Part shown: positions 1 to 64,000 of the stretch, piece by piece | Position numbering within the stretch: position 1 is the stretch's first letter | Layout of the letters: every line of letters starts with the position of its first letter | Made by a program: the position numbers and the translations under genes | Notes under the pieces: generated by a model | Databases searched by the model: none | The model's input: the letters and a program-made list of their open reading frames with translations, nothing else | Told to the model about the DNA's origin: nothing | Source of the DNA: Planctomycetota bacterium | Lineage (GTDB): Bacteria > Planctomycetota > MHYJ01 > JACQXL01 | Length of the DNA stretch: 64,000 bases | NCBI GenBank assembly: GCA_043801445.1 | Contig: JAZDMB010000032.1 | Span: forward strand, 29,438 to 93,437 | Direction: 5' to 3'

Positions 1-284
1 CATTCCTTGGCAATAGCCTCACAGTCCTTGATGGTCAGGGTGGATTTAGTTCCCCCGCCAAAGTGAACTCCGCCGGCCTGAGCGCTGCCCGGAAAAATCA
101 TCAGAATATTATTACCCATATTCTTTATCTCTTTTTCAATCATCACCGTAGCGCCTTGACCCACGGCAATAACGGAAATAACCGCGGCTATACCGATAAT
201 AATACCGATGATGGTCAGAGTGGAACGTCCCTTGTTGCGCATCAGCGCTCTTAAGGCGATACGTTGAGAAATAAATATATTCAT
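1..284 (-). CDS. ABC transporter permease, MacB/FtsX family (5' part; gene continues beyond window start)
   Basis: Manual minus-strand translation from ATG at 284 gives MNIFISQRIALRALMRNKGRSTLTIIGIIIGIAAVISVIAVGQGATVMIEKEIKNMGNNILMIFPG... This is an N-terminal TM helix followed by the start of a periplasmic domain, as in MacB/LolC/FtsX permeases. It is missing from the ORF track because there is no stop inside the window. It lies immediately downstream of the ABC ATPase gene. Confidence 0.7.
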   Translation of the reverse strand, partial: MNIFISQRIALRALMRNKGRSTLTIIGIIIGIAAVISVIAVGQGATVMIEKEIKNMGNNILMIFPGSAQAGGVHFGGGTKSTLTIKDCEAIAKE

Positions 285-391
285 CCCGTTTACTCCTTAC
301 CAGTATTAGCAATGTGGCTGAAAATAATTCATTCTAACCACCTGATATTATATCTTTTAATCCCGCTTGCCTTTTTTGGGAGTAACGGGAT

Positions 392-1105
392 TCATATTAT
401 CAACCCATCTCTCATTTGAAATTTCTTCTTGGCAAATGTTGCGATGTCCGGTTCGTGGGTAATCATAACAATCGTCAGCCCCTGCTCGTTCAGTTTCCGG
501 ACTATCTCCATTATTTCCACGCTTGACTTTGAATCCAGATTGCCGGTTGGTTCATCAGCCAGTAAGAATTTAGGCTGATTAACTAAGGCGCGGGCAATTG
601 CCACGCGCTGCTGCTGTCCGCCTGATAACTGGCTGGAATAATGCTTGGTCCGGTCGCCTAAACCCATTTGTTCCAGTATTTCCTTGGCCCGTTGATGTCT
701 TTCCTTGGATGTTAAAGAACTGCCGTAAAAAAGCGGCAATTCAACATTCTCTAATGCCGATGTCCGCGACAATAGATTAAAATTCTGGAATACGAACCCG
801 ATTTTCTTATTGCGTATTTTTGCCCGTTCATCACGGTTAAGTGTGGATATATCAACCCCTTCCATAAAATATTTACCGCTGGTCGGCCGGTCAAGACAAC
901 CAATAATATTCATCAAAGTAGTCTTACCCGAACCTGAAGCACCCATAATAGCGATAAAATCACCTTCGTTAATAATTAGCGAAACACCTCTCAAAGCAGG
1001 AATATCCACTTCGCCAAGTTGATATGTTTTTATAATATTTTCAAGTGAAATAAAAGACTGCATATACTCACTATAAATAAAATTAGTGTCCGCCTCTAAC
1101 ACCAC
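392..1105 (-). CDS. ABC transporter ATP-binding protein, MacB/LolD type
   Basis: Walker A GASGSGKTT, ABC signature LSGGQQQRVAIARAL, Walker B LLADEPTGNLD. The true start is probably the internal Met near 1063 (MQSFISLENIIKTY), just after the adaptor gene stop. Confidence 0.9.
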   Translation of the reverse strand: MVLEADTNFIYSEYMQSFISLENIIKTYQLGEVDIPALRGVSLIINEGDFIAIMGASGSGKTTLMNIIGCLDRPTSGKYFMEGVDISTLNRDERAKIRNKKIGFVFQNFNLLSRTSALENVELPLFYGSSLTSKERHQRAKEILEQMGLGDRTKHYSSQLSGGQQQRVAIARALVNQPKFLLADEPTGNLDSKSSVEIMEIVRKLNEQGLTIVMITHEPDIATFAKKKFQMRDGLII

Positions 1106-2429
1106 GTTGAGGCATAAATGGGAGATTCATTGCTTCCTCACCTTTTTTAATTGTGCCTGTAACCACTTCCTGTCCCTCATTAATATTACCTTTTAATATC
1201 TCGGTAAAAGAACCGTCCGTTATGCCGATTATAATGCTGATAGGTTTCAATTTACCGTCCTCTAAAACCCAGATTTGTTTCTTTATCTGCGCCTCTTTAT
1301 TATTTGTTGATTTGTTTCTGGTCATTCCGCTTCGGCCTTGACGTCCACCGCTTCGCGCTTCTGGCGTTATAACAGAACCATCGGTTTGAACTTGGCCGGT
1401 GCCTGATAACACCGCTGAATCCGAAGAGGTTTCCGTTTCAGTGTCTTTAGGAACCGTTACTTTAGCCATTTCTTCGTCAGAAGGCACAAATCGTAAGGCA
1501 GCATTAGGTATTCGCAAAACATTCTCATTCTTTTCTACTTCAAATGACAGGTTGGCAGTCATGCCCGGCAACAGTTTCTCTCCGGGATTGTCCGCATTGA
1601 TAATTACGGTGTAGGTTACCACATTCGAAACCGTGGTGGGTGAAAGCCGGATTTGTTCCACTTTCCCGACAAATTTATTCTCCGAATAGGCGTCAACCGT
1701 AAATCTTACAAGCTGTTTTAGTGAAATCTTGCCGATATCAGATTCGGCAACGCTCGCCTGAATCTGCACTTCAGTAAGATTATTAGCAATGATAAATAAG
1801 GTTGCGGCAGAAAAACTTGCCACAACAGTCTGCCCCTCATCAACATTCCGTGAAATCACGATGCCGTCAATCGGCGACTTTATAGTCGTATATGATAAAT
1901 TGATTTGTGAATTATTTAATGTGGCCTGCGCCTGTTCCACACCTGCTTTAGCAACTTCAATTTGAGCCAATAAAGAATCGTAGGAGGCGACCGCCGCATC
2001 CAATTCCGATTGTGAAATGAGTTCCCGTTTTGCCAGTTCATTTGAGCGTTCCAGTTCCTTTTTCGCCTGAATCAGACCGGCTTCTACTCTTTTTACATTA
2101 GCAACACTGCTGACCAGGTTGGCTTTGTCCTGCGTCACCCTTGCCTCATAAGGAGCCGGGTCAATCTGGGCAATCAAATCGCCCTCCCTTACCCGAGCGT
2201 TGAAATCTACATATAATTTCTTGATTGGACCGTTAACCTGGGTGCCGACCTGCACTTGTTGCAATGGCTGGACCACACCGCTGGAACTCACCGTCTTAAT
2301 GACCGTACCTTTATCAACCTTGACGGTTTTATATCCGATTATCCCGTTATTCCCGTTACGTAAAAAGAAGAACCACAAGACAGCCCCGATAACGATAATA
2401 GCTACGAGCGCGATAATAATCTTTTTCAT
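1083..2429 (-). CDS. HlyD/MacA-family periplasmic adaptor subunit
   Basis: N-terminal TM anchor, long coiled-coil segment, beta-barrel/lipoyl-like regions. It sits between the OMP and the ABC ATPase. It carries a low-complexity Ser/Thr/Gly-rich insert near the C-terminus. Confidence 0.85.
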   Translation of the reverse strand: MKKIIIALVAIIVIGAVLWFFFLRNGNNGIIGYKTVKVDKGTVIKTVSSSGVVQPLQQVQVGTQVNGPIKKLYVDFNARVREGDLIAQIDPAPYEARVTQDKANLVSSVANVKRVEAGLIQAKKELERSNELAKRELISQSELDAAVASYDSLLAQIEVAKAGVEQAQATLNNSQINLSYTTIKSPIDGIVISRNVDEGQTVVASFSAATLFIIANNLTEVQIQASVAESDIGKISLKQLVRFTVDAYSENKFVGKVEQIRLSPTTVSNVVTYTVIINADNPGEKLLPGMTANLSFEVEKNENVLRIPNAALRFVPSDEEMAKVTVPKDTETETSSDSAVLSGTGQVQTDGSVITPEARSGGRQGRSGMTRNKSTNNKEAQIKKQIWVLEDGKLKPISIIIGITDGSFTEILKGNINEGQEVVTGTIKKGEEAMNLPFMPQRGVRGGH

Positions 2430-2432
2430 AAC

Positions 2433-3809
2433 CTATTTACCTCCTATTGTTTTCTTAATCAATGCCACAGCCGTCTGGTAATCAAACGCAGCCTGAATAT
2501 GGCTGACCCGTGAATTCATTAAAGCCACCTGTGCATCTGTTAATTCTATAGACGACGCCTTGCCTATTTTATAACGTTCGTTAACCAGATTCAGATTCTC
2601 CTCGGCCTGCTGAACCGTCAATTGGGCAAGAGTTAAACGTTCTCCTGCTGATTCTAACTGCGCCACGGCACGGGTAAGATCCAAATAGATTCGTTGCTCC
2701 AGCTCAGCCCGAACGGCTCGAGTTGTCCTCAGATTAGCCACAGCCTTATCTATCTGATTAGTCTTCTGGAACCCGCTGAATATATTCCATCCGAGTGCGC
2801 TGCCTAAAGACCAATTCCAAACCAGCGGGAATTTACTGCCGCTCCAGCCATAACTGCCGTTAAGGGATAACGAAGGATACAAGTCGGCAATAGCCTGGTC
2901 CACCGCAGCTGAAGCACCGCGTTCCTGGGCAAGTTTGGCAACTAATTCCGGCTGGTTTTTCCGGGCAATCTTAATAAGTTTTTTAAAACTATGATTCTTA
3001 AATTCTTCCGGTGGCGGCTCCTGAACGATATAACCGGGGTCTTCAGCCAGACCCAGAGTATTATTAAGAACAGCCCGGGCTGTAGTCAAGGCGTTACGCG
3101 CATTAATCAGGTCAATCCGGGCGGTACCCAAATCAACCTTAGCCTTAGTAATGTCATATTTAATACGACGTCCCACATCGAACAAATTCTGGGTCTGCTC
3201 TAAATGAACCTGAAACTGATGCACCGTCTCTTCAGCCACCCGAACCAATGACTTTTGCTTGATTAGGTCATAGTAAGCCTGACGGGTATTATAAACGATA
3301 TTGTTCTCGGTTGATTTGAGCAGCGCTTCCGTGCTGAGTTTACTTTCGTAAGATTGCCTGATGGAGGCCGGTGTTTTACCGAAATCGTAGATTAGCTGGT
3401 CTAAAGAAACGCTGGCTGAATATGAATCGTTTGTCTTATTACTGGCTGAAGCGACTGTACTATTGCTGGTCCCTTGTCTATAACCGGCACTGGCGTTGAC
3501 AGACGGCAAATAGCCGGCAATAGAATCCTTGAATTGCTTGTCTGCTGACACCAGGCTTTGCCGCGCCTGAACGATTGAAGGATGATAAACCAATGCTATT
3601 TCCAGGGCACGGTTCAGGGAAAGCGGTACATCTTTACTCAGTCCAACCTCAGCCGCGGTAACCGTCCGTTCACCCGCTGAAATCTTTGAGATATCCTGCG
3701 CCTCGCGGGCTGAATGAACGGAAGAACAACCGGAAACTAAAAGGTAAAAAATAACAGAAAAGCAACTGATAATCGTCAGTTTTAGGTTCATCTTGTTTTT
3801 ACAGCTCAT
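2433..3809 (-). CDS. TolC-like outer membrane efflux protein (OEP family)
   Basis: 458 aa with a lipoprotein-type signal (LVSGCSS) and two OEP repeats of coiled-coil/beta-barrel character. It is the first gene of the OMP-adaptor-ATPase-permease operon. The likely start is the internal Met MNLKLTII. Confidence 0.85.
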   Translation of the reverse strand: MSCKNKMNLKLTIISCFSVIFYLLVSGCSSVHSAREAQDISKISAGERTVTAAEVGLSKDVPLSLNRALEIALVYHPSIVQARQSLVSADKQFKDSIAGYLPSVNASAGYRQGTSNSTVASASNKTNDSYSASVSLDQLIYDFGKTPASIRQSYESKLSTEALLKSTENNIVYNTRQAYYDLIKQKSLVRVAEETVHQFQVHLEQTQNLFDVGRRIKYDITKAKVDLGTARIDLINARNALTTARAVLNNTLGLAEDPGYIVQEPPPEEFKNHSFKKLIKIARKNQPELVAKLAQERGASAAVDQAIADLYPSLSLNGSYGWSGSKFPLVWNWSLGSALGWNIFSGFQKTNQIDKAVANLRTTRAVRAELEQRIYLDLTRAVAQLESAGERLTLAQLTVQQAEENLNLVNERYKIGKASSIELTDAQVALMNSRVSHIQAAFDYQTAVALIKKTIGGK

Positions 3810-3814
3810 TATAT

Positions 3815-3930
3815 AACCACAGATTATTTATCCCATTACTGCAAGAAAACTTCGTAACTTCTGCCACGAAGGCACCAAGACACTAAGAATTCTTTGTGTC
3901 TTTGTGGCTAAATTTTACTTGTGCACGTAG
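3815..3930. repeat. Mosaic repeat: CCACAGATTATTTATCCCAT motif, AAGAAAACTTCGTAAC motif and a CACAAAG-family palindrome
   Basis: Each sub-motif recurs elsewhere in the window (17968; 8647 and 47211; 7298, 7817 and 12290). Confidence 0.75.
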
Positions 3931-4174
3931 GGTATACCTTCCTATTTATTAATTATTATATCCAGCATCTCTAACAAGGTCAAGATAAAACAAACTGATT
4001 CACTTCTTGCCCCCTGATAGTAATTCATTTATTATATTAAACCCATCCATTATAAAAAAGTTACGGTTAATATTATACTACACAGCGACTACCGGGAGTG
4101 AAATATAGATTTCATCTTGCCCCGTCCCGATGGACATCGGGACGGGCTGCGAAGCTAATAAAACTTGCTACTGC

Positions 4175-4203
4175 TTGACAGTAATTAATTTATATAGTAT
4201 TAT
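4175..4203 (+). promoter_or_regulatory. Sigma70-like promoter (TTGACA-N17-TATTAT) upstream of the metalloprotease gene
   Basis: Perfect -35 with 17-nt spacer and an AT-rich -10. A MITE-like element lies between it and the ORF. Confidence 0.45.
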
Positions 4204-4269
4204 TTCGTATCCGTAAAATAGGACACGGATTGAAGTTTATCCAGCTGAACCGCAAGACAGATAAATTGT

Positions 4270-4333
4270 TTATAAGGAATCCAGGAAACCAAGATGAAAT
4301 TAATTTTCCTGCTCTCTTAGTCTCCTTATAGAA
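4270..4333. mobile_element. MITE-like element copy 1 (TIR TTATAAGGAATCC / GTCTCCTTATAGAA)
   Basis: Terminal inverted repeats and conserved core AATTAAT. Two further copies at 42907 and 48828. Confidence 0.6.
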
Positions 4334-4405
4334 ATTATCCGCGTTTATCTGTATCCCATTATTAAATTTAATATGACGGGCTCAGAATAATATTACGATT
4401 AACTG

Positions 4406-7330
4406 ATGATGCGTTATTATTTTTATATCTTAATTATCTTGGTTGTTTTGGGCCAAGCAGGTTCTCTTTTTGCCGTTCCGGCGTGTCCCACCCCGTTTAC
4501 CGGCAAACAGCCGGACGGAAAAGAATTTAAAATACACCTCAAAGGTGATGAATGGACAAACTGGACAGAAACAGAGGATGGCTATCCTATAATTATTAAC
4601 AAAAACACGAGGTTCTGGGAATACGGAAAGATTGGGGTATCAAAAAAGCTGTCTCCAACCGGCCAAATCGTTGGAAAAGACGCGCCGGTCGGGATAAACA
4701 AAATATCGGCAAAAGATTTACCTGCCCGACTGGATATCCGGTCAGGCGGGCCCGGAAAAGGTTTCAGGACGCCTCGCCCGAACGCCGGAGGCGGGCAGGC
4801 TGGCGCTTCTTCTCCGACTTCTGAATCACCTCAATCCGCTCCGCTGAATATTATTGGCACACGCAAACTCCTGGTGATTTTAGTCGGTTTTGCTGATAAA
4901 AGTTTAACTACTACTGAAACAAGTTGGGTTGACAGGATTTTTGGAGCAACAAACAGCGCAAAGAAATACTATGATGAAGTTTCCTACAATCAATTTAACC
5001 TTGCTCCGGCTGAAGAAACATATGGCACAATAAATAACGGTATCGTTGTGGTAACTTTGACATCCAATCATCCCAATACCGGAGAGGACACAGACACCCG
5101 AAATCAGCAACTTACCAAAGATGCGATTATAGCGGCTGACCCTTATGTCAATTTTGCGTCCTTTGATAGTAATAGCGATGGAACAATTACAACAAATGAA
5201 CTGAATGTTATGATTATTGCCGCAGGTTATGAAACGGCTTATTCTACTTCATCCACGCCTTCAGTGTGGGCGCATAAATGGGCTATTGACGACATTACCG
5301 CTCCTATAGTGGATGGAAAAACCGTAGGTGCTTATCCGGGTGGTTATACTCAATTCGGTGAATTACATGGCACATCAGTTACTAACCATCAGGCAACCAT
5401 CGGGGTTATTATCCATGAATTTGCCCATGACTGCGGCAACGTCACTACTTACTTAGGATTACCTGACTTCTATGACACTGACAGTACCTCATACGGTATT
5501 GGATACTGGGATTCTATGGCGTCTGGTATGTGGCTACCTACCACAGGAAGTTATCAGGGCGACACGCCTTCTCATTTCAGCGCATGGTGTAAATGGTATT
5601 CAGGATGGGTTACACCAACCCGGATTACTGTTTCTACAAATGGTGTTTCTTTCCCGCAAGTTGAAACAGCCACCGGAGCAGACCACGGAATTAAACAGAT
5701 TTTGAGTAATCCAAACGGACCGGAAATTGGCGGCACCGGTGAATATTTCCTGATTGAAAACAGGCAGAAAACCGGTTATGATGCTGGCCTCCCAGCTGCG
5801 GGCATTCTGATATGGCATATTGATGAAACACAAAATGATAATGATACAGAGACGCGAAAACTTGTAGATTTAGAGGAAGCGGATGGTCTAACCCAGCTTG
5901 ATAATAAAATTAGTAAAGGAGACGCAGGCGACCCTTATCCGGCAACAACTACTAACAGAACATTCAATTATACTTCTAATCCAAATAGCAGACTTTATAG
6001 CGGCTCGGATAGTAATATGAGCGTTACAAATATCAGTGATTCCGGCGCAACAATGACAGCAGATATTAACAATAGCAATACAGACCAACCACCGGTACTG
6101 ACGTCGCCTGGGAATAAGAGTGTTGGCGAAAATGCCTTATTAACTTTTACGTTATCAGCCAGTGACCCGGATGGTGATACAATCAGTTATTCTATGGCAG
6201 GCACGCCGACCGGCTCAACCCTGAATTCCACGACGGGCGCATTTTCATGGACGCCAAACTACTTCCAATCAGGCGTTTATGCAATGACCTTTACCGCCAC
6301 GGCAAATAGCTTATCAGACTCCGAACCGATAAATATCACGGTAAATAATGTCGACCGGCCTCCGGCATTAACCTCGCCGGGTAATAAAAGCATCGATGAA
6401 AATCAGGTGTTAACCTTTACGCTATCCGCGACCGACCCGGATGGCGATACAATCAGTTATTCTATGGCAGGCACACCGACCGGCTCAACCCTCAATTCCT
6501 TGACAGGCGTATTTTCCTGGACGCCGAATTACTTCCAATCAGGCGTTTATCCGGTGACCTTTACCGCCACGGCAAATAGTTTATCAGACTCCAAATCGAT
6601 AACCATCACGGTAAATAATATCGACCGGTCTCCGGCATTAACCTCGCCGGGCAATAAAAGTATCGATGAAAATCAGGTGTTGACCTTTACGCTATCCGCA
6701 ACTGACCCGGATGGCGATACAATCAGTTATTCTATGGCAGGCACGCCGACCGGAACGACCTTGAATTCTGCTACCGGTATCTTCAACTGGACGCCGGATT
6801 ATACCCAGATAGGCATTTACAGTATTACTTTCACGGCAACATCCAATGTTTTATCTGATTCCAAAACCATAACCGTAACAGTATTACTGATACCGCCGGC
6901 TAACCTCACAGCTACCGCTATTTCATCTTATGCGATAAGACTCAACTGGACAGATACATCAATTAACGAAACCGGATTTAAGATAGAACGCAGTCCTGAC
7001 AATATTACCTTCACTCAAATTTCTATGGTCGGCTCCAATATAACCTCTACTCTTGATACAAATCTTTCTGCTGAGACTGATTATTATTACCGTATAAAAG
7101 CTTATAATAGTACGGGTAATTCCGACTATTCTAATGTAGTTTCGGCGACGACATTTGCTCTGATTTCAGCCGGTTCCAGCGGTAAAGGCAGCCACAAGGC
7201 ATTTTCTAAATGCGGTTGTTTGGGAATAGAACCATTATTAATTCTATTTCTTATCAGCCTGTTGGGAATCCGTAAATCGTTCAAGAAAAATAGTAGCCAC
7301 GAAGACACAAAGGCACTAAGAAGAAAGTAA
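4406..7330 (+). CDS. Secreted multidomain zinc metalloprotease (M6/InhA-like HEFAHDCG...LPDFYD) with three cadherin-like/He_PIG repeats, one FN3 domain and a C-terminal hydrophobic anchor
   Basis: Signal peptide MMRYYFYILIILVVLGQAGSLFA. HExxH motif VIIHEFAHDCGNVTTYLGLPDFYD resembles the immune-inhibitor-A M6 family. Three ~94-aa repeats contain DPDGDTISYSMAGTPTGSTLNS. FN3-like segment PPANLTATAISSYAIRLNWTD...YYYRIKAYNSTGNSDYS. C-terminal GIEPLLILFLISLLGIRKSFKK. The last ~12 codons (HEDTKALRRK) are encoded by the dispersed CACAAAG repeat. Confidence 0.85.
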   Translation: MMRYYFYILIILVVLGQAGSLFAVPACPTPFTGKQPDGKEFKIHLKGDEWTNWTETEDGYPIIINKNTRFWEYGKIGVSKKLSPTGQIVGKDAPVGINKISAKDLPARLDIRSGGPGKGFRTPRPNAGGGQAGASSPTSESPQSAPLNIIGTRKLLVILVGFADKSLTTTETSWVDRIFGATNSAKKYYDEVSYNQFNLAPAEETYGTINNGIVVVTLTSNHPNTGEDTDTRNQQLTKDAIIAADPYVNFASFDSNSDGTITTNELNVMIIAAGYETAYSTSSTPSVWAHKWAIDDITAPIVDGKTVGAYPGGYTQFGELHGTSVTNHQATIGVIIHEFAHDCGNVTTYLGLPDFYDTDSTSYGIGYWDSMASGMWLPTTGSYQGDTPSHFSAWCKWYSGWVTPTRITVSTNGVSFPQVETATGADHGIKQILSNPNGPEIGGTGEYFLIENRQKTGYDAGLPAAGILIWHIDETQNDNDTETRKLVDLEEADGLTQLDNKISKGDAGDPYPATTTNRTFNYTSNPNSRLYSGSDSNMSVTNISDSGATMTADINNSNTDQPPVLTSPGNKSVGENALLTFTLSASDPDGDTISYSMAGTPTGSTLNSTTGAFSWTPNYFQSGVYAMTFTATANSLSDSEPINITVNNVDRPPALTSPGNKSIDENQVLTFTLSATDPDGDTISYSMAGTPTGSTLNSLTGVFSWTPNYFQSGVYPVTFTATANSLSDSKSITITVNNIDRSPALTSPGNKSIDENQVLTFTLSATDPDGDTISYSMAGTPTGTTLNSATGIFNWTPDYTQIGIYSITFTATSNVLSDSKTITVTVLLIPPANLTATAISSYAIRLNWTDTSINETGFKIERSPDNITFTQISMVGSNITSTLDTNLSAETDYYYRIKAYNSTGNSDYSNVVSATTFALISAGSSGKGSHKAFSKCGCLGIEPLLILFLISLLGIRKSFKKNSSHEDTKALRRK
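6085..6900 (+). repeat. Three intragenic near-identical ~280-bp tandem repeats inside the metalloprotease gene
   Basis: DNA and protein identity are visibly >85% between copies. Confidence 0.9.
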
Positions 7331-7423
7331 CGGATTTTTTCTTTCATATCTTTGTGGCAAATTAATATAATTTCCGATACTATTAAGGAAAATCTTTACC
7401 CTTAAAGACACAAAGGGAATAAT

Positions 7424-7816
7424 ATGAACTTTGAACCATTATCAGATAGAGAAGAAGAAATAGGAAGCAAAGTTATTGATTCCGCTTATATCATCCATAA
7501 AACTCTTGGCGCCGGTTTATTGGAAAAGGTTTATGAAGTATGCTTTTGCCATGAACTTTCTAAGAGGGGGCTATCATATAAAAGACAAGTAGATATACCG
7601 ATAGTTTACGATGGAATAACTTTTGATGAAGGTTTAAGATTAGACGTACTTATTGAAAATTTAGTAATCTGTGAACTTAAAGCGGTAGATGAAACAAATC
7701 CGGTATGGGAAGCGCAACTATTAAGTCATTTGAAACTTATGAAAAAACGATTGGGTTTCTTGATAAACTTTAATGTTCCCGTTATCAAAGACGGTATTAA
7801 ACGAATAATATTATAG
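7424..7816 (+). CDS. GxxExxY family protein (PD-(D/E)XK nuclease-like fold)
   Basis: 130 aa; GAGLLEKVYEVCF motif and DVLIENLVICELKAV core are typical of the GxxExxY family. The same CACAAAG-type repeat flanks it on both sides. Confidence 0.8.
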   Translation: MNFEPLSDREEEIGSKVIDSAYIIHKTLGAGLLEKVYEVCFCHELSKRGLSYKRQVDIPIVYDGITFDEGLRLDVLIENLVICELKAVDETNPVWEAQLLSHLKLMKKRLGFLINFNVPVIKDGIKRIIL

Positions 7817-7883
7817 ATGTATTTCTTTGTGTCTTGGTGCCTTTGTGGCTAAATTTTATCTTTACAAAAGAAAGGTAAAGAGT

Positions 7884-8438
7884 ATGAATACAAATATGTC
7901 GCATCCGATAACCAATAAAGAAGAACGGCTCTTTAAGGGTTATGTCAAGGAAGTGCCGGATTTCCCTAAGAAAGGAATCCTATTCAGGGATATAACACCA
8001 TTGCTGAGCGACTCGAAAATATTCAAGAAGGTAATCCATAAAATGTGCCAACCCGTAGATGCCAAGTTGGTTGACCGGGTCGCCGGGATAGAATCAAGAG
8101 GATTTATATTGGGCGGCGCAATGGCATTAAATTGGGATGTCGGATTTGTCCCGATAAGAAAAGCAGGCAAACTCCCTTGCGCTACCTACAAAGAAAGTTA
8201 CGGTTTAGAGTACGGGAAAGCCGTAATTGAAATCCATCGGGACGCATTTACTCCCAAACAGAATGTTATATTAGTGGATGATGTCCTAGCTACAGGCGGG
8301 ACAGCCAGAGCGGCTTGTAAGCTGATTGAGAAATGCGGAGCCAAAGTCGTAGCCTGTATCTTTTTAATCGAATTGACGGGCTTGAAAGGAATCCGAAAAC
8401 TGGACAAATATAACGTATTCAGTCTGTTGAAATATTAA
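7884..8438 (+). CDS. apt: Adenine phosphoribosyltransferase
   Basis: PRPP-binding motif VILVDDVLATGGTA and GIESRGFILGGAMA. The ORF track starts at 7827 inside a repeat element; the Met at 7884 (MNTNMSHPITNKEE) is the plausible start. Confidence 0.9.
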   Translation: MNTNMSHPITNKEERLFKGYVKEVPDFPKKGILFRDITPLLSDSKIFKKVIHKMCQPVDAKLVDRVAGIESRGFILGGAMALNWDVGFVPIRKAGKLPCATYKESYGLEYGKAVIEIHRDAFTPKQNVILVDDVLATGGTARAACKLIEKCGAKVVACIFLIELTGLKGIRKLDKYNVFSLLKY

Positions 8439-8454
8439 GTTGAATCCGCCAAAC

Positions 8455-8579
8455 TTGCCCGACTGGCAGGCGGGTCTGCGGTAAACCGTATTGTAAACTT
8501 TCACCACAAAGGCACAAAGAACACAAAGTATTTTTCTCTCTGCGTCTCTGCGGTGAACCTACCCGACTCGTCAGGCAGG
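8455..8579. repeat. Intergenic mosaic: two GC-rich palindromic elements (8455-8477, 8558-8579) flanking a CACAAAG/CTCTGCG heptad hairpin (8496-8556)
   Basis: CTTGCCCGACTGGCAGGCGGG; CACCACAAAGGCACAAAGAACACAAAG...CTCTGCGTCTCTGCGGTG; CCTACCCGACTCGTCAGGCAGG. Confidence 0.8.
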
Positions 8580-8761
8580 TTGTCCCACGGGGTAGTTACA
8601 CTCATTTTATTCAGATAGGACTTGACTTTTATAAAAGTTATTGGTATTTATAAGAAAACTTCGTAACCGCTGATTTGGCGGATTAGGCTGATATTATTAA
8701 TCTTAATCCGTTTAATCTGCATAATCCGCGGTTTCTTTTATACTTTTCTATACTCTAAAAT

Positions 8762-9253
8762 ATGTTTTACGAAGATGTCTTCAGGGCATTGAACAAGGCA
8801 AGAGTTAAATATTTAGTGGCAGGCGGTTTCGGTGTTGTATTACACGGTTTCCCCCGCTTCACCGCAGATTTAGACCTGATTATCCATCTGGAAGAAAAGA
8901 ATATTGATAGATTCTTTGAGACGGTTGCGAAATTAGGCTACCGTCCCCGGCTGCCTGTTACCAAAGAAGACTTTAAGAATAAACATAAAAGAACAGAATG
9001 GATAAAAACCAGGAATATAACGGTCTTTTCGTTCTTCCATTCCAAGAAACCGATGGAGACCATAGATTTGTTCGTGAAAGAGCCAATCAAATTTGAGGTA
9101 ATGGCAAAAGACGCCGAGAAGATTAAGGTAAAAGGTATTACTATCCCAACACTATCTATAAAACACCTGATACGATTGAAGAAGAAAGCCGGCAGGCCGG
9201 AAGACCTTATTGATATAGCAAACCTGAAAGTAATACAAAAGGGTAATCAGTAA
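8762..9253 (+). CDS. Minimal nucleotidyltransferase-fold protein (pol-beta superfamily)
   Basis: GGFGVVLHGFPRFTADLDLII matches the GS-x(9-13)-DxD NTase signature. 163 aa. First gene of the accessory island. Confidence 0.65.
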   Translation: MFYEDVFRALNKARVKYLVAGGFGVVLHGFPRFTADLDLIIHLEEKNIDRFFETVAKLGYRPRLPVTKEDFKNKHKRTEWIKTRNITVFSFFHSKKPMETIDLFVKEPIKFEVMAKDAEKIKVKGITIPTLSIKHLIRLKKKAGRPEDLIDIANLKVIQKGNQ

Positions 9254-9531
9254 TGGCAAAAAAATGTCTCCGCCAAAGGCGGATCTGCCTCTGGCACAGG
9301 GTTGCAGGAAAAAGACTGCATCCGACTAATAAAATCAAACCCAACGAACATCTAAAGGAATACCTCAAAACCACGCCATTACAACGGCTTGAATGGCTGG
9401 AGCAAGCCAACAAATTCGTCTATGAAAACCACCTGGCAAAGATAGGAACCAAACCCGCCCGAACCTGCCCGAATGACCATTCGGTCGGGCGGGCGACCAT
9501 AGGGTCGGGCAGGCACGAAACCAAGAATTAA
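9253..9531 (+). CDS. Small basic hypothetical protein, start overlapping the NTase stop; the 3' end is encoded by GC-rich palindromic repeats
   Basis: ATGGCAAAAAAATG start overlaps the NTase stop. The C-terminal ~30 codons coincide with stacked CCTGCCCGA/GTCGGGCAGG palindromes, so the real extent is uncertain. Confidence 0.35.
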   Translation: MAKKCLRQRRICLWHRVAGKRLHPTNKIKPNEHLKEYLKTTPLQRLEWLEQANKFVYENHLAKIGTKPARTCPNDHSVGRATIGSGRHETKN

Positions 9532-9857
9532 CCACAAGATTAGCACCAGATTTTCACGAGATTTCTCTGGTGCCAATCTGCCTGCCTACTTGGTATAATC
9601 TGTGGTTTATTTCTTTCTTGTATTCATGTCCTCTTTATAAAATTATCCGTGTTCATCTGCGTTAATCTGTGTCCTATATTTCTCTGCGTCCTTTGCGCCT
9701 CTGCGGTTAAATTATACTACCTACTTCATACTTTATACTACATACTTCTCTATCCCCTCAGCACGACCACCTGTCCCGTTAGAAGCAACCAAATTGCTGT
9801 AGAGACGAATGAAATTATATCACATATTGAAAGCGAGGCTTCTAACGGGCTGAGAAG

Positions 9858-10805
9858 CTATCCCCTCAGGACTACTACCTCAAATGTATTATCCGCTATA
9901 GCCGGTTGGTTCAGCAGGATTGAAATCCCTGTCCCTTGCGGTAGCCCCGGTAACAGGAATAGTTGTCTAATCAACTGGTCTTGATTCACAGGTATAGAGT
10001 AACCCAAAATCACACCGCCATTCAAATCAGGGTCACCCAAAGGCGGATATAGTCCGCCTACCTGTAATGCCGGAATCGTGATACTGATAACCTTGTAGGA
10101 TAATTTGGTTTTCGTCACCGCGCCGTTCTGGATTTTTTCCGTTGACACACTGTCTACTGCCAACTGACTACTGCCTACTGCGCCAGCCCCAATTTCATCT
10201 GTAGCCACCGGAGGCACCAATGGTCTTGATACACCGCCACCACCCGGAGCAATCCACTCAAATCTTTCCTGTGCCTGATTGTAAGAAGGGACTTCGCCAT
10301 TAGCCGGAGCATCGATTGCCCTGATATGTCTTGGCTCAACCGACCCGTTAATAATCTCCAGATAGCCCACCGAATTAGAAGCCAGTTTTACTTTAGTCAC
10401 TGAGTTAGTGGCAAGTTTATCGGCAGTAACAGCGCTTGCCTTTATCTTATCCGCAGTAATCGCGTTATTCTGGATTTTAGTTTCGGAAACCGCATTATCG
10501 GCAATTTCCACAGTTGCAACGGGCGGGGTCAAAGGTCTGCCCAGAACCCCATCACTGATTTTGTCTTTAGTGATAGTTCCGTCTGCGATTTTAATGCCCG
10601 TGATTGCACCGTCAATAATCTTGCTTGTAGATATTGAACGGTCAGCAATCTTCTCGCCCGTAACCTGCTTATCAGCAATCTTATCAGTCTTAACTGCCCC
10701 ATCCTTGATTTTGTTAGTCGTAACCGAATTATCAGCCAGTTTGGATTCGGTTACCGCATAAGATGCGATGTTTGGGGTTTTGACTTCATTTGGTTTTAAT
10801 GACAT
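9858..10805 (-). CDS. Repeat protein with about 20 copies of an 11-residue K-I-x-D-G-A-V-T-type repeat (beta-helix-like; tail-fibre-like or adhesin-like)
   Basis: Visible periodicity NKIKDGAVKTDKIADKQVTGEKIADRSISTSKIIDGAITGIKIADGTITKDKISDGV... followed by a non-repetitive C-terminal domain. Confidence 0.6.
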   Translation of the reverse strand: MSLKPNEVKTPNIASYAVTESKLADNSVTTNKIKDGAVKTDKIADKQVTGEKIADRSISTSKIIDGAITGIKIADGTITKDKISDGVLGRPLTPPVATVEIADNAVSETKIQNNAITADKIKASAVTADKLATNSVTKVKLASNSVGYLEIINGSVEPRHIRAIDAPANGEVPSYNQAQERFEWIAPGGGGVSRPLVPPVATDEIGAGAVGSSQLAVDSVSTEKIQNGAVTKTKLSYKVISITIPALQVGGLYPPLGDPDLNGGVILGYSIPVNQDQLIRQLFLLPGLPQGTGISILLNQPAIADNTFEVVVLRG

Positions 10806-11008
10806 ATAAATCTCCTTTTAGAGCCAGTTAGAATCCCGCTTTAGCGGGATGAGTTACAGGCTCTTATCCCGATGAGCATAGCGACATCGGGGTCTTTGCC
10901 ACAAAGCACACAAAGGACACAAAGTTAAGTGTTTTATTATGCTTCGTAGTTTATTTACTACAGCGTAGGGGCGGTTTTACCCGCCCCCACAATCTGTATA
11001 ATCTGTGG

Positions 11009-11821
11009 CTACACCGTTGACACCTGGATTTCCAGGAACATCTTACTATCCACCAGAATGTAGTCGCAATGACTATCTCCGCCTGTAGTGAATGGCTCAT
11101 ATGTTACGGAATCCTGCAAGCCCTTGATTATCGCATTAATGGCGTCGTTCTCTTTGGCAAAAGCCGCCGCAAGCATTTTGCTATCAAGGATAATCACGCC
11201 GCTTTTGGTCAGTTGCTGTGCCAGAGCCACCTTTAGGGCAGTTCTGGTATCAACCGTTGTGACTTGCGCCACATTGACCGGACCGCCTGATATGACTATA
11301 TCAGCTCCGCGGATATGACCCTCCGCAGTCGGCTCATCAGTCAGCCAGAGCGGAGCAATGCCGGACACCGATTTACCGATGGTTTTTTCCCCGGTAAAGG
11401 GCAATGACCGTTTTGCTACCCTGCTGACATACAGGTCAACCGCATTATCAACGCTTTCCTTGTAGCGTTTGCCGATTTCGCCGTCAATCTCCTCAAATGC
11501 CCGAAGCAACTTGGCTTCGTATTTATTGAAGGTGTTTAGGACGTTCTCGGCCTGGGTATTGACGATGTCATTCCGGGACTTACCGCTTCGTGACCTGAAG
11601 GTGGCAGACGGGAACGGTGCATAACCTTCACTGGATGGTCCGCCCAGTTTAAGTTTGTAAGCCATTTCGTCCGGTATGATAAGTTTCCGTTTCATATCAA
11701 TTACCTCTGCCTTGTTCTTCAGACCGTCACGCCAGCCGTTGCTCATATGTTCCGGGATTGTGGTTAAATCCAGCGGCACGAACAACCTCACTTTACTTAC
11801 TATTGTTGACATTTTTCTCAC
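11009..11821 (-). CDS. Hypothetical protein (270 aa; size fits an HK97-fold capsid or encapsulin-like shell protein, but no supporting motif was found)
   Basis: Clean ORF with repeat elements on both sides. No recognisable catalytic motif. Confidence 0.5.
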   Translation of the reverse strand: MRKMSTIVSKVRLFVPLDLTTIPEHMSNGWRDGLKNKAEVIDMKRKLIIPDEMAYKLKLGGPSSEGYAPFPSATFRSRSGKSRNDIVNTQAENVLNTFNKYEAKLLRAFEEIDGEIGKRYKESVDNAVDLYVSRVAKRSLPFTGEKTIGKSVSGIAPLWLTDEPTAEGHIRGADIVISGGPVNVAQVTTVDTRTALKVALAQQLTKSGVIILDSKMLAAAFAKENDAINAIIKGLQDSVTYEPFTTGGDSHCDYILVDSKMFLEIQVSTV

Positions 11822-11858
11822 CCCCTTTTCTTGTCTGTTAAAGTTTTACAATGGTTAA

Positions 11859-11990
11859 CCCGCCTGACTGGCGCCAGTCGGGCAGGTGCGCGCATCGTTT
11901 GGTTTGTTTCACCACAAAGAACACAAAGGTCACAAAGAATTTCTCTGTGTGCTCTGTGTCTCTGTGGCAAAGATTACTTGCTGAGCCAGT
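11859..11990. repeat. GC-rich palindromic element (CCCGCCTGACtggcgccaGTCGGGCAGG) plus heptad hairpin (CACAAAG x3 / CTCTGTG x3)
   Basis: Read directly from sequence. Confidence 0.8.
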
Positions 11991-12375
11991 GTCTGAGTTT
12001 CCTGATTCCAATTGCATAGAGTTCCAAGACCCTGTTTGTGCTGATACCCACAGCCAGTGCGGTGTAATTAACCGAGCGCCTGTAAGAGGCAATCTCCATA
12101 ACTACTTCCGCCTCTATTTGGCTCACGATTCCGCCTTCTACTGCTTCTAAAAGAGTGGACGAACCCATATAGTTCCGAAGTTCCTTGTTTGTCTCTGGAA
12201 CAGCGGGCGGAATGGCTGGCTCCGCTTCCGGGGCGGGCATCACTGCACCTGCCCTAATGATTTCTTCTAACATGGTTTTTCTCCATCTCTGCCACTGAGA
12301 CACAGAGTCCACAGAGGACTTAGTGTCTTTGTGTCTTGGTGGCTGTTTAAGGTGTTCATATCTATTGTCCTCCAA
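11974..12375 (-). CDS. Small sigma-70 region-4-like HTH protein
   Basis: C-terminal IEAEVVMEIASYRRSVNYTALAVGISTNRVLELYAIGIRKLRHWL resembles sigma region 4 / LuxR-type HTH. The N-terminal ~35 codons of the track ORF are encoded by a CACAGAG/CTTTGTG repeat, so the true start is probably the Met near 12270 (MLEEIIRAG). Confidence 0.55.
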   Translation of the reverse strand: MEDNRYEHLKQPPRHKDTKSSVDSVSQWQRWRKTMLEEIIRAGAVMPAPEAEPAIPPAVPETNKELRNYMGSSTLLEAVEGGIVSQIEAEVVMEIASYRRSVNYTALAVGISTNRVLELYAIGIRKLRHWLSK

Positions 12376-12544
12376 AATACATAAGGTGAATTGTCGCAGG
12401 TTGGCTGATATTATTTTTGCATGATTTGGCTAATTTGCCTTAACCCCAGTATTGGCAAGCAATTTGAGCCAAAGAATTTTTGAGGAATTTTTGGAATGCG
12501 CTGATTTTAGCCGAATGATTTGGAACTAGTTCCCTCTTTTGGGC

Positions 12545-12875
12545 TCATAAGGTGCGTCCTTCAGCGATATACCCTATGTCCTTATGAATAAAACCGTATG
12601 TCCTTTTGGAATAAACCCAATGTCCCTTTGTTATAAACCCTACGTCCTTATGAAATAAACGATATGTCCTTCTGTTTCAAACGGTATGTCCTTTTGGAAT
12701 AAATCGTATGCCCTTTTATTTCAAATCCTATGTCCTTTTGGAACAAATCGTATGTCCTTTTGTTCTAAAAAGTGTGTCCCTTTAGAATAAATCCAACGTC
12801 CTTATATAACAAACGATATGTCCTTTTATAATAAACGGTATGTCCTCTTGGGAAACACCCTATCCAGCGTGGGAA
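12545..12875. repeat. Direct tandem array of ~13 x 22-bp units (consensus TATGTCCTTTTGGAATAAATCG), iteron-like
   Basis: Units abut with no spacers. The TATGTCC core is conserved and the 3' half is variable. Confidence 0.9.
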
Positions 12876-12982
12876 TAATACCTACTACCTCTTAGATAAC
12901 ATGGGGTATCCCCTGCCAGTAGGGGGGTGGGGGTAAACCAAGGGTAATTGGGTGATTAGGATATTAGGAAATCAGTGGGGAA

Positions 12983-13654
12983 TTAGGGAATTGGGAAGGG
13001 TTCGGGTTCTTCGTCGTCCGGGATATTATCTATGTCGTGCTTCCATTCGTCCGGGTTATAGGCCTTTAACTGGAACTTGGTCTTGTAGGTGTAGGCTTCG
13101 GAATAGGGATGGAACGGGTCTTCGGCAAGCCCGAAGAACGTCTTGAGTTTCTGACGCAGTCCGTAGATTGACTTCTTGGTGCGTGAAATCTCTTTGGCTG
13201 AGTATTTATCGGTATGAATGATACTGGATTTGCCTATCATTTCCGTGGATTCCGAGTCGTCATCATCACCATCTGCGTTCCAGCGGTGCTTGATTCTGCC
13301 GCCCTTGCGCCAAGGGAGTTCGCCGTCGTGCTCTGCCAGCCGTTGCAGTAGTTTCCAGTGCCGGTCAGGGCTCAGCCGGCTCTTGCGGAGTTTATCGTAG
13401 CAATCTAATTCTACGAAATTGACCTTACGGGGCTTGGGCATAACGTTGCGGATTGAAATCAGGGCGTATGTCTCGCTCAGTTTAATAACAATATCTTGCC
13501 AGTTAGTTCCGGTCGGAAGTGGGAATTTGGGCGTTCTGATAGCGGAGAGAACCGGCGCCTGTGCCTTGAACCCGGAAAGGAACGAGATAATCTGGTCTAA
13601 TTTACGGTTGATAGACTGTAAACATTCATTATCAATATTGTCTTTGGAGGACAT
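12983..13654 (-). CDS. Hypothetical acidic protein (223 aa, DGDDDDSES patch)
   Basis: Starts 8 bp after the stop of the DUF4238-like gene, so likely co-transcribed. No recognisable domain. Followed by the 22-bp tandem array. Confidence 0.6.
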   Translation of the reverse strand: MSSKDNIDNECLQSINRKLDQIISFLSGFKAQAPVLSAIRTPKFPLPTGTNWQDIVIKLSETYALISIRNVMPKPRKVNFVELDCYDKLRKSRLSPDRHWKLLQRLAEHDGELPWRKGGRIKHRWNADGDDDDSESTEMIGKSSIIHTDKYSAKEISRTKKSIYGLRQKLKTFFGLAEDPFHPYSEAYTYKTKFQLKAYNPDEWKHDIDNIPDDEEPEPFPIP

Positions 13655-13662
13655 AATTATTT

Positions 13663-14628
13663 CTATTTAGAATTAGGTGTCGTATCAACGAAATTCTCTG
13701 ATATATTAAAATAAGGTTTTATATTATCTTTAATGAACTCAGAATCAGTAGAAGAATAGATGCATTCATTAGCCCACATTAATGTTCTATTATTAAATAT
13801 TTTAACATTTTCAGGGGGTAATGGAATGACACTTGGTTTTTTATACCAAGTTAACATCAAACAAATACTGGGACATAACGGGATAGTTATTTCAATATCT
13901 TTTTGAGCAATCCCATAACCGTACGGACTATTCTGGAGTTTCGGATTAAATAAAACAAAAGGATTATCAGAGGTTATAAAGGGATGCTCGTCAAGCGTTG
14001 CTAGATAGGAAAAATTCATACGAGCAATCTTATTTACCAAACTCATATCTTGGCCTAAAGTAACCATGGCTCTAAGGTGGGGAATATTGTTAACAGAAAT
14101 ATTATATTTTTTACTTAGTGCAAATTGTCTCAGATTTTCCACCTCACCTGGTTTATTGCCGACATCTATTTTAGCTTTCTTTATCGTATTCTCAAAAAGT
14201 GTTTTATCTGAGGCAACCATTAATGTTGCCTTCTTAATTACATCCTTTATAAACACATTAATATTTTCTCTCATATCAGGCGTTCTTAGAAACAGATACA
14301 AAAGAAAATACGCCAGGTCGGTTTTTTCCTGATTAGATAGGCGGACAGGATTTCTGAGGATTTTCTTTATGACATTGAAAGCTCCGCTTTCTATTCGCGC
14401 AAGAATTGTTTCTAAATCTCTATTTGGCCTGTCTTCTTTATCTTTTACGGTATAGAACTCTTTCTGAACGGCAACATTTATTAGATTCGCCCGAAAAGGT
14501 TTTCTCTGGCGGTGAAAAACCCAGATTGCGTCAGTAATTCTCTTGTTTTTATCGGGAATACAAAAATTCTTAAGATAGAATTGCGGAATAGTATGCTGTC
14601 TTTTAGTGTTATTATTTGATGTTCCCAT
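13663..14628 (-). CDS. DUF4238-like protein
   Basis: N-terminal KRQHTIPQFYLKNF resembles the conserved H-x-V/I-P-Q-F-Y-L motif that opens DUF4238 proteins. 321 aa. Confidence 0.6.
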   Translation of the reverse strand: MGTSNNNTKRQHTIPQFYLKNFCIPDKNKRITDAIWVFHRQRKPFRANLINVAVQKEFYTVKDKEDRPNRDLETILARIESGAFNVIKKILRNPVRLSNQEKTDLAYFLLYLFLRTPDMRENINVFIKDVIKKATLMVASDKTLFENTIKKAKIDVGNKPGEVENLRQFALSKKYNISVNNIPHLRAMVTLGQDMSLVNKIARMNFSYLATLDEHPFITSDNPFVLFNPKLQNSPYGYGIAQKDIEITIPLCPSICLMLTWYKKPSVIPLPPENVKIFNNRTLMWANECIYSSTDSEFIKDNIKPYFNISENFVDTTPNSK

Positions 14629-14710
14629 ACTTATTTTTGTTCGGAATTATGTATTGCGTTATCAGAATTATTCAGTTATTACCACATTAATATTTTGATT
14701 GCTCTCGCCA

Positions 14711-15079
14711 TTATTCATCTTTCCGTATAAATGAATTGATTTCATCAGAAACTGTATCCAAAATAATAAGTAAGATTACTACTAATCCCATTAGTGATAA
14801 CCCAATAGGATAGATTATATTCCTTATCGGTTTTATCTCTTTCTCTGGGAATATACTAATAATCAAAGATAACACAACTAAACTTGCTAAAGCAAAAATG
14901 TCCCCCTTAAGGAACCAACCTATTAAACGGATAGAATCGCTTTCGTAATGAATTGTCTTACATATTGGACAGGTCTGATATCTATGAGTAACTGATACAT
15001 GTTTATCGTCAGTCCCTTCCCATTTATGCTTACATCGCTTACATTCTAATAATCTTAGTGTTTCCATAAAACCTCCCAT
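14711..15079 (-). CDS. Small membrane protein with N-terminal CxxC...CxxC zinc ribbon and two TM helices
   Basis: CKRCKHKW...CPICKTIH, then two hydrophobic helices (IFALASLVVLSLIISIF and IGLSLMGLVVILLIIL). Lies 82 bp upstream of, and co-directional with, the DUF4238-like gene. Confidence 0.55.
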   Translation of the reverse strand: MGGFMETLRLLECKRCKHKWEGTDDKHVSVTHRYQTCPICKTIHYESDSIRLIGWFLKGDIFALASLVVLSLIISIFPEKEIKPIRNIIYPIGLSLMGLVVILLIILDTVSDEINSFIRKDE

Positions 15080-15133
15080 CTAATAAAAAAGTTTCTCGCG
15101 GGACAGTGGCGCTAAATCCTCCGCTTAATCCGT

Positions 15134-16177
15134 TTAATCCTGTGTAGTCGCAACGGAGTCCCGATTATTTCGGGGTTGTTTTATTCCTTCAAGTTCGCCG
15201 AGTTTATCGCGCGCTTCGGCATAGTCGGGTTGAATCCGAATCGCCTCTTTGAAGCATTCCATCGCTTTCTGGTTATCGCCCCGAAGTTCTTCGGGACTCC
15301 GCTTCGCTTCGCCGGTTTGTTCATAGGCCACGCCCAGATTAAAGTGCGCTATGGCAAGGTCAGGTTCAATATAAATCGCCTCGTTATAGCATTCTATCGC
15401 TTTTTGATGCTCGCCTATTTTCCCATACATAAAACCGAGATTATTATGCGCCTCGGCATGGGCAGGTTTAAGCCGAATCGTTTTTTCAAAGCATTCTATC
15501 GCTTTCTGATAATCGCCGGCTTCCCCATATATACGGCCAAGATTACAGAGCATCTCGTCATCGTTGGGGTCAAGCCGAGTCGCCTCTTTGAGGCATTCTA
15601 TGGCTTTCTGGTTATCGCCTGTTTTCATATAGGCAAAACCAAGGCTACAGTGTGCCAGGGCATAGTCAGGTTTAAGCCGAATTGCCTCTTTATAGCATTC
15701 CATCTCTTTCTGATAATCGCCTGTTTTCCAATACGCCACGCCTAGATTATAGTGCGCTATGGCATTGTCAGGTTTAAGCCGAATCGCCTCTTTATAGCAT
15801 TCTATCGCTTTTTGATTATCACCCCCGCCTGAACAGCCGGGTTGGGCAGGTGTTTTATCATACAGAAGACCAAGACCATAGTATGCATCGGCATTGTCAG
15901 GTTTAATCCGAATCGCCTCTTTGAGGCATTCTATCGCTTTCGGATTATCACCTATTTTCCCATAGATACGACCAAGGTTACAGTGTGTATCGGCCAGGTC
16001 AGGTTTAATCCGAATCGCCTCCTTAAAGCATTCTATCGCTTTCTGATAATCACCTGTTTTCGCATACAGAACACCAAGACTACAGTGTGCATCGGCATAG
16101 TTAGGTTTAAGCCGGATTGTCTTCTTAAGGGATTCTATAGATGCTTCTATAAGTACATTTTTCATAACGGCCTCCAA
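15134..16177 (-). CDS. TPR repeat protein with about 9 near-perfect 34-aa repeats
   Basis: Repeated QKAIECxKEAIRxKPDxAxAHxNLGxxYxKxGDY. C-terminal PRNNRDSVATTQD is encoded by a TCCCGATTATTTCGGGA palindrome. Confidence 0.85.
   Translation of the reverse strand: MEAVMKNVLIEASIESLKKTIRLKPNYADAHCSLGVLYAKTGDYQKAIECFKEAIRIKPDLADTHCNLGRIYGKIGDNPKAIECLKEAIRIKPDNADAYYGLGLLYDKTPAQPGCSGGGDNQKAIECYKEAIRLKPDNAIAHYNLGVAYWKTGDYQKEMECYKEAIRLKPDYALAHCSLGFAYMKTGDNQKAIECLKEATRLDPNDDEMLCNLGRIYGEAGDYQKAIECFEKTIRLKPAHAEAHNNLGFMYGKIGEHQKAIECYNEAIYIEPDLAIAHFNLGVAYEQTGEAKRSPEELRGDNQKAMECFKEAIRIQPDYAEARDKLGELEGIKQPRNNRDSVATTQD
15230..16140 (-). repeat. Intragenic 102-bp tandem repeats (TPR units)
   Basis: Near-identical 34-codon units repeated ~9 times. 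Confidence 0.85.
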
Positions 16178-16296
16178 ATTCTATAATCCAGTAATCCGTT
16201 TATTCTTATCCATAATTCTTCGTGTTCTTTTAGCGCCATAAGCCCAGTAGGTCGGCACCAGTGGTTAATCCTATTTCGTCAACCGTTTAATTCTCT

Positions 16297-16355
16297 ACGC
16301 AGTGCGTAAAGTTTCTTATCATGAGATTCTGCACGCAGTGCGTGCAGTTTTAATT
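16297..16355. promoter_or_regulatory. Two copies of palindrome ACGCAGTGCGT spaced ~35 bp apart between the two TPR genes
   Basis: TACGCAGTGCGTAAAGTTT and CACGCAGTGCGTGCAGTTTT; a 5-1-5 palindrome, twice. Confidence 0.3.
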
Positions 16356-16489
16356 CAAGAGACGCCATACTTAATCATAGATTGCTTCGGGACTTTGTCC
16401 CTCGCAATGACAGCCCGGGAATCAGATTCCTGTTTTCCTGGTCTCCTTATAGATATATTATTATTCTTTGTGCTCTTTGTGGTTAATAC

Positions 16490-17851
16490 TTATTTAACTA
16501 TCTTTAAGAACTCCTTTGCCATTTGCCGAGATTTCTTATTGTTGTTGATTTGGCCGTAGATGCCGATGAGCATAGAGTAATTAGCCGCAGTCATCCCCGC
16601 CTTCGCCAAGGCTTCGGCGGGCAGGCCTTTTCCTTTGAGTTTCTTGGCTATCTTCAAGGATTTGAGATGCATCTGTAATGCCTTTTTGCGGTTGGCAAAT
16701 CCCATATAGATGCCGCCCAAATGGAAATAGCACTGCGCCACTCTCAGAAGATTCTTGTTCTTCTGATAGATTAATGACGCTGTTTCAAGCGATTTTAATG
16801 CCTCATTTAATCTGCCCTGTTGCCTGTAGGTATTGCTGAGGTTGTAATAAGCCTCGGCATAATCCGGTTTTAATTCTATGGCTTTTCTGTAGGTGATGAT
16901 GGCGCTCTCGTAGTCGCCCTGCTCAGTGTAAACACAAGCCAGATTATAATAGCCAACCGGCTGGGTCGGCTTTGCCTTAATCGCTTGCTGGTAGCAATCT
17001 ATGGCTAAGTCATAATCTTTTTTCTTGAGATAATCACCGGCTAAATTATAGAGGCAGTCAAAATCATCGGGTTTGAGATGAAGCGCCTTGAGATAGGTCT
17101 TTATGGCTTGGTCATACCTACCGGCTTTGGATAAATCACAGCCAAGGTTATAATGGGCGATAAAATCCTGCGGTGCAATTTGGGTCGCCTTCTTAAGCAG
17201 TGTAATTGCCTTTTTAATGTTTCCTCTTAAGGCAAAAACCTTGGCGCTGTTAATATATGACTTGGTATCCTGCGGAGCAAGTTTCAGGGCTTTGCTGAAG
17301 AATGTCATTGCCTTGTCCATATTACCGATGGTCCCATAAGCAATGCCTGAATTATTGAGAGCATCAATGTCATCGGATTTAAGTTTCAGGGCGTTTTCCA
17401 ATACCGTAATCGCTTCACGGTGGCTTGACTTATCCGGCTGTTCGGTGAGAACCAGTCCGAGATTATTGTATGCCATTGCCAGAGAGCGGTTAATGACAAT
17501 AGCAGTCCGGTAGGCATTAATGGCTTTAGGAATGTCTGTTTTACGGTAATAAGTATTGCCTAAATTATACCAGGCAAGAGCGGCATCTTCATCCAGCCCG
17601 CCGACCTTGATTGCCTTCTGGTAAGAAGCGATTGCTTGGTCAAGGTTACCAAGGTCAGAATAGACATTGCCGATGTTGTAATGTGCTACTGCATAATTGG
17701 GCTTGAGGACGAGCACTTTCTGGAATACGGTCAATGCCTCATCCAATTTTTTCTTATCATACAAGGCAAGTCCCTGGTCGAAAAGTATCTCTGGCACCGC
17801 AGTGGCGTCCCGATTATTTCGGGAGTTCTTAATTGGCTGGAAATTAATCAT
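16490..17851 (-). CDS. TPR repeat protein
   Basis: 453 aa of canonical TPRs (AxxNLGxxYxxxGxxxxAIxxYxKAL). N-terminal NSRNNRDATAV is encoded by the same palindrome as the neighbour's C-terminus. Confidence 0.85.
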   Translation of the reverse strand: MINFQPIKNSRNNRDATAVPEILFDQGLALYDKKKLDEALTVFQKVLVLKPNYAVAHYNIGNVYSDLGNLDQAIASYQKAIKVGGLDEDAALAWYNLGNTYYRKTDIPKAINAYRTAIVINRSLAMAYNNLGLVLTEQPDKSSHREAITVLENALKLKSDDIDALNNSGIAYGTIGNMDKAMTFFSKALKLAPQDTKSYINSAKVFALRGNIKKAITLLKKATQIAPQDFIAHYNLGCDLSKAGRYDQAIKTYLKALHLKPDDFDCLYNLAGDYLKKKDYDLAIDCYQQAIKAKPTQPVGYYNLACVYTEQGDYESAIITYRKAIELKPDYAEAYYNLSNTYRQQGRLNEALKSLETASLIYQKNKNLLRVAQCYFHLGGIYMGFANRKKALQMHLKSLKIAKKLKGKGLPAEALAKAGMTAANYSMLIGIYGQINNNKKSRQMAKEFLKIVK

Positions 17852-18130
17852 ATAAGATTCTCCTTATCTTCTAATCATTGGGGAACGAATTCAACTCCCC
17901 TATTACGCGGCATTTTACCCGCTAAACCAATCCGAGTCAAGGAGAATCTTGGATAAAATGGTTGAAAGCCACAGATTATTTATCCCATATGAGGGACACA
18001 AATTGATTTATAAGAAAACCAAGGATAATTCCCGTTCTCTTTACCTGCTTGCCTAATATCAATCTGTATAGCCCCCACGACGCTCAAAATTTACTATAAA
18101 TAATTTATTTTATGAAAATTAATAATTTAG

Positions 18131-18160
18131 TTGACAGATTGAAACAAATTGGTTTAATAT
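18131..18160 (+). promoter_or_regulatory. Sigma70-like promoter of the S10 ribosomal operon (TTGACA-N18-TAATAT)
   Basis: TTGACA at 18131-18136 and TAATAT at 18155-18160. Sits 30 bp upstream of the rpsJ start in an AT-rich leader. Confidence 0.55.
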
Positions 18161-18191
18161 ACAATTCTTTTGAATTAGGGAAAAAGACTTT

Positions 18192-18503
18192 ATGAAAATA
18201 CCAAAGATTAGAATACGGGTCCGAGCCTATGACCATACTGTATTGGACCATTCCGTAGCGGAAATTGTCAATACGGCGAAGAAGACCGGTACAAAAGTAT
18301 CGGGTCCGATTCCTCTTCCGACCGATATTGAGCGTTATACGGTATTGCGTTCCCCTCATGCCGATAAAAAATCAAGGGAACAATTTGAAATCAGAACCCA
18401 TAAACGTCTGATTGAGTTGTTAGACCCAACACCTCAAACTACCGATGCATTGAAAAACCTTAATATGCCCAGCGGCGTAGATATTCAGATAAAAGTAATC
18501 TAA
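18192..18503 (+). CDS. rpsJ: 30S ribosomal protein S10
   Basis: [19 protein letters not shown]...[22 protein letters not shown]. Confidence 0.95.
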
Positions 18504-18514
18504 AATTATAAAAT

Positions 18515-19243
18515 ATGTTACCGTTACAGGGATTATTGGCTAAAAAAATAGGAATGACGCAGATATTCAAGGAAGACGGCACTCTTATTCCTGTTACTGT
18601 TTTGAAAACAGGTCCTTGCACTGTTTTACAAATCAAGACTGTTAAAACCGACGGGTATAATGCGGTTCAAATGGGGTTTGAGAATAAGAAGAAGCAAAAT
18701 ACCACCAAACCGATACTGGGTCATATAAAAAAAGCGCTGGTAGTCGAGCCACCGCGTTATATCAGAGAAATCAGATTATCAGACGGGCCAACAGGCGAAA
18801 AAGAAGCGGAATCATTTAAAGCCGGAGACCAGATTACAACTGATATTTTCGAGGGCGTTTATAAGGTATGCGTTATGGGTATTACCAAGGGCCGCGGATT
18901 TGCCGGCATGGTCAGGCGCTGGAATAAGCATAGAGGTCCGGAAAGCCATGGTTCTATGAATGTAAGAGGCCCCGGTTCAATCGGTTCTGATACCCGTTTA
19001 ACTCATATCAGACCGGGTAAACATATGGCGGGCCATTATGGAGTAGACCAATTAACCGTAGATAATTTAGAGGTTATTAAAATAGATAAAAATAGAAACC
19101 TGCTCTTTGTTAAAGGAGCGGTACCCGGAGCTAAAAACGGCTTGATAACGGTTTATAAAACCGCTTTGGTTAAAAAAATACCTGTTGTAAGTAAATCAAA
19201 AGGTAAAAAGCCGGAGCCCAGAGCAGCTGCGGCTAAAAAATAG
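18515..19243 (+). CDS. rplC: 50S ribosomal protein L3
   Basis: GLLAKKIGMTQIF...GITKGRGFAGMVRRWN. Confidence 0.95.
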   Translation: MLPLQGLLAKKIGMTQIFKEDGTLIPVTVLKTGPCTVLQIKTVKTDGYNAVQMGFENKKKQNTTKPILGHIKKALVVEPPRYIREIRLSDGPTGEKEAESFKAGDQITTDIFEGVYKVCVMGITKGRGFAGMVRRWNKHRGPESHGSMNVRGPGSIGSDTRLTHIRPGKHMAGHYGVDQLTVDNLEVIKIDKNRNLLFVKGAVPGAKNGLITVYKTALVKKIPVVSKSKGKKPEPRAAAAKK

Positions 19244-19249
19244 GTTATT

Positions 19250-19900
19250 ATGTTAGAATTAATTATATATAATAATGAAGGCAAGGAAGTAGAAAAGATT
19301 TCCATTGAAGAGTCTCTTTTCGGCGGTGAGGTCAACAAAAGGCTCTTGCAAGAAGTAATCATAATGTACCAATCGAACCAGCGTAAGGGGTCAGCTTCAA
19401 CTAAAGACCGAAGCGAGGTAGAAGGAAGTACCCGTAAGCCATGGAAACAGAAACATACCGGAAATGCCAGGGCAGGCTCAATCCGTTCTCCTTTATGGCG
19501 TCATGGCGGAGTTACTTTCGGACCTAACCCGCGAAGCTTTTATTATCGCATCCCCCAGGGAATCAGGCAAAAAGCCCTTGATTCGGCGCTGCTTTCTAAA
19601 TTCCAGGATAAAGAAACGATAGTTATAAATATGCTTCAGCTTGAAAAGCCCAAAACCAAAGACTTTATTTCTATCCTTAAAAATGTAGGGGTTGATACAC
19701 AGAAATCAAATACTAAGAATAAATGCCTTGTCGGAATAAAGAAAAGCGAGCTTGCTTTAAATCTTTCATCCAGAAATATACCGGGAATAAAACTATTGCC
19801 TATTGCCGATTTTAATGCTCATGACGTAATAAAACATAAACGACTTTTGTTGACGAAAGAGGCTCTGGATTATTTAATCGCTGTTCGCAAAGAGAGATAA
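19250..19900 (+). CDS. rplD: 50S ribosomal protein L4
   Basis: Position after rplC; KPWKQKHTGNARAGSIRSPLWRHGG motif. Confidence 0.93.
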   Translation: MLELIIYNNEGKEVEKISIEESLFGGEVNKRLLQEVIIMYQSNQRKGSASTKDRSEVEGSTRKPWKQKHTGNARAGSIRSPLWRHGGVTFGPNPRSFYYRIPQGIRQKALDSALLSKFQDKETIVINMLQLEKPKTKDFISILKNVGVDTQKSNTKNKCLVGIKKSELALNLSSRNIPGIKLLPIADFNAHDVIKHKRLLLTKEALDYLIAVRKER

Positions 19901-19908
19901 GTAACGAT

Positions 19909-20187
19909 ATGATAAAATCCGGGTACGATGTTATAAAAAAACCAATACTTACGGAAAAGAGCGAATCCGCAAAGCAAACTTTGGTTTATTCGTTTATGGT
20001 CGATGTAAATTCCAATAAGAATTCAATCAAAAAAGCCATCGAAAGCATATTTTCGGTTAAAGTAAACAGCGTTCGAACCATTAATGTTAAGGGAAAACTC
20101 AAAAGATATGAAATGATGGAAGGGCAGAGAATCGACAGGAAGAAAGCAATGGTAACCTTAAAAGAAGGTTATCGTATTGAAATATAA
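19909..20187 (+). CDS. rplW: 50S ribosomal protein L23
   Basis: Position and size (92 aa); ILTEKSESA...VFMVDVNSNKNSIKKAIE. Confidence 0.9.
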   Translation: MIKSGYDVIKKPILTEKSESAKQTLVYSFMVDVNSNKNSIKKAIESIFSVKVNSVRTINVKGKLKRYEMMEGQRIDRKKAMVTLKEGYRIEI

Positions 20188-20235
20188 ACCCCTACACCAA
20201 AATCTTTGGTGTGTGGGTAAAGCGAAATAAATTTT

Positions 20236-21075
20236 ATGGCTATAAGAGAATACAAGCCGACCAGCCCGGGCCGAAGACTGGGAACAGTTATAGATTATTC
20301 TATTCTGACAAAGAAAGAGCCCGAGAAAAATCTTTTGGTGCCGTTCAGAAAAACCGGCGGTCGGAATAACCAGGGTGAAATTACTTGCCGGCATATCGGC
20401 GGCGGTAATAAACGACAATATCGTTTGATAGATTTCAAAAGAAATAAAGATGATATTCCCGCAAAGGTAGAAGCCATAGAATATGACCCGAACCGTTCGG
20501 CTTTTATTGCGCTTCTATGTTATGTTGATGGGGAACGCCGTTATATTATTGCGCCGAAAGATATTCAAGTCGGCGAGGTGTTGCTATCCGGCGACAAAGT
20601 AGAGCCAAAAAATGGCAATACGATGCCATTAAAAAATATTCCGATGGGATTATTAATTCATAACGTTGAATTATACAGGGGACGCGGCGGTCAATTGGTC
20701 CGCAGCGCCGGTGCTTTTGCTAAATTAATGGCAAAAGAAGGTGATTATGCTCAGATTCAACTGCCCAGCGGAGAAATAAGAACGATACATTTGGAATGCC
20801 GCGCGACAATCGGACAGGTTAGCAACCCGGAATACGGCACTATTTGGTTGGGTAAAGCCGGTCGCCGCCGCTGGTTGGGAATAAGGCCGACCGTAAGAGG
20901 CACGGCGCAAAATCCGGTTTCTCACCCAATGGGCGGTGGTGAAGGAAGATCAGGAGGCGGCCGTCATCCTTGTTCTCCGACCGGTAAACTTGCTAAAGGC
21001 GGAAAAACCCGTAAACCGCGTAAAACAACTAATACTTTTATTATTAGAAACAGAAAACAGGGTTCAAAAGTCTAA
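20236..21075 (+). CDS. rplB: 50S ribosomal protein L2
   Basis: [22 protein letters not shown]...[19 protein letters not shown]. Confidence 0.95.
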
Positions 21076-21091
21076 AAACTTATAAAATTAT

Positions 21092-21382
21092 ATGAGTCGT
21101 TCAACTAAAAAAGGTCCCTATATAGATGCTAAACTTTTTGCAAAGATAGTTAAGCAAAAAGAAATTAAAAGCTACGAGCCGATAAAAACATGGGCTCGGA
21201 GATGCACGGTTCTGCCGGAATTCGTCTCGCATACTTTTTTAGTGCATAATGGCAATAAATTTATTAAAGTGTTTGTTACCGAGGATATGGTTGGCCACAA
21301 ATTAGGCGAATTCGCACCGACCAGAATGTTTCACAGCCATCCCGGTTTAAAAAGCGCTAAACCCAAAACCGAAGCCGAATAG
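21092..21382 (+). CDS. rpsS: 30S ribosomal protein S19
   Basis: [12 protein letters not shown]...[27 protein letters not shown]. Confidence 0.95.
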
Positions 21383-21400
21383 AATAACAGGTAATGATTT

Positions 21401-21739
21401 ATGGAATATAAAACATTTTTAAATTATGCGAGAAGCACTCCTCGCAAACTAAGATACGTAGTAGATTTGATTCGGAATAAATCCGTGACTGATGCTCAAC
21501 AGATTCTGAAATTTAACAGTAAACGGGCGTCATATTTTCTGTATAAACTTGTTAATTCTGCGGTTGCCAATGTGACAACAAAAGACGCAAACATTTCGCC
21601 TGAAAATTTATATATTAAAAAAATCACCGTGGGAGACGGTCCTGCGATTAAAAGATGGCGTCCGGCTTCTATGGGCAGAGCGGTCAAAATAAAAAAAAGA
21701 ACTTCTCACGTAGAACTTGTTTTAAACACTAAAGAATAA
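21401..21739 (+). CDS. rplV: 50S ribosomal protein L22
   Basis: Position; RSTPRKLRYVVDLIRNKSVTDA. Confidence 0.92.
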   Translation: MEYKTFLNYARSTPRKLRYVVDLIRNKSVTDAQQILKFNSKRASYFLYKLVNSAVANVTTKDANISPENLYIKKITVGDGPAIKRWRPASMGRAVKIKKRTSHVELVLNTKE

Positions 21740-21742
21740 TTT

Positions 21743-22483
21743 ATGGGACAAAAAGTATCACCCGTTGCTTTAAGAATCGGAATCAACAAGAACTGGCTTT
21801 CCACTTGGTATGCCGACAAGAAGGGATATGGCAATTTGCTCGTTGAAGATGAAAAAATTCGCAGGTTCATCATGAAGGAATATAACTTCGCGGGTATCCA
21901 AAAAATAGAAATCCAGCGTAATGCCGAAAAAGTTATTATACTGATATTTTGCGCCAAGCCTTCTTTTATTATCGGAAGACGCGGCGTTAAAGTTGATCAG
22001 CTGACGGGAGACTTAATCAAAATAACTAATAATAAAATCGTGGATTTAAAAGTTATCGAAATAGCGAATCCGGAATTATGCGCACAGTTAATCGGTGATT
22101 CTGTTGCGCAGCAATTAGAAAAACAAGCGCCTCATCGACGCATTATGCATAAAGCAATAGAAACAGTAATGGGCGCCGGCGCTCTGGGTATAAAAATAAG
22201 AGTTGGAGGCCGTATCGGCGGCGCGGAAATTGCGCGTACCGAGACTCTAAGTAAGGGAAAAGTCCCCTTGCATACTTTTAAGGCTGATATAGATTATGCT
22301 CGCTCGACCGCTCATTTAAGTAAAGGAACCGTGGGTGTTAAGGTTTGGATTTGTAAAGGCGAGAAATCAAATAAACAGATTCGACCTGCGAATCCTAATA
22401 TAGCACCATCTGCCCCGCTCCGCCTAAACGAGGCAAGCGATAAAACGAAAATACCCGGCATAATAAATCAGGCAAAACCATAA
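21743..22483 (+). CDS. rpsC: 30S ribosomal protein S3
   Basis: MGQKVSPVALRIGINKNW...KH domain...GRIGGAEIARTE. Confidence 0.95.
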   Translation: MGQKVSPVALRIGINKNWLSTWYADKKGYGNLLVEDEKIRRFIMKEYNFAGIQKIEIQRNAEKVIILIFCAKPSFIIGRRGVKVDQLTGDLIKITNNKIVDLKVIEIANPELCAQLIGDSVAQQLEKQAPHRRIMHKAIETVMGAGALGIKIRVGGRIGGAEIARTETLSKGKVPLHTFKADIDYARSTAHLSKGTVGVKVWICKGEKSNKQIRPANPNIAPSAPLRLNEASDKTKIPGIINQAKP

Positions 22484-22507
22484 GTTTAGCCGTTAAGGAA
22501 TCAGTTT

Positions 22508-22918
22508 ATGTTAATGCCCAAACGGATAAAATATCGCAAATGGCAACGTGGTCGTATGAAGGGAACTGCTCAACGAGGTAATTTTGTTGCCTTTGGAGAA
22601 TACGGCTTGATATCTCTTGATATGGGCTGGCTTTCAGCCCAGCAAATTGAAGCGGCCCGGGTTGCCATTAGTCATTTATTGCCGCCAACCGGAAGATATT
22701 GGCTAAGGGTTTTTCCGCATAAGCCTGTCACCTGTAAGCCCGCTGAAACCAGAATGGGAACAGGTAAGGGTGAACCTGAATATTATGTTGCCGAAGTCAA
22801 AAAAGGCACTGTTCTTTACGAAATCGATGGTATTACAGCAGAGGTAGCCCGTAAGATTTTCAATAGTGTTGCTCATAAAATGCCTTTTACCGTCAAAATG
22901 GTTAAACGTATTCATTAA
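22508..22918 (+). CDS. rplP: 50S ribosomal protein L16
   Basis: MLMPKRIKYRKWQRGRMKG...RMGTGKG. Confidence 0.95.
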   Translation: MLMPKRIKYRKWQRGRMKGTAQRGNFVAFGEYGLISLDMGWLSAQQIEAARVAISHLLPPTGRYWLRVFPHKPVTCKPAETRMGTGKGEPEYYVAEVKKGTVLYEIDGITAEVARKIFNSVAHKMPFTVKMVKRIH

Positions 22919-22929
22919 GATAGAATCAC

Positions 22930-23190
22930 ATGTTAAATATAAAAGAAATAAGACAGAAAGATATAGTGGAATTGGAAACAGAATTAGAAAATACCAAAAA
23001 AGAACTCTTTCGCATGCATTGCCGTCAGGTTACTGATGTCGTTCAGAACCATACGGCGATTAGAAAGTTAAAAAAGAATATTGCCCGCTTGCATACTATT
23101 ATAAAAGAAAAACAAAACGCTTCTTTAAAAACCGATACCAGTAAGTTGAATGAAAAAAAAGACAGCCAAGCAAAAACCGGCAAACGTTAA
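22930..23190 (+). CDS. rpmC: 50S ribosomal protein L29 with Lys-rich C-terminal extension
   Basis: IRQKDIVELETELENTKKELFRMHCRQV fits L29. The ~20-aa extension overlaps the next gene by 41 nt. Confidence 0.85.
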   Translation: MLNIKEIRQKDIVELETELENTKKELFRMHCRQVTDVVQNHTAIRKLKKNIARLHTIIKEKQNASLKTDTSKLNEKKDSQAKTGKR

Positions 23191-23599
23191 AAGTAGCGAA
23201 GATAAAATAGCAAGCATCAAAACACCTTTTAATCCTTCCAAATTGAAAGAGTTTAAGCTACGGCTTCTGAAAATAAAAGATTATTTAAAGCAGGAGATAG
23301 ACGATATTGAAGATAAAGCTTTAAGGGGAGCCGGAAGAGATGGCACGGGAAATCTTTCAAATCTTCCTATTCATCTGGCAGATGCCGGTAGTGATACTTA
23401 TGAACAGGATTTTTCCTTAGGTATTTTAGAAGGGGAGAACGTTGAATTAAAGGAAATAGAAGAATCATTGGAACGCATCGCGGAAAAAACCTATGGTATT
23501 TGCGAAGAATGTTCTAACCCCATCAATGAAAACCGTCTGAAAGCTATTCCCTATGCCCGTTTCTGTGTTAAATGTAAGCAAGCCATGGAAAAAAAATGA
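23150..23599 (+). CDS. DksA/TraR-family C4 zinc-finger protein
   Basis: C-terminal CEECSNPINENRLKAIPYARFCVKCKQ is the DksA/TraR C4 finger. It is preceded by a coiled-coil region. Confidence 0.75.
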   Translation: MKKKTAKQKPANVKSSEDKIASIKTPFNPSKLKEFKLRLLKIKDYLKQEIDDIEDKALRGAGRDGTGNLSNLPIHLADAGSDTYEQDFSLGILEGENVELKEIEESLERIAEKTYGICEECSNPINENRLKAIPYARFCVKCKQAMEKK

Positions 23600-24326
23600 A
23601 TTAACCCGCTGGCTCATTTTTTTCTCTATCGCCATTATTTTTACCGCCCTCGATTTAATCACCAAACATCTTACCTACAAGATTAATACTATAGATATTA
23701 TACCGGGCGTTTTAGAATTCAGATTTATTAGTAATAAAGGTATTATCTGGGGATTATTCTCGCAGGGGTCTTTATTATTCATCGTTATCTCGTCGCTGGC
23801 AATCCCGCTTATTATTTTCATGTTTAAATACATATATGTTTTTGTGTGCCATGAAACTAATCAAGAAGATGCTGTTCAGCCGTTACCTTCTGTCAATAAC
23901 GATGGCAAACCGTTAGATATAGCAGGAGAGACGCCTGTCCCGATAGAAGCAATCTCAAAACATACCGATACGAACGAAATAATATCAACCAGCGCCCCGA
24001 CGAATTCATGTCATGATAACGGGATGGGGTGCCAAAAAAACTTACTGCCGCCTGAAATGCCCATAAGAAAATTTTCCGTATTTAGTATAATCGGCATGCT
24101 AACCATTGCTTGCGGTCTGATTTTAGCCGGGGCAATCGGTAATTTATACGACCGTATCTTCTACGAGGGAGTCCGTGATTTTATCAGTTTTTATATAATA
24201 AATTGGCCTATTTTCAATCTGGCTGATGTTTTTATAACCATCGGTGCATTCCTAATCATCTTTTGCATGTTTAAGAAGCCTTACGTAACCAAAACCAATT
24301 CTATAGATGATACCCGTGGCGCATAG
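23553..24326 (+). CDS. lspA: Lipoprotein signal peptidase II with a large internal insertion
   Basis: N-terminal TM plus conserved NKGIIWGLF and C-terminal NLADVFITIGAFLII (LspA boxes). A ~90-aa non-conserved segment lies between them. Confidence 0.75.
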   Translation: MPVSVLNVSKPWKKNELTRWLIFFSIAIIFTALDLITKHLTYKINTIDIIPGVLEFRFISNKGIIWGLFSQGSLLFIVISSLAIPLIIFMFKYIYVFVCHETNQEDAVQPLPSVNNDGKPLDIAGETPVPIEAISKHTDTNEIISTSAPTNSCHDNGMGCQKNLLPPEMPIRKFSVFSIIGMLTIACGLILAGAIGNLYDRIFYEGVRDFISFYIINWPIFNLADVFITIGAFLIIFCMFKKPYVTKTNSIDDTRGA

Positions 24327-25200
24327 ATTACCAAAGATAACCGCAGGATTAATTATTGTAATACTATTCTCGCACCTGATAGAATCAGCGCCGGCGCCGT
24401 CAAATACTGCCAAATCTTATCTTCTAAAACCAAATATAAAAGAGGGTGACAATGAAATAATTAACTATAAATTAGAAGCCTCAGCCAATATAGAAGTGCC
24501 GGCTATGGCCGAACATCCTGTCATACCCTTATATTCCAGATTGGAACAGGAGATAGAACAAAAAATATTAAGTATAACCGCTACTAAGATTAGCCGAATG
24601 GAGCGAACATACCATTCATCTAAATATTATACCAATAAAAAATCCAAAACACCCAAGACTGATTCGTTAGACGGCAAGAAAATTATTATCGAGCCTGATG
24701 GAACCATTACCCCGACAGACCTAATACCGCTAAAAATAAAAGAATTTATTTCCATAAACGAACATAGATTCTCCTTGATTCTTCCGAAAGAAGAGATACG
24801 ACCTCAAGCCGAATGGACAATTCCATCGGAAATAGTGGTTAGCCTGTTTAATTTCAGTAACAATAAAAAAAGAAGCACGATACATGGCTGCACCGAAGTG
24901 GGTATTAATGCCCATTTTACCGGAGGCTCTCTTCAATGTCTATTGAAAAAAGTTCAATCAACAGGCCTTCAGGAAATTGCCGTGATTGAAATGATTGTTG
25001 TCTTAAAAGGCGAAGATAACGGATTGAATATTGATACCACGCTTAAAGGAACAGCCTTTTTTGATATTGCAAAAGCACGGTTCAGCACCATCGAATTATC
25101 AGGAGACCTGAATCTTGAAGGCGATCAACCGTGCGCCCAGTCCGGCGAAGATAGGGTCATTGGCAAAGGCAAGATAAACATCTTTTACGAATTTAAATAA
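24307..25200 (+). CDS. Hypothetical secreted protein
   Basis: N-terminal signal-like hydrophobic segment; no recognisable motif. Confidence 0.55.
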   Translation: MIPVAHRLPKITAGLIIVILFSHLIESAPAPSNTAKSYLLKPNIKEGDNEIINYKLEASANIEVPAMAEHPVIPLYSRLEQEIEQKILSITATKISRMERTYHSSKYYTNKKSKTPKTDSLDGKKIIIEPDGTITPTDLIPLKIKEFISINEHRFSLILPKEEIRPQAEWTIPSEIVVSLFNFSNNKKRSTIHGCTEVGINAHFTGGSLQCLLKKVQSTGLQEIAVIEMIVVLKGEDNGLNIDTTLKGTAFFDIAKARFSTIELSGDLNLEGDQPCAQSGEDRVIGKGKINIFYEFK

Positions 25201-25230
25201 TCTAAAATTTTCTCCGATGGAGTCAAAGAT

Positions 25231-26628
25231 TCATACGAAGTTCTTCGGATCGGTTACTCTGGCAATGGATTGATAAGTCACTCCGAGTAAAAATTGCAGT
25301 TCTTTAATGCTGATACTCAAAGGCGGCATCAGGACTATTACATCACCCAAAGGCCGTAACATAACCCCATGCTTACGTGCCTCAAGAATCACCTGATGCC
25401 CCATCCTTGTCTCATACGGAAACGCCTCTTTTGTCTTGCTATGTTTTACCAGTTCAATACCGACCATAAAACCGCATTGGCGGATATCGCCTACATTTTT
25501 CAACTGATAGAATTTCTGCAGTTCCTTACGAAGTAATTGTATCTTGGGCTGTAATTTTCGAATAGTTTTCTCTTTCCGGAATATTTTCAGATTAGCCAAA
25601 GCCGCTGCGCAGGCAAGCGGATTACCCGTATAGGTATGCCCGTGAAAAAAGGTTTTGTTATTCTTGAATTCACCCAGGAATGCCTTAAAAACCTTTTCGG
25701 TAGTCAACGTCGCGGCTAAAGGCAGATAACCACCTGTAATGCCTTTAGCCATAGTCATAATATCAGGCGTTACTCTTTCATGCTCGCAGGCAAACATCCT
25801 GCCGGTCCTGCCGAACCCGGTGGCCACTTCATCGGCAACCATCAAAACATTATGTTTATCACAGAGTTTTCTGATTGCCTTGATAAAACCTTTGGGCTGG
25901 ATAACCATTCCGGCTGCCCCCTGAACCAGCGGTTCAATAACCACAGCGGCTAATTCGTTCCTGTGGCATTTTATCAATCGCTCTACCCCAGACAAACATT
26001 CCATACCGCATCTTTGAACCCTTGAACCATTGAGCTCCTGAACTTTTATGCCGGTGGGACAGCGATAACAATAGGGTGCCGGGGCTTTGAACGTTTCAAA
26101 TAATAAAGGCTTGTAGGTATTGTGGAATAAATCCATTCCGCCCAGACTCACAGACCCGATAGTATCGCCGTGATAAGCATTAACAAAAGTCAGGAATTTG
26201 GTTTTACGTCTTGTGTAAGGAGATATCTGTTGCCAGAATTGGAAGGCAATTTTGAGGGCAATCTCTACGGCGCTTGACCCGCTATCCGAATAAAATACAC
26301 GGCTTAGACCTTTCGGTGCGATTTTTATAAGCTCCCCGGCTAACTCTATGGCCGGTATATTTGAAAGCCCCAACATCGTGGAATGAGCCACTCTGGAAAG
26401 CTGACGCTTTATCGCATCATTAATTTCCCTTACCTGATGACCGTGCACATTACACCATAAAGATGAAACTCCATCCAGATACCGTTTACCCCGGGTATCA
26501 TAAAGATAATTGCCCCTGGCACGTTCAATAATAACGATATCATTTTTCATCCAGTCTTTCATCTGGGTGAATGGATGCCAGGCATATCGTTTATCCGAAC
26601 GCTCAAGACGACGCAAAATATCTTTCAT
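25231..26628 (-). CDS. bioA: Adenosylmethionine-8-amino-7-oxononanoate aminotransferase (class III PLP aminotransferase)
   Basis: YAWHPFTQM...DTRGKRYLDGVSSLWCNVHGH...DEVATGFGRTGRMFACEHE, matching BioA over its whole length. It carries a Cys-rich insert, RCPTGIKVQELNGSRVQRCGMECLS. Confidence 0.88.
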   Translation of the reverse strand: MKDILRRLERSDKRYAWHPFTQMKDWMKNDIVIIERARGNYLYDTRGKRYLDGVSSLWCNVHGHQVREINDAIKRQLSRVAHSTMLGLSNIPAIELAGELIKIAPKGLSRVFYSDSGSSAVEIALKIAFQFWQQISPYTRRKTKFLTFVNAYHGDTIGSVSLGGMDLFHNTYKPLLFETFKAPAPYCYRCPTGIKVQELNGSRVQRCGMECLSGVERLIKCHRNELAAVVIEPLVQGAAGMVIQPKGFIKAIRKLCDKHNVLMVADEVATGFGRTGRMFACEHERVTPDIMTMAKGITGGYLPLAATLTTEKVFKAFLGEFKNNKTFFHGHTYTGNPLACAAALANLKIFRKEKTIRKLQPKIQLLRKELQKFYQLKNVGDIRQCGFMVGIELVKHSKTKEAFPYETRMGHQVILEARKHGVMLRPLGDVIVLMPPLSISIKELQFLLGVTYQSIARVTDPKNFV

Positions 26629-26856
26629 AATCTACCAATATACAATTTCTAATACCAATTTCAAATAAACCCCGTTAGAAAGTTTACATAATGAAGTGAA
26701 GGCAATTATTTACAAACCTTAAAATTGGCAGTATTTATTTGTCAAATGCTTTATCTTTGTTATCATAAATTTAAGGATATAACGCCAGTTTTAATATCCC
26801 TCCGCAAGGCGTATGCCCTGGCGGATTCCTAATTAATTAAAAAAAGGAGCAGAAAA

Positions 26857-28194
26857 ATGACAGGAAAAAATCAGGTGTTGATGGTTTTGCTATCTCTATT
26901 TATTATTTTTGGTTTTATTTCATTGTCCCTGGTTGAAGCCAAATCCAAAGAAGAAGTCTATCAGGAAAAACTTGCTCAGGTAAAAGAGGGAGATCTTAGG
27001 GGGTATTTTGATTTGGGTCTATGGTGCCAGCAGAATAAATTAGATGCTCAAGCCAAAGAGATGTTTGAGAAGATTATTGCATTGAATCCTGACCATTTCG
27101 GAGCCAGAGATAAATTAGGTTATGTTAAATACAAAAACCAATGGATTAAAAAAGATGAAATAGCCAAAGTAGATTATGAAGAAAAACTCACCAAATTAAA
27201 GGATGATGATACTAAAGGATTTTATGAATTAGGTCTATGGTGCCAGCAGAATAAATTAGAGACTCAAGCCAAAGAGATGTTTGAGAGGGTTATTGCGCTG
27301 GACCCTGAGCATACCGGAGCCAGAGAGAAATTAGGTTACATTAAATATAAAAACAAATGGATTAAAAAAGGCGAGGAAACTAAAGCTGATTATGAGGAAA
27401 AACTCGCCAAATTAAAAGATGATGATGTTGAAGGACATTATGGATTGGGTTGTTGGTGTAAGGAAAAGAAACTGTTCTATGAAGCCCGTGACGAATTTGA
27501 AAAGGCGGTTAAATTAGATGCTAATCACCAAAAGGCGCAAAAAGAACTGGAACTTATCACTCAACAGTTATCACCTACAGGTTTTCTCAAGAGGCCAATG
27601 GATAACTATAAGACTCATTACTGTGCGAATGTTCCCAAGCAATACGATTCAAAAAAGAAATGGCCGCTTATCATAGGTTTGCATGGCACAGGCGGGACAG
27701 GCGACATGTTCCTCAGACGGCGCTGGGAACAAATAAGTAATGAAAAAGGTTACTTGGTTATCGCACCTAGATCACCAGGTAACAATTGGGATATAAAAGA
27801 TGAGGATTTCGTAATGGCATGTCTGGATGATTTCAAAAAGGATTACCAGATTGATACATCCAGAATCTATTTAACAGGTTTCTCGGGCGGTGCATCTATG
27901 GCTTTACTTTTCGGCATGAATAATTTTCAGAAATTTGCCGCCCTGGCGATGGTAGGCGGAGGCGAACAAACAGGCCCTATTAGCCCAAATACCGTGGTAT
28001 TACCATTATACTTTTTAGTAGGCGAGAAAGACCAGAGCACCAAAGGTGTAGTAAAGCCGGTTACTGAACAATTGGAACAACAGGGATTTAGCGTTAAATA
28101 CGAAGAAATGCCTAATATAGGACTTGACTGGCCTGATGATACATCAAGCAAAATAATCAATTGGTTTGAATCATTACTATCTGCGGAAAAGTAA
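26857..28194 (+). CDS. Secreted alpha/beta-hydrolase (esterase / PHB-depolymerase-like; GFSGG nucleophile elbow) with 2.7 N-terminal 72-aa repeats
   Basis: Signal/TM at the N-terminus. Repeats YFDLGLWCQQNKLDAQAKEMFEKIIALNPDHFGARDKLGYVKYKNQWIKK. C-terminal LIIGLHGTGGTGDMF...IYLTGFSGGASMAL. Confidence 0.75.
   Translation: MTGKNQVLMVLLSLFIIFGFISLSLVEAKSKEEVYQEKLAQVKEGDLRGYFDLGLWCQQNKLDAQAKEMFEKIIALNPDHFGARDKLGYVKYKNQWIKKDEIAKVDYEEKLTKLKDDDTKGFYELGLWCQQNKLETQAKEMFERVIALDPEHTGAREKLGYIKYKNKWIKKGEETKADYEEKLAKLKDDDVEGHYGLGCWCKEKKLFYEARDEFEKAVKLDANHQKAQKELELITQQLSPTGFLKRPMDNYKTHYCANVPKQYDSKKKWPLIIGLHGTGGTGDMFLRRRWEQISNEKGYLVIAPRSPGNNWDIKDEDFVMACLDDFKKDYQIDTSRIYLTGFSGGASMALLFGMNNFQKFAALAMVGGGEQTGPISPNTVVLPLYFLVGEKDQSTKGVVKPVTEQLEQQGFSVKYEEMPNIGLDWPDDTSSKIINWFESLLSAEK
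26965..27540 (+). repeat. Intragenic 216-bp tandem repeats (2.7 copies) in the esterase gene
   Basis: GLWCQQNKL...KEMFE...GYVKYKNQWIKK repeated. Confidence 0.85.
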
Positions 28195-28247
28195 GTGGAT
28201 TTGATTTAATCTATAAGAACTATGACTTAATAGCCTTGTGAGTGGTT

Positions 28248-30692
28248 TTATCTTCTTCCAAATTGCCAGGCTAAAAACATTTCCAATACTACAGAAGCAA
28301 TCAAACTATAAAGCAGGTATTTCCAGAAATGGCTTATGGGAATATCCTGTAAATTAGCGGTGTCATCGGCTGCCGGAAACATTGTTTTATTCCCGTCAAT
28401 AGAATCAAATTGAATGGTAGGTATAAATTGTTTTAGTTCTTCCAAACTGATACACCGTAAATCACCTTCACGCGAATCCGGATTAACTGCAAAATAATGA
28501 ATGTTATCTGAATCAAATTCTTTATTATCACCGGAAAGCGTGTATAATCCGGCATCTTCGGTATTATCATAAAACAGACGAAACTGTCGCGACTCATCAT
28601 TATCTTGTATTTTTTCGTCAGGGTTGATGTCGTCATCTTTTTTGCCTACTGATAAAGAATTTGAATAAGAATTTGAATCATCTTTTTTCATTGACGTAGG
28701 TAACAATGAAATAGTGCCTTTTTTAGGCAGTTTCAGCGAATAATTATTAATCTGACTTTGCTTATTCAGCAGTAATTCTATCGGTTCTTTGACAAAAATA
28801 TTTCGCGCGTTCATTTTATCGGTGAAAGTAGACAGATATAACGCTATCTGGTCAATCAACATTACATACATCGGTTTAACAGGCATCAAATTCCATTCCG
28901 TATCAGCTGAAGTAGCGATTACAATAGTTTTTCCTCGACCATAAGATTTCTCAGCAATAAGCGGCGGTTTGTCGACAAGGGCTAAACGCGCTAAAACAGT
29001 TGTCCCAATATCTATCGGAACTGGTTGAACACCTGTTTGCCCGGAAAGGTCTGGCGGATTCTTATCAGCGTTAGGAGATGGCAGTAATTCATAATATTGA
29101 TAAATGGACAGGGCGTTAAATCGTTCCTTTAAAGATGAAAAAAAGGAAAATGCCGGATGGGCAAACTCTATCTCGCCAAATCTAATGGTTTCGTTATGAG
29201 TTTTATCACCTTTTATTTCTCCGAGCGAATAGGGCAAAAGACCGGTCCCTTCTTTATAGAGCATCCTATTATAATTTGTTCTATCAACCTGGTCTCCTAA
29301 AAATATCAATAAGCCTCCGCCGTTTTTCACGAAATTTTCCATATTTTTCAGCCGGTCCGGAGAAATCATTTCCACGTTCGCCATAATAATTAAGGTGTAT
29401 TTATCTGAATTTATCTCTTCTGAATTCAGCCATTGGGATACGGTCAAAACATCAATCAAATAAGGAGAAATGGAAAAATGAACATCTTCGTTTGACTGTA
29501 CGCCATTAGAATTAAATTTAGCTTCGGCAAGTGGGGTAAGAGCGTAACGGAGGAATATGATTTCGTCATCAGACGGCTCCGCTGACGGCTTACCGTTTAT
29601 TATCAAAGTATTAATCCCTTCTCTTACTGAAACTGCGTATAGCCGATCGTCATCAAGTATCAGATTATCAGATTCTAATTCTATTTTTATCCGGTATTGA
29701 CCGGGATCGTTAAATGTATAAATAAACGGCACCAGCACGGATTTATTTTGGGAAATGGTTACATTTGAGGATGTATATATTTGTCCCTGGACCAAAAAAC
29801 TTACTTTAAGGTCTTTTGTAACCGATGCTGTATCTGTAGGTGAATTTTGTGACCCGTCCCTGACGGGGCGAGCCTCATTGAAGCTCGTATTATAACTATA
29901 ATTATGAATCTCAGCATAAAAAGTAACGGGTTTTTTAGCGGTGATTACCGCCGTATCGGTATAAATCCTGCTGATTACATTATTATTATTCGAATCGCCT
30001 ATTTGTATTACCTTTATTTTGCATGTTTTAATTAATTCTTGCAAGGCTTCTTTTGTCTCATTATCCCTAATACCATTCCACGCTATTCGCTGGTTATCCG
30101 TAATTAAATAAAGTATTTTCCGTGATGAAACAGATTTACTTAATATATCCTTAACTAACAGAAATGTCTTTGAAATATCAGTGGCATAGTCAGAAACAGT
30201 GAGATTGGCTAACTTCTTTTTAGCCTGTTCCATCTGGAACGAAGACTCGCTGATAAGTATTTCGGGCCTATCGGAAATTGTCATCAAAGAAAGTTTATCG
30301 CCTTTTTCAGGTCGTAATGATTCTATCAAACCAAGAGAAACCCTTTTCGCTTCATCCAATAGATTAGAAAATCCCGTTCGGTAACCCATGCTGTAAGAAT
30401 TATCTATAGCAATAATAAAATGAGTGTCCGATTGCGCGAGATTAGCAGAACTTTTAAGATAAGGTTTAGCTAATACAAAGGCAAAAATGACTATTATCAA
30501 CATCCTTAATATTAAGAGTATCAGGTTTTCTATTTGGAGACGACGCCTGTTTTTATGAAGTGCTTTAAGAAGAAAATCCATTGCTGCCCAGCGGATTTTT
30601 TGGTAACGCCGGCGATTTAGGATATGAATAATAAGCGGTATGATCGCTGCCAAACCCAGCCAGGCAAATAAAGGATTAACAAAATTTAACAT
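28248..30692 (-). CDS. BatA-domain (N-terminal double-TM) vWA-like aerotolerance-operon protein
   Basis: MLNFVNPLFAWLGLAAIIPLIIHILNRRR...second TM. Large size. Sits downstream of moxR and DUF58. Confidence 0.8.
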   Translation of the reverse strand: MLNFVNPLFAWLGLAAIIPLIIHILNRRRYQKIRWAAMDFLLKALHKNRRRLQIENLILLILRMLIIVIFAFVLAKPYLKSSANLAQSDTHFIIAIDNSYSMGYRTGFSNLLDEAKRVSLGLIESLRPEKGDKLSLMTISDRPEILISESSFQMEQAKKKLANLTVSDYATDISKTFLLVKDILSKSVSSRKILYLITDNQRIAWNGIRDNETKEALQELIKTCKIKVIQIGDSNNNNVISRIYTDTAVITAKKPVTFYAEIHNYSYNTSFNEARPVRDGSQNSPTDTASVTKDLKVSFLVQGQIYTSSNVTISQNKSVLVPFIYTFNDPGQYRIKIELESDNLILDDDRLYAVSVREGINTLIINGKPSAEPSDDEIIFLRYALTPLAEAKFNSNGVQSNEDVHFSISPYLIDVLTVSQWLNSEEINSDKYTLIIMANVEMISPDRLKNMENFVKNGGGLLIFLGDQVDRTNYNRMLYKEGTGLLPYSLGEIKGDKTHNETIRFGEIEFAHPAFSFFSSLKERFNALSIYQYYELLPSPNADKNPPDLSGQTGVQPVPIDIGTTVLARLALVDKPPLIAEKSYGRGKTIVIATSADTEWNLMPVKPMYVMLIDQIALYLSTFTDKMNARNIFVKEPIELLLNKQSQINNYSLKLPKKGTISLLPTSMKKDDSNSYSNSLSVGKKDDDINPDEKIQDNDESRQFRLFYDNTEDAGLYTLSGDNKEFDSDNIHYFAVNPDSREGDLRCISLEELKQFIPTIQFDSIDGNKTMFPAADDTANLQDIPISHFWKYLLYSLIASVVLEMFLAWQFGRR

Positions 30693-30731
30693 CTATAAAT
30701 GCAAAACTTTTTTGTAACCGTAATAAACAAA

Positions 30732-31625
30732 CTACCTTCTGGCTGCCCGTGTTGCTAAATAAGCACTTAAAGCCACATCTAATTTCTTGTCGGTAGTAAT
30801 AAGCGTATAATCAATGCGGTTGCCCTCGCAACCTTGTCTAATGGTGTCGGTATATTCGCTGACTGCTTTAAGGTAATCTTTTCTCAATGCCATCGGGTCT
30901 GCTGTTATTTCGGGAAATTGCTCTAAGCCTGCAAAACGGGTCAGGCTATTGAACGGAAATTTCATTTCAAATTCATCTAAGATATGAAAAATAATTATAT
31001 CTTGCCCTTTAGACTTGATTTTATTTAATCCTGCCAAAATATTATGCGGTTCATCCAAAAGGTCAGAAATAATAATAACCAACCCTTTCCGCTCCAGACG
31101 TTCTGTAATATGACCGGAAATGGATTTAAAATCTGTTTTGTTGGCAGCGTTAACCTGACTAAGATGATTCAGAATAAGATTCAAATGCCCTTGATGACTA
31201 TGCGGTGCAATAATTTCTCTGATTTCAGAGTCGAATAAAACCAAACCCACGGCATCCTGTTGCTGAATCATCAAATAACTCAGTGCAGCTGCAATATAAC
31301 AAGCATACTCTAATTTACTCACGCCTGTTGAGCCATACGCCATTGATTCGGAAACATCAAAAAGAACGTGGCAGATAAGATTGGTTTCCTGTTTATATTG
31401 TTTGATATAAAGGCGGTCTGAGCGGCCGAAAACCTTCCAATCTAAATATCTCAAATCATCGCCGGCGACATATTCACGATGCGCAACAAATTCAGGGCTG
31501 ACACCCCGATAAGGACTCTGATGCATTCCGGCGATATAACCTTCTACAATCAGGCGCGCTTTAAGGTCAAGCCGGCTTATTTTATTAAGCACCTGCGGGT
31601 CCAAATATTTTAGGTAATCTTTCAT
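30732..31625 (-). CDS. DUF58 (vWA-like) protein of the MoxR operon
   Basis: HREYVAGDDLRYLDWKVFGRSDRLYIKQYKQE is the DUF58 hallmark. Confidence 0.85.
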   Translation of the reverse strand: MKDYLKYLDPQVLNKISRLDLKARLIVEGYIAGMHQSPYRGVSPEFVAHREYVAGDDLRYLDWKVFGRSDRLYIKQYKQETNLICHVLFDVSESMAYGSTGVSKLEYACYIAAALSYLMIQQQDAVGLVLFDSEIREIIAPHSHQGHLNLILNHLSQVNAANKTDFKSISGHITERLERKGLVIIISDLLDEPHNILAGLNKIKSKGQDIIIFHILDEFEMKFPFNSLTRFAGLEQFPEITADPMALRKDYLKAVSEYTDTIRQGCEGNRIDYTLITTDKKLDVALSAYLATRAARR

Positions 31626-32784
31626 CTTCTAATAATTTATTTTCAGCTATCGGCGTAATCTCAATCAATTTATCAATGATTTTGTCCGACGAAATTCCTT
31701 CAGCTTCAGCGGCAAAGTTCCTGATAATCCGATGGCGTAAAACCGGATAAACTACTTTTTTTATATCTTCAGTCGTCACATAATAACGCCCTTGAAGAAG
31801 AGCCCTGGCCCGTGCGGTTGTTATGATGTACTGACTGGCGCGGGGCCCAGCACCCCATGACACCCACTGTTTGATAAAATCCGGTATTTCTTCTGCCGTT
31901 TTGATATCAGCATCAGAATGTACTCTGGTCTGACGAACTAATTTTAATATGTACTTGTTGATATAATCTGCGACGGGCACATGATTGACTATTTCTTGTA
32001 ATCTTAAAATATCTTCCCTGCTTAATATTTTATCTAATTTAACATCAAAAGGTGACCGGTTAAGATTCATTATTTGTAATTCTTCATCTGACTTCGGATA
32101 ATCCACTTTAATGTTAAACATAAAACGGTCTAATTGGGCCTCCGGCAAGGGGTATGTACCTTCTTGCTCAATCGGATTCTGAGTTGCCAGAACGAAAAAT
32201 GGCTGTTCTAACAGATATTTATGTCCGCCGGCCGTTACTTGTAATTCCTGCATTGCCTCTAATAGAGCGGATTGTGTTTTTGGAGGTGTGCGATTTATCT
32301 CATCTGCTAAAATTACATTCGCAAAAATAGGGCCTCGAATAAATTGCAAGCATCTTGTGCCTGAAGTGCGGTCGTCTTGGATTACATCGGTACCGGTAAT
32401 ATCAGATGGCATCAAATCCGGTGTGAACTGAATGCGATTGAATGACAAAGAAAGCGTTTGGGCTAAAGTTCTTACCATCAAAGTTTTGGCTAAACCGGGG
32501 ACTCCCACTAACAAACAATGACCCTTGGAAAATATACATATGAGTATCTCTTCAAGAACTTTTTCCTGCCCCACAATAGCTTTTTTCATCTCATCTTTAA
32601 GTTTCTGGTAAGCATCTTTCACCCTTTTTAATGATTCTAAATCCGATTCTGATAAGGGAGAGGAATTATTTGTGTTTTTTAATTCTTTGTCTGCCATAAG
32701 GACATATCTCCTTTCTATAACAAGTATAAATAAATGGTTCGGTAATCCCGCCTGCCCGGATATCCCCGCCCGAACGACCGTCAT
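31585..32784 (-). CDS. MoxR-family AAA+ ATPase
   Basis: VGQEKVLEEILICIFSKGHCLLVGVPGLAKTLMVRTLAQ... The probable start is the Met near 32698 (MADKELKN). The longer track ORF begins inside a GC-rich palindromic element at 32746-32793. Confidence 0.88.
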   Translation of the reverse strand: MTVVRAGISGQAGLPNHLFILVIERRYVLMADKELKNTNNSSPLSESDLESLKRVKDAYQKLKDEMKKAIVGQEKVLEEILICIFSKGHCLLVGVPGLAKTLMVRTLAQTLSLSFNRIQFTPDLMPSDITGTDVIQDDRTSGTRCLQFIRGPIFANVILADEINRTPPKTQSALLEAMQELQVTAGGHKYLLEQPFFVLATQNPIEQEGTYPLPEAQLDRFMFNIKVDYPKSDEELQIMNLNRSPFDVKLDKILSREDILRLQEIVNHVPVADYINKYILKLVRQTRVHSDADIKTAEEIPDFIKQWVSWGAGPRASQYIITTARARALLQGRYYVTTEDIKKVVYPVLRHRIIRNFAAEAEGISSDKIIDKLIEITPIAENKLLEDERLPKIFGPAGA

Positions 32785-33004
32785 GTCGGGCAGGTTAAGC
32801 TAAATACCGAGCAAAGTCGAGGTACTGATTAATCTTTTCAATCACCTTAACAAGAATAATCGGTTCTCTCGTATCTTAACCTGTTTCCATCAGGTTGCTA
32901 TTATAATACCCTCATAAGTAAAAACAAATAAAACTTTACTTTAATAATAAAGTAAGTAGAATACACTGCCTCACTACCTGTCATCATATTTCAACTGGTA
33001 AGTT

Positions 33005-36000
33005 ATGAAAAGTGATTTCGTGCATCTGCATACCCATAGCCATTATAGCTTGTTAGATGGCGCCTGCACTCTAGAGAATATAATTAACGAAGCTAAACAT
33101 CAGGGAATGAGCGCCTTAGCAATTACCGACCACGGTAACCTTTTTGGAGCAATAGAATTTTATCAAATTGCACTGAAGCATAACATCAATCCTATCGTTG
33201 GCTATGAAGCCTATATAGCCCCACGTTCTCGTAATGATAAAAAAACCACTCAACTAAGTGATGGCAAAAAAGGTTATACGGAATCAGCCTATCATCTAAC
33301 CTTACTAGCCAAGAACGAAATAGGTTATCATAATCTTATCAAATTAGCCACGATTGCCTACCTTGAAGGCTTCTATCGTAAGCCCCGTATTGATAAAGAA
33401 ATCCTTTCAATCCATAAAGAGGGGTTAATCGTATTAAGCGGTTGCTTGCAGTCGGAAATAGACCAACTTCTACTGGAAGAACAATTTGATTCCGCTTTGT
33501 CCGTTGCGACACAATATCGCGATCTTTTTGGCAATGACTTTTATTTGGAATTACAACAACACGGATTAACTGAACAAACAAAGGTTATTAAAAAATTATT
33601 GGAAATCAGTCGAACAACCGGGATACCGGTTGTTGCTACAAATGATGTGCATTATCTGAAAAAAGAAGACAGTAAAGCGCACGATATCCTCCTGTGTATT
33701 TCCACTAATAAACAAGTCAAAGACCCAACACGGTTAAGATTTTCCAGTGAAGAATTTTATTTCAAATCAGCCGAGGAAATGAAACGATTATTCTCGGAGA
33801 TTCCGCAGGCAATAGAAAATACCGTTACTATAGCCGAGAAATGTAATCTTTATCTGAATTTTAATATAGAACACCTTCCCCGTTTTACTTCGCCCGACAA
33901 TAAATCGTCTCTTGAATTCATAAAAGAATTGGCTGCGAAGGGCATTACAGAGCGTTATGGAATCAAGAATGTAGAATCTACAGACCTGCCTGACGGCAAG
34001 GCAGGTTCATCTTCATCATTAGTGATACAAAGACTTAAAGAAGAACTTGATATCATAGAAAAAAAGAAACTGATTGATTATTTCTTGGTGGTGTGGGATT
34101 TTGTCAGATTTGCCCGTGAAAATAATATTTCCGTAGGACCGGGACGAGGCTCTTCGGCAGGCAGTCTATTAGCCTATGCTTTGGGAATAACTGATATTGA
34201 CCCATTAAAATACGACCTCCTTTTTGAACGTTTTTTAAATCCCGGCCGACACGAACCTCCCGATATTGATATTGATTTTAGCCAGGCCGGCCGAGATAAG
34301 GTTATTAATTATGTCCATGAAAAATACGGTCGGGAAAATGTCTCCCAGATAATTACTTTCGGCACAATGAAAGCCCGGGCGGTTATCCGCGATGTCGGTC
34401 GCGTTATGGGAATACCTTTAACCGAAGTAGACCGTATTGCCAAAAAACTTAGCGGTATCACCTCGTTGAAAGAATCCATTAAGGGTGATCCGGAACTGAA
34501 AGATATTATTGAGAAACGAAATGATATTAAGGAACTCTTTAGTATTTCTGCCAGATTAGAAGGATTATGCCGTCATGCATCAACTCATGCCGCCGGTATT
34601 GTCATCGCCGATAAACCTCTGAATAATTATGTTCCTCTTTACGCAAGTGGCGGCATAAATACAACGCAATATCCGATGGAGGCTCTTCAAAGTATCGGAT
34701 TATTAAAAGTCGATTTACTCGGTATTGTCACTCTCGATATAATTGACAAATGCATTGAGTTAATAGCCGAAAATCGTCACGAAAAAGTGGATATAAATTC
34801 TATCCCTTTAGACAACAAAAAGACTTATGAATTACTTTCTCGTGGTGAGACAAAAGGTGTCTTTCAATTAGAATCTGCCGGCATGCGCGATATTCTGCAA
34901 AAACTTAAGCCTTCAAGGTTTGAGGATATTATCGCAGTGTTGGCGCTTTATCGGCCCGGACCCCTGCAAAGCGGATTAGTTGATAATTATATCAGATGTA
35001 CCTATCACCCCAACGAAATAAGTTATTTGCATCCAGCTCTTGAATCGTTACTTAAAGAAACCAATGGGATTATTCTGTATCAAGAGCAGGTCATGCGTAT
35101 TGCTAATAAACTCGGCGGCTTCCCCCTATCAGAAAGCGATGATTTGCGCAAGGCAATGGGTAAAAAGATACCTGAGATTATGCAAAAATACGGCGACAAA
35201 TTTATTGCCGGTGCCGTAAAAAACGGAATCCCCAAATTTATCGCAGAAAAGATATTTGAAATGATGGAATATTTCGGCGGCTATGGCTTTAACAAGTCAC
35301 ATTCTACGGCTTATTCAATGACTTCTTACAGAACAGCTTATCTTAAAGTAAATTACCCGGTAGAATTTTTGGCGGCACTATTAAGCTATAATACCGCCGA
35401 TACCGATAAATTATTAGAATATATCGAGGAATGCAGGAGACTCAATATTAAGGTTTTGCCGCCTGATATCAATAAAAGCTTCTCCGATTTTACGGTGGCA
35501 GGCAACAATATTGTATTCGGCTTAAGTGCCGTGAAAAATGTCGGCTCTAAAGCAGTCGGTTATATTATTGAAGCACGCTCAAAAGGAGGTCCGTTTACAA
35601 ATATCTATGATTTCTGCGAAAGGGTTGACCTCGGCCATGTTGATAAATTAGTAATAGAAAACCTTATTAAATGCGGAGCATTTGATTTTATATTAAAACA
35701 AAAACGGGAAGGAAAAGCTAATCGTAATCAACTCCTGAAAGGATCAGAGCAAATTATTTACATCAGCAATAAGCATCAGCTTGACAAAAGACATGGGCAA
35801 TTAAATATTATTCAATCTTCCGATAAACAATCCGATTATAGATATCCGCCGCTGCCGGATGTGCCGGAATTACCCGAAGAAGAAATTTTGCAATATGAAA
35901 AAGAAAGCCTGGGTTTCTATGTCAGCGGTCATCCCCTTCTAAAATATGAAAAGATACTCAAGGAGTTATCATCATTGTCTATAAATCAATTGCTTAAACT

Positions 36001-36526
36001 GACACCCCCTGTAGAAAATATTAAAATCTGCGGCATTATCTCGCAAGTCCAAAACGTAACGAGCAAGGGTGACAAACAAGGACGTAAAATTGTCTATTTT
36101 AAATTAAGAGACTTAACCGGTGTAATTGATACGGTTCTTTATGCTGATGAATTAAAAAAATATCATCATCTTATTAATGACAATAAAATTATCTGCATTA
36201 AAGGCAGATTGGATTCTCGTAAGGGAGAACCAATTATTAAAGTTAAAGAAGTTGCTTCCATTGAAAATGCCTACGAAATAATGCCTAACTTTGTAGCTAT
36301 TGATATTTCCTTGACCGGATTAGATGATAATATTATCAATGGGTTAAAAGATATTTTTCTGGCTCATCCGGGTAACTGCCAGGTATTCTTAAAACTAAAA
36401 ACCACTGAGAACGAAATTGCGGTAACAAAATTATCTAATAATTACTCGGTTTCCGTCTCTCCCACCTTCAGGGAGGATGTCACCGAATTAATAGGAAATG
36501 ACGCCATTAAGTTTATCCTTGAATAA
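33005..36526 (+). CDS. dnaE: DNA polymerase III alpha subunit
   Basis: PHP domain HLHTHSHYSLLDGA, polymerase core and OB fold; 1173 aa. Confidence 0.95.
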   Translation: MKSDFVHLHTHSHYSLLDGACTLENIINEAKHQGMSALAITDHGNLFGAIEFYQIALKHNINPIVGYEAYIAPRSRNDKKTTQLSDGKKGYTESAYHLTLLAKNEIGYHNLIKLATIAYLEGFYRKPRIDKEILSIHKEGLIVLSGCLQSEIDQLLLEEQFDSALSVATQYRDLFGNDFYLELQQHGLTEQTKVIKKLLEISRTTGIPVVATNDVHYLKKEDSKAHDILLCISTNKQVKDPTRLRFSSEEFYFKSAEEMKRLFSEIPQAIENTVTIAEKCNLYLNFNIEHLPRFTSPDNKSSLEFIKELAAKGITERYGIKNVESTDLPDGKAGSSSSLVIQRLKEELDIIEKKKLIDYFLVVWDFVRFARENNISVGPGRGSSAGSLLAYALGITDIDPLKYDLLFERFLNPGRHEPPDIDIDFSQAGRDKVINYVHEKYGRENVSQIITFGTMKARAVIRDVGRVMGIPLTEVDRIAKKLSGITSLKESIKGDPELKDIIEKRNDIKELFSISARLEGLCRHASTHAAGIVIADKPLNNYVPLYASGGINTTQYPMEALQSIGLLKVDLLGIVTLDIIDKCIELIAENRHEKVDINSIPLDNKKTYELLSRGETKGVFQLESAGMRDILQKLKPSRFEDIIAVLALYRPGPLQSGLVDNYIRCTYHPNEISYLHPALESLLKETNGIILYQEQVMRIANKLGGFPLSESDDLRKAMGKKIPEIMQKYGDKFIAGAVKNGIPKFIAEKIFEMMEYFGGYGFNKSHSTAYSMTSYRTAYLKVNYPVEFLAALLSYNTADTDKLLEYIEECRRLNIKVLPPDINKSFSDFTVAGNNIVFGLSAVKNVGSKAVGYIIEARSKGGPFTNIYDFCERVDLGHVDKLVIENLIKCGAFDFILKQKREGKANRNQLLKGSEQIIYISNKHQLDKRHGQLNIIQSSDKQSDYRYPPLPDVPELPEEEILQYEKESLGFYVSGHPLLKYEKILKELSSLSINQLLKLTPPVENIKICGIISQVQNVTSKGDKQGRKIVYFKLRDLTGVIDTVLYADELKKYHHLINDNKIICIKGRLDSRKGEPIIKVKEVASIENAYEIMPNFVAIDISLTGLDDNIINGLKDIFLAHPGNCQVFLKLKTTENEIAVTKLSNNYSVSVSPTFREDVTELIGNDAIKFILE

Positions 36527-36574
36527 TGCTGCGGATAAAACCCCCAAGCTTATTCTCAACTGTGATTATATGAA

Positions 36575-36592
36575 CCCCGTTAGAAACGGGGT
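36575..36592 (+). terminator. Hairpin CCCCGTTAGAAACGGGG downstream of dnaE (possible terminator; the CCCCGTTAGAAA motif also recurs at 26672 and 44428)
   Basis: 7-bp GC stem with a 3-nt loop. T-rich tract only a few nt further on. Confidence 0.3.
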
Positions 36593-36660
36593 CGCCTTTA
36601 GGTGATCGTATTTTTGTAACTGCCACTTAAAATATGCCTGAAAGGAATTAGAATTCAAAT

Positions 36661-37395
36661 ATGTCAAATAAAGCAAACAACATTTCTAACGAGGTAAACG
36701 TAAAAACATTCATTCTCGGTCCCATTCAAACCTCATGTTATTTAATCTATCCCGAACAAAACAGCGCCAATAATTCTGATGCTATAATAATTGATGTGGG
36801 TGGCGACCCGGCTGAAATGATTGACTATATTAAAAACCATAATCTCAATCCCTTATATTTAGTAAATACACACGGACATGTTGACCATATTCTTGGTAAT
36901 CCCCAGATAAAAAAGGCTTTCCCCAAAATAAAGATATGCATCCATCCTGCAGATGCGCCTATGTTACGGGAGTCTAAATATAATCTTTCTACCGAATTAG
37001 GATTTGAGTTTTCGTCACCCCAACCTGATAAGCTTCTTAATGAAAATGATATCATTGCAATGACAAGCGAAATAAGTAAAAACGAGAAGTCGGCATACCG
37101 GTTTAAAGTAATCCATCTGCCCGGCCATACCAAAGGCGGTATTGGCTTATTTTATCAGCCGGCTGATAACTCATCCGTGAAAGCCAAGAATAGCCAGCCG
37201 CTCCTTTTCAGCGGAGATGCTATTTTCGCCGGAAGTATCGGCAGAACCGATTTTCCAGGCGGGTCGCATTCGGAACTAATCAATAATATCAAGGAGAAGG
37301 TCTTTGTCCTGCCGGATAATACAATTGTTTATCCGGGACACGGACCGGCTACAACGGTCGGCGACGAAAAACATCTCAATCCATTCTTTAATTGA
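36661..37395 (+). CDS. MBL-fold metallo-hydrolase (hydroxyacylglutathione-hydrolase-like)
   Basis: HGHVDH and HLPGHTKGG metal-binding motifs. Confidence 0.8.
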   Translation: MSNKANNISNEVNVKTFILGPIQTSCYLIYPEQNSANNSDAIIIDVGGDPAEMIDYIKNHNLNPLYLVNTHGHVDHILGNPQIKKAFPKIKICIHPADAPMLRESKYNLSTELGFEFSSPQPDKLLNENDIIAMTSEISKNEKSAYRFKVIHLPGHTKGGIGLFYQPADNSSVKAKNSQPLLFSGDAIFAGSIGRTDFPGGSHSELINNIKEKVFVLPDNTIVYPGHGPATTVGDEKHLNPFFN

Positions 37396-37515
37396 TTTAT
37401 AGATTTCAAATAATCAAGAAAAAAGAGGAACACGAATGGAACGAATATCCTTTGGGAATAGGAATCTTAACTGGTGATTTCTTATTCGTGTGATTCGCCT
37501 TAATTCGTCCTATTC

Positions 37516-38493
37516 GTGTTTATACTTTCCTATATCGTGAAAAATAAGCAATTAACTGTTTCTCACCTGTTATCGGAACGTCCGGGGAGACAACTTTTAT
37601 CACTGCATAACTCGGACCGAATCGATAAAGAAATAATTCTATCCGATGTCCTTAAATGCGAACGAGTTGACTTATACAAAAAACCGGAAAGAATAGTTAC
37701 TCTTCCGGAACAGCTTCGTTTCCGTAATCTATTACAAAAATATGAACAAGGCTGTCCTGTAGCATATCTTACCGGTCATAAAGAATTTATGTCTCTTGAC
37801 TTTATCATAACCAAAGACGTTCTTATTCCACGCCCTGAAACAGAATTATTAGTTGAAGAAACTCTAAAATGCCTGGCGACCCCAGTCAAAACGAGTCTTT
37901 CGGGCTGGGGTCAGGCGGGCATCGGGCATAGTTACAAACCTCGTCTCGTTAGGGATAAAACAAAGATAACCATTTTAGATGTAGGAACGGGTTCGGGTAA
38001 TATCGCCATATCAATAGCAAAATATTGTTCTTTCGGAAAGTTACAAATATTTGCATCGGACATATCTAAAAAGTCATTAAAAATAGCATCCTTGAACGCC
38101 CGGCTTCATAAAGTCCAAAAACAAATCGGATTTTATTGCGGTGATTTATTTGAGGCATTTAATAATTTATCATTAAGAAATAAAACGGATATCATTGTAT
38201 CCAATCCTCCTTATATATCGGATAATGATTTCCACGAGTTACCGATAAGCGTCAGGAAATACGAACCGCAGATTGCTTTATTCAGCGGACCTGATGGATT
38301 ATCGCTTATACGAAAAATAATCAGTCAATCACTCCATTATCTCAAACCTCAAGGATACCTGTTATTGGAATTGGGCTTGGGTCAATCAAAAAAGGTTTTA
38401 AACATTATGAAATCTACCAACAAATTTAAGGATATAAAAGTACTGGTTGATTATAATAAAATCCCCCGTGTTCTTTGTGCCAGACGCAATTAG
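37516..38493 (+). CDS. prmC: Release-factor glutamine methyltransferase PrmC/HemK with an in-frame GC-rich insertion
   Basis: DVGTGSGNIA motif I and IIVSNPPYIS (NPPY). A ~30-aa extra segment, SLSGWGQAGIGHSYKPRLV, is encoded by a degenerate GTCAGGCGGG palindromic element at 37893-37945. Confidence 0.85.
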   Translation: MFILSYIVKNKQLTVSHLLSERPGRQLLSLHNSDRIDKEIILSDVLKCERVDLYKKPERIVTLPEQLRFRNLLQKYEQGCPVAYLTGHKEFMSLDFIITKDVLIPRPETELLVEETLKCLATPVKTSLSGWGQAGIGHSYKPRLVRDKTKITILDVGTGSGNIAISIAKYCSFGKLQIFASDISKKSLKIASLNARLHKVQKQIGFYCGDLFEAFNNLSLRNKTDIIVSNPPYISDNDFHELPISVRKYEPQIALFSGPDGLSLIRKIISQSLHYLKPQGYLLLELGLGQSKKVLNIMKSTNKFKDIKVLVDYNKIPRVLCARRN

Positions 38494-38706
38494 CTCAAAG
38501 ATAAATCCGCCACCAAGACGCCAAAAAAATAGTACTGGAGTACTTAGTACTAAAGTACTTCTTAGTGCCTTTGTGTCTTTGCCCCTACGGGACTTCTTCA
38601 CTGCTGTATCTCGTTAGGGATTGTGGCAAATTATCATAAATTTTAATGATTTTCTTGACGCTCTGAACTTATAGTGTTATTACCTTATAACTTAATATAG
38701 TTACTT

Positions 38707-38979
38707 ATGCAAGGAGGTGTATTAATGCCGACAACACAAGAAATCCAGGATAAGGTTATTGAGATTGTTTGCAAACAATTAGGTGTTGCCAAAGAAAAAG
38801 TATCAATCGCCACGTCATTTGTTAACGACTTGGGAGCTGATTCTCTCGATACCGTAGAATTAGTTATGGATTTGGAAGAATCATTCGGGATGTCCATTCC
38901 CGATGAAGAAGCCGAAAAGATCCAGACCGTTAGTGATGCGGTGAAATATATTGAGAACGCATTAGCGAGTAAAACTTAG
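38707..38979 (+). CDS. acpP: Acyl carrier protein
   Basis: [17 protein letters not shown]. Likely start at the Met at 38725 (MPTTQEIQ), preceded by AAGGAGG. Confidence 0.93.
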
Positions 38980-38989
38980 TCATTTATAA

Positions 38990-39045
38990 TAGGGCTTTAG
39001 TTAGTTTACAAATAATGTGGCTACTAAAGCCCTAATTAATTTATG
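38990..39045 (+). terminator. Rho-independent-type terminator after acpP
   Basis: 12-bp inverted repeat TAGGGCTTTAGT...ACTAAAGCCCTA followed by ATTAATTTAT. Confidence 0.5.
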
Positions 39046-39071
39046 GTTCGGGAGCCCGTCAGGAATATAAT

Positions 39072-40313
39072 ATGCAGAAACGAGTTGTCATTACCGGTTT
39101 AGGTTCGATTACTGCCCTGGGACTAAATCACGAAGAGATCTGGCAGTCGCTTTTAGCCGGCAAGAGCGGCGCGGCAAAAATCCAGTCTTTTGATACCACC
39201 GGCTTTGACGTCAATTTCGCCTGCGAAGTAAAGAATTTCAACTCTGATGCCTATTTCCCTGCGCCGGTTGCCAAGAGATCTGACCGTTTCGCGCAATTCG
39301 GACTCGCCTGCGCTATCCAGGCGGTCAAAGACGCCAATATTGATTTTACCAAATTTAATACGCAGCGTATCGGCTCCATTATCGGTTCCGGTATCGGCGG
39401 ATTTGTTGAATTCGGGGAACAGCAGACCAGATTAATCCAGAAAGGACCATCCCGTGTTTCGCCATTCACTATACCTAAAGTAATGATGAATTCGGCAGCC
39501 GGCCAGATTGCTATCAATTTCGGATTAAAAGGACCAAATTTTGCCGTGGCAAGCGCCTGCGCTTCTTCTAACCACGCCATCGGCATGGCATTCAAAATAA
39601 TCCAATCCGGAATGGCTGATGTCATAATTACCGGAGGCGCCGAAGCCGCCATTACCCCATTAGGCATCGCCGGTTTTGCATCGCTCAAAGCGCTGTCCAC
39701 CCGCAATGACGCGCCTGAAAAAGCATCGCGTCCTTTTGACAAAAACCGCGATGGTTTTGTTATGGGCGAAGGCAGCGGGATTTTAATAATGGAATCATTG
39801 GAATTTGCGCTGGCCCGGGGCGCCAGAATCTATGCCGAAATGCTCGGTTTCGGAATGAACGACGACGCTTATCATATTACCGCACCTGACCCCGAAGGCG
39901 ACGGCGCTATGATGACTATGAAACTCGCTTTAGACGATGCCGGACTTAAACCGCAGGATGTTTCATATATCAATGCCCACGGCACATCCACACTCTATAA
40001 CGATTTAACCGAAACCAAAGCCATAAAAAAACTATTCGGCGAACACGCCAAAAAAGTGGCTATCAGCTCGACCAAATCGATGATAGGCCATTTACTGGGC
40101 GGTTCCGGTTCGGCTGAACTCGTCGCCACCATATTAAGCATCAGAGACAATATCGTCCATCCCACCATCAATTACGAAACCCCTGACCCGGAATGCGACC
40201 TGGATTATGTCCCGAATACAGCCAGAAAAATGGAAGTAAAAATAGCGCTTTCTAATTCATTCGGCTTCGGCGGACATAATGCCACTCTGGCAGTGGGAAA
40301 ATACCACTCGTAA
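39072..40313 (+). CDS. fabF: 3-oxoacyl-ACP synthase II
   Basis: Ketosynthase fold throughout, with active-site Cys in AVASACASS and the HGTSTLYND / GHLLGGSG motifs. Confidence 0.93.
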   Translation: MQKRVVITGLGSITALGLNHEEIWQSLLAGKSGAAKIQSFDTTGFDVNFACEVKNFNSDAYFPAPVAKRSDRFAQFGLACAIQAVKDANIDFTKFNTQRIGSIIGSGIGGFVEFGEQQTRLIQKGPSRVSPFTIPKVMMNSAAGQIAINFGLKGPNFAVASACASSNHAIGMAFKIIQSGMADVIITGGAEAAITPLGIAGFASLKALSTRNDAPEKASRPFDKNRDGFVMGEGSGILIMESLEFALARGARIYAEMLGFGMNDDAYHITAPDPEGDGAMMTMKLALDDAGLKPQDVSYINAHGTSTLYNDLTETKAIKKLFGEHAKKVAISSTKSMIGHLLGGSGSAELVATILSIRDNIVHPTINYETPDPECDLDYVPNTARKMEVKIALSNSFGFGGHNATLAVGKYHS

Positions 40314-40438
40314 AAATAGAACCACAGGTAGCACCAAGATGTTAAGTTAAAGCTTAAAAGTCCTAACTTTTTACTTTTAACTTCCTACTTCTACTGTCCC
40401 CTTGACATACCCGGCTGGATTATGTTTAATTAGTCAGT

Positions 40439-41854
40439 ATGAAAAAACTGATTATCGTTCTAATCGGAATAATACTTCTTGTCGGATGCAGCACCACATC
40501 ACCAAAAGAAACTGTTATTAAGAAAATCCAACAATTTCTGCCCAGCGTTAAAGGACTACCGCCAGATTTAGATAAAGAAGAAACCTTAATCGGTCATTTT
40601 GCTGACCCCAATCCAGCTTTATTTACGGGAGGACTTTCCGGATGTGATATATATCTTTTCCCTGATAAAACATATTTCTATATTGACTGGGCTGATATCT
40701 CTCCGGAACATATTGCTGATAAAGGTATCTGGATCTATAAAAATGGGCTTTTAACCCTTCAATCCGACAATCTTATTCCGAAGAAATATCAACCAAAAGA
40801 GAAGAATTATATTCCAATGTTATTCCCATATAAAGGGAAAGACTGGTTCCTTATTATGGGACTTGAAAGAGAATTTTCTTATTATAAAGAGGAAGCAGCT
40901 AAGGATAATGATGAGTCGCAGTTATTGGTATGCACATTGGGAAAATTAGAAACTATTACAAATGACTTGAAGGGAAAATTATTCACGAAGTATTGGCGGT
41001 CATGGTTTTGGTTGGACTTGAAACTTGACGAATTGCTCGAGTTAAATAATAAAACCATCAAACTTAACCAGAAAGACACCATTGCTTGGTATATCAAAGG
41101 CGATACCTTGTGCACATTAGGACGGTATAAAGAATCTATTGAGGCATTTGATGAGGCAATAAAACTTTCCCCGGAACTATTTGATGCGTGGTATTATCGG
41201 GCGCGCTTATATTCGCTTCAAAAAGACAAGCAAAAATCTCTTAGCGATTTAGCCCAAGCCATAAGTTTGGAGGTCGAACTCAAAGAAAAAGCCAAAAACG
41301 ACCACTATTTTAAATGGCTCTGGGGGAATGAGGAATTTAAAAATATAACTTTTATTGCCGGTTATGAATTATGCGAGGCTGCCTTACAAGCCATTGCAGA
41401 AAACCGTTTCGATGAAGCTAAGGAACTCTGTAATAACGCGCTTAAATCTAATCCTGCCTTTGACAAAGAGTTATGTAATACATGGTGGAACAAGGGTTAT
41501 GAATTTGAAAGTACCGGACTCCTTGAAAAAGCGCTTGTATGTTATGACAATGCATCGGAATGCTACCCCAAAGACATTTTTATATTGTTCAACAAAGTGG
41601 AAATCTTAAATAAGTTGGGAAAATATGATGAAGCAATCAAGGTGTATGGCAAAGCCATAGAACTTGAACCTAAAAAGTCTGGCGCTTGGTTTAGGAGGGC
41701 TCGTATTTATTCACTCAAAAAGGACAAAACAAATACCCTTAACGATTTAGCAAAAGCAATAAGCTTGGAAGCTAAATTGAAAGTCGAAGTAAAAAAAGAC
41801 AAGAATTTCCAATGGCTCTGGGAAGATGAGGAATTTAAGAAACTAACCCAATAA
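40439..41854 (+). CDS. TPR-containing lipoprotein with an internal duplication
   Basis: Lipobox LLVGCS. Duplicated segment DAWYYRARLYSLQKDKQKSLSDLAQAISLEVELKEKAKNDHYFKWLWGNEEFK / GAWFRRARIYSLKKDKTNTLNDLAKAISLEAKLKVEVKKDKNFQWLWEDEEFK. Confidence 0.7.
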   Translation: MKKLIIVLIGIILLVGCSTTSPKETVIKKIQQFLPSVKGLPPDLDKEETLIGHFADPNPALFTGGLSGCDIYLFPDKTYFYIDWADISPEHIADKGIWIYKNGLLTLQSDNLIPKKYQPKEKNYIPMLFPYKGKDWFLIMGLEREFSYYKEEAAKDNDESQLLVCTLGKLETITNDLKGKLFTKYWRSWFWLDLKLDELLELNNKTIKLNQKDTIAWYIKGDTLCTLGRYKESIEAFDEAIKLSPELFDAWYYRARLYSLQKDKQKSLSDLAQAISLEVELKEKAKNDHYFKWLWGNEEFKNITFIAGYELCEAALQAIAENRFDEAKELCNNALKSNPAFDKELCNTWWNKGYEFESTGLLEKALVCYDNASECYPKDIFILFNKVEILNKLGKYDEAIKVYGKAIELEPKKSGAWFRRARIYSLKKDKTNTLNDLAKAISLEAKLKVEVKKDKNFQWLWEDEEFKKLTQ

Positions 41855-41899
41855 TTTCTACCACAAAGAACACCGAATCTCTGTGCGCTCTGTGTCTCT

Positions 41900-42859
41900 G
41901 TGGCTACGAATTTTCTTTCTATTATGACAAAATCTCCCTGCGAAAGATATTACGACCGCGTGGCTCATTCGTATGACGACTCCTACTCCACGAACCCTGA
42001 CGGGTTCTCTGAGCGAGGACCCGGAACGGGCAAAAACCCTTATTGGGATTTCTATAACGCAGTCACTTGGCATAACCTGAAAAAATATCTGCCCCAATTG
42101 AAAGGCAGACGGATATTGGATATCGGCGGCGGCACGGGCCTGTGGGCTTTGAAACTCGCTAAATCAGGTTTTGAGGTTACGCTGGCGGATATCTCCCAGA
42201 AGATGCTGGACATGGCTCTTAACAAAGCAGAAAAAGCGAACCTCTCATCAAAGATTACATTTGTCAAAGCGGATATCTGCGACCTATCGGTGTTTGAAGA
42301 GAAAACCTTTGATATGGTATTAGCCCAGGGCGACCCGCTCTCGTGTTGTGAAAATCCTTATCAGGCAGTCAAGGAAGCCTATCGCATACTCAAAGACAAG
42401 GGATTCTTTATCGCCTCGGTGGACAATAAATACAGCGGGATGAAAGTGTTTTTAGAACAAAATAAGATAGATGAATTGGAAGAATTCATCAAAAGCGGCA
42501 AGACCAAATGGTTCACCAATGACATCAACGAACAATACCCGATTACCTATTTCACGCCGGCCCAATTAAAGAAATTATTTACCGGAAACGGATTTGAGGT
42601 ATTGACAATCATCGGCAAGACCGTATTACCTATCAGGCAGAATAGCGTCCCGATGCTCCGATACGGGACGCTCCGTATCCGCTCCGATGCTCACGAGCGG
42701 AGCGCCCCATATCCGAAGGCATCGGGACGAAGGCATCGGAGCGAGATATTAAAAGACCGTTCAGCATTTGACAGATTATTGAAATTGGAATTGCAACTCC
42801 ATTCCGAAGAAGCATTATTAGGTTCAGCCGGCCATCTGGAAATCACCGGGCGAAAGTAG
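41900..42859 (+). CDS. Class I SAM-dependent methyltransferase with a repeat-encoded C-terminal extension
   Basis: Motif I ILDIGGGTGLWALKLAKSGFEVTLADIS. The last ~70 codons overlap nested CCCGATGC-type palindromes at 42640-42745. Confidence 0.75.
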   Translation: MATNFLSIMTKSPCERYYDRVAHSYDDSYSTNPDGFSERGPGTGKNPYWDFYNAVTWHNLKKYLPQLKGRRILDIGGGTGLWALKLAKSGFEVTLADISQKMLDMALNKAEKANLSSKITFVKADICDLSVFEEKTFDMVLAQGDPLSCCENPYQAVKEAYRILKDKGFFIASVDNKYSGMKVFLEQNKIDELEEFIKSGKTKWFTNDINEQYPITYFTPAQLKKLFTGNGFEVLTIIGKTVLPIRQNSVPMLRYGTLRIRSDAHERSAPYPKASGRRHRSEILKDRSAFDRLLKLELQLHSEEALLGSAGHLEITGRK

Positions 42860-42906
42860 AAACCGGAGCTACTGCCTCCCGTAGAGACAAATAACACGGA
42901 GTATTT

Positions 42907-42973
42907 TATAAGGAATCCAGGAATTCAGGAAAATTAATCTTGGTTTCATGGTCTCCTTATAGAAATTATCTGC
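42907..42973. mobile_element. MITE-like element copy 2
   Basis: TATAAGGAATCCAGGAATTCAGGAAAATTAATCTTGGTTTCATGGTCTCCTTATAGAA. Confidence 0.6.
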
Positions 42974-43056
42974 CTGCCTACTTGGTGTAATCTGTGGCTA
43001 ATCTACGTTTCTTCTCTTTAACCTACCTTCTACATACTATATACTACATACTAATA

Positions 43057-44352
43057 TTAAATATTATCCCCGCAGACCCAGCCTGTAGAAAAAGCCGCCT
43101 GCATATTATATCCGCCTGTCTTGGCATCTATATCTATTACCTCGCCTGCGAAAAAGAGTCCCCTGACAATCCTTGACTCCATTGTCTTTGGGTTTATCTC
43201 CTTTGTATCCACCCCGCCTCTGGTAACTATCGCCTCGCTGATAGGCATCACGCCTTCAACCGTTAATCTCAACCCGAACAACCCCTCTATCAGACTTTTA
43301 CGTTCCTCGGCAGTAACCTGATTTGCGCCCTTATTACCATCCAACTTGCAATATTCAATAAACCGCGCGATTAGACCGCCGGGCAGAAGGTTCTTGAATA
43401 TATTCTTTATACCCTTATTCGGAGCCGCCTTGAATTCGCGTAACAACCTCGCATCAAGTATTTTATAATCCAGCGCGGGCTTAAAATTAATGGATATTGA
43501 CACCTTATTCTCCTGCCCGACCTTTCGGTCCCCGCCCGGATGAACATCCGTTCGGACGGGGTTCGGGCGGGTAAGTGCCAGTGCGTCATATACCGCGGCG
43601 CTTATGTCAAGCACAATCGGACCTGATATTCCGAAATGAGTAAAAAGCATCTCTCCGAACCGCTCATCAACCGGCTTATTATCAGCGAATAGCGTCAGAC
43701 GCACGTTCTTGAGCGAGATACCCTGCCAATCATTGATAAACCGCTCCTTGATGCGCACCGCAGACAGCGCCGGTTTCAAGGAAACTATCCGGTGCCCTAA
43801 TTTCTCAGCCAGTTTATAACCGTCGCCGGTTGAGCCGGTCTGCGGATACGAAAGCCCGCCTGTGGTAATGGCGATATGCGATGACGGAAATAACTTACCT
43901 GAAACTGTTTGAAGACCCTTTACACGTTTGCCCTCTGCAACCACATCCTTCACCCGTTCGCCTGACAGGATTACGATATTCTTATTATTTAATTTAGATT
44001 TCAGGACATCCAGGATATCGGCTGAAAGATTACTTATTGGGAATACGCGGCCGCCCCGTTCGGTCTTGAGTTTCAGACCCGCATCCTCAAAGAATGAAAT
44101 CAGGTCGGTGTTAAAGAACCTGGCGAAAGCGTTCCTCAGGAAATCGCGTGATTCCGAAAACTCAGCCAAAAACCCGTTGATATCGCCTGAATTAGTAAGA
44201 TTACAGCGTCCCTTACCGGAGATGAGCAGTTTCCGGCCCGGAGACTCATTGCGTTCAATCAAGAGGACTTTCCTGCCCCGTTCCGAGGCTCGGATAGAAG
44301 CCATCATCCCGGCCGGACCGGCGCCGATAACAATCGCATCAAACTGATTCAT
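43057..44352 (-). CDS. HI0933-family FAD-dependent flavoprotein (BaiN / aminoacetone-oxidase-like)
   Basis: DAIVIGAGPAGMMASIRASERGRKVLLIERNESPGRKLLISGKGRCNLTN. A nested GC-rich palindromic element is read through in-frame at 43512-43572. Confidence 0.85.
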   Translation of the reverse strand: MNQFDAIVIGAGPAGMMASIRASERGRKVLLIERNESPGRKLLISGKGRCNLTNSGDINGFLAEFSESRDFLRNAFARFFNTDLISFFEDAGLKLKTERGGRVFPISNLSADILDVLKSKLNNKNIVILSGERVKDVVAEGKRVKGLQTVSGKLFPSSHIAITTGGLSYPQTGSTGDGYKLAEKLGHRIVSLKPALSAVRIKERFINDWQGISLKNVRLTLFADNKPVDERFGEMLFTHFGISGPIVLDISAAVYDALALTRPNPVRTDVHPGGDRKVGQENKVSISINFKPALDYKILDARLLREFKAAPNKGIKNIFKNLLPGGLIARFIEYCKLDGNKGANQVTAEERKSLIEGLFGLRLTVEGVMPISEAIVTRGGVDTKEINPKTMESRIVRGLFFAGEVIDIDAKTGGYNMQAAFSTGWVCGDNI

Positions 44353-44883
44353 AGGAAAAGTTAACCACTCCCGACAAAGTCTGTCGGGATCCCGTTGTAG
44401 CCCACTTGGATAGCCCAGCGGGAAAAGACATTCACCCCGTTAGAAATTATTGTTACAGGGTAATGATAAGAATAATATAAAGTTTGTTAGTGTAATACTA
44501 TTTATTTTAGATATTTATTTCTTCGGATGCAGTCTTCTTCTTGCTACCCTGTGCCATAGGCACCTGCCCGACCGTCAGGCGGGGATCCGCCTCTGGCGGA
44601 AACGAGGCAGGGCACTCAAAGGATTAAAACTATTTTTTTTCCTTGACGCCCCAGCGGACTAGCAGACAGGTTTATCTGTTCATCAGTTTACTCACTTTCT
44701 ATCTCTACAACTGGATATAAGTAACGGGTTTGTGACTTATCCGGCAGATATGAAAAATGGCGGTTTTGTATAAACTCTTGATTTGAAATGAATTAAGAAA
44801 AATAAAAAAATATGCAAAAATCCGAAAATAGCGCTCTCTGTTACTTATGGGAACCTATCCACTACGGGATTCTACCCTACCTA

Positions 44884-45062
44884 CCTATGGTTATATGGGG
44901 TATATCCACTAGTTAGTAGGGATACCTCCTATGGTTATACGGGATACCTCCTATGGTTATATGGGATACTACCTATGGTTATATGGCATACTCCCTATGG
45001 TTATATGGGATACCACCTATGGTTATTAGGGATACTACCTATGGTTATATGGGATACCTCTA
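44884..45062. repeat. Direct tandem array A, ~8 x 22 bp (GGGATACCTCCTATGGTTATAT)
   Basis: Read directly from sequence. Bounded by CCCTACCTACC (44874-44884) and its inverse GGTAGGTAGGG (45088-45098). Confidence 0.9.
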
Positions 45063-45139
45063 CTGGAGGGTACGATATCCCCCCTGGGTAGGTAGGGTAA
45101 TATAGGGGGGAGGTAGGGGGATGGGTAATTTTCTTATTT

Positions 45140-45462
45140 TTATCAGGGCTATATTTCTCGGCAGTCGGGTATATGTTCCTTGGATTGGCAGGATATGTTT
45201 CCGGGCTGAAAGGCATCTGTTTCGTGGCTCAATGGTGTATGTTTCCCGGCTCAAAGGCGTATATTTCCGTGCCGAAAGGGGTATGTTTATTACTGATAAC
45301 TAGTATGTATCCCGGCTCAGAGGGGTATGTATTTTGGCTTAACCCTCTATGTTTCTTGGGTATAAGGTATATATTTCAGGACTAAAGAGGGTATATTTCT
45401 TGGCTTAGGGGAGTATGTTTATTGGCTCAAGGGGATATGTTTCGTGGCTTGGAGGTATGTGA
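45140..45462. repeat. Direct tandem array B, ~14 x 22 bp (GGCTCAAAGGGGTATGTTTCNT)
   Basis: Read directly. Ends in GGGATACCCTACCCCCCACCACCCC. Confidence 0.9.
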
Positions 45463-45534
45463 TGGGATACCCTACCCCCCACCACCCCTATATACTATAT
45501 ACTATGTTCTATATACTGAATTTCAATTTTCCAC

Positions 45535-45563
45535 TTGACAGATTATAAATGCAAGAGTATATT
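45535..45563 (+). promoter_or_regulatory. Sigma70-like promoter (TTGACA-N17-TATATT) for the 45618 gene
   Basis: Consensus -35, 17-nt spacer, good -10. Sits 55 bp upstream of the ATG, with GGAGG RBS at 45607. Confidence 0.5.
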
Positions 45564-45617
45564 TACAGCATTCCGAAGGCTAGTGTTACCGGAATTCACT
45601 AAAAATGGAGGTGTGAT

Positions 45618-46748
45618 ATGAAAACAGATAATCATAAATTCAAGATAATAGGGTTGCCGATTTTAATTGTTAGTGTTAGCATAATGTTCTGCTTTTTTAT
45701 ATCCAATTATAATTATGCAACTGAAGATAAAAAAGTGGAAGTTTTAACTGTTCCACCATCACAGTTTTGTGAATCTTATCCGGTTGCTTGCAGGTATGTT
45801 GAATGGATTCGTCTTAAGCTCAAAGGGAAATATGATATGGATAAATACGGAAGAGACAAATTAAAATTACTACATATAGTCCATGTGGTATTCACAGAAA
45901 TAGATACCGCTGGTAGTACTATGAACCAAAAAGAAGGATGCTACACGGATTTCGTAGCTTCGATAGGATTAAGAAGTAGTGTAGAAAAATTCGTTGATAA
46001 GATTTTCAATAAGAACGATTCTTCTCCTGAAGAAATAAGATTCCTTGAGATTTTTAATGAAGAGATTTATCGTGGCGGACCTGCACTTGAATATTTATGG
46101 CCAACACCTATGCGGAAATCTACTAAAGAGGAATATCAAGACAGGATAAAACAGGCTTGGCAAAAACTTAGGACTATTCAAAATGAACTATCAAATCTTA
46201 TAAGTGATACGCTTGTTACCACTATAAAAATAGATTCTCCTAATAGAAAACTTCTTCCTTTGATGTATCTGCTTCAAGCATATAATTACGGCTGGCTGGA
46301 AGAATACAAGCAAGCCATAGCAACATATGACAAAATAATAAATTATGATATGGAAGGATTTGACGACTATAAATTAACCGCGATGTTTAATAAAGCAAGA
46401 TGTGTGGGAGCATTATCAAAGGATTATGAGATACAAAATAGATATGGAGGCCTATGGAATTTTATGCCTTATAAAACATGGCATTGGTATAAAGACAAAG
46501 AAGGGAATCATATATCAAATTATTATTATGATATAGCTGTTCTATCGCGGTGTAAAGAAGCCAATGCGGTTTATGAAGAAATTTTAAAGAATTACAAACA
46601 TCTTTCAAAGACAAGAAGGGCTATTTTTATATGGATACAGGAAATAATGGCTGGGAAACCATTGCCTGAGTTATACTCTTCTCCTCCAATAGAAGACGCT
46701 AACAGCGATAAACCAGAACAACCCGAAAACAAAGATACCAATAAATAA
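45618..46748 (+). CDS. Hypothetical membrane-anchored protein
   Basis: Single N-terminal TM (IIGLPILIVSVSIMFCFFI). 376 aa with no recognisable motif. Sits behind a strong sigma70-like promoter and the double tandem array. Confidence 0.6.
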   Translation: MKTDNHKFKIIGLPILIVSVSIMFCFFISNYNYATEDKKVEVLTVPPSQFCESYPVACRYVEWIRLKLKGKYDMDKYGRDKLKLLHIVHVVFTEIDTAGSTMNQKEGCYTDFVASIGLRSSVEKFVDKIFNKNDSSPEEIRFLEIFNEEIYRGGPALEYLWPTPMRKSTKEEYQDRIKQAWQKLRTIQNELSNLISDTLVTTIKIDSPNRKLLPLMYLLQAYNYGWLEEYKQAIATYDKIINYDMEGFDDYKLTAMFNKARCVGALSKDYEIQNRYGGLWNFMPYKTWHWYKDKEGNHISNYYYDIAVLSRCKEANAVYEEILKNYKHLSKTRRAIFIWIQEIMAGKPLPELYSSPPIEDANSDKPEQPENKDTNK

Positions 46749-46798
46749 CGGTAAGACATACCGTAGGCTGAATGGAGGATATGGTGTGTTATGAGATA

Positions 46799-47206
46799 TC
46801 AGCTTTCAAGGATAATAATCGCTGCGGCGTAATCCCGGGTGTGGGTCAGTGAGAGATGGAACCGGGTTACTTTGAGTTTTCGGCAAATTGATTTGGCTTT
46901 ACCAGAGAGTCTTAGATTTGGGATTTGAGATTTGGGGTTTGGAATTTTATTGATAACCTCTATCTCTGTCCAGTATGGTGAGTTCTTTGCACCCCAGCCG
47001 GTACCGATTGCCTTAAGGAACGCTTCCTTAGCCGCAAACCGGACGGCAAAATGCTGATATGAAGCCTCCCCCTTGTGTTTCAGGCAATATTTTATTTCAG
47101 ACGGAGTAAAGATTCTTTCCAGAAACTTTTTACCCTGTCTTTGCATTACCTGCTTGAATCTGTTAATCTCAACTAAATCAATTCCGATACCTTTAATCAT
47201 ATTCAT
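46799..47206 (-). CDS. acpS: Holo-ACP synthase (4'-phosphopantetheinyl transferase)
   Basis: GIGIDLVEINRF...FAAKEAFLKAIGTG. An in-frame insertion KIPNPKSQIPNLRLS is encoded by a GATTTGGG-type microsatellite. Confidence 0.85.
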   Translation of the reverse strand: MNMIKGIGIDLVEINRFKQVMQRQGKKFLERIFTPSEIKYCLKHKGEASYQHFAVRFAAKEAFLKAIGTGWGAKNSPYWTEIEVINKIPNPKSQIPNLRLSGKAKSICRKLKVTRFHLSLTHTRDYAAAIIILES

Positions 47207-47232
47207 TATAGTAAGAAAACTTCGTAACTTCC

Positions 47233-47305
47233 ACCGCAGAGACGCGGAGTGCGCAGAGTGAAAAACAATAAAATTCTCTGTGTTCTCTGTGCCTCTGTGG
47301 TGAAT
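47233..47305. repeat. Heptad hairpin element (CGCAGAG-type left arm, CTCTGTG-type right arm)
   Basis: CCACCGCAGAGACGCGGAGTGCGCAGAGTG...CTCTGTGTTCTCTGTGCCTCTGTGGTG. Confidence 0.8.
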
Positions 47306-47310
47306 ATTGG

Positions 47311-48708
47311 TTATGCAACCACAGTCTGGTTACGTCCTTTTTGTTTCGCTTTGTAGAGCGCTTTATCCGTTTTAGAAATAAGTTCCTTGAAATCATCCCC
47401 ATCATTAGGTTTGTATTCCGCTACACCCAAACTGATAGTTATTTTTATCTCCTCGCCGGTAGATAAAATAAATAGGTTGTTTTCTATTTTTCGACGCAGT
47501 CTTTCGGCAAAGGTTTCTGCCTGTGTCTTTGAGGTCTGGGGCAGGATAATGGCTATCTCTTCGCCTCCGTAGCGATACGCAGTTGAGGTCGCTCTCAGGG
47601 TCTGCTTTAATATCGATGCAATCTCCTTAAGCACCATATCGCCGGCCGGATGACCATAGGTGTCATTGACATTTTTAAAGTGGTCTATATCAAACATGAC
47701 CAGCGCTAAATCAGTCTTGTAACGTTTGCTGATTTCCATATATATGGGCAATTCATTAAAGAAATGGCGTTTGGTATAAAGGGAAATCAGGCTGTCGGTA
47801 ACGGCGCGGTTGTATAGCATCGGAGTTTTGACGGCTAAAGCCAGGACCCGGGCCAATTCCATCAGGTTATCCTGCAGATGCCGGATATCCTCTTCTTTCT
47901 GGTTGCCCGAGCGGATAGTTTTTATTTTGAGGACGCCGACCGATTCATGGTCTGCCATTAACGGAATAGTAAAATCTATTGTATCACCATTGGCACTGAA
48001 AAAAAGACGGTTGTGCTCCAACGCTTCATTAACATTGTGCCAATCTATGGTTCGCCCCGTTCCGGGTTCCCCGCCTGACCTTTCCAGTCGGGCAGGTCGC
48101 TCAGAGAACCCGCTCGTGCTATGCGGAGCGCTACGCAGAGCATAGTCAGGGTTCGTGGAGTCGGCTAATTCCTCTTCAAATATGGTATTATTGCCCTTGC
48201 GCTGCGCTTGCGGAATCAGTTTGCCCGAAATTTCGTCCTTCAGAAAGATAGTAATTTCGCCTCCTGCATCGCTACTTTTGCCATCAGAAGAACCGGGCCC
48301 GCCTGACCATGTGTCCAGTCGGGCAGGCATAAAATGGGCGATGACCTCTAATGATTTGCTGACGATATTCTGGAAATCAACATCGTGGGTAAGGATAAGA
48401 CTTATTTCACGCGTTGCGGAAAGCAAATCAATCCGCGATGAAAGCATCTTATTCTGACTGAAGAATTCTTCCTGATTTTTATCAGATACGACGACTTTGG
48501 TTTTAAGCGCTTTATTAAAATCTTTAAGAATAAAAACGGCAATAACCAGACCGACGCTATAAACAGCATTAAGGAATGCCAGAAAAACCAAGGGAGTCGA
48601 CAAGAAATCAATTGCTTTGTTTGTAGATAAGCAATAAACTAGCCAGAGCAGAATCGTGATGAGAGGAATAGTGACAAGAAGAATTATAATGAGTACCTGT
48701 TTGAGCAT
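47311..48708 (-). CDS. Membrane-anchored diguanylate cyclase (GGDEF, GGEEI active site) carrying two in-frame palindromic-element insertions
   Basis: N-terminal TM helices. C-terminal GGDEF domain with RYGGEEIAII and DTYGHPAGD. The central low-complexity stretch SGGPGSS...PARLERSGGEPGTGRT is encoded by elements at 48066-48098 and 48297-48327. Confidence 0.85.
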   Translation of the reverse strand: MLKQVLIIILLVTIPLITILLWLVYCLSTNKAIDFLSTPLVFLAFLNAVYSVGLVIAVFILKDFNKALKTKVVVSDKNQEEFFSQNKMLSSRIDLLSATREISLILTHDVDFQNIVSKSLEVIAHFMPARLDTWSGGPGSSDGKSSDAGGEITIFLKDEISGKLIPQAQRKGNNTIFEEELADSTNPDYALRSAPHSTSGFSERPARLERSGGEPGTGRTIDWHNVNEALEHNRLFFSANGDTIDFTIPLMADHESVGVLKIKTIRSGNQKEEDIRHLQDNLMELARVLALAVKTPMLYNRAVTDSLISLYTKRHFFNELPIYMEISKRYKTDLALVMFDIDHFKNVNDTYGHPAGDMVLKEIASILKQTLRATSTAYRYGGEEIAIILPQTSKTQAETFAERLRRKIENNLFILSTGEEIKITISLGVAEYKPNDGDDFKELISKTDKALYKAKQKGRNQTVVA

Positions 48709-48779
48709 TGGATTAACAGATTGGAACCACGAGATTTCACAAGATTAACACAGGGAATTTAATTAGCCACAGAGACACA

Positions 48780-48804
48780 CCTGCCCGACCATTCGGGCGG
48801 GGAG
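48780..48804. repeat. GC-rich palindromic element (intergenic, GGDEF to clpC)
   Basis: CCTGCCCGACcatTCGGGCGGGG. Confidence 0.75.
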
Positions 48805-48827
48805 TTCACAGAGAAATACGGTTTATT

Positions 48828-48900
48828 CATAAGGAGTCCAACCAAGTAGGTAAAGAAAACAGGAAATTCATTAATCTTGGATTCATGGGTTCCTTATAAT
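48828..48900. mobile_element. MITE-like element copy 3 (diverged)
   Basis: TCATAAGGAGTCCAACC...AATTCATTAATCTTGGATTCATGGGTTCCTTATAAT. Confidence 0.5.
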
Positions 48901-48950
48901 TATTCCGTCTCGGTGTTCTCCGTGCCTCTGCGGCTAATTTTTGTATTTCC

Positions 48951-51497
48951 CTAATTGCTTTTCTCTTCGGTTGCCTTACATATCATCGGCTCTTCATTAG
49001 TCTGGCAGGCTTCAAAATACAGGTGATTATCCTTAACTTTTATTTTGACCATATTAAATCCCTTGTATTCTTCTCTGAGTATCTGTTCTGAAAGGGGATC
49101 TTCTATCAATTTTTCTATGGTTCTCTTCAAGGGCCGCGCGCCGAAATCGGGATTATAACCCTGGTCAATCAGGTAAGTTATTGCTTCCGGTTCCAATAAG
49201 ATTGTCAGACCCCGCTCTTTAACCCGGGCAATCACCCTTTCCATCTCTATTTCTACTACCTGCTTTAAGTCGGCTTTAGTAAGAGACCTAAAAACGATAA
49301 TATCATCAAGCCGGTTAATAAATTCAGGCCTGAAATGTTTATCAACCTCTTTTAAGAGCATATTTTTCATTGTTTCATATGAAGTATCAACTGTTGATTT
49401 CTTGAAACCGAGCGAGGATTGGGTTTTAATCAAATCAGCGCCTATATTTGAGGTCATTATTAAGATAATATTTTTACAATCAATATGCCTGCCGAAACTA
49501 TCAGTCAACCTGCCTTCCTCCATTACCTGCAGGAGAACATTAAAAACATCGCTATGCGCCTTTTCTATTTCATCTAAAAGGACAACGGCATATGAGCGAT
49601 GCCTGATTTTTTCGGTGAGTTGGCCGCCTTCTTCATATCCGACATAACCGGGCGGAGCGCCGATAAGACGGGAGACATTATGCTTTTCCATATACTCGGA
49701 CATATCAATATGAATCAGGGTGTCTTCTTCTCCGAACATTACCTTGGCTAAGGCGCGGGCGAGCAAGGTCTTGCCGCAGCCGGTCGGTCCGATAAAGATA
49801 AATGAACCTATCGGACGCCTGGGATCTTTCAGTCCTGAACGGGAACGGCGGATTGCCTTGGCAATGGCATGAATCGCCTCATCCTGGCTGACCACTATTT
49901 TATGAAGTTCCTCCTCCATTTTCAAGAGCCGTTCGGCTTCTTTTTTCTCTAACCTTGAAAGAGGGATACCGGTCATTCGGGAAACCGTCTCGCTGATAAT
50001 ATTTTCATCAACCACGCCGGTTTTTTCGGTGTCCTTATTTTTCCATTCTTTAACGGCATCTTCTTTCTGTTTACGTGTTTTTTGTATCTTATCGCGTAAA
50101 GATGCGGCAAGTTCAAATTCCTGGCCTGCGATGGCGGCTTCTTTTTCCTTTTCCAACTGCCTGACTTGTTCTTCTAATTCTTTCAAATCCGGCGGTTTAA
50201 CATTGTCTTGTAATCTAATTCTGGCGCCGGCTTCATCCATAACATCTATGGCTTTATCGGGTAAGTATCTGCCGCTGATATATCTTTGTGAAAGTTCTAC
50301 GCAAGCCTTCAGGGCTTCTTCGGTATAAGTGACCCGGTGATGGGCTTCATATTTATCCCTGAGTCCTTTTAGTATTTTAAGGGTTTCTTCTTTATTGGGC
50401 GGGTCGACTATAATCGTCTGGAAACGACGCTCCAGAGCGCCGTCTTTTTCTATATACTTACGGTATTCATCCAGGGTTGTTGCGCCGATACATTGCATCT
50501 CGCCTCTGGAAAGGGCGGGCTTGAGGACATTAGAGGCATCTATTGCGCCTTCGGCGCCACCCGCACCGACTAAGGTATGAAGCTCATCGATAAATAAAAT
50601 TATATTCTTGCTCTTTCTCACCTCATTCATCACTGCCTTGATACGCTCCTCGAACTGGCCGCGATATTTAGTGCCGGCAACTATTAACGCTAAATCCAGA
50701 ATAATAATCCGTTTGTCTTTTAATAATTCAGGAATATTACCGCTGACGATATCCGTGGCCAGCCCTTCAACGATGGCTGTTTTACCGACACCGGCCTCGC
50801 CTAAAAGGACAGGATTATTCTTGGTTCTGCGGCAGAGCACCTGCAAAACCCGTTCAATTTCCAATCGGCGTCCGATAACAGGATCAAGTTGGTTGTTACG
50901 GGCAAGTTCGGTCATGTCTCTTCCGAATGCATCAAGAGCAGGGGTTTTGGAACGGCTGGCAGCTCCACGGGCGCCGGTTTTTCCGCCAGGGGCGGACCCG
51001 CCTTCGGCGTGGGCATGCGATTCTTCATGACTTTCATCCGGACCGGATGGGGGTAGCGCCCCGCCGCTCAGAATAGTCATAATTTCTTCACGCACTTCAT
51101 CTAACTTAACCCCTAAATTCACCAGAACACGGGCGGCGATGCCTTCTTCTTCCCGCAAAAGGCCTAAAAGCAGGTGTTCTGTCCCGATATAATCATGGCT
51201 GAGATTAATAGCCTCCTCGTGGGCGAATTCCAGCACTTTTTTTGCTCTTGGTGTAAAAGGTATCTGACCGGCGGCGGTTTGACGGGGTTCTGCCTGGACC
51301 ATTCGTTCCACCTCGTCAACTACCTTCTGGAAATCTATGCTTAAATTAAGTAAAGCCCTGGCCGCGACACCGGAACCCTCCTTTAATAAACCCAATAAAA
51401 TATGTTCTGTGCCGATGGCTTCGTGCGATAATCTCTGCGCTTCCATCCTTGCCAAACTCATTGTCTTGCGAGCACGGTCTGTATATTTATCAAACAT
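48951..51497 (-). CDS. clpC: ATP-dependent Clp protease ATP-binding subunit ClpC
   Basis: Two Clp_N repeats, UVR motif, two AAA+ modules ([15 protein letters not shown]; [15 protein letters not shown]). A low-complexity Gly/Ser/His linker insert lies between Clp_N and D1. Confidence 0.93.
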
Positions 51498-51590
51498 AAA
51501 ATTTTATTCCTTTAAAGTAAATGTAAATATTAAAGTGTAAAAATCAAAATTGCTATTGTCAAGAGATTTTTGTTAGGTGGTAGGATAATT

Positions 51591-52175
51591 TTATCTTATC
51601 TGTCTAAAGTCAACCGGCTGATCATTAACATAAATCTGTTTTATCAAACCGAGACCGGATTTAGTTACTCTTATTTCTATTGATACATTTTTATTATTGC
51701 GTTCCCGTTCAATCATTCGGCCTTCTCCTTCAGGTACAAAGAATTCCTCTATGCCGTAGTCTATACCGATTAAACTATCCTTTGCGCCACTAGCGCTATG
51801 CGTAGCGCGCAGGGTATAGTCAGATGTTATGACCCGCCCTTTTAACCAAACTTCAGAATTATTCGTTGTATGAAATGATTTATCTATGGCGACCGCATTC
51901 CAAAATTTCTCACCCCTTTCCAATCGGACATAAACGGTATCCCAGCAAGATAAATTACCTGCTTTATTTTCTATTTTAGACAGGTTAATTGAGGAGATTT
52001 CATAACTGAGAATCACATAATCACCGCGCAGTAAATCGCGAGGGTCAACAGGCATTACTTTCAAAAGAACCGATACACCATTCGCTAATGCATAACGGTA
52101 ACGAACAAATATACCCAATAGGAATAAGACCTCCAGCAAGACTATAGCCCAAAATTTAATGGATTTTATCTTCAT
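51591..52175 (-). CDS. GDYXXLXY-domain protein
   Basis: N-terminal TM and the RGDYVILSYEI motif. Confidence 0.75.
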   Translation of the reverse strand: MKIKSIKFWAIVLLEVLFLLGIFVRYRYALANGVSVLLKVMPVDPRDLLRGDYVILSYEISSINLSKIENKAGNLSCWDTVYVRLERGEKFWNAVAIDKSFHTTNNSEVWLKGRVITSDYTLRATHSASGAKDSLIGIDYGIEEFFVPEGEGRMIERERNNKNVSIEIRVTKSGLGLIKQIYVNDQPVDFRQIR

Positions 52176-52224
52176 TTTTTTATCCCTTACGGGACTCTAT
52201 AAAATAGAATACCGTTAGGTATCG

Positions 52225-53703
52225 CTACCTACCCGCCTGACCGGTGTCAGTCGGGCAGGCATTACGCAGGCGTTGTAATAATTTACGGCGGAGTCGCTCC
52301 AGATAAAAACCGCCGACAAGTAGAATAATCCCGCCACCAATAAAGAATAAACTACGTTCCATCATCCCCCAGCCATATTCACAATAACGGGTAATGAGGT
52401 TAATCACAAAAAACACCAGCCCGATATAAATAAATGACGGTTCCGCATTAAAATAGCCCACCAAAATGGTTCCAATAATCAGAGCAAATGATACCATATT
52501 AAAAAGGATAGCGTAATAAGTTATTGCCGGCGAGTTGAAATACCACCGGGAATCAGCCATAATCTTTAAAGGATAATTAATAGTAAAAAACAAGAAGATG
52601 AGCAGAAAAACAAGGGAAAGCATCTCGTACCCCTCGGGGTACCGGTAACTAAAAGATTTGTTTCTGCTTTGACGGAATAAAATATTAACAAGCGCAATTA
52701 TCAGGGCAACCATACTTAATATCGTAAGACACCACAAAATATTGGGCATGGATTTTATGGGATGCTTGCTAAATTCATAAACAAAATCAGTGATAACCCC
52801 CTTGAATGATAAAATATAAAGAATAATAAGTATGGTTAGTATACCCAAAAGTTTATACCAAAAAGCAATTCTAATTGTCTTAAGGGAAAAATAATTGAGA
52901 TAACCCGCGACATAAACTAAAATCCCAAAAATAAAATACAGCACTACAAAAATAAGGTAACTACAATGAAAACTGGGGTCTGTTGATAAGAGCCAATTGG
53001 AAGCAAGAGTACCTAACCAGACTCCTACTCCTAATATATTTAAGACAATAACGAATGCTGAAAGACGGCGGTAACTAAATAAAAAGATTAATCCCATAAA
53101 AACAAGATAGTAGTATACCGGCTTTGTGAATTCGCTGACATATAAAACACTCCATGCGGTAAAAAGGACGGAAGATAATGCAAGGATTGGAATAAGTCCG
53201 CTTACCCAAGCCATCAGAAGAGTACCGATTCCCCAGAACATAATAGCATCCGGTAATTTCCCTCCTAAATGATAGATTTGAGATATTAAAAGAATGCCTG
53301 CACCGAAAATAATAGCGCCGAGAAAAATAAGAGATGCCCCTAAGGAGGGATAATTGCCTCGTTTATAACGCCAATAATAACCCAGAAAATATGAGCCGAT
53401 TAAAGAAACGAATATAGTTCCCAATTTGAGACTATTCGCCATCTTCACCCAGTTGGCGGCAAAAAAGATGATAATTCCTGCCCCTATCAGTAAGACGCCA
53501 AGAATAGTCAGAATCCGAATAAGTTTGCTATGAGTAGGCGAGCCACCAAGGGCGGTTTCTGCAAGAACATACCGCTGCCGCAAAACCTCAGCTTGCTTGT
53601 CATCAATCAGTTTTTCATCCTGCCAGTCTTTAAATTCGTCTAATAACCAGGTATAGAATTTTTTCGGATAAGACCTTTGTTTATTATTGGGCTGTTCTTT
53701 CAT
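52225..53703 (-). CDS. Polytopic membrane protein (DUF2157/DUF4401-like), partner of the GDYXXLXY protein
   Basis: About 12 TM helices, N-terminal cytoplasmic helix, conserved pairing with the GDYXXLXY gene. The last ~10 codons (NACPTDTGQAGR) lie in a palindromic element at 52231-52259. Confidence 0.7.
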   Translation of the reverse strand: MKEQPNNKQRSYPKKFYTWLLDEFKDWQDEKLIDDKQAEVLRQRYVLAETALGGSPTHSKLIRILTILGVLLIGAGIIIFFAANWVKMANSLKLGTIFVSLIGSYFLGYYWRYKRGNYPSLGASLIFLGAIIFGAGILLISQIYHLGGKLPDAIMFWGIGTLLMAWVSGLIPILALSSVLFTAWSVLYVSEFTKPVYYYLVFMGLIFLFSYRRLSAFVIVLNILGVGVWLGTLASNWLLSTDPSFHCSYLIFVVLYFIFGILVYVAGYLNYFSLKTIRIAFWYKLLGILTILIILYILSFKGVITDFVYEFSKHPIKSMPNILWCLTILSMVALIIALVNILFRQSRNKSFSYRYPEGYEMLSLVFLLIFLFFTINYPLKIMADSRWYFNSPAITYYAILFNMVSFALIIGTILVGYFNAEPSFIYIGLVFFVINLITRYCEYGWGMMERSLFFIGGGIILLVGGFYLERLRRKLLQRLRNACPTDTGQAGR

Positions 53704-53852
53704 AAATTAATAATCAATTGATTATCATTCTTATACGCCAGAGTCAATCTTTATAGAATATTTTAATTGACCGACTTGGTTAATCATAATAATATACAGT
53801 AAGCTGATTAAACACCCATACGGGCGCTAAATCATTTTATTCTTAAATTACA

Positions 53853-54614
53853 ATGAAATCAATCGCTATTGCTAATCAAAAGGGCGGGGTCGGTAAAACA
53901 ACCACAGCTATTAATCTTGGCTATTGTTTGGCGCTGGCTAATAAAAATACCCTGGTTATTGACCTTGACCCTCAAGCTAATGCTACCAGCGGTCTTGGAG
54001 TTACACCTGACAAGTTTTACGGTTCATACCAGATTTTATTAGAGGGTATTATTAAACCGGAATCAATCAAACAAACATCTTTTCATGCTAAATTATCAGT
54101 AATTCCAAGTTCACCGATAGTGGCATCACTTGAATATAAATTCGATAAGGGAGTTATAGTAAAAGAACGGCTTAAGAATATTTTGCTTTCGCTAAAAACC
54201 ACTTATGATTTTGTTCTTATTGATTGCCCTCCTTCTTTCGGCAATATTGCCATTAATGCGCTTAACGCCGCCGATTCAGTTATTATTCCTATACAATGCG
54301 AGTATTTTGCTATGGAGGGCCTAAGCCAGACTATAAGAATTATTAACACGGTTAAGTCAGAATCAAATCCATCGCTTTTTATTGCCGGTATTCTTTTAAC
54401 TATGTATGATAACTCTTTACAATATAACAGAGAAGTTGCTATAGAAATAAGAAAACATTTTACCGGTAAAGTATTTAAGACTATTATACCAAGAGATGTG
54501 ATTATATCTGAAGCGAGCAGTTTTGCTAAACCGGTACTGGAATATGACGTAACTTCAATAGGGACAAGTAGTTACGTAGAACTTACTCGTGAGATTTTGG
54601 GGTATAATAAATAA
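53853..54614 (+). CDS. parA: Chromosome partitioning ATPase ParA/Soj
   Basis: IANQKGGVGKTTTAINLG deviant Walker A; 253 aa. Confidence 0.93.
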   Translation: MKSIAIANQKGGVGKTTTAINLGYCLALANKNTLVIDLDPQANATSGLGVTPDKFYGSYQILLEGIIKPESIKQTSFHAKLSVIPSSPIVASLEYKFDKGVIVKERLKNILLSLKTTYDFVLIDCPPSFGNIAINALNAADSVIIPIQCEYFAMEGLSQTIRIINTVKSESNPSLFIAGILLTMYDNSLQYNREVAIEIRKHFTGKVFKTIIPRDVIISEASSFAKPVLEYDVTSIGTSSYVELTREILGYNK

Positions 54615-54625
54615 ATATTAGCTGT

Positions 54626-55702
54626 ATGGAAAAAAAGTTAGGCCGTGGTCTTGAAGAATTATTTAAGGATATAAATGTTGAGCAACCTCTTCCCGCCCAC
54701 GAAGACGAGGCTCACCTCCGACAACAGGTCGAACCTGCAAATAAACCTGTTATTATGCCTCATGAAATAACTCCTTCTCCAGAGGCGGATCCCCGCCTTA
54801 CAATCGGGCAGGCGCCTATGGCACAGGATAGCAAAAAGAAGACTGCATCAGAAAAAATAGAACGTTATTTATCCGAAACTGCAAGTGAAAATCTCCCTAC
54901 AGGTATTATGCTGTTGAAAACAGACCAACTTATCCCTAATCGTTTTCAGCCGCGCAAGTCATTTGATAGGGAATCATTAACTGAACTTATCGAATCAATC
55001 AAATCTGCCGGAGTTCTCCAGCCAATATTAGTGAGGCAATCCGGTAATTATTATGAAATCGTGGCAGGTGAAAGACGTTGGAGAGCATGCCTCGAACTTA
55101 AAATAGCCTCTGTCCCAGCGATTGTCAAAGAAGTAAATGACCAAAAGATGTTAGAATGGGCACTTATAGAAAACACCCAGCGAAAAGACCTTAATGCTAT
55201 TGAACGAGCTCGAGCGTATAAAGAATTAATGACATTTTTTAACCTTACTCAGGAAGAAATAGCTAAAAGGGTTGGTCTTGACCGCGCTACAGTCTCAAAT
55301 TTCATTAGACTGCTTGATCTTCCTAATGAAGTGCAGGATGAAGTTGCCAAGAAATCTATAACAACTACTCATGCCAGGAGCCTATTATCTATAAATGACC
55401 CTACCCTCCAAGTAAAACTCTGCCAGAGGATAAAAAGAGAGGGAATGTCAGTAAGACGTCTTGAATACATAATGAGATGGTTAAGAAGACGGAATATACC
55501 ACCTATAACCACCCCTCCATCATCTGCCGAACAACTTCATATAAGAGAGATAGAGGATAGGTTGAGGCGTAAGTTTAATACCAAGACCACTATATATACC
55601 ACTGATAATAAACAGGGTAAAATAATCATATCATTCTATTCTGTAGATGACTTTCAACGTATCCTTGATAAATTAGACCAAATACCTGATGTTTCTCAAT
55701 AG
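54626..55702 (+). CDS. parB: Chromosome partitioning protein ParB/Spo0J with an extended low-complexity N-terminal region
   Basis: LGRGLEELF start, ParB boxes (LIPNRFQPRK; VAGERRWRA), HTH, C-terminal dimerisation domain. About 80 extra N-terminal residues include a GC-rich palindrome at 54793-54826. Confidence 0.9.
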   Translation: MEKKLGRGLEELFKDINVEQPLPAHEDEAHLRQQVEPANKPVIMPHEITPSPEADPRLTIGQAPMAQDSKKKTASEKIERYLSETASENLPTGIMLLKTDQLIPNRFQPRKSFDRESLTELIESIKSAGVLQPILVRQSGNYYEIVAGERRWRACLELKIASVPAIVKEVNDQKMLEWALIENTQRKDLNAIERARAYKELMTFFNLTQEEIAKRVGLDRATVSNFIRLLDLPNEVQDEVAKKSITTTHARSLLSINDPTLQVKLCQRIKREGMSVRRLEYIMRWLRRRNIPPITTPPSSAEQLHIREIEDRLRRKFNTKTTIYTTDNKQGKIIISFYSVDDFQRILDKLDQIPDVSQ

Positions 55703-55831
55703 TTTCTCAAAATCAATTCTTAAAAACATTGTTTCTCGTGAAACATAGTCCCCTTATCTTGTATTCTATACTATGGCATAATAAGGTGCCTTATAGATAT
55801 GGTTATCAATGATTCTATGGTAGGCTATGAC

Positions 55832-56581
55832 CTATGTTTCTTCCTCAAATGGTCCCTTAGGAGCACCCTCAACAAATTGTCTTATAAAAGGGTCTTGGCT
55901 ATGCTGAAAATAATCAACGGTACCAGTTTGAACCATTTTCCCATGATAAAGTAAGACAATTCTATTTGCAACCATAAAGGTGCTATTCATATCATGGGTA
56001 ACTACAACCGAAGTGATATTCAATTTTTCGCGCAGGTTAATTATTAAATGGTTAATAACATTAGCCATAATGGGGTCAAGACCGGTAGTAGGCTCATCAT
56101 AAAGAATGATTTCCGGATATCTGACAACGGAACGAGCAAGGGCAACCCGTTTACGCATTCCTCCGCTTAATTCCGCAGGCATTAACTTCTCCGCTTCATG
56201 TAATCCAACTATTTCCAAAACTTCCCTGATACGCTTTTTTATGGTTTCTTCAGGTAATTCTTGGTGTTCTCTAAGAGGTAACCCAATATTTTCCCCTACT
56301 GTAAGAGAATTCAATAGGGCACTGCCTTGAAATAAGAATCCAAATTTCCTGCGAATAGCCGATAAAGCAGTATCATTATATTTGCTAATATCAACGCCAT
56401 CTATAATTATTCTACCTGAATCCGGTTGCATTAATCCGACCATTAGTTTCAATGTAACGCTTTTACCGGCACCGCTGCGTCCGATGATTGCAAAGGTCTC
56501 ACCTTTTTCTACCTTAAAAGTGATGCCGTTTAACACATCTTTATTACCTAATCTCTTTTTCACCTCTATAAATTCGATCAT
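55832..56581 (-). CDS. ABC transporter ATP-binding protein, MlaF-like
   Basis: GRSGAGKSV Walker A, LSGGMRKRVALARS signature, ILYDEPTTGLD Walker B. Confidence 0.85.
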   Translation of the reverse strand: MIEFIEVKKRLGNKDVLNGITFKVEKGETFAIIGRSGAGKSVTLKLMVGLMQPDSGRIIIDGVDISKYNDTALSAIRRKFGFLFQGSALLNSLTVGENIGLPLREHQELPEETIKKRIREVLEIVGLHEAEKLMPAELSGGMRKRVALARSVVRYPEIILYDEPTTGLDPIMANVINHLIINLREKLNITSVVVTHDMNSTFMVANRIVLLYHGKMVQTGTVDYFQHSQDPFIRQFVEGAPKGPFEEET

Positions 56582-56637
56582 AATTTAAGACTTATTAATG
56601 TTTGAAATATGACACAATCCATAACTTATGGGCTGGG

Positions 56638-57021
56638 TTACGCGGTTTTTCCTAATGTCATTTGAGAGTCCGAAGAAATATTCTCGGCAAGAATAGTTAC
56701 TTTTGTCACAGAAAAAGGATGTGATATCACTTCTATAAAACCATCTTTGACTAAATATGTGCCGGTAGAATTACCAAATCCTTTTTCCGCTTTAATACCA
56801 TCTTGATTAGTCTTGGGCGATAATTCTTTCTCGTTTTCTAAAGAAGCAATGTTCTCTGCTATATTAAAGGAAATTTTCCCGCTTCCCAAAGAACCTATAA
56901 ATGAGGCGTGTCCAGCCATCACACCCATATACCCTTCGTATGCGGGTATAATTAATGAGGATACTATCCCTTTAAATATTGTGTTTCCGGGAGTAATAAT
57001 TTCGAGCTCGAAAGACTTCAT
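56638..57021 (-). CDS. ATP synthase epsilon-like beta-sandwich protein (orphan; no C-terminal helical hairpin)
   Basis: LEIITPGNTIFKGIVSSLIIPAYEGYMGVMAGHASFIGSLGSGKISF and later DGFIEVISHPFSVTKVTILAENI follow the AtpC N-domain pattern (P..G..G....H..L, then G.vEV..n.VTvLAe). A ~35-aa insertion sits between them. Confidence 0.5.
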   Translation of the reverse strand: MKSFELEIITPGNTIFKGIVSSLIIPAYEGYMGVMAGHASFIGSLGSGKISFNIAENIASLENEKELSPKTNQDGIKAEKGFGNSTGTYLVKDGFIEVISHPFSVTKVTILAENISSDSQMTLGKTA

Positions 57022-57197
57022 AAATTAGAAATGAGTTTTTATTGTTATTAATTTTAAGATTATAAGCGTTGCGATTAAAAGGTCAAGAAAAATGGTATAC
57101 TATAACTTTTATGCCAAAAAGCTTTGACTCTTACAACGCTGATTTTTATAATCAATACCTAACCTTGTTTTTGCTTTAACAATTTGGAGATATACTT

Positions 57198-58238
57198 ATG
57201 AAAATGAGAGCAATAATGAAAACTAAAGCCGGTACCGGCGCTGAATTAGTAACGGTTGATGTTCCTAAGCCTGGTCCGAATGATTTACTGATAAAAGTTA
57301 AGGCAACTTCAATCTGCGGAACAGATTATCATATATATCAATGGGATGCTTGGGCACAAAGTCGGATAAAACCACCAATTATTTTCGGACATGAATTTGC
57401 CGGTGAAGTTGTTGAAGTAGGGTCTCAGGTAAAATATTTCATACCGGGCGATTTCATTTCAGCAGAAAGTCATATCCCTTGCGGATATTGCTATCAATGC
57501 CGTAATGACCAGAGACATATTTGCGGTAACCTGAAAATTTTAGGCGTTGATGTCAATGGTTGTTTTGCTGAATATGTTGTTCTGCCGGAGGTATGCGCAT
57601 GGAAAAATGACAAATCACTTTCTATTGAAATAGCTTCCATTCAGGAACCGTTGGGAAATGCGGTTTATGCTGTGCTTTGTGACAGCATCAGCGGGCTTTC
57701 AGTAACTGTTTTTGGCTGTGGCCCAGCTGGATTATTGACAGTAGCTGTTGCTAGGGCGGCCGGCGCAGGAAAAATAATTCATGTTATCAGAAATGAATAT
57801 GCTCGATCTATTTCCCAAAAAGTCGGTTCGGATGTTATTATATCTTATAACGACCCTAATTTGAAAGACAAAGTATTTACTGAAACAAATGGTGTTGGCG
57901 TTGATGTTGTAATGGAAATGAGCGGAAATCAAAAAGCCATCGCAGATGGAATTAACGTATTACGAAAAGGGGGACGTTTTACCGCTTTTGGTCTTTCCTC
58001 TGAGGAATCAGTTAATATAAATTTAAATAGCTTGATATTTAAAGGGGCGCGCATCATGGCAATTAACGGAAGGCTGATGTTTAAAACATGGTATCAAATG
58101 GCTAGCCTTTTAAATTCGGGTAGACTAAATGTGTCACCTGTAATTACTCATAAATTAAAGCTTGAAGAATTCGAAAAAGGATTTACCCTGATGAATCCAT
58201 TGGATAAAAAATCAGGGAAGATTATTTTAGTGCCTTAA
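57198..58238 (+). CDS. tdh: L-threonine 3-dehydrogenase (zinc-dependent MDR family)
   Basis: ICGTDYHIYQWDAWAQSRIKPPIIFGHEFAGEVVEVG and GCGPAGLLTVAVARAAGA. Confidence 0.85.
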   Translation: MKMRAIMKTKAGTGAELVTVDVPKPGPNDLLIKVKATSICGTDYHIYQWDAWAQSRIKPPIIFGHEFAGEVVEVGSQVKYFIPGDFISAESHIPCGYCYQCRNDQRHICGNLKILGVDVNGCFAEYVVLPEVCAWKNDKSLSIEIASIQEPLGNAVYAVLCDSISGLSVTVFGCGPAGLLTVAVARAAGAGKIIHVIRNEYARSISQKVGSDVIISYNDPNLKDKVFTETNGVGVDVVMEMSGNQKAIADGINVLRKGGRFTAFGLSSEESVNINLNSLIFKGARIMAINGRLMFKTWYQMASLLNSGRLNVSPVITHKLKLEEFEKGFTLMNPLDKKSGKIILVP

Positions 58239-58613
58239 TCGTAATAAAAATTATGGCTCGGTAAGCTCCCGCCCGGAAAAAGAGGCTCGCCTTTATGAGC
58301 GGCACCATTAAGTTCACTGCTAAATCTGCCGATGTAAAGTTCCACCTTTCGCGCAAAATAACTATGCAGTTAGCTTTTCGCATGGAATGAACTGTTTTTA
58401 TTTTACCACGTTTGTTTTAACATGCAGCGCATTGTGTTGAAGCTTTTCATCTAAATTCTTTCGGAAGAAAACCCTTCCCGGCCCGAGTCCGATCCGCCTT
58501 CGGCAGATTAAAAACCACGCGAGCAACTACCCAACCTTCCGATTAAAAATAATTATAAAAAAATAAATAAAAATGTTGACTGAAATTACCGCATTTGTAT
58601 TGTATAAATAAAA

Positions 58614-58627
58614 TGGACTAACGAGTC
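58614..58627 (+). promoter_or_regulatory. Palindrome GGACTAACGAGTCC just upstream of tetR (candidate TetR operator); TTGACT -35-like hexamer at 58576
   Basis: 5-4-5 perfect palindrome 30 bp upstream of the tetR ATG. Confidence 0.3.
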
Positions 58628-58657
58628 CGTCTATATAATTAATAGAGATTTATTATC

Positions 58658-59269
58658 ATGAAAAGAAAAGAGCGGTCAAGAAAACTTAAAGGCCAACGAG
58701 AAAATGAAATTATATCTGTCGCGTCTGACATGTTCGCCCAAAAGGGATATCACCTAACCGACCTAGAAGTCGTCGCCGATAAAATCGGCATCGGCAAGGG
58801 AACTATCTACCGATACTTCTCCTCCAAGCAAAGCCTCTTTACTGCCGTATTGGAAAAATTTATGCGTAAATTAGCAAACGAAATAATCGATACTAATGTT
58901 GAAAGTATCCGCAACCCGGTGGAGCGGCTCAAAGTTATTATCAGGAAGCATATGGAATTCTTTGAAAATAACTTTCAATTAATAGAACTATTCATCCATT
59001 ATCGCAGTGAATGCAAGGATAAATTTAAACCGCTTTACCTAAAAAATTATTCCAAATGTCTGAGTAGGGCAGAAGCTCTTATCCGGGAATGTATCGACCA
59101 AGGATTAATGAAAAATATACCGCCGAGAGCAACAACCAATATATTAATGGATATATTTGATGGAATGATTTTCAGCACTTTTTTAGGGGGCGATAAAAAA
59201 ACCTTCCAAAAAAAAGGCAAGTATCTGGAAGAAGTATTCATTAACAATCTGTTATTAATAAAGAATTAA
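58658..59269 (+). CDS. TetR/AcrR-family transcriptional regulator
   Basis: N-terminal HTH TDLEVVADKIGIGKGTIYRYFSSKQSLF. Directly upstream of the efflux genes. Confidence 0.85.
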   Translation: MKRKERSRKLKGQRENEIISVASDMFAQKGYHLTDLEVVADKIGIGKGTIYRYFSSKQSLFTAVLEKFMRKLANEIIDTNVESIRNPVERLKVIIRKHMEFFENNFQLIELFIHYRSECKDKFKPLYLKNYSKCLSRAEALIRECIDQGLMKNIPPRATTNILMDIFDGMIFSTFLGGDKKTFQKKGKYLEEVFINNLLLIKN

Positions 59270-59271
59270 TT

Positions 59272-60624
59272 ATGAAAAAATATTTATTACTTTTCTTGTT
59301 AATTATTTATTTAGCTCTTGCCGGCACAATGGGAAATATTACGGCAGACAACGAAACGAATTCATCCCAAACCATCAAACCGCTTTCGCTTGAGGATTGC
59401 CTCAAAATCGCCTCTGAAAATAACCGCCAAGTATTAATCATGAACGAGGCTACCAATCAAACTGGAGGCAAAATAACAGAAGCAAAAGCGGGACGATATC
59501 CTTCCGTTTCCACCACCATCAACTATACCAGAATTGACCAACTACAGTCCTTCAGCGTAGGCGGATCAAAAATAACAACAGGCAGTCTGGATAACTACAA
59601 GGCGGAGCTTTCTATCAAGCAATCCCTTTATACCAGCGGTCTTATCAGTTCCGGCATCAGAATAGCCCAACTCGGCCAGATAATACAGAAAACACAGAAG
59701 GAAGATTTATTGCGCAATCTTAACTTCCAGATTAAAAATACTTATTATGATATCCTGCTAAACGAGGAAATTGTAAAAGTAAACCTTAAAACCGAAGAAA
59801 ACGGTCTAGCTCATCTTAATGATGTAACCAAACATCACCAACAAGGACTGGTTTCCGACTACGACTTACTGCGCGCTAAGGTTCAGCTATCCAATATCCG
59901 CGCCATGCTTATCCAGAGCCAATCAACCTTTAAAAGAAGTAAACTCGTTCTGATTAATTTGATAGGCTTACCGCTTGATTCTGCTGATGGCTTGATTCTA
60001 TCTGACAAATTAGTTTACAAAGAGAATGCACCATCTCTGGCTGCCGCCTTTTTCGTAAGCGACGGACCAGACTTCGGCGGGAAGAATCGTCCCGATTTAC
60101 GTGCGGCACAAATAAACATTGACATCCAAAAAGAAACCCTAAGGATGACTAAGGCGCAAGGGTTACCTTCTTTTTTCCTTGTCGGCAATTATGGCGAAGA
60201 AAACCCTTCTCGCTATGCCTTTGGTGATCCTAAATGGGGGGATTACTGGAATGTTTCGGCAATGATTTCTATTCCTATTTTTGAAGGATTTCTGATAAGC
60301 GCAAAAATCCGACAGGGAAACTCAGCTTTGCATCAGGCAGAAATCGCTGAATTAGACCTGAAAGAACGCATAAAACTTGAACTCCAACAGGCTATCCTAA
60401 TTCTTAAAGATTCCATAGAATTAATTAATTCCCAGAAAGAAAATGTAGCCCAAGCTCAAGAAGGACTCCGACTGGTAGATGTCGGCTATAAAAACGGTGC
60501 AAATACGCAATTAGAAGTGCTGGATGCACAGATAGCTCTTGACACTGTTTCTAAAAACTATATTCAAGCAGTATACCTTTATAATATTGCTCAAGCAACC
60601 ATTGAATCGGTAACTGCAAAATGA
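59272..60624 (+). CDS. TolC-like outer membrane efflux protein
   Basis: Signal peptide. Two OEP repeats (LSLEDCLKIASENN...; coiled coils). 450 aa. Confidence 0.85.
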   Translation: MKKYLLLFLLIIYLALAGTMGNITADNETNSSQTIKPLSLEDCLKIASENNRQVLIMNEATNQTGGKITEAKAGRYPSVSTTINYTRIDQLQSFSVGGSKITTGSLDNYKAELSIKQSLYTSGLISSGIRIAQLGQIIQKTQKEDLLRNLNFQIKNTYYDILLNEEIVKVNLKTEENGLAHLNDVTKHHQQGLVSDYDLLRAKVQLSNIRAMLIQSQSTFKRSKLVLINLIGLPLDSADGLILSDKLVYKENAPSLAAAFFVSDGPDFGGKNRPDLRAAQINIDIQKETLRMTKAQGLPSFFLVGNYGEENPSRYAFGDPKWGDYWNVSAMISIPIFEGFLISAKIRQGNSALHQAEIAELDLKERIKLELQQAILILKDSIELINSQKENVAQAQEGLRLVDVGYKNGANTQLEVLDAQIALDTVSKNYIQAVYLYNIAQATIESVTAK

Positions 60625-60687
60625 CAACGGGATTAAACGGATGATTCTAATCTGATAAATTCTGTTGTTTAATTTGAGGAGGAAGAT

Positions 60688-61836
60688 ATGAAAAAATTGA
60701 TTATGGGTTTGTTAATTATAATTGTAGTTGTGATCGTCACAATACGAATAATAAGCAACACGGAAAAGGCAACTCTTACTAACGGCGAAAAAATTATTCC
60801 TGTGACAATAAATGAAATTACCAGCTCGGACATTATGGAAACAACATCGTGTTTTGGCACGGTTAAGGCTTTAAATCAGGTGGATATCTATGCTAAGATA
60901 AGCGGCAGAGTGGAACAATTGCTAATTAAGGATGGCCAGGAAGTAAAAAATGGCGATATTCTTGCCATACTGGAACATTCTGCAATCCAGACGCAAATAG
61001 AACAATCAGAAGCAGGTCTTAATACCGCTAAGGCTCAATCAAAACAGGCAGAAATTAATTTGGAAAATCTCTTTAAAGAACTGCAACGCATTATAGAATT
61101 AAGTAAGCAAGGCGCCGTCTCTGTTTCAAGAAAAGAACAAATAGAAACCCAGTATAATGCCTCTTTGGCTCAAAAGGAAGCGATTGAAGCACAGATAAAA
61201 CAAATGGAAGCAATCCTCAAACAGACAAACATCAATAAAGACGAAGCCTATATCCGCGCTTCTATCTACGGAATTATTTCTCAACGCTATACCAATATAG
61301 GTAATATGGTTACGCCTATGCAACCAATTTTTACCATTATCCAAATAGACACGGTTAAAATCACCACTACCATACCCGAAACAATACTCTCAAAGGTAAA
61401 AAATGGGGAAACCGGGTCGCTGATTACGGTTGATGCCTATCCGAATAAAATCTTTAACGGTATTGTTTCTTATGTCGCACCGGCCGTTGACCCCAGAAGC
61501 AGGAATATAGACATAGAGATTGAATTGGAAAATAAAGACAAATTATTAAAACCGGGCATGTTCTCGCGCATTGAACTGATACTTGACCAGAAAAAAAATA
61601 TCATCGCTATTCCCAAAGACCTTGTTATTTATGATATGAGCAGCACTGATTTTAAAGGTTACGTGGTATATGTTCTTCAAAATAATGTTGCCAAAAAGAG
61701 AAACATCCAAACCGGGATTTATTCCCGTGGATTAGTAGAAATAAAAGAGGGGCTTTCAGAAGGCGATAAAATCATTACCGCGGTCGGACCTCATATTTAT
61801 GACGGCTGTAAAGTAGAGATAGTGAATAACAAATAA
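60688..61836 (+). CDS. Efflux RND transporter periplasmic adaptor subunit
   Basis: N-terminal TM, coiled-coil hairpin, biotinyl-like and beta-barrel segments. Sits between the OMP and the RND pump. Confidence 0.85.
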   Translation: MKKLIMGLLIIIVVVIVTIRIISNTEKATLTNGEKIIPVTINEITSSDIMETTSCFGTVKALNQVDIYAKISGRVEQLLIKDGQEVKNGDILAILEHSAIQTQIEQSEAGLNTAKAQSKQAEINLENLFKELQRIIELSKQGAVSVSRKEQIETQYNASLAQKEAIEAQIKQMEAILKQTNINKDEAYIRASIYGIISQRYTNIGNMVTPMQPIFTIIQIDTVKITTTIPETILSKVKNGETGSLITVDAYPNKIFNGIVSYVAPAVDPRSRNIDIEIELENKDKLLKPGMFSRIELILDQKKNIIAIPKDLVIYDMSSTDFKGYVVYVLQNNVAKKRNIQTGIYSRGLVEIKEGLSEGDKIITAVGPHIYDGCKVEIVNNK

Positions 61837-61852
61837 CCTACTGGAGAAAATT

Positions 61853-64000
61853 ATGTTGCTACCGGAATTTGGCGTTAAACAACCCGTAACCAACCTAATG
61901 ATTTTTCTCGGTATTATCATCCTGGGTATTATTTCCATACTTTTTCTGCCCGTGGACCTGATGCCCGAGATGGAGATGCCTGCCATAACGGTCATTACCA
62001 ATTATCCCGGCGCAGCGGCTGAAGATGTGGAAACCGCTGTCACAAAACACATAGAAAATGACCTTTCTATCGTATCTAACCTGACCGAGATTAACTCCTA
62101 TTCACGAGAAGGCGTATCATATGTAGTATGCCGTTTCAACTGGGGTACTAATTTAGATGAGGCATCCAATGAAATAAGAGACCACCTGGATTTTACTAAG
62201 ATGAAACTCCCTGACGATGCCAACAAACCGATAATAATCAAATTCAACACCAACATGATGCCCGTATTGATGTACTGCGTAACTGCCAAAGAATCCTGGA
62301 CCAAGCTTTACGAAATACTGGATGACCAGCTTGTTACCTCATTGAAGCAGATAGAAGGCGTCGGAGCGGTCCAACTCATCGGCGGACTCCAACGCCAGAT
62401 AAATATAGAAATTGACAAAGGCAAATTAGTTGCTTACGGCATCTCCATCAACGAAGTGGAAAATGCCATCCGCTTGCATAATTATTCCCTTCCTGCCGGT
62501 TCGCTAAAAATCGGTCCCAATGAATATATGTTACAAACTCCAGGCGAATATAAAAAAGTAACTGAAATAGAAGAAACCATCGTCAGGGTATCCGGACAAA
62601 ACAATTCATCTCCTATCCGCCTGCGGGATATTGCAACTGTCAAGGACGATTTTAAAGACCCGCCCGGCATGGTATATTTAGATGGCGGTAATCCCGGAGT
62701 ATTGTTCTTTATCCAGAAACAATCCGGTTCTAATACCAATGAAGTCATCCGAAAGGTTATAGAAAAATTAGAGGTCATCAAGAAAAAATTGCCTGCAGAC
62801 ATACAATTCGCCGAGATTTTCAATACGGCTGATATGATTACTACCACCATAAACAATCTAAATCAGACCGTATTTTTCGGAGGTATCCTCGTTATTATCA
62901 TTACCCTGCTTTTCCTTGGTGAAATCAGGTCCAGCCTGATTATTGTATTAACCATCCCCTTCTCCCTGATTTCCGCCTTTATCTTCCTCTATATCTGGGG
63001 TAAAACCATTAATATGATGTCCCTGGCGAGTATCGCCATTGCTATTGGGATGGTGGTTGATAATGCCATTGTGGTAATGGAAAATATATTCACACACCGT
63101 TCACGTGGAAGCGATCAATTCAAATCATCAATCGTCGGCGCCTCAGAAGTCGGATTGGCTATCTCTGCTTCAGCGCTTACCACTATTGTTGTCTTCGTTC
63201 CGCTTGTTTTCTTAACAGGAGTTACCGGCATCATCTTTAAACAACTCGGCGTAATGATTATCGTTACCATAATGGCTTCATTAATAACCGCCTTAACTTT
63301 CACTCCAATGCTGGCATCAAAAATATTAAGCGCTAAATCGTCATTTAATAAAAAGGGGTGGTTTATATATGTAGAAAAATGGTATGCCTCTATTCTAGAC
63401 TGGGCATTAGCCCATAAAGCAAAGGTCGTGGTTATCTCTGTCATTATTTTTATATTATCAATAGCGCTTATTCCTTTTATGGGCACTGAGTTTTTCCCTG
63501 AACAAGATACAGGAGAAATTACCATCACCGCTGAATTACCCGCAGGTAAACGGATGGAGGAATCCCTAAGAATAGGCCGTGAAGTAGAAAAAATATTCCG
63601 CGAGGCATCAGGAAAAGATCTGGTTCATTCATATATCCGGACAGGAACTGTCGGATTGGGCGGAGCAATGATGGGCGTTAAAGAAGGAATCAATGTGGTA
63701 ATGGTCGGCGGCAAGGTGGTAAAATCAAACTATCGCAAGCGTTCGGACAAACAAATCGCCCAGGAAGTCCGCCAGAAAATTATCAGGATACCCGGTCTTG
63801 TTAAATTTGATGTCGCAACCGGCGACCATCTCAGCCAGGCGCTGATGGGCGGCGGCAAAGCCCTGACTATTGAAATATTCGGCAATGATATGGAAAAAAC
63901 AGATCGAATAGCCGCCCGAATAAAGGATATAACGGCAAAAATACCAGGTATTGTTGACCCGTCTGTCACCCGCGACATCGCCAAACCGGAATGGAAAATC
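61853..64000 (+). CDS. RND family efflux permease (AcrB/HAE1-like), 5' portion; continues past window end
   Basis: Manual translation from ATG 61853: MLLPEFGVKQPVTNLMIFLGIIILGI...SLASIAIAIGMVVDNAIVVMENI... It is open to the window end. Not in the ORF track because no stop is reached. Confidence 0.85.
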   Translation, partial: MLLPEFGVKQPVTNLMIFLGIIILGIISILFLPVDLMPEMEMPAITVITNYPGAAAEDVETAVTKHIENDLSIVSNLTEINSYSREGVSYVVCRFNWGTNLDEASNEIRDHLDFTKMKLPDDANKPIIIKFNTNMMPVLMYCVTAKESWTKLYEILDDQLVTSLKQIEGVGAVQLIGGLQRQINIEIDKGKLVAYGISINEVENAIRLHNYSLPAGSLKIGPNEYMLQTPGEYKKVTEIEETIVRVSGQNNSSPIRLRDIATVKDDFKDPPGMVYLDGGNPGVLFFIQKQSGSNTNEVIRKVIEKLEVIKKKLPADIQFAEIFNTADMITTTINNLNQTVFFGGILVIIITLLFLGEIRSSLIIVLTIPFSLISAFIFLYIWGKTINMMSLASIAIAIGMVVDNAIVVMENIFTHRSRGSDQFKSSIVGASEVGLAISASALTTIVVFVPLVFLTGVTGIIFKQLGVMIIVTIMASLITALTFTPMLASKILSAKSSFNKKGWFIYVEKWYASILDWALAHKAKVVVISVIIFILSIALIPFMGTEFFPEQDTGEITITAELPAGKRMEESLRIGREVEKIFREASGKDLVHSYIRTGTVGLGGAMMGVKEGINVVMVGGKVVKSNYRKRSDKQIAQEVRQKIIRIPGLVKFDVATGDHLSQALMGGGKALTIEIFGNDMEKTDRIAARIKDITAKIPGIVDPSVTRDIAKPEWKI

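Follow-up and report, generated by a model that had tools for sequence, protein, structure and literature searches.

The window analyzed here is a stretch of 64,000 nucleotides from a Planctomycetota MAG, and the relatives used for comparison are also Planctomycetota MAGs. Within it, a PRTase (apt) gene (7884-8438) and a TPR gene (15134-16177) enclose eight open reading frames, all on the minus strand except the first two, as an earlier note on this DNA had recorded (Table 1). No tRNA was found in this 6.7-kb stretch, and searches of Pfam and PHROGs matched no integrase, terminase, portal or capsid family. The earlier note had likewise listed no integrase, terminase, portal or tRNA, and its view that the stretch is not a canonical prophage is supported. 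Its description of the genes as ORFans did not survive: a profile search placed 240 representative clusters in the family to which the 267-aa protein belongs, and homologs also exist for the 223-aa, HTH and fibre genes.

Table 1. Features of the stretch between apt and the TPR gene, and the second array site of the window.
Feature	Position	Strand	Remarks
Repeat cluster downstream of apt, intergenic	8439..8761		Palindromes 8453-8475 and 8562-8581; heptad runs 8503-8557; TAATCCGTTTAATC 8704-8717
Minimal nucleotidyltransferase (NTase), 163 aa	8762..9253	+	MNT/AbiEii/ANT(2'')-like Pol-beta NTase type; Pfam Aminoglyc_resit 1e-6, DUF2204 1.3e-4
Small ORF	9253..9531	+	Start overlaps NTase stop codon; both ends run into repeat elements
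Repeat cluster, intergenic	9532..9857		CTGCCTGCCTACTTGGTATAATCTGTGG, TAATCYG-type heptads, CTCTGCG runs, TATACTACATACT run
Phage-fibre-type protein, 315 aa	9858..10805	-	About 20 decapeptide repeats (V/I)T..KI.D.. and a C-terminal domain of about 80 aa
Intergenic region	10806..11008		Small hairpins; heptad run 10893-10925
267-aa protein, lineage-restricted family	11009..11812	-	Exact match to NCBI MAG protein V1871_05325
Intergenic region	11813..11973		Palindrome 11858-11887; long heptad hairpin 11908-11971
Sigma-70 region-4-type HTH protein, 99 aa	11974..12273	-	Aligns with module-linked proteins matching Pfam Sigma70_r4_2 at 4.7e-8
Heptad hairpin element just upstream of HTH start	12285..12344	-	z -2.1; same place in L005
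Array, 14 direct repeats of exactly 22 bp	12542..12849	-	Gene-strand consensus AaAAGGACATAcggTTTattaC
C-rich box beside array	12905..12940	-	Plus strand reads GGGGTATCCCCTGCCAGTAGGGGGGTGGGGGTAAACC
223-aa protein	12983..13654	-	Eleven database proteins, including the window's own
DUF4238 protein, 321 aa, candidate anti-phage defence domain	13663..14628	-	Pfam DUF4238 2.8e-40; PADLOC DUF4238-Pers 2.7e-16
Zn-ribbon protein, 122 aa	14711..15079	-	N-terminal CxxC...CxxC and two hydrophobic helices; weak matches to DUF4379 and TIGR04104
Second exact TAATCCGTTTAATC copy	15126..15139	+	Overlaps TPR gene stop codon
Second box-plus-array site	44878..45495		Array 2a 44878-45060; G-box 45095-45130; array 2b ~45160-45460; C-box 45466-45495

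Proteins of the minus-strand backbone

The 315-aa protein had been described as beta-helix-like with 11-residue repeats; it is indeed a repeat protein, but its period is 10 residues (30 nt) and it matches phage fibre families. In PHROGs it matched phrog_892 tail fiber (1.7e-32) and 18 other families, in 120 phage records its matches are annotated as tail fiber, host specificity protein J or minor tail protein, and in the PDB it matched chain orf16 of 9EG4. The adjoining reading frame of 270 aa most likely starts at the ATG at 11812, after a GGGGGTGA Shine-Dalgarno motif, which gives 267 aa. This protein has 21 close homologs, and towards its C-terminal end it carries GGxSHCD[YW], a motif invariant in the family. 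The earlier note had considered it compatible with a capsid or encapsulin; its AF2 model is confident (pLDDT 89, pTM 0.72) and Foldseek found no match to it in PDB or BFVD, and we rejected that identity.

The HTH protein of the window itself has no direct Pfam match. The most likely start of its reading frame is 12273, for a length of 99 aa, and the orthologs in three related loci (L001, L005 and L011) start at MLEE; a longer frame of 133 aa, reaching 12375, is an artefact whose extension reads through a heptad repeat. Homologs of the 223-aa protein lie upstream of the array in the same loci (79% identity in L005, 52% in L011, 46% in L001), and by these comparisons the protein belongs to the backbone, not to the cargo described below. 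Its own AF2 model (pLDDT 40) was unusable.

Gene order, arrays and paralogs in relatives

Read along the minus strand, the backbone (9858-13654) runs from the 223-aa gene through the C-rich box, the 14 array units, a spacer of about 270 bp and the HTH gene to the 267-aa and fibre genes. The closest relative, L005, in which the flanking TPR ortholog is 73% and the 267-aa protein 88% identical, has the order TPR, NOV_C/Mrr_cat/PIN, a 226-aa protein, a 22-bp array of 10.5 units, HTH, 267 and fibre. The central 3.8 kb (223-aa, array, HTH, 267 and fibre) is thus present in the same order beside the same TPR gene. Relatives at 78-79% identity preserve the module order as well, and in L001 and L011 it is found beside different housekeeping neighbours. 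These comparisons rest on fragmented MAG contigs, and the L005 contig ends right after the fibre gene, so that the apt side lies outside the L005 comparison. A genome scan turned up 33 loci of the 267 family, and a single MAG can carry as many as about 12 copies. Judged from these sequences, the backbone is one of many copies of a module that is confined to groundwater Planctomycetota.

In 24 of 35 loci the gene immediately downstream of the 267-family member encodes a fibre homolog, and a distant family member, too, has an Mtd_N-type fibre behind it. When paralogs within a single genome are compared, the fibre tips are 84-93% identical at the nucleotide level, compared with 53-60% for the adjoining 267 genes; the tips have been exchanged among paralogs. 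The regulators that adjoin 267 paralogs include Sigma70_r4_2, Peptidase_S24, Sigma70_r2 and Trypsin_2 proteins, and Trypsin_2::267 fusions also exist.

The iteron-like array of the earlier note is confirmed as a 22-bp tandem array, its 14 units keeping exact register between 12849 and 12542 on the minus strand. Orthologous modules, and some paralogous ones, have an equivalent array upstream, and related boxes stand beside the arrays of L001, L005, L006, L009, L011, L023, L030 and others. When equal amounts of sequence on both sides of 267-family genes were compared, 20 of the 22/44-bp arrays, many with a C/G-rich box, were found upstream and 2 downstream (p=9e-5), and 9 of 22 arrays lie within 1.5 kb upstream of such a gene (p=9e-4); loci at orthologous positions do not, however, count as statistically independent. 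Each site has its own unit sequence, and the strand and order of the box relative to the genes are not fixed. Because the second array site of the window has no 267-family gene nearby, the arrays may be an independent genome-wide element, occurring about once per 20-30 kb.

Proposed working of the module

Gene-order conservation, the multi-copy family, the adjacency of 267 and fibre genes, the upstream arrays and tip exchange among paralogs are the observed footing of the following model. The phased array, with one site per two helical turns, would form together with the box a cis-acting platform, a role suggested by its position, from which the module's own regulator would drive the 267-fibre operon. 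In this copy the HTH protein would be that regulator; in paralogs the part would fall to LexA-type S24, sigma-type or trypsin-type partners. The fibre would serve as a trimeric binding fibre, and the 267-aa protein, to judge from its place beside it, as its dedicated partner, providing an anchoring or assembly platform.

Three other accounts of these genes were weighed. Direct repeats in strict phase beside a gene are the classic iteron layout, and the 22-bp repeats show it; the region from array to fibre could then be a cryptic mobile element that has integrated, either plasmid-like or a satellite of a phage. Its repeats would serve as replication iterons, or for packaging or partition, and the 223-aa or HTH protein would be their initiator or binding protein. 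The multi-copy family with different neighbours in different genomes, the polarisation of arrays to one end of the unit, the atypical codon use of the backbone, and several paralogs on short contigs amid small DUF2188- or SNase-like genes all point this way. We nevertheless consider it unlikely. Rep, Par, integrase, transposase and terminase families are absent in the window and among the commonest families of 131 neighbouring genes, no cluster of DnaA boxes was found, and no contig is circular. The 267-aa protein has no match in 72,556 plasmids or 50,697 phage records and occurs on one of 2.9 million IMG/VR contigs. Moreover, paralogs occupy the same chromosomal neighbourhoods across different MAGs (L021 and L023, for example), and arrays occur without the 223-aa or HTH genes and also without the whole module. 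Still less probable, in our judgement, is that the 267-aa protein forms a lattice or shell of a new, non-HK97 fold, with the fibre as surface decoration of a domesticated virus-like particle, nanocompartment or surface layer. The order of 267 and fibre genes mirrors that of the major capsid protein and trimeric head-decoration fibre of Legionella phage LME-1 (an order inferred from consecutive protein accessions), and chain orf16 of the LME-1 capsid model has a decapeptide repeat in common with the window fibre; but orf16 may be either the decoration protein or the major capsid protein, and the homology is confined to a generic fibrous repeat also present in tail fibres. A protease encoded directly upstream of 267-family genes, or fused to them, resembles a prohead-protease-then-capsid layout, and L044 has three 267-family genes in tandem before its fibre gene, yet no portal, terminase or scaffold gene was found and in PDB and BFVD the confident model matched no shell protein, whether capsid, encapsulin or any other.

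We are equally doubtful that the 267-fibre pair is an anti-phage or inter-bacterial conflict system, in which, for example, LexA- or protease-type regulators would activate a fibre that serves as decoy, as sensor or as a fibre-only bacteriocin. Defence-type neighbours do recur (DUF4238, NOV_C/Mrr/PIN, SIR2_2-like, ThaI restriction-modification, N6_Mtase/Eco57I, NERD and a Schlafen-type helicase), several paralogs adjoin S24 (LexA-like) regulators, and the fibre domains are shuffled and diversifying. Most neighbours, however, are housekeeping genes; the fibre's match to PADLOC PD-Lambda-5_A (2.5e-6) covers only the generic repeat region; neither protein has a toxin, nuclease or NTPase domain; and it is unusual for a defence system to reach about 12 copies, the maximum found here in a genome.

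Cargo, NTase cassette and dispersed repeats

The GC content of the cargo genes is 0.33 (DUF4238 0.335, Zn-ribbon 0.32), compared with 0.47-0.50 for the backbone genes and a window mean of 0.41. This comparison of composition set the cargo apart as low in GC; codon use, a check that the earlier note had proposed, is atypical in the backbone genes, whose GC3 is high, so the backbone may be of foreign origin too. The "three-gene cassette" of the earlier note breaks up as a unit, since the 223-aa gene (GC 0.49) differs from the DUF4238 and Zn-ribbon genes and in relatives accompanies the array module without them. No DUF4238 relative above 34% identity was found among 5.8 billion proteins; in E. 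coli, a protein with DUF4238 gives protection against T7 (10.1101/2021.01.21.427644). The two helices of the Zn-ribbon protein were read from its sequence. In L005 the place of these two genes is taken by NOV_C, Mrr_cat and PIN genes, and other module-adjacent genes include a SIR2_2-like gene (weak), a ThaI restriction-modification pair, N6_Mtase/Eco57I and NERD. DUF4238 and the predicted Zn-ribbon membrane protein would be low-GC cargo of foreign origin. They occupy a slot which in the nearest relative is filled by other nuclease-type genes and which most likely serves anti-phage defence.

The identification of the first gene as a minimal NTase is upheld by its Pfam matches, and in the PDB it matched the AbiEii toxin 8an4 weakly (E 0.007). 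Its small neighbour has no family match in Pfam, PHROGs, PADLOC or a further family search, and its conservation is limited to a core at about 9337-9459, NEHLKEYLKTTPLQRLEWLEQANKFVYENHLAKIG. An NTase copy 92.6% identical at the nucleotide level lies in a different arrangement in L047, and in L046 the cassette is missing downstream of apt; the cassette (8762-9531) would be a movable one, made up of a minimal NTase and a small partner and similar to a toxin-antitoxin pair. The data support the view that parts of the stretch are accessory and that its composition and evolutionary history are heterogeneous. The accessory island of the earlier note holds to the extent that the cargo and NTase parts differ among relatives; the central 3.8 kb has the same content and order in relatives, which argues against accessory status. 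With confidence a little better than even in the whole explanation taken jointly, we read the 6.7-kb stretch as a composite of four parts (backbone, cargo, NTase cassette and dispersed repeats), not a single island.

The two exact copies of TAATCCGTTTAATC reported earlier are real, although they begin at 8704 and 15126, not 8703 and 15127, and one-mismatch copies lie at 16192 and at 60631 on the minus strand. Because four copies are observed in the window against 0.14 expected, TAATCCGTTTAATC does not mark the two borders of an island but is a dispersed motif. All the elements of the cluster at 9532..9857 recur at 42960-43056. The region 8495-8565 forms an RNA hairpin (z -3.65), and the minus-strand fold of 11813..11973 has an energy of -35.5 kcal/mol (z -6.3). 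Heptad and palindromic elements occur at matching intergenic positions in orthologous loci of other genomes; L001 and L005, for instance, have a heptad element where the window has its 10806..11008 gap. These repeats are window-wide hairpin-forming intergenic elements and are not specific to the island.

The earlier note had each gene bracketed by such repeats and saw a mosaic of cassettes assembled or targeted by them; on that model the repeats would act as recombination or targeting sites from which an island was built cassette by cassette. Repeats do lie in four or five island gaps, heptad elements bound the cargo slot of L005, and the NTase cassette of L047 is flanked by the same repeat types. 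The bracketing is incomplete, however: the NTase gene overlaps the small ORF, an interval of 8 bp that lacks such elements separates the 223-aa gene from the DUF4238 gene, and the 82-bp and 54-bp gaps that separate the Zn-ribbon gene from the DUF4238 and TPR genes hold no heptad or palindromic element. By our own regex definitions, elements occupy 4 of the 7 intergenic gaps inside the island and 9 of the 29 beyond it, an enrichment that is not significant (Fisher p=0.22), and they also flank housekeeping genes (apt, a ClpB/ClpA-type chaperone gene named by reading its sequence, a methyltransferase gene and acpS). The same elements persist at orthologous intergenic positions despite divergence to 78-88% protein identity. 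We hold assembly by the repeats to be the least probable of the readings considered, and prefer to see them as genome-wide hairpin-forming repeats that would persist in place and would not be the agents that built the region. Their folding as transcript hairpins, with z down to -6.3, speaks against assembly and fits REP- or terminator-like elements.

Layout of the apt-to-TPR interval

Eight ORFs and one tandem array lie between the PRTase gene apt (a Pfam Pribosyltran match whose real start is probably 7884) and the TPR gene at 15134-16177. An earlier note had counted eight ORFs here, only the first two on the plus strand, and had named a minimal nucleotidyltransferase (NTase) and an iteron-like array among the features; the ORF layout, the Pfam matches and the array's exact 22-bp period confirm this (see table). 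Pfam and PHROG searches of 9 ORFs found no integrase, terminase, portal or capsid family, the sole phage-type match being the fibre repeat, and no tRNA gene was found in the 64-kb window, in agreement with the note's view that this is not a canonical prophage. No Rfam family matched in the window, and matches to promoter and terminator consensus sequences were no more frequent than in shuffled sequence. The ORF put at 270 aa is most likely 267 aa long. The AlphaFold2 model of the 223-aa protein was unusable (pLDDT 40). Directly upstream of apt, at 7424-7816, stands a PDDEXK_3 nuclease-family gene (GC 0.33, Pfam 2e-37), a homolog of which also lies near the module in locus L003 of a relative (12909-13271).

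Features of the apt-to-TPR interval and of the related loci compared with it
Feature	Location	Strand	Remarks
Minimal NTase, 163 aa	in 8762-9531	+	Pfam Aminoglyc_resit 1e-6, DUF2204
Small ORF, 92 aa	in 8762-9531	+	start overlaps NTase stop codon
315-aa repeat protein, phage-fibre kind		-	phrog_892 1.7e-32
267-aa protein	11009-11812	-	most likely start ATG 11812, behind strong Shine-Dalgarno motif
Small HTH protein, most likely 99 aa	start 12273	-	start as in orthologs
Array, 14 units of exactly 22 bp	12849 down to 12542	-	gene-strand consensus AaAAGGACATAcggTTTattaC
G/C-rich box	12905-12940	-
223-aa protein	12983-13654	-	no family matches
DUF4238 protein, 321 aa	13663-14628	-	Pfam 2.8e-40 over residues 10-295; PADLOC DUF4238-Pers 2.7e-16
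Zn-ribbon protein, 122 aa	14711-15079	-	two hydrophobic helices
Array/box composite	L022 5468-5853
Array/box composite	L025 4555-4929
Array/box composite	L029 4192-4588
Array/box composite	L030 4720-5171
Fibre gene, MAG JAZDFP01	L005 6733-7620
Fibre gene, MAG JAZDFP01	L020 4026-4940
Fibre gene, MAG JAZDFP01	L022 10563-11564
Fibre gene, MAG JAZDFP01	L027 10961-11905
Fibre gene, MAG JAZDFP01	L030 7481-8419

The note had also described every gene as bracketed by dispersed repeats, and the region as a mosaic assembled or targeted by them. Heptad runs (CACAAAG, CTCTGTG, CTCTGCG), palindromes of the form CCCGAC...CAGGCGGG, TAATCYG heptads and TATACTACATACT runs are spread over the intergenic gaps of the whole 64 kb, also beside housekeeping genes. 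Counted with explicit patterns, heptad or palindrome elements occupy 4 of the 7 island gaps versus 9 of 29 gaps elsewhere (Fisher p=0.22), and no such element separates the 223-aa gene from DUF4238 (8 bp), DUF4238 from Zn-ribbon (82 bp) or Zn-ribbon from TPR (54 bp), so that not every gene is bracketed. The 14-mer TAATCCGTTTAATC, reported at 8703 and 15127, is indeed present at both places (exact copies at 8704 and 15126); near-copies at 16192 and, on the minus strand, at 60631 raise its count in the window to four, against 0.14 expected, which makes it a member of a repeat family rather than a border pair, and its reading as an attachment-site border repeat was rejected on this count. In transcript sense the heptad elements form long hairpins (-35.5 kcal/mol, z -6.3, at 11900-11980; z -5.3 at 47225-47310), and like elements occupy matching intergenic positions (267/fibre; upstream of HTH) in other genomes. 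By the counts from the 64-kb window and the orthologous loci the repeats are a genome-wide feature, and they behave like persisting REP- or terminator-type elements, not like agents that assembled the region. Heptads lacking stop codons at 7827-7883 and 12274-12375 create spurious N-terminal ORF extensions of apt and the HTH protein, the 133-aa form of the HTH ORF being an extension of this kind. Heptad repeats also encode the C-terminal tail SSHEDTKALRRK of a 974-aa secreted protein (4406-7330), which has a Peptidase_M6 catalytic domain, an fn3 domain and, encoded by a 270-bp tandem repeat of 90% identity, three He_PIG/Big_9 Ig-like repeats.

Variable genes around a conserved module

In the closest relative, locus L005, the gene order is TPR, NOV_C, Mrr_cat, PIN, 226-aa protein, 22-bp array, HTH, 267, fibre. 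The TPR protein is 73% identical to that of the window and collinear with it, the 267-aa protein 88% identical, and the 226-aa protein 79% identical to our 223-aa protein; the L005 contig ends before the apt side, and the comparison covers the TPR-to-fibre part. Since the same order stands beside the same TPR gene, the backbone from the 223-aa gene to the fibre (9858-13654) is conserved in place and the cargo, here the DUF4238 and Zn-ribbon genes, alone differs. At two further loci, L001 and L011 (78-79% identity), the neighbours are other ones and the succession 223-like, array, HTH, 267, fibre persists; a different small gene has been inserted beside the box, where L003 has a weak SIR2_2-like gene. 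The TPR genes were not accepted as part of the module; the window has several of them (sequence reading, Pfam). Composition, a check that the note had proposed, also departs from the window mean (GC 0.41, sd 0.047), but in opposite directions: the two cargo genes lie at 0.32-0.34, and the 223-aa, HTH and 267 genes at 0.49-0.50 (GC3 0.53-0.61), with the fibre at 0.47 (GC3 0.44). These two opposite deviations point to several origins rather than one island.

The DUF4238 protein of the window, at most 34% identical to any other database protein, contains the full-length domain by which PADLOC calls DUF4238-Pers single-gene defence; a DUF4238 protein of an E. coli P2 hotspot blocks T7 (10.1101/2021.01.21.427644). 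On the apt side, a metagenome scan based on apt returned two short contigs. One (L046), with apt 88% identical in nucleotides, has no NTase within 470 bp; in the other (L047) the NTase (92.6% nt) and small ORF have a TPR lipoprotein gene on one side and a 3′ fragment of apt on the other. The NTase cassette is movable. Its NTase gives weak family matches throughout (AbiEii 0.053, DUF6036 0.0011, Aminoglyc_resit 1e-6, PDB 8an4 0.007), and its partner ORF shows no family match and no HEPN or AbiEi signature. The earlier description as an accessory island thus stands for the cargo, which is swapped, and for the NTase, which is absent or rearranged in relatives, but not for the backbone, whose order persists in L005; nor are the ORFs without relatives, the core being a multi-copy module of the lineage with 240 clusters for the 267-aa family. 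Judged from the loci compared, the region is a mosaic and partly accessory, with a conserved, multi-copy, lineage-specific module at its core; the note's observation was in part confirmed and its interpretation in part supported.

The 267-aa family, its fibre partner and the phased arrays

A Planctomycetota MAG encodes a hypothetical protein identical to the 267-aa protein. A word-indexed search gave 21 homologs, all named ones from Planctomycetota or Brocadiia; among 1.84 billion representatives, a profile search gave 240 clusters at E<=1e-3, the named ones again Planctomycetota. AlphaFold2, run on a 20-sequence alignment, predicts mainly helices, with a strand at the N-terminus and a hairpin at the C-terminus (pLDDT 89, pTM 0.72). 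In Foldseek no structure matched this model, neither in PDB (best E 0.47) nor in BFVD (best E 0.31). When PDB sequences were searched by profile, repeat-artefact "Pizza" matches were the only ones, with no passing stretch. The note had suggested a protein of capsid- or encapsulin-compatible size and asked for structure prediction; because the confident model has no match in either structure set, and neither an HK97 fold nor family membership was found, that suggestion is not supported. The protein family is a new one, and its confidently predicted fold has no counterpart among the solved and viral structures compared. Neither the 50,697 phage records nor the 72,556 plasmid records gave a tblastn match, which led us to reject a phage or plasmid origin, and a Walker-A reading of GEKTIGKS was rejected because the lysine is not conserved across the family. 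The family occurs on a single, low-quality IMG/VR contig (L048, UViG 3300031898_000117), where at 647-5145 a ThaI restriction endonuclease and an N6_N4 methylase stand beside a Trypsin_2 peptidase and a 267-family gene; this is another case of defence genes adjoining the module.

Scanning one genome per species yielded 33 loci, all from groundwater Planctomycetota MAGs, with several divergent module copies per genome and up to ~12 in one MAG. In 24 of 35 loci the gene that directly follows the 267-family member encodes a fibre repeat, and the distant member L044 has three tandem 267-family genes (264, 267 and 468 aa) followed by an Mtd_N-type fibre. After that fibre, L044 (380-4221, the same as L045) continues with a PLD-type protein and many small ORFs, and this stretch looks like a phage-like fragment. 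The gene upstream of the 267 family differs by locus: proteins ending in a sigma-70 region-4 HTH in some, elsewhere a LexA-like Peptidase_S24 accompanied by a sigma-r2 protein, or a Trypsin_2 peptidase plus a small Zn-finger protein; Trypsin_2::267 fusions exist. The 99-aa protein of the window, which the note had called sigma-region-4-like, is a candidate member of the first group: it has no direct match to sigma-70 region-4 profiles, but aligns at E 4e-14 with the protein of L035 (Sigma70_r4 0.003, below cut-off), and the family alignment places it with that of L040, which scores above cut-off (Sigma70_r4_2 4.7e-8). The 131 neighbouring genes belong most often to Peptidase_S24, AAA_21/ABC transporter and Trypsin_2, and next to HEAT and Arm repeats, NERD, N6_Mtase/Eco57I and SMC_N; the others are single housekeeping genes, and no mobile-element family appears in the top 25 families shown.

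The 315-aa protein had been described as beta-helix-like with an 11-residue repeat. A repeat protein is present, but its period is a decapeptide (30 nt), and by sequence it is clearly of the phage-fibre kind: besides phrog_892 it matches 18 further PHROG families, tblastn finds matches in 120 phage records (annotations: tail fiber, host specificity protein J, minor tail protein), and its profile matches chain "orf16" of PDB 9EG4 (1.5e-6), the capsid model of Legionella phage LME-1, with major capsid protein and trimeric head-decoration fibre (PMC12407071). The exact protein is not on record, and no virion or tail gene cluster surrounds the fibre, whose neighbours are regulators, the 267 family, and housekeeping or defence genes. 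Among five paralogs of MAG JAZDFP01 the last 240 nt of the fibre genes (a C-terminal domain of ~80 aa) are 84-93% identical; over the first 300 nt identity is mostly 52-65%, with 82% in one pair, and between the adjoining 267 genes it is 53-60%. The window fibre and its L005 ortholog share 56% in the tip, though their 267 genes are 87% identical. Near-identical tips among paralogs with divergent 267 genes, and an unlike tip in the ortholog, argue that fibre tips evolve in concert within one genome.

Arrays of 22 or 44 bp stand upstream of the module in seven of the loci (L001, L005, L006, L009, L011, L023 and L030) and further upstream in many others, many of them adjoining a C- or G-rich box such as CCCCCTACCCCCCACC. 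In equal amounts of sequence, 20 arrays lie upstream of a 267-family gene and 2 downstream (p=9e-5), and nine lie within 1.5 kb upstream (p=9e-4), p-values that are optimistic because orthologous loci are not independent. The period is constant and the unit sequence different at every site. No fixed strand rule for the C-box could be kept, the data showing no constant strand or order relative to genes. The second site in the window (44878-45495) has two divergent 22-bp arrays, of TACCTCCTATGGTTATATGGGA in 8 copies and GTATGTTTCCCGGCTCAAAGGC in ~13, around a central G-box with an outer C-box; it is flanked by the gene of an HI0933-like flavoprotein and by a 376-aa gene of low GC without Pfam family, with no 267-family gene nearby. 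Beside it, methyltransferase and flavoprotein genes (41900-44352) have a high GC3 (0.54) and atypical codon use, as the backbone genes do. Every related Planctomycetota locus fetched has composites of array and C/G-rich box, each with its own unit, at a density of about one per 20-30 kb. They look like a lineage-wide class of non-coding element, for which we found no Rfam match and nothing relevant in the literature searched.

Interpretation and comparison with known systems

On a bolder reading, rather less likely than not, the chromosomes of Brocadiia-related groundwater Planctomycetota would harbour a system not described before, with up to about a dozen divergent copies in a genome. It would combine a 267-aa protein of new fold with a phage-derived fibre, the tip being kept alike throughout one genome; each copy would have its own regulator (sigma-r4 HTH, LexA-type S24 or trypsin-type protease) and would commonly be headed by a new non-coding element, a strictly 22-bp-phased array of site-specific unit, often with a C/G-rich box. 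The "island" of the window would be one such unit with acquired defence cargo. In the model that we tentatively favour from gene positions, phased array and box would together be the cis-acting platform from which the regulator of the module drives the two-gene 267-fibre operon, and the 267-aa protein may be the dedicated partner of a phage-derived binding fibre.

Phased repeats beside a small HTH gene could instead mark the array-to-fibre region as an iteron-bearing cryptic mobile element, which we consider rather unlikely: beside the arrays there is no Rep, Par or transposase gene, no circular contig was seen, and no Rep family was found in the 223-aa or HTH proteins. DnaA boxes are not clustered near either window array, and an oriC-like reading of the arrays was rejected for the same reason. 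The resemblance of the fibre to a head decoration might make the 267-aa protein a shell that the fibre decorates, a quite unlikely reading given the fold comparison; the adjoining defence genes might make the 267-fibre module a conflict system in its own right, which we also regard as improbable. That the cassettes were assembled by the repeats is very improbable: island gaps do carry such elements, but these are genome-wide, show no significant enrichment and are missing from three junctions.

The repeat-stitched ORFan island as first described is mostly ordinary, being a variable defence-type slot, a movable NTase cassette and genome-wide hairpin repeats. More interesting are the new protein family, with its unmatched predicted fold and recurrent phage-type fibre pairing, the concerted evolution of fibre tips among paralogs, and the recurrent non-coding 22-bp-phase arrays upstream of 267-fibre genes. 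Should the three prove to be parts of one system, they would show how phage fibres were domesticated in a Planctomycetota lineage that is still uncultivated, and the 267-fibre complex and array-binding proteins would become experimental targets.

Several parts of the region resemble known systems. STRR are heptameric repeats of cyanobacteria. REP and BIME are extragenic palindromes (PMC3733652). Like both, the window repeats are short, intergenic palindromes or tandem heptamers, scattered and forming transcript hairpins; they differ in sequence (CACAAAG/CTCTGTG heptads, CCCGAC...GGCGGG palindromes, TAATCYG heptads), and, unlike with REP/BIME, no RAYT-type transposase was seen in the window. 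The NTase cassette recalls MNT-HEPN and AbiEii modules in its Pol-beta-type enzyme translationally coupled to a small downstream ORF and in its variability among close relatives, but its partner lacks HEPN and AbiEi signatures and its NTase matches are all weak. The cargo slot is like P2/P4 prophage defence hotspots, a fixed position between conserved genes that holds differing nuclease- or defence-type genes in close relatives (DUF4238 and Zn-ribbon here, NOV_C, Mrr_cat and PIN in L005, the one comparison genome), with low-GC window cargo lacking close homologs; its flanks, unlike theirs, are a TPR gene and the 223-aa gene, not prophage genes, and its defence role is a candidate one.

Among iteron origins, R6K gamma ori has 22-bp iterons, and plasmid and phage iteron arrays contain 4-7 units. 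Ours share phased direct repeats within the ~17-22 bp of iterons, in strict phase and beside a small DNA-binding-type protein gene, but have 10-16 units, no Rep homolog, DnaA boxes or AT-rich unwinding element identified, and many chromosomal sites, each with its own unit and often a C/G-rich box. PBSX with Xre/Xpf and the R/F pyocins with PrtR/PrtN are domesticated phage-derived structures under repressor or sigma-like control; the module is similarly chromosomal, with phage structural-type genes beside LexA-type (S24) and sigma-type regulators, but it has two structural-type genes only, no sheath, tube, baseplate or lysis genes, and many divergent copies per genome. Finally, the fibre shares with phage fibres (phrog_892, the S-TIP37 Synechococcus tail fiber-like protein, LME-1 orf16) an I.DGAVT..KI-type decapeptide repeat, aligning over 73-95% of the protein at 24-37% identity, and a conserved N-terminus with an exchangeable C-terminal tip. 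Unlike them, it is chromosomal and without other virion genes, is paired with a 267 family that the phage records searched lack, and has tips homogenised among the paralogs of one genome, not variable by locus.

Follow-up and report, generated by a model that had tools for sequence, protein, structure and literature searches.

Phased 22-bp tandem arrays upstream of genes in Planctomycetota: putative multi-site protein-binding platforms

Organization of the array locus

The analysed window is a stretch of 64,000 nucleotides (64 kb) from a contig of a Planctomycetota bacterium. Self-similarity at a lag of 22 bp occurs in two places only within this window, 12443-12975 and 44754-45553. The first place contains array A, which occupies the gap separating two minus-strand genes and consists of 14 head-to-tail units on the minus strand (12553..12860), with a step of exactly 22 bp and no indels. 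Matches to the core, scored as TATGTCC with at most two mismatches, start at 12553, 12575 and so on up to 12839, and TRF reports a period of 22 with 12.5 copies at 12575-12850. The unit consensus, obtained from register and information content, is AAAAGGACATACGGTTTATTAC on the minus strand and TATGTCCTTTT... on the plus strand. The mean pairwise identity of the units is 0.67, and the substitutions are distributed non-uniformly along the unit (p=0.001). In the register listing, two degenerate minus-strand units that keep the 22-bp phase (12861..12904) join the array to its head module. The first-pass annotation, made from the sequence of the window, had described about 13 abutting 22-bp copies at 12545-12875, and TRF and core spacing bear this out with the 14 exact-phase and two degenerate units. 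The true non-coding gap around the array is approximately 12274-12982, because homologues of the adjacent small ORF start at an internal ATG (MLEE..., 12273) and not at the listed TTG. The GC content across array A and its leader is 0.32-0.38. A coding repeat was rejected, as no ORF runs through the array and 22 is not a multiple of 3, and a CRISPR was rejected, as the units abut and spacers are absent. The predicted RNA fold of array A has a z-score of -0.12 on the minus strand and -2.1 on the plus strand, with no convincing structure on either; a scan of the whole window with the Rfam 15 covariance models yielded zero matches at the gathering score.

The degenerate units are followed by a G-run head module (12895..12982, plus strand; C-rich on the gene strand), seen in the sequence and in the alignment with the loci L001, L005, L019, L021, L002 and L010 of other genomes. 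Its conserved core GGGGTATCCCCTGCCAGTAGGGGGGTGGGGG (12903-12933) contains the palindrome GGGGTATCCCC (12903-12913). The G-runs extend into the 3' end of the neighbouring 223-aa ORF, with a G4-type run at 12977-13006. The proposed G-rich end of array A is thus confirmed. Its proposed identity with the module at 45088-45127 holds for the style, since GATATCCCC, GGGTAGG, G-runs and GGGTAATT are shared, but not for the alignment, which is poor. Head module A is nearly identical to the heads of L001, L005, L019 and L021. The head 20-mer CTACTGGCAGGGGATACCCC was found solely in related Planctomycetota MAGs, apart from one chance match: the genome scan gave three true Planctomycetota matches and the chance match in Mycolicibacterium, and the metagenome scan recovered L005 and L006 again and nothing else. 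The inverted-repeat search found no inverted partner for this head.

On its other side, array A is linked to the small ORF by a leader (12376..12552, minus strand) that is conserved in a five-lineage alignment and is about 190 bp long in the layout of syntenic relatives. The leader contains the palindrome GGAACTAGTTCC (12522-12533), which in L005, L002 and L010 has an altered sequence and retains its palindromic symmetry, as well as the invariant block AAAATAAT (plus strand ATTATTTT, 12410-12417) and the near-invariant stretch GCGACAATTCACCTTATGTAT (12377-12397). A promoter scan of the array A gap did not find a strict sigma-70 consensus promoter. The cluster of five TTGGC or GCCAA pentamers noted earlier at 12380-12540 shrinks to four on recounting, as TAGCCGAATG is no match. 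The expectation is 0.34 per 161 bp, and one further segment of the window also has four. Alignment with relatives shows conservation of the surrounding leader but not of the pentamers, and TTGGC was therefore rejected as a functional motif. A REP-like hairpin GCCACTGAGACACAGAG...CTTTGTGTCTTGGTGGC (12291..12343; inverted repeat I2 with 17-nt arms) lies in the 5' untranslated region of the small ORF and belongs to a dispersed hairpin family with further copies in the source genome.

The operon downstream of array A comprises three conserved orphan genes on the minus strand: the small ORF, a 270-aa-family gene and a fibre-like gene. According to the alignment of five homologues, the small ORF encodes 99 aa (11974..12273); the 133-aa version in the ORF list, with a TTG start, has a wrong start. 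The product possibly has a C-terminal helix-turn-helix (HTH) of the sigma-70-region-4/LuxR type, as judged from sub-threshold Sigma70_r4/GerE matches of two homologues (E 0.003-0.02); an hhalign comparison of the family to sigma-E is non-significant (E 0.4). A single residue co-varies, T versus P ahead of the putative recognition helix; it tracks phylogeny and so is not independent evidence. The second gene (11009..11812; 267 aa as annotated in the source MAG) encodes a member of an orphan helical family that is multi-copy per genome, with paralogues inside single MAGs. The 19 close homologues are all from Planctomycetota/Brocadiia, and none of the 211 representatives collected by a profile search is annotated. 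The protein has zero matches in Pfam, PHROG, PDB and PADLOC; its AF2 model (pLDDT 77) has no recognisable DNA-binding fold and no Foldseek match in PDB or BFVD, and its SGKS motif is not conserved in the wider family. The fibre-like gene (9858..10805, 315 aa) was assigned from PHROG tail-fibre matches and an all-against-all BLASTP comparison of the third genes. Across loci, its product keeps an N-terminal part of ~200-235 aa with tail-fibre-type repeats and varies at the C-terminus; there is also a partial PD-Lambda-5_A match.

On the opposite side of the array, the minus-strand 223-aa ORF (12983..13654) has its stop abutting head module A. It belongs to an orphan family of 11 proteins and adjoins the array in four of the five orthologous lineages, being absent in L010; its AF2 model is unusable (pLDDT 40). 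Exact look-ups of the 223-aa and 133-aa ORFs gave no match, and sequence-profile searches of the PDB with the three protein families yielded nothing meaningful. Other neighbours of array A in the window are a DUF4238 protein (PADLOC match) and a zinc-finger protein, which represent variable cargo; defence-type cargo lies at 14-15 kb, together with a GC dip.

A lineage-restricted family of modular elements

The second locus of the window contains two arrays. Array B1 (44857..45060, minus strand; TRF and register) has 8-9 units of 22 bp, TCCCATATAACCATAGGTAGTA, and is bracketed by inverted C-rich/G-rich arms at 44873-44890 and 45082-45099 (inverted repeat I1, 18 nt, 89% complementary). A central G-run module, GGGTAGGTAGGGTAATATAGGGGGGAGGTAGGGGGATGGG (45075..45127, plus strand; sequence and alignment), with a G4 motif at 45086-45125, separates it from array B2 (45148..45457, minus strand; TRF and register), which has 14 units of exactly 22 bp. 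The B2 unit is TATGTTTCnnGGCTnAAAGG on the plus strand and AAGAAACATACCCCTTTAAGCC on the minus strand, close to the unit type of L021 and window array A, and its substitutions are again non-uniform along the unit (p=0.006). Array B2 is closed by a C-run module, GGGATACCCTACCCCCCACCACCCC (45463..45490, plus strand), the inverted partner of 45105-45118 (I5, 14 nt, 86% complementary). A promoter scan located a sigma-70-type promoter-like site, TTGACA-17-TATATT, at 45535..45563 on the plus strand, identified by an 11/12 consensus match only; it follows the last B2 unit at 78 bp and precedes the ATG of a 376-aa ORF, nearly an orphan, by 55 bp.

Array A represents a modular, non-coding element whose family is lineage-restricted and occurs in an uncultivated Planctomycetota/Brocadiia clade. 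Beyond the window, at least six Planctomycetota contigs contain homologous elements with a head and an array, and some genomes have two of them. The suggestion that the two loci of the window belong to one modular family, with a variable 22-bp array and a G/C-run end, is thus supported: further copies of the G-rich module exist, and the array is conserved in close relatives. An element typically has ~14 asymmetric 22-bp units, with a range of ~6-17, and there are several dispersed copies per genome (two loci with three arrays in the window; L001 and L019 in one MAG; L010 and L096 in another). The unit consensus differs strongly between copies of the same genome, as seen for A, B1 and B2 and for L010 and L096.

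At least five related lineages of Planctomycetota share the syntenic layout of G/C-run head, array, leader, small ORF, 270-aa ORF and fibre-like ORF. The window, L001, L002, L004/5/6 and L010 have the array in one and the same slot, with flanking proteins 68-88% identical, and the syntenic arrays keep the 22-bp period and 12-17 copies while the unit sequence changes (AAGGACATAC, GGACGGTCAG, GGACACCCGG). The chromosomal order TPR453, TPR347, variable cargo, array and operon is common to the window, L001, L002, L009 and L010, the last of which sits on a 596-kb contig. Hence the earlier placement of the array inside an accessory island (8.44-15.1 kb) is right for the adjoining cargo, which is accessory, but not for the array module, which has a conserved chromosomal position. 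A head and a 22-bp array are also present within 7 kb of the 270-aa/fibre paralogue loci L096, L098, L012 and L016, so that nine of the ten examined loci of the 270-aa family have them, L014 being the exception. Other copies are found at unrelated loci: 44.86-45.49 kb of the window, L019 upstream of asd, and L021 beside a sigma-54 regulator gene, with no gene downstream. The window has no orthologues of the genes flanking L019 or L021.

In eight arrays from six genomes, 421 substitutions relative to the consensus of each array were counted together with zero phase-breaking indels, and the core-to-core distance is always 22 bp or its multiple. The substitutions are non-uniform along the unit in the divergent arrays A and B2 and likewise in L021 (p=0.003) and L010 (p=0.003); the core RGGAC / ACATAC and a TTT are retained, and the variation falls on spacer positions. 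Even arrays that are old and diverged (unit identity 0.60-0.67) show both the absence of indels and this position-specific conservation. Of 13 arrays, 12 are followed at 70-500 bp by a gene whose transcription runs away from the array, a proportion not significantly above the expectation for intergenic DNA. The strand of the head relative to the unit direction varies between loci. A difference in gap length between L004 and L005 was rejected as copy-number variation, as an N-filled scaffold gap is its sole cause. A scan of viral contigs with a periodic RGGRC pattern returned 72 loci, all of them generic unrelated 11- or 22-bp arrays, and was uninformative.

Competing explanations for the arrays

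Iterons and centromeres of plasmids and phages are well-understood examples of binding sites arranged in phased tandem arrays. The gamma origin of R6K has seven 22-bp iterons and pPS10 has four, a ~22-bp period of two helical turns being the classic iteron spacing, and partition loci of types Ib, II and III have centromere-like repeat arrays (R1 parC, pSK41 parC, tubC, F sopC). The first-pass annotation considered that array A looks like a plasmid- or phage-style origin or partition site, that is, an iteron-type replication origin or centromere-like site of an integrated or excisable island at ~8.4-15.1 kb. Array A resembles iterons in several respects: the repeats are asymmetric, direct and head-to-tail with the same two-turn period, a conserved core is combined with a variable rest of the unit, and units diverge between relatives while the period is kept. 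As in partition centromeres, the direct-repeat array is situated just upstream of an operon and probably overlaps its control region, the first product of the operon is small and possibly DNA-binding, and the array is long enough for a wrapped or filamentous nucleoprotein complex. The tail-fibre-type repeats give the operon a phage flavour, the defence-type cargo with its GC dip would suit an island, and a perfect 16-bp direct repeat, CTTAATCCGTTTAATC, occurs at 8702 and 15124, near the proposed island ends. However, this 16-mer is also found at other gene boundaries in relatives, and therefore the two copies are no unique att pair. The remark that no rep or par gene adjoins array A proved correct in family searches of the neighbours: no Rep, ParA, ParM, TubZ, integrase, relaxase or terminase was found among them, and searches of the ORFs at 7.4-16.2 kb for Rep-type Pfam, NCBIfam and PHROG families returned none, the neighbours being orphan families. 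The operon downstream of array A is not recognisable as a par operon; neither the 270-aa nor the 315-aa product matches an NTPase motor (Walker ParA, actin-like ParM, tubulin-like TubZ) in Pfam or NCBIfam and the former lacks a fold match as well. There is no DnaA box within ~400 bp of array A; the nearest TTATCCACA-like site (one mismatch) is at 11759, and such sites occur at chance level window-wide (23 versus 18.5 expected). The GC profile shows no distinct AT-rich unwinding block at the array and leader, a tRNA scan of the window found none, and neither DNA nor protein of the locus matched any of 72,556 plasmid or 50,697 phage records. In contrast to iterons, which number three to seven, the present arrays have ~14 units with G/C-run caps and are chromosomal, syntenic with conserved TPR genes in several lineages, and multi-copy; unlike partition centromeres, they are on neither plasmid nor phage, and several unit types coexist on one chromosome, some without an operon and some beside housekeeping genes. 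An origin or partition site of a mobile island is thus not supported and appears very improbable.

The arrays could instead be selfish or neutral modular interspersed repeats without a host function, in which G/C-run ends surround an expanding 22-bp minisatellite whose period is kept by slippage and unequal crossing-over. Their dispersal at unrelated intergenic sites (the three window arrays, L019, L021, and L096/L098 upstream of restriction-modification genes) fits this, as do the many contigs that end at the array, the 87-88% unit identity in L002 and L005, indicative of recent homogenisation, and the inverted G/C-rich arms around B1 and B2. BOX elements of Streptococcus pneumoniae, in which tandem boxB modules, variable in number, lie between boxA and boxC, and tandem-repeat MITEs have a parallel architecture, being dispersed intergenic composites with terminal modules and variable tandem internal modules; BOX elements are also reported to affect the expression of neighbouring genes, which would be a parallel for the array family (PMC3049150; PMC3879986). 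On the other hand, the unit described here is 22 bp long, strictly phased and conserved in a position-specific manner even in diverged arrays with zero indels, one copy is kept at an orthologous locus across genera and at 68-88% protein identity despite the deletion bias of bacteria, and the copies are few per genome as far as seen. G-run heads take the place of the ~50-nt boxA and boxC modules, and no stable RNA fold is predicted. Copies of the same genome are highly diverged, with A, B1 and B2 sharing a short core only, so nothing points to recent transposition, and there is no transposase in the vicinity. Head A has no inverted partner, and among the copies compared neither an evident flanking duplication nor a near-identical counterpart in the same genome was found. 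We regard a selfish repeat as rather unlikely. An action at the RNA level, in which the transcribed array would be a long 5' leader, would extend the 223-aa gene at its 3' end or would form a separate RNA, and in which its ~14 A(A/G)GGAC motifs would bind or titrate an RNA-binding protein, seems considerably less plausible. A GGA core is present on the gene strand in most unit types (AAGGACAUAC, GAGGACGG, GGGAAACAUA) and recurs ~14 times in ~300 nt, a size and motif density resembling those of the CsrB/RsmZ-type sponge RNAs with their many GGA motifs; most arrays are co-oriented with the downstream gene, and sponge RNAs need little stable structure. Such an RNA would not need strict, indel-free 22-bp spacing, however, and GGA is lost from the L019 and L021 units (AAGAYATAC). 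Neither an Rfam match nor a gene-strand fold signal was obtained, promoter-like sites upstream of the head and terminator-like sites downstream are both lacking, the head strand is not constant, and no csrA-type gene was seen in the window. It is similarly doubtful that the array is a recombination hotspot or landing pad, its repeats and G-run head delimiting a hypervariable slot in which defence and other cargo genes are exchanged. Every array-bearing locus of the 270-aa family does border variable cargo (NOV_C, Mrr and PIN in L001; DUF1016 in L002 and L006; DUF3800 in L009; type III restriction-modification in L096 and L098), the 16-bp boundary motif recurs, and quadruplex-capable G-runs are known initiators of recombination, as in Neisseria pilE. 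Yet no recombinase is encoded nearby, the cargo is on either side of the array at a variable distance, a shared permissive intergenic region could explain the association, and the strict phasing and conserved core would be left unexplained.

A putative phased protein-binding platform

We tentatively favour, with a probability of about 45%, a lineage-specific family of phased protein-binding arrays that would act in cis upstream of promoters. The geometry would work like that of iterons and centromere arrays; the element itself is most likely neither the replication origin of a mobile island nor its partition site. The array would act at the DNA level, each unit being one putative binding site composed of a core of ~8-10 bp and a short T-run. 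Such sites would recur every two helical turns and would thus all be exposed on one face of the helix. Over ~300 bp, a DNA-binding protein with sequence specificity might load head-to-tail, giving an extended or wrapped nucleoprotein complex through which the neighbouring promoter could be silenced, insulated or activated. Boundary or nucleation sites may be provided by the G-run head at one end and by the palindrome at the other. Candidate binders are the small ORF product, the 270-aa paralogues, with a unit type of its own for each paralogue locus, or a factor encoded elsewhere.

The binding platform is suggested by the strict phase of the eight arrays through all their substitutions, by the apparent selection within the unit, where the core is fixed and spacers vary, and by the long-term retention of the slot despite unit turnover. 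The association with the 270-aa/fibre gene pair points the same way, as do the conserved leader next to array A, in which one block is invariant and a palindrome keeps its symmetry, and the near-consensus sigma-70 site after B2. The lack of a structured-RNA signal in Rfam and in fold z-scores, and of an ORF through the array, is consistent with action as DNA. Against it, the HTH of the small ORF is sub-threshold, the 270-aa protein has no recognisable DNA-binding fold, and the 223-aa model is of no use. Unequal crossing-over can hold a repeat period without selection, the L021 copy has no gene to control, the head orientation is not fixed, the array A gap has no strict promoter, and the upstream placement of 12 of 13 arrays is not significant. 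The arrays of one genome differ in their core, and therefore no single protein binds them all.

To our knowledge, chromosomes have hardly any known examples of phased binding-site arrays that are conserved and present in several copies, and we found no description of the present arrays in the literature; DNA-level regulation and chromosome organisation in Planctomycetota are, as far as we know, almost unexplored. Here the geometry (22 bp, ~14 units, no indels) is preserved through sequence turnover, and the arrays are tied to a large, unannotated orphan protein family beside a hotspot of defence genes. A cognate binder, if found, would provide a new protein-DNA recognition system and open a functional approach to the 270-aa/fibre gene pair. 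Were the element selfish, it would represent a new class of bacterial modular repeats, useful for strain typing, and would explain the assembly breaks in the MAGs considered here.

We speculate that the arrays could be the cognate cis-sites of a multi-copy chromosomal module of Planctomycetota that comprises the 270-aa protein, the fibre-like protein with its variable C-terminus and sometimes a small HTH protein, located beside a hypervariable slot for defence cargo. The array specificity would then be particular to each paralogue, as in Rep-iteron and ParB-parS systems, and the array might nucleate a new kind of nucleoprotein filament that the 270-aa family or a partner would build and that would organise, silence or mobilise the adjacent cassette region. 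This extended scheme is unlikely in its entirety.

Organization of the 22-bp arrays in the window

Array A is a tandem array of 22-bp units (period 22, 12.5 copies, 12575-12850 by TRF). It contains 14 units, whose TATGTCC cores, allowing at most two mismatches, start at 12553 and 12575 and continue through 12839; the core-to-core step is exactly 22 bp throughout, with no insertion or deletion, and the tandem array reported in the first-pass annotation is thus real. Two degenerate units (12861-12904) stay in phase and lead from the array into GGGGTATCCCCTGCCAGTAGGGGGGTGGGGG (12903-12933), beyond which additional G-runs extend to 12982. In a scan of the 64 kb, lag-22 self-similarity was found only at 12443-12975 and 44754-45553. 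Two of the four G-quadruplex-type runs in the window (about 0.14 are found in shuffles) lie at these two loci.

The second locus includes arrays B1 (44857-45060, 8-9 units) and B2 (45148-45457, 14 units of exactly 22 bp), with a G-run block between them and a C-run block at the closing end. The unit types are related variants on one theme: the minus-strand unit of B2, AAGAAACATACCCCTTTAAGCC, is similar to AAAGACATACCGTTTAAGACCA from the related locus L021, and B1 is similar to boundary units of other arrays.

Array A occupies the gap between two minus-strand genes. Along the minus strand, a 223-aa ORF ends at its stop codon, after which come a C-run head with CTACTGGCAGGGGATACCCC, the 14 units with the consensus AAAAGGACATACGGTTTATTAC, a ~190-bp leader and a REP-like hairpin, then an operon of a small 99-aa ORF (start ATG at 12273, assigned from homologues), a 270-aa ORF (11009-11812) and a 315-aa ORF (9858-10805) with phage-tail-fibre-type repeats. 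The small, 223-aa and 270-aa products have no matches in Pfam, NCBIfam, PHROGs or PADLOC; the fibre-like protein partially matches the PADLOC model PD-Lambda-5_A (E 2.5e-6) in its repeat region only. No tRNA or Rfam family was found anywhere in the window. The TTGGC cluster noted beside the array comprises four matches, not five, versus 0.34 expected per 161 bp; it is weak, as another window segment also has four and TTGGC/GCCAA pentamers are not conserved in the leaders of relatives.

Several other repeats were observed. The REP-like hairpins (GCCACnGAGACACAGAG ... CTCTGTGTCTC..GTGGC, with CACAAAG repeats) are dispersed in intergenic and 5' untranslated regions (12291-12343, 11938-11974, 7824-7858, 8494-8520 and 10900-10924), and similar elements occur in the related contigs L001 and L002. 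GC-rich hairpin-like segments at 44541-44620 and 9475-9514 (GCACCTGCCCGACCGTCAGGCGGGG...), among which the 20-bp repeat GACCATACGGTCGGGCAGGC is present twice, may be another small repeat family. The long-period tandem repeats (270, 102/204 and 216 bp) at 6140-6753, 15327-16138 and 27009-27426 are ordinary repeats within the coding regions of repeat proteins (TPR and others) and have no relation to the 22-bp arrays.

Orthologous and dispersed copies

Only 11 proteins make up the 223-aa family and 19 the close 270-aa family; all of them come from Planctomycetota/Brocadiia MAGs and groundwater metagenomes. On the contigs with these homologues the gene order is unchanged, and each has a 22-bp array in the corresponding gap: ~12 units of GAAGGGACATACGGTTCAAGAC in L001, ~15 units of GAGGACGGTCAGYATATCGTAT in L002, ~15 units of AAGGACGGTCAGYATATCGCAT in L004/L005/L006 and ~16 units of GAGGACACCCGGTATATCTATT in L010. 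The array is tied to the leader and the operon rather than to the 223-aa gene, because L010 lacks this gene. Five lineages keep the leader; in it the AAAATAAT block is invariant and the GCGACAATTCACCTTATGTAT block nearly so. At the array/leader junction, a palindrome differs in sequence between lineages but preserves its symmetry (GGAACTAGTTCC in the window and L001, AGTTCACATAGTGAACT in L005, GGTCATAAATGACC in L010). Assemblies of the same groundwater population are broken or N-padded within the array (L004 3311-4263 versus L005 3311-4130; contig ends of L003, L006, L007 and L008), so the arrays contribute to the fragmentation of contigs in these MAGs. L010 also contains 10-bp repeats (GTTACAAGAG, 4.3 copies, 7809-7851) that lie between its small ORF and its 270-aa gene; none of them occur in the window.

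A scan with the head 20-mer, covering one genome per species, yielded three Planctomycetota contigs and one chance match. The second locus of the L001 MAG, L019, has a head and ~7 units ~210 bp upstream of aspartate-semialdehyde dehydrogenase. In L021, a head and ~15 units lie next to a convergent gene for a sigma-54-type regulator, at its 3' end, and the last two units are identical to those of array A. The head core is near-identical in array A, L001, L005, L019 and L021; L002 and L010 have a recognisably related version. Conservation of the array in close relatives and recurrence of its head module elsewhere, on which the modular family proposed initially depends, are thus both observed.

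The wider 270-aa family is large and unannotated (211 representatives at 50% identity, E<=0.001 in a profile search; proteins P0017-P0181), with multiple copies within single MAGs; two long members have a fused N-terminal trypsin-like protease domain. The paralogue loci L096 and L098, from two MAGs, share the order of G-run head (GGTGGGGGAGGGGGTATGGTGGGGGGTAG and GGGGGAGGGGGGAGGGTGGGGGGTAG, respectively), 22-bp array, type III restriction-modification cassette, 270-aa paralogue and fibre gene, and their unit type is distinct again from other loci. L012 has a 12-unit array and a G-run block 4 kb from the operon, and in L016 a G-run block immediately upstream of the 270-aa gene is surrounded by degenerate 22-bp periodicity; in L014 neither an array nor a G-run block was found. 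The third, fibre-like genes are homologous at all loci, with a conserved N-terminal part of ~200-235 aa and variable C-termini.

Genomic context and the origin or island readings

The array had been proposed to be a plasmid- or phage-style origin or partition site of an accessory island (8.44-15.1 kb). As that annotation itself noted, no rep or par gene lies beside it, and none was found in Pfam, NCBIfam, PHROG and PADLOC searches of the neighbours. Integrase and relaxase genes are likewise absent among the neighbours, the vicinity has neither DnaA boxes nor an AT-rich unwinding block, and a comparison with 72,556 plasmid and 50,697 phage records gave nothing similar at the DNA or protein level. 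The array is thus no recognisable origin or partition site.

The island assignment also fails, since the module is syntenic with L010, L001, L009 and L002 (TPR453, TPR347, variable cargo, (223-aa ORF), array, operon) and only the adjoining cargo slot varies. This hypervariable slot (window 13663-15079; L001 1153-3762; L009 3684-5105; L096 1547-7506; L098 3231-9496) contains DUF4238 (a PADLOC DUF4238-Pers match) and a zinc-finger membrane protein in the window, where GC falls to 0.33 at 14-15 kb; in relatives it contains NOV_C, Mrr, PIN, DUF1016, DUF3800, type III restriction-modification or other genes. A perfect 16-bp direct repeat, CTTAATCCGTTTAATC, at 8702-8717 and 15124-15139 nearly coincides with the proposed island ends. 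It does not qualify as a unique att pair, because the motif is also present at other gene boundaries in relatives (L010 3522 and 6179; L009 4487 and 5101; L002 1721); a further window copy is at 16190-16205. Within the variable neighbourhood the copies lie where genes adjoin, and in L009 two oppositely oriented ones flank a single 180-aa gene. It might serve as a cassette boundary, as a recombination site or in a terminator-like role. The plus-strand segment 8762-9531, at the module's far end, encodes a nucleotidyltransferase-fold protein of 163 aa with weak AbiEii/DUF2204-type matches and, after it, an overlapping ORF of 92 aa; together they resemble a toxin-antitoxin pair.

Constraint and possible mode of action

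Eight arrays contain 421 substitutions relative to their own consensus and no phase-breaking indels. Where the arrays have diverged (unit identity 0.60-0.67), the distribution of these changes along the unit is strongly non-uniform (p 0.001-0.006): a short T-run and a core (RGGAC / ACATAC) are spared. That a non-coding array of ~300 bp has been retained at the orthologous site, with its period and copy number conserved, while the flanking proteins diverged to 68-88% identity argues for a function.

The anatomy and conservation of the arrays are solid; as to their function, we infer that array A acts at the DNA level. The array would provide a sequence-specific protein with ~14 sites arranged head-to-tail at intervals of two helical turns, and the extended protein-array complex would act on the adjoining promoter region; the G-run head and leader palindrome are putative boundary or accessory sites. 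Action on DNA fits the position of the arrays, as the conserved AAAATAAT block is ~150-460 bp downstream of array A, and 78 bp separate the end of B2 from an 11-of-12 sigma-70 consensus preceding a 376-aa ORF. The small ORF gives sub-threshold sigma-70-region-4/LuxR-type HTH signals only; the 270-aa protein is predicted to be helical, and no structural neighbour of its AF2 model was found. Within one genome, L010 and L096 have differing unit types beside differing 270-aa paralogues, which hints at possible cognate pairs.

Among the rival explanations, the origin or centromere proposed initially has matching geometry, since iterons and centromere arrays are built similarly, but the 22-bp arrays lack the initiator, DnaA boxes and unwinding element of iteron origins and the motor of partition centromeres. 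Another rival is a selfish BOX/MITE-like modular repeat: the genomic behaviour of the arrays is in part that of BOX-type repeats (PMC3049150), from which they differ in showing no recent mobility. The arrays might also be a recombination landing pad, next to a slot of variable cargo, or an RNA sponge or leader, upstream of a conserved operon. A structured RNA was rejected by an Rfam scan and folding of both strands; a coding repeat and a CRISPR array were likewise rejected for array A. No description of these arrays was found in the literature searched. In many IMG/VR viral contigs (L022-L093) there are 11- or 22-bp tandem arrays unrelated to these, such as ~6 units of ATGGGGGACGTTTTGACAAGTC in several of them; therefore, 22-bp periodicity is common in viral DNA generally.

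What the first reader, a model, noticed from the sequence alone, without database searches (positions are those of the whole stretch)
12983..15079. Three-gene co-directional cassette (zinc-ribbon membrane protein, DUF4238-like protein, acidic 223-aa protein): candidate uncharacterised defence-type system
On the minus strand, a 122-aa protein (CxxC...CxxC ribbon plus two TM helices) is followed after 82 bp by a 321-aa protein whose N-terminus HTIPQFYLKNF matches the DUF4238 hallmark. That is followed after only 8 bp by a 223-aa acidic protein with no recognisable domain. The cassette sits in a repeat-riddled accessory island between apt and the TPR genes, next to an iteron-like array. From memory, DUF4238 proteins occur in phage-defence islands, possibly as a component of the two-gene Dazbog system; I cannot verify that. 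A small zinc-ribbon membrane partner is typical of abortive-infection effectors. I do not recognise this three-gene arrangement as a described system.
Basis: partly seen in the sequence, partly recalled or inferred. Interest (0 to 1): 0.7.

Follow-up and report, generated by a model that had tools for sequence, protein, structure and literature searches.

The report
DUF4238 defence gene in variable hotspot
The three neighbouring genes are not one system: a DUF4238 gene, from a family with one known single-gene anti-phage member, and an orphan membrane protein are swapped-in cargo in a variable genomic slot, and the third gene is the slot's fixed neighbour.

Summary
The three minus-strand ORFs exist as described, and the 321-aa protein is a clear DUF4238 member (139 bits, cutoff 27). 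It also matches the PADLOC DUF4238-Pers profile. The triplet is not a conserved unit.

The 223-aa gene has 67-82% identical orthologues in related Planctomycetota metagenome contigs. There it always precedes the same 22-bp repeat array and three downstream genes. The genes just upstream of it differ in every lineage: PD-T4-1 + Mrr-like nuclease + PIN, DUF3800 + unknown, or unknowns only. A neighbouring slot holds PDC-S02/YhcG.

The Zn-ribbon and DUF4238 genes are compositionally foreign (GC3 26-30% versus 61% for the 223-aa gene). Two copies of a ~38-nt junction element bracket DUF4238. The Zn-ribbon membrane protein is an orphan and was absent beside DUF4238 in eight other loci.

Published work shows that one DUF4238 protein alone protects E. 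coli from T7. Dazbog contains DUF262, not DUF4238.

Best reading: a stand-alone DUF4238 defence gene sits as cargo in a defence hotspot. Its biochemistry is unknown, and the fold has no solved relative. This is a new member of a known kind. The hotspot yields several untested candidate defence genes.

The parts
16490..17851 (-). TPR-A: conserved left-flank TPR protein (453 aa)
   Evidence: 63-64% identical orthologues in L005 and L008 in the same relative position.
15134..16177 (-). TPR-B: conserved TPR protein (347 aa) that forms the immediate left flank of the variable slot
   Evidence: 74% identity to L007, 65% to L005 and 45% to L001. DNA homology to L007 and L005 ends at about 15194-15201.
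15095..15107 (-). Left slot-border motif ACTGTCCCGCGAG
   Evidence: The same 13-mer lies 10 nt before the first cargo gene (PD-T4-1) in L007 and 27 nt before the Zn-ribbon Met5 ATG here. It occurs once in the 64-kb window.
14711..15079 (-). Cargo gene 1: orphan Zn-ribbon (CxxC-20-CxxC) protein with two TM helices. Likely start is Met5 at 15067 (118 aa).
   Evidence: ORF. TM segments, GC 32.2% and GC3 26%. Only sub-threshold Zn-ribbon hits, e.g. TIGR04104 at 18.5 bits against a cutoff of 45. No homologue other than itself. Shuffle test 24/5000.
14627..14672 (-). Junction element, copy 1. A 14-codon ORF remnant (LNNSDNAIHNSEQK*) followed after 2 nt by the DUF4238 ATG.
   Evidence: 86% identical over 37 nt to the sequence just upstream of the 223-aa orthologue's ATG in L003 and L005.
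13663..14628 (-). Cargo gene 2: DUF4238 protein (321 aa), the candidate stand-alone anti-phage gene
   Evidence: PF14022 at 139 bits against 27. PADLOC DUF4238-Pers at 57.9 bits, E 2.7e-16. phrog_29785. GC 33.5%, GC3 30%. AF2 pLDDT 93. Invariant H11, D220 and P222.
13653..13700 (-). Junction element, copy 2. It encodes the last codons of DUF4238 (...VDTTPNSK*), followed after 8 nt by the 223-aa ATG.
   Evidence: Homologous and in the same reading frame as the tails of Mrr_cat in L007 and the 383-aa gene in L003. This tail lies beyond the DUF4238 domain and is poorly modelled.
12983..13654 (-). 223-aa conserved right-flank gene (basic core, acidic patches). Not part of the cargo.
   Evidence: Ten homologues at 67-82% identity. 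Conserved downstream synteny with a variable upstream neighbour. GC 49.3%, GC3 61%. No family match, and AF2 pLDDT of 41.
12567..12850 (.). 22-bp tandem array (~12.5 copies), conserved in position next to the 223-aa gene
   Evidence: TRF. Equivalent 22-bp arrays downstream of orthologues in L001, L003, L007 and L025, with lineage-specific units.
11974..12375 (-). 133-aa conserved module gene
   Evidence: 58-79% identical orthologues in the same position in L001, L003 and L007. No family match.
11009..11821 (-). 270-aa conserved module gene
   Evidence: 81-88% identical orthologues. No match in Pfam, PHROGs, PDB or phage records.
9858..10805 (-). 315-aa conserved module gene with phage tail-fibre-like repeats
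   Evidence: phrog_892 tail fibre at E 1.7e-32. 55-58% identical orthologues.

Best explanation
The finding spans parts of two different things.

(1) A variable slot lies between a conserved TPR gene (TPR-B) and the conserved 223-aa gene. In this genome it holds two horizontally acquired, AT-rich cargo genes: an orphan Zn-ribbon membrane protein and a DUF4238 protein.

(2) The 223-aa gene is the first gene of a conserved module: 223-aa, 22-bp array, 133-aa, 270-aa, and a 315-aa fibre-like protein. Related genomes share this module whatever the cargo.

The DUF4238 gene most likely acts alone as an anti-phage gene of the Rst_DUF4238 kind. That would be one ~300-aa cytoplasmic protein doing both sensing and effector work. 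Residues H11, E72, E79, R114, D220 and N278 are invariant or nearly so, which suggests an enzymatic site.

What is shown: family membership, the hotspot architecture, the foreign composition and the lack of conserved partners.

What is inferred:
- That this copy actually defends against phages.
- That it is an enzyme.
- That the cargo is co-transcribed with the 223-aa gene and translationally coupled to it.
- That cargo is exchanged by recombination through the conserved flanks and the ~38-nt junction element.
For: Family membership:
- DUF4238 membership is strong.
- A single DUF4238 protein from a P2 prophage hotspot gave strong T7 resistance in E. coli (PMC9122126).
- This protein aligns over ~290 residues with the DUF4238 of P2-like phage pro483 (26% identity, E 8e-20).

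Hotspot architecture:
- Across six independent lineages the slot upstream of the 223-aa orthologue holds non-homologous cargo.
- That cargo includes PD-T4-1 (225 bits, full length), Mrr_cat, PIN and DUF3800/PDC-M04A. PDC-S02/YhcG (477 bits) sits in the adjacent slot.
- Flanks and the downstream module are conserved at 55-88% protein identity.

Foreign origin of the cargo:
- Cargo GC3 is 26-30%, against 61% for the 223-aa gene.
- The junction element occurs only twice in the 64-kb window, once on each side of DUF4238.

No conserved partner:
- DUF4238 is stand-alone in eight other loci, which include a P2-like phage hotspot and IncI plasmids.
- The Zn-ribbon protein has no homologue.
Against: - Only one distant DUF4238 (about 26% identical to phage-borne relatives) has been tested experimentally. 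The family is very large (4,671 clusters at 50% identity) and need not share one function.
- The two cargo genes share low GC, orientation and an 82-bp spacing, so they could have arrived together and could work together.
- The orphan status of the Zn-ribbon protein rests on methods with limited sensitivity for short proteins.
- Only six lineages of the hotspot were recovered, most on short contigs.
Confidence: 0.62

Rival explanations
1. A two-gene system. The Zn-ribbon membrane protein is a membrane-disrupting effector or an anchor that works with DUF4238 as the sensor. The 223-aa gene is unrelated.
For: - Both genes lie inside the slot, are co-directional and 82 bp apart, and have the same unusual composition: GC 32-33%, GC3 26-30%.
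- The Zn-ribbon gene looks real, with a Shine-Dalgarno site and 24/5000 in the shuffle test.
- Small TM proteins are common effectors in defence systems (general knowledge).
Against: - No Zn-ribbon/TM partner was found next to DUF4238 in eight other loci, including the closest relative at 43% identity.
- A junction-element remnant separates the two genes, which suggests separate cassettes.
- DUF4238 alone suffices in E. coli.
- The Zn-ribbon protein has no homologues at all.
- Slots in other genomes hold several independent defence genes side by side.
Confidence: 0.18
2. The three-gene defence system proposed by the first reader: Zn-ribbon TM, DUF4238 and the 223-aa protein.
For: The genes are co-directional, and only 8 bp separate DUF4238 from the 223-aa gene.
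Against: - The 223-aa gene is conserved (67-82% identity) with completely different upstream genes in five other lineages, and always with the same downstream module.
- There is a sharp GC3 break between DUF4238 (30%) and the 223-aa gene (61%).
- Equally tight spacing (5-58 bp) occurs with every other cargo.
Confidence: 0.03
3. A platform model. The 223-aa gene and its array form a generic partner, such as a regulator or expression platform, that serves whichever cargo is inserted upstream. Under this model the adjacency is functional, though not specific to DUF4238.
For: - Cargo is always co-directional with the 223-aa start codon and abuts it (gaps of 5-58 bp).
- In two lineages, the window and L003/L005, the cargo gene next to the 223-aa gene reads in frame into a shared tail, and the 223-aa ATG follows within 5-8 nt. 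The same tail ends Mrr_cat in L007, one gene further upstream.
- The 22-bp array is conserved in five lineages.
Against: - The 223-aa protein has no detectable domain and a poor model.
- The OmpR-like DNA-binding idea failed a profile-profile test, with probability 1.4%.
- The junction element is absent at the 223-aa junction in four of six lineages.
- Conserved flanks next to hotspots are usually just recombination anchors (general knowledge of defence hotspots).
Confidence: 0.1
4. The cargo is not defensive here. DUF4238 would serve another role, such as mobile-element maintenance, or would be a decaying passenger.
For: - DUF4238 has no known biochemistry, and only one member has been tested.
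- It is frequent on conjugative plasmids, with 420 records.
Against: - The gene is intact, covers the full HMM and keeps all invariant residues.
- The same slot holds validated defence families in other genomes.
Confidence: 0.07

Closest known systems
Rst_DUF4238 (single-gene DUF4238 anti-phage system from the P2 prophage hotspot; Rousset et al. 2022, PMC9122126)
   Same: Same Pfam family, with a full-length match. It also hits the PADLOC DUF4238-Pers and PHROG 29785 profiles. The protein is about 300 aa with a single domain, has no conserved partner, and sits in a variable hotspot as swapped-in cargo.
   Different: Only about 26% identical to P2-like phage members. The host is a Planctomycetota MAG rather than an enterobacterial prophage. 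It carries an extra ~11-residue C-terminal tail encoded by the junction element. Activity is untested.
Defence hotspots flanked by conserved genes (P2/P4 hotspots, PMC9122126; E. coli and Pseudomonas island hotspots, PMC10121019, PMC12629846)
   Same: Conserved flanks with mutually exclusive cargo that differs between relatives. The cargo is rich in known defence families (PD-T4-1, Mrr-like, PIN, DUF3800, PDC-S02, DUF4238) and has anomalous composition.
   Different: - The flanks are a TPR gene and an uncharacterised 223-aa gene followed by a 22-bp array, not phage or tRNA landmarks.
- No integrase was seen among the neighbouring ORFs inspected.
- Cargo is always co-directional with the flank gene's ATG and almost abuts it.
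- In some lineages a ~38-nt junction element is read as the cargo's C-terminal tail.
Dazbog (DzbA/DzbB)
   Same: Nothing specific. Both are defence systems of unknown mechanism.
   Different: Dazbog is characterised by a DUF262 protein (PMC10952713). None of the three proteins has DUF262 or hits a Dazbog model.
Integron-like gene cassette arrays
   Same: Tightly packed, co-directional cargo genes separated by a short recurring element.
   Different: The ~38-nt element has no obvious attC-like inverted-repeat structure by eye. It is read as coding sequence, is absent from several junctions, and no IntI-type integrase was seen nearby. This comparison is an analogy only.
TIGR04104 (cxxc_20_cxxc putative zinc-finger proteins) and other Zn-ribbon + TM small proteins
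   Same: CxxC-20-CxxC spacing followed by hydrophobic segments. The alignment spans residues 12-102.
   Different: The score of 18.5 bits is far below the 45-bit cutoff, so it is not a member. No homologues were found.

Membership tests
DUF4238 (PF14022) / Rst_DUF4238 defence family | Match to the Pfam DUF4238 HMM above the gathering threshold, over the full length | tested here: met
   139 bits against a cutoff of 27, E 2.8e-40, profile 1-280/281.
DUF4238 (PF14022) / Rst_DUF4238 defence family | Match to the defence-specific profile used by PADLOC (DUF4238-Pers) | tested here: met
   57.9 bits, E 2.7e-16, profile 5-294/309. The same coordinates are matched on phrog_29785. The tool's own score threshold is not known to me.
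DUF4238 (PF14022) / Rst_DUF4238 defence family | Family-invariant residues present (H in the N-terminal HxxPxFYL motif; D and P in the TSDNP motif) | tested here: met
   H11, D220 and P222 are invariant in 82 sequences and present here. P14, F16, Y17, L18, F21, E72, E79, R114 and N278 are at least 90% conserved.
DUF4238 (PF14022) / Rst_DUF4238 defence family | Stand-alone, single-domain ~300-aa protein with no obligatory partner | tested here: met
   Relatives are almost all 290-350 aa. No conserved neighbour in eight loci.
DUF4238 (PF14022) / Rst_DUF4238 defence family | Confers phage resistance | not testable with these tools
   Shown only for an E. coli P2-hotspot member (PMC9122126).
Dazbog | A DUF262-containing protein plus its partner (DzbA/DzbB) | tested here: not met
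   No DUF262 hit and no Dazbog model hit at E<=1 in PADLOC. The literature assigns DUF262, not DUF4238, to Dazbog.
   The 223-aa orthologues have five other, unrelated upstream cargo sets. The Zn-ribbon protein is found nowhere else.
Defence hotspot (variable cargo between conserved flanks) | Orthologous flanks with non-homologous cargo in related genomes | tested here: met
   All-vs-all BLASTP across the window and L001, L003, L005, L007 and L008, plus L024 and L027.
Defence hotspot (variable cargo between conserved flanks) | Cargo enriched in known defence families | tested here: met
   PD-T4-1 at 225 bits, Mrr_cat, PIN, DUF3800/PDC-M04A, PDC-S02 at 477 bits, and DUF4238.
TIGR04104 cxxc_20_cxxc zinc-finger family (Zn-ribbon protein) | Score above the NCBIfam cutoff | tested here: not met
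   18.5 bits against a cutoff of 45.
OmpR/PhoB winged-helix effector domain (223-aa protein; my own lead) | Profile-profile similarity to Trans_reg_C domains | tested here: not met
   hhalign probability 1.4%, with 16 aligned columns. No Pfam hit in any of 11 family members.

The most novel reading that the evidence does not exclude
The conserved module is a previously undescribed cargo-capturing platform in Planctomycetota, possibly derived from a mobile element. It comprises the 223-aa gene, a 22-bp iteron-like array, a 133-aa gene, a 270-aa gene and a fibre-like gene.

Under this reading, defence genes are recruited at a precise junction immediately 5' of the 223-aa ATG. They are sometimes fused in frame to a shared ~11-residue tail, and they are expressed by translational coupling. 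The orphan Zn-ribbon membrane protein and the other unannotated cargo proteins would then be new defence genes. Those proteins are 260, 292, 383, 196 and 216 aa long.
Probability: 0.15. Interest if true: 0.6.

Novelty: new member of a known kind. Interest (0 to 1): 0.3.

Why it matters
- It places a member of the DUF4238 defence family in Planctomycetota, a phylum with almost no experimental phage-defence data.
- It shows that the apparent three-gene operon is a composite of cargo and flank.
- It defines a hotspot with clear borders, from the TPR-B 3' end and the ACTGTCCCGCGAG motif to the 223-aa start.
- The uncharacterised cargo proteins in that hotspot are candidate new defence genes by association. 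They are the Zn-ribbon TM protein here and the 260-, 292-, 383-, 196- and 216-aa proteins in relatives.
- The DUF4238 model is confident (pLDDT 93) yet has no solved structural relative. The family therefore remains a worthwhile target for structural and biochemical work.

Tried and rejected
- OmpR/PhoB-like winged helix in the 223-aa protein. It looked plausible by eye, and 22 bp would fit a pho-box-like dimer site. It was rejected: hhalign probability was 1.4%, there were no Pfam hits in 11 members and no PDB hits.
- Structure of the 223-aa protein. AF2 gave pLDDT 41, so no fold search was attempted.
- Back-translated genome scans with DUF4238 alignments failed because the family is too divergent.
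- Exact look-up of the window's DUF4238 protein found no record.
- Is the conserved module viral? Viral-contig scans found no 223-aa or 270-aa relatives. The 270-aa protein had no phage tblastn hit and no PDB hit. Only the 315-aa protein has tail-fibre-like repeats.
- Rfam over 8000-19000 found nothing.
- The promoter and terminator scan was at background level, so it was not used.
- The genome-collection scan for the 223-aa family gave only one true locus, which duplicates L007. A spurious Blautia hit at 24% identity was ignored.
Full report
**Observation**

One search confirms three co-directional minus-strand ORFs:
- 14711-15079, 122 aa
- 13663-14628, 321 aa
- 12983-13654, 223 aa

The gaps between them are 82 bp and 8 bp.

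The first protein has two CxxC pairs, at C13/C16 and C37/C40, and two strongly hydrophobic segments at about 56-78 and 87-110. A GGGAGG Shine-Dalgarno sits 4 nt before Met5, and NCBI annotates that 118-aa form. An open frame of this length arose in only 24 of 5000 shuffles of the local AT-rich sequence.

The 321-aa protein matches Pfam DUF4238 over the whole model, at 139 bits against a cutoff of 27. It also matches the PADLOC profile DUF4238-Pers at 57.9 bits, E 2.7e-16, and phrog_29785.

The 223-aa protein matches nothing in Pfam, NCBIfam, PHROGs or PADLOC. It is not acidic overall: its pI is 8.4, and it has a basic core with two acidic patches.

The adjacent iteron-like array is real, with 12.5 copies of a 22-bp unit at 12567-12850.

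The source is an NCBI Planctomycetota MAG, locus tags V1871_05335 to 05345.

**The triplet is not a unit**

The three proteins have very different phyletic patterns:
- DUF4238 is a huge family, with 4,671 clusters at 50% identity. The nearest relative to this copy is 43% identical.
- The Zn-ribbon protein has no homologue other than itself. This holds in the 5.8-billion-protein collection, in phage and plasmid records, and in viral contigs.
- The 223-aa protein has ten homologues at 67-82% identity.

I fetched the contigs that encode the 223-aa homologues and compared all ORFs. This revealed a syntenic backbone:

TPR-A, TPR-B, [slot], 223-aa, 22-bp array, 133-aa, 270-aa, 315-aa.

Backbone protein identity is 55-88%. 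The slot contents share no similarity between lineages:

| Lineage | Slot contents |
|---|---|
| Window | Zn-ribbon TM + DUF4238 |
| L001/L002 | 260-aa unknown |
| L003-L006 | 292-aa + 383-aa unknowns |
| L007 | 414-aa + 265-aa + 152-aa |
| L008/L027 | 210-aa + 196-aa |
| L024 | 216-aa unknown |

The 22-bp array recurs downstream of the orthologue in L001, L003, L007 and L025. The period is the same, but the unit sequence is lineage-specific.

The 223-aa gene therefore belongs to the conserved right flank, not to the cargo.

**The slot is a defence hotspot**

Scans of the alternative cargo gave:
- L007 414-aa: PD-T4-1, 225 bits, E 2.6e-67, profile 23-379/383
- L007 265-aa: Mrr_cat restriction-endonuclease domain
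- L007 152-aa: PIN
- L008 210-aa: DUF3800, matching PDC-M04A and DUF3800_VII
- A second slot between TPR-A and TPR-B in L001 and L005: DUF1016/YhcG, which is PDC-S02 at 477 bits

L008 also has a Cas6 C-terminal fragment just downstream.

In the window the cargo is compositionally foreign:

| Gene | GC | GC3 |
|---|---|---|
| Zn-ribbon | 32.2% | 26% |
| DUF4238 | 33.5% | 30% |
| 223-aa | 49.3% | 61% |
| TPR-B | 45.8% | not reported here |

DNA homology to the other loci stops near 15194-15201 and resumes at 13575-13612.

**Slot borders**

On the left, the 13-mer ACTGTCCCGCGAG lies 27 nt before the Zn-ribbon Met5 ATG at 15107-15095. The same 13-mer lies 10 nt before the PD-T4-1 ATG in L007.

On the right, a ~38-nt junction element occurs twice in the window and nowhere else in its 64 kb. 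One copy sits directly before the DUF4238 ATG. The other forms the last codons of DUF4238 and ends 8 nt before the 223-aa ATG.

The upstream copy is 86% identical to the sequence before the 223-aa orthologue's ATG in L003 and L005. Translation shows the same element, read in the same frame, as the C-terminal tail of unrelated genes:
- DUF4238 in the window: ...VDTTPNSK*
- Mrr_cat in L007: ...SDVTPNPEQK*
- The 383-aa gene in L003: ...PDNAIHSPKQK*
- A 14-codon remnant before DUF4238: LNNSDNAIHNSEQK*

The tail lies outside the DUF4238 domain and is poorly modelled.

I read this as a footprint of single-gene cassette exchange through a shared junction. That places DUF4238 and the Zn-ribbon gene in separate cassettes. 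The element is absent at the 223-aa junction in L001, L007, L008 and L024, so it is not a universal feature. I treat this point as supporting evidence only.

**DUF4238 elsewhere**

tblastn found DUF4238 on 420 plasmids, mostly conjugative enterobacterial ones, and in P2-like phage pro483.
- In pro483 it sits alone between the replication gene and the portal gene. The P2 hotspot is where Rousset et al. found a single DUF4238 protein that gives strong T7 resistance (PMC9122126).
- On IncI plasmids it neighbours DUF3800, a second DUF4238, or a convergent small 'abortive infection protein'.
- On Rhizobium pRL10 it lies near an N6-methylase gene.
- The closest relative, P0016 at 43% identity, has unrelated soluble upstream neighbours.
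- A scan of eight loci for any nearby ORF with two CxxC pairs plus TM segments found none in the upstream co-directional position.

The window protein aligns with pro483 gp11 over ~290 residues at 26% identity, E 8e-20.

**Mechanism**

The AF2 model is confident (pLDDT 93.3, pTM 0.89). It shows an N-terminal beta region, a central helical bundle and C-terminal strands.

No solved structure resembles it:
- Foldseek against PDB finds nothing.
- A sequence-profile search against PDB finds nothing meaningful.
- BFVD returns one uncharacterised protein, from the Stenotrophomonas phage Smp131.

Conservation across 82 relatives singles out H11, D220 and P222 as invariant. E72, E79, R114, T218 and N278 are at least 90% conserved. 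This pattern suggests an enzymatic site, but that is inference.

A 2024 survey lists Rst_DUF4238 among systems with no assignable domain family. My committed reading is a self-contained sensor-effector enzyme acting in the cytoplasm. The step from family membership and context to a defence function is well supported. The biochemical step is a guess.

**The Dazbog link**

The literature describes Dazbog as containing DUF262 (PMC10952713). None of the three proteins hits DUF262 or a Dazbog model.

**The 223-aa protein**

Its family is highly conserved; for example, KPRKVNFVELDCYDKLRKSRL is invariant. It has no detectable domain, and its model is poor (pLDDT 41).

An OmpR/PhoB-like winged helix, which I suspected by eye, failed a profile-profile test at probability 1.4%.

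Its constant association with the 22-bp array suggests a DNA-related role, but this is untested.

The module is not detectably viral, apart from tail-fibre-like repeats in the 315-aa protein.

**Verdict**

The finding is a new, divergent member of the DUF4238 family, one member of which is a proven single-gene defence. It sits as cargo in a newly delineated defence hotspot of a Planctomycetota lineage.

Its main value is the hotspot, which supplies candidate defence genes, and the still-open biochemistry of DUF4238.

Noticed in passing
window 44878-45060, 45194-45288, 45391-45450: A second cluster of 22-bp-period tandem arrays with different units (TACCTCCTATGGTTATATGGGA and TATGTTTCCGGGCTCAAAGGCG). 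It lies in an intergenic region upstream of a 376-aa gene at 45618-46748. C-rich and G-rich motifs resembling CCCCCACCCCCCTA, like the one next to the first array (12890-12936), flank and interrupt it. No homologue of the 223-aa gene is evident among the ORFs listed nearby (42500-48500, by eye). This may be a lineage-specific class of 22-bp arrays placed ~170-190 bp upstream of genes.
   Followed up: partly
window 12567-12850; L001 6777-7079; L003 3472-3904; L007 4599-4829; L025 764-1103: The 22-bp array downstream of the 223-aa gene is conserved in position and period in five lineages. The unit sequence differs between them (GGACATACG-type against GACGGTCAGTA-type). A 47-nt C-rich stretch before the array is 87% conserved between the window and L003/L005.
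   Followed up: partly
window 9858-10805 (-): The 315-aa protein has repeats that match phage tail-fibre families (phrog_892 at E 1.7e-32) and weakly match PD-Lambda-5_A. It is the last gene of the conserved module. No other phage-like gene is adjacent.
   Followed up: partly
window 8762-9253 (+) and 9253-9531 (+): A 163-aa nucleotidyltransferase-fold protein (Aminoglyc_resit/DUF2204/DUF6036, with a weak AbiEii hit) is followed by an overlapping 92-aa ORF. This could be a toxin-antitoxin-like pair lying between apt and the conserved module.
   Followed up: no
window 10900-10924, 11913-11966, 11938-11974/12285-12321; L007 981-1007, 5693-5727, 6591-6614: Short 8-9-nt tandem motifs (CACAAAGAA, TCTCTGTG, ATTCGTGTG) recur in intergenic regions of the locus in the window and in L007. 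One pair forms a 37-nt imperfect inverted repeat that spans the 3' end and the 5' region of the 133-aa ORF. They look like a lineage-specific intergenic repeat family.
   Followed up: no
L008 6062-6223: In L008, the sequence downstream of the 223-aa orthologue encodes a Cas6 C-terminal fragment (PF10040) instead of the 22-bp array. This suggests a rearrangement next to a CRISPR-Cas locus.
   Followed up: no
window 11974-12375 (-): By eye, the C-terminus of the 133-aa module protein (…SVNYTALAVGISTNRVLELYAIGIRKLRHWL) resembles a sigma-70 region-4-type helix-turn-helix. No Pfam hit supports this.
   Followed up: no
L011 2-915: Upstream of the closest DUF4238 relative (P0016) lies a protein that looks DUF4065/Panacea-like by eye. 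An overlapping 134-aa ORF follows it, so this may be a toxin-antitoxin pair next to DUF4238.
   Followed up: no
window 6140-6753 (within ORF 4406-7330 +): A 270-nt tandem repeat (2.3 copies, 90% identity) encodes repeated domains inside a 974-aa, probably secreted, protein.
   Followed up: no
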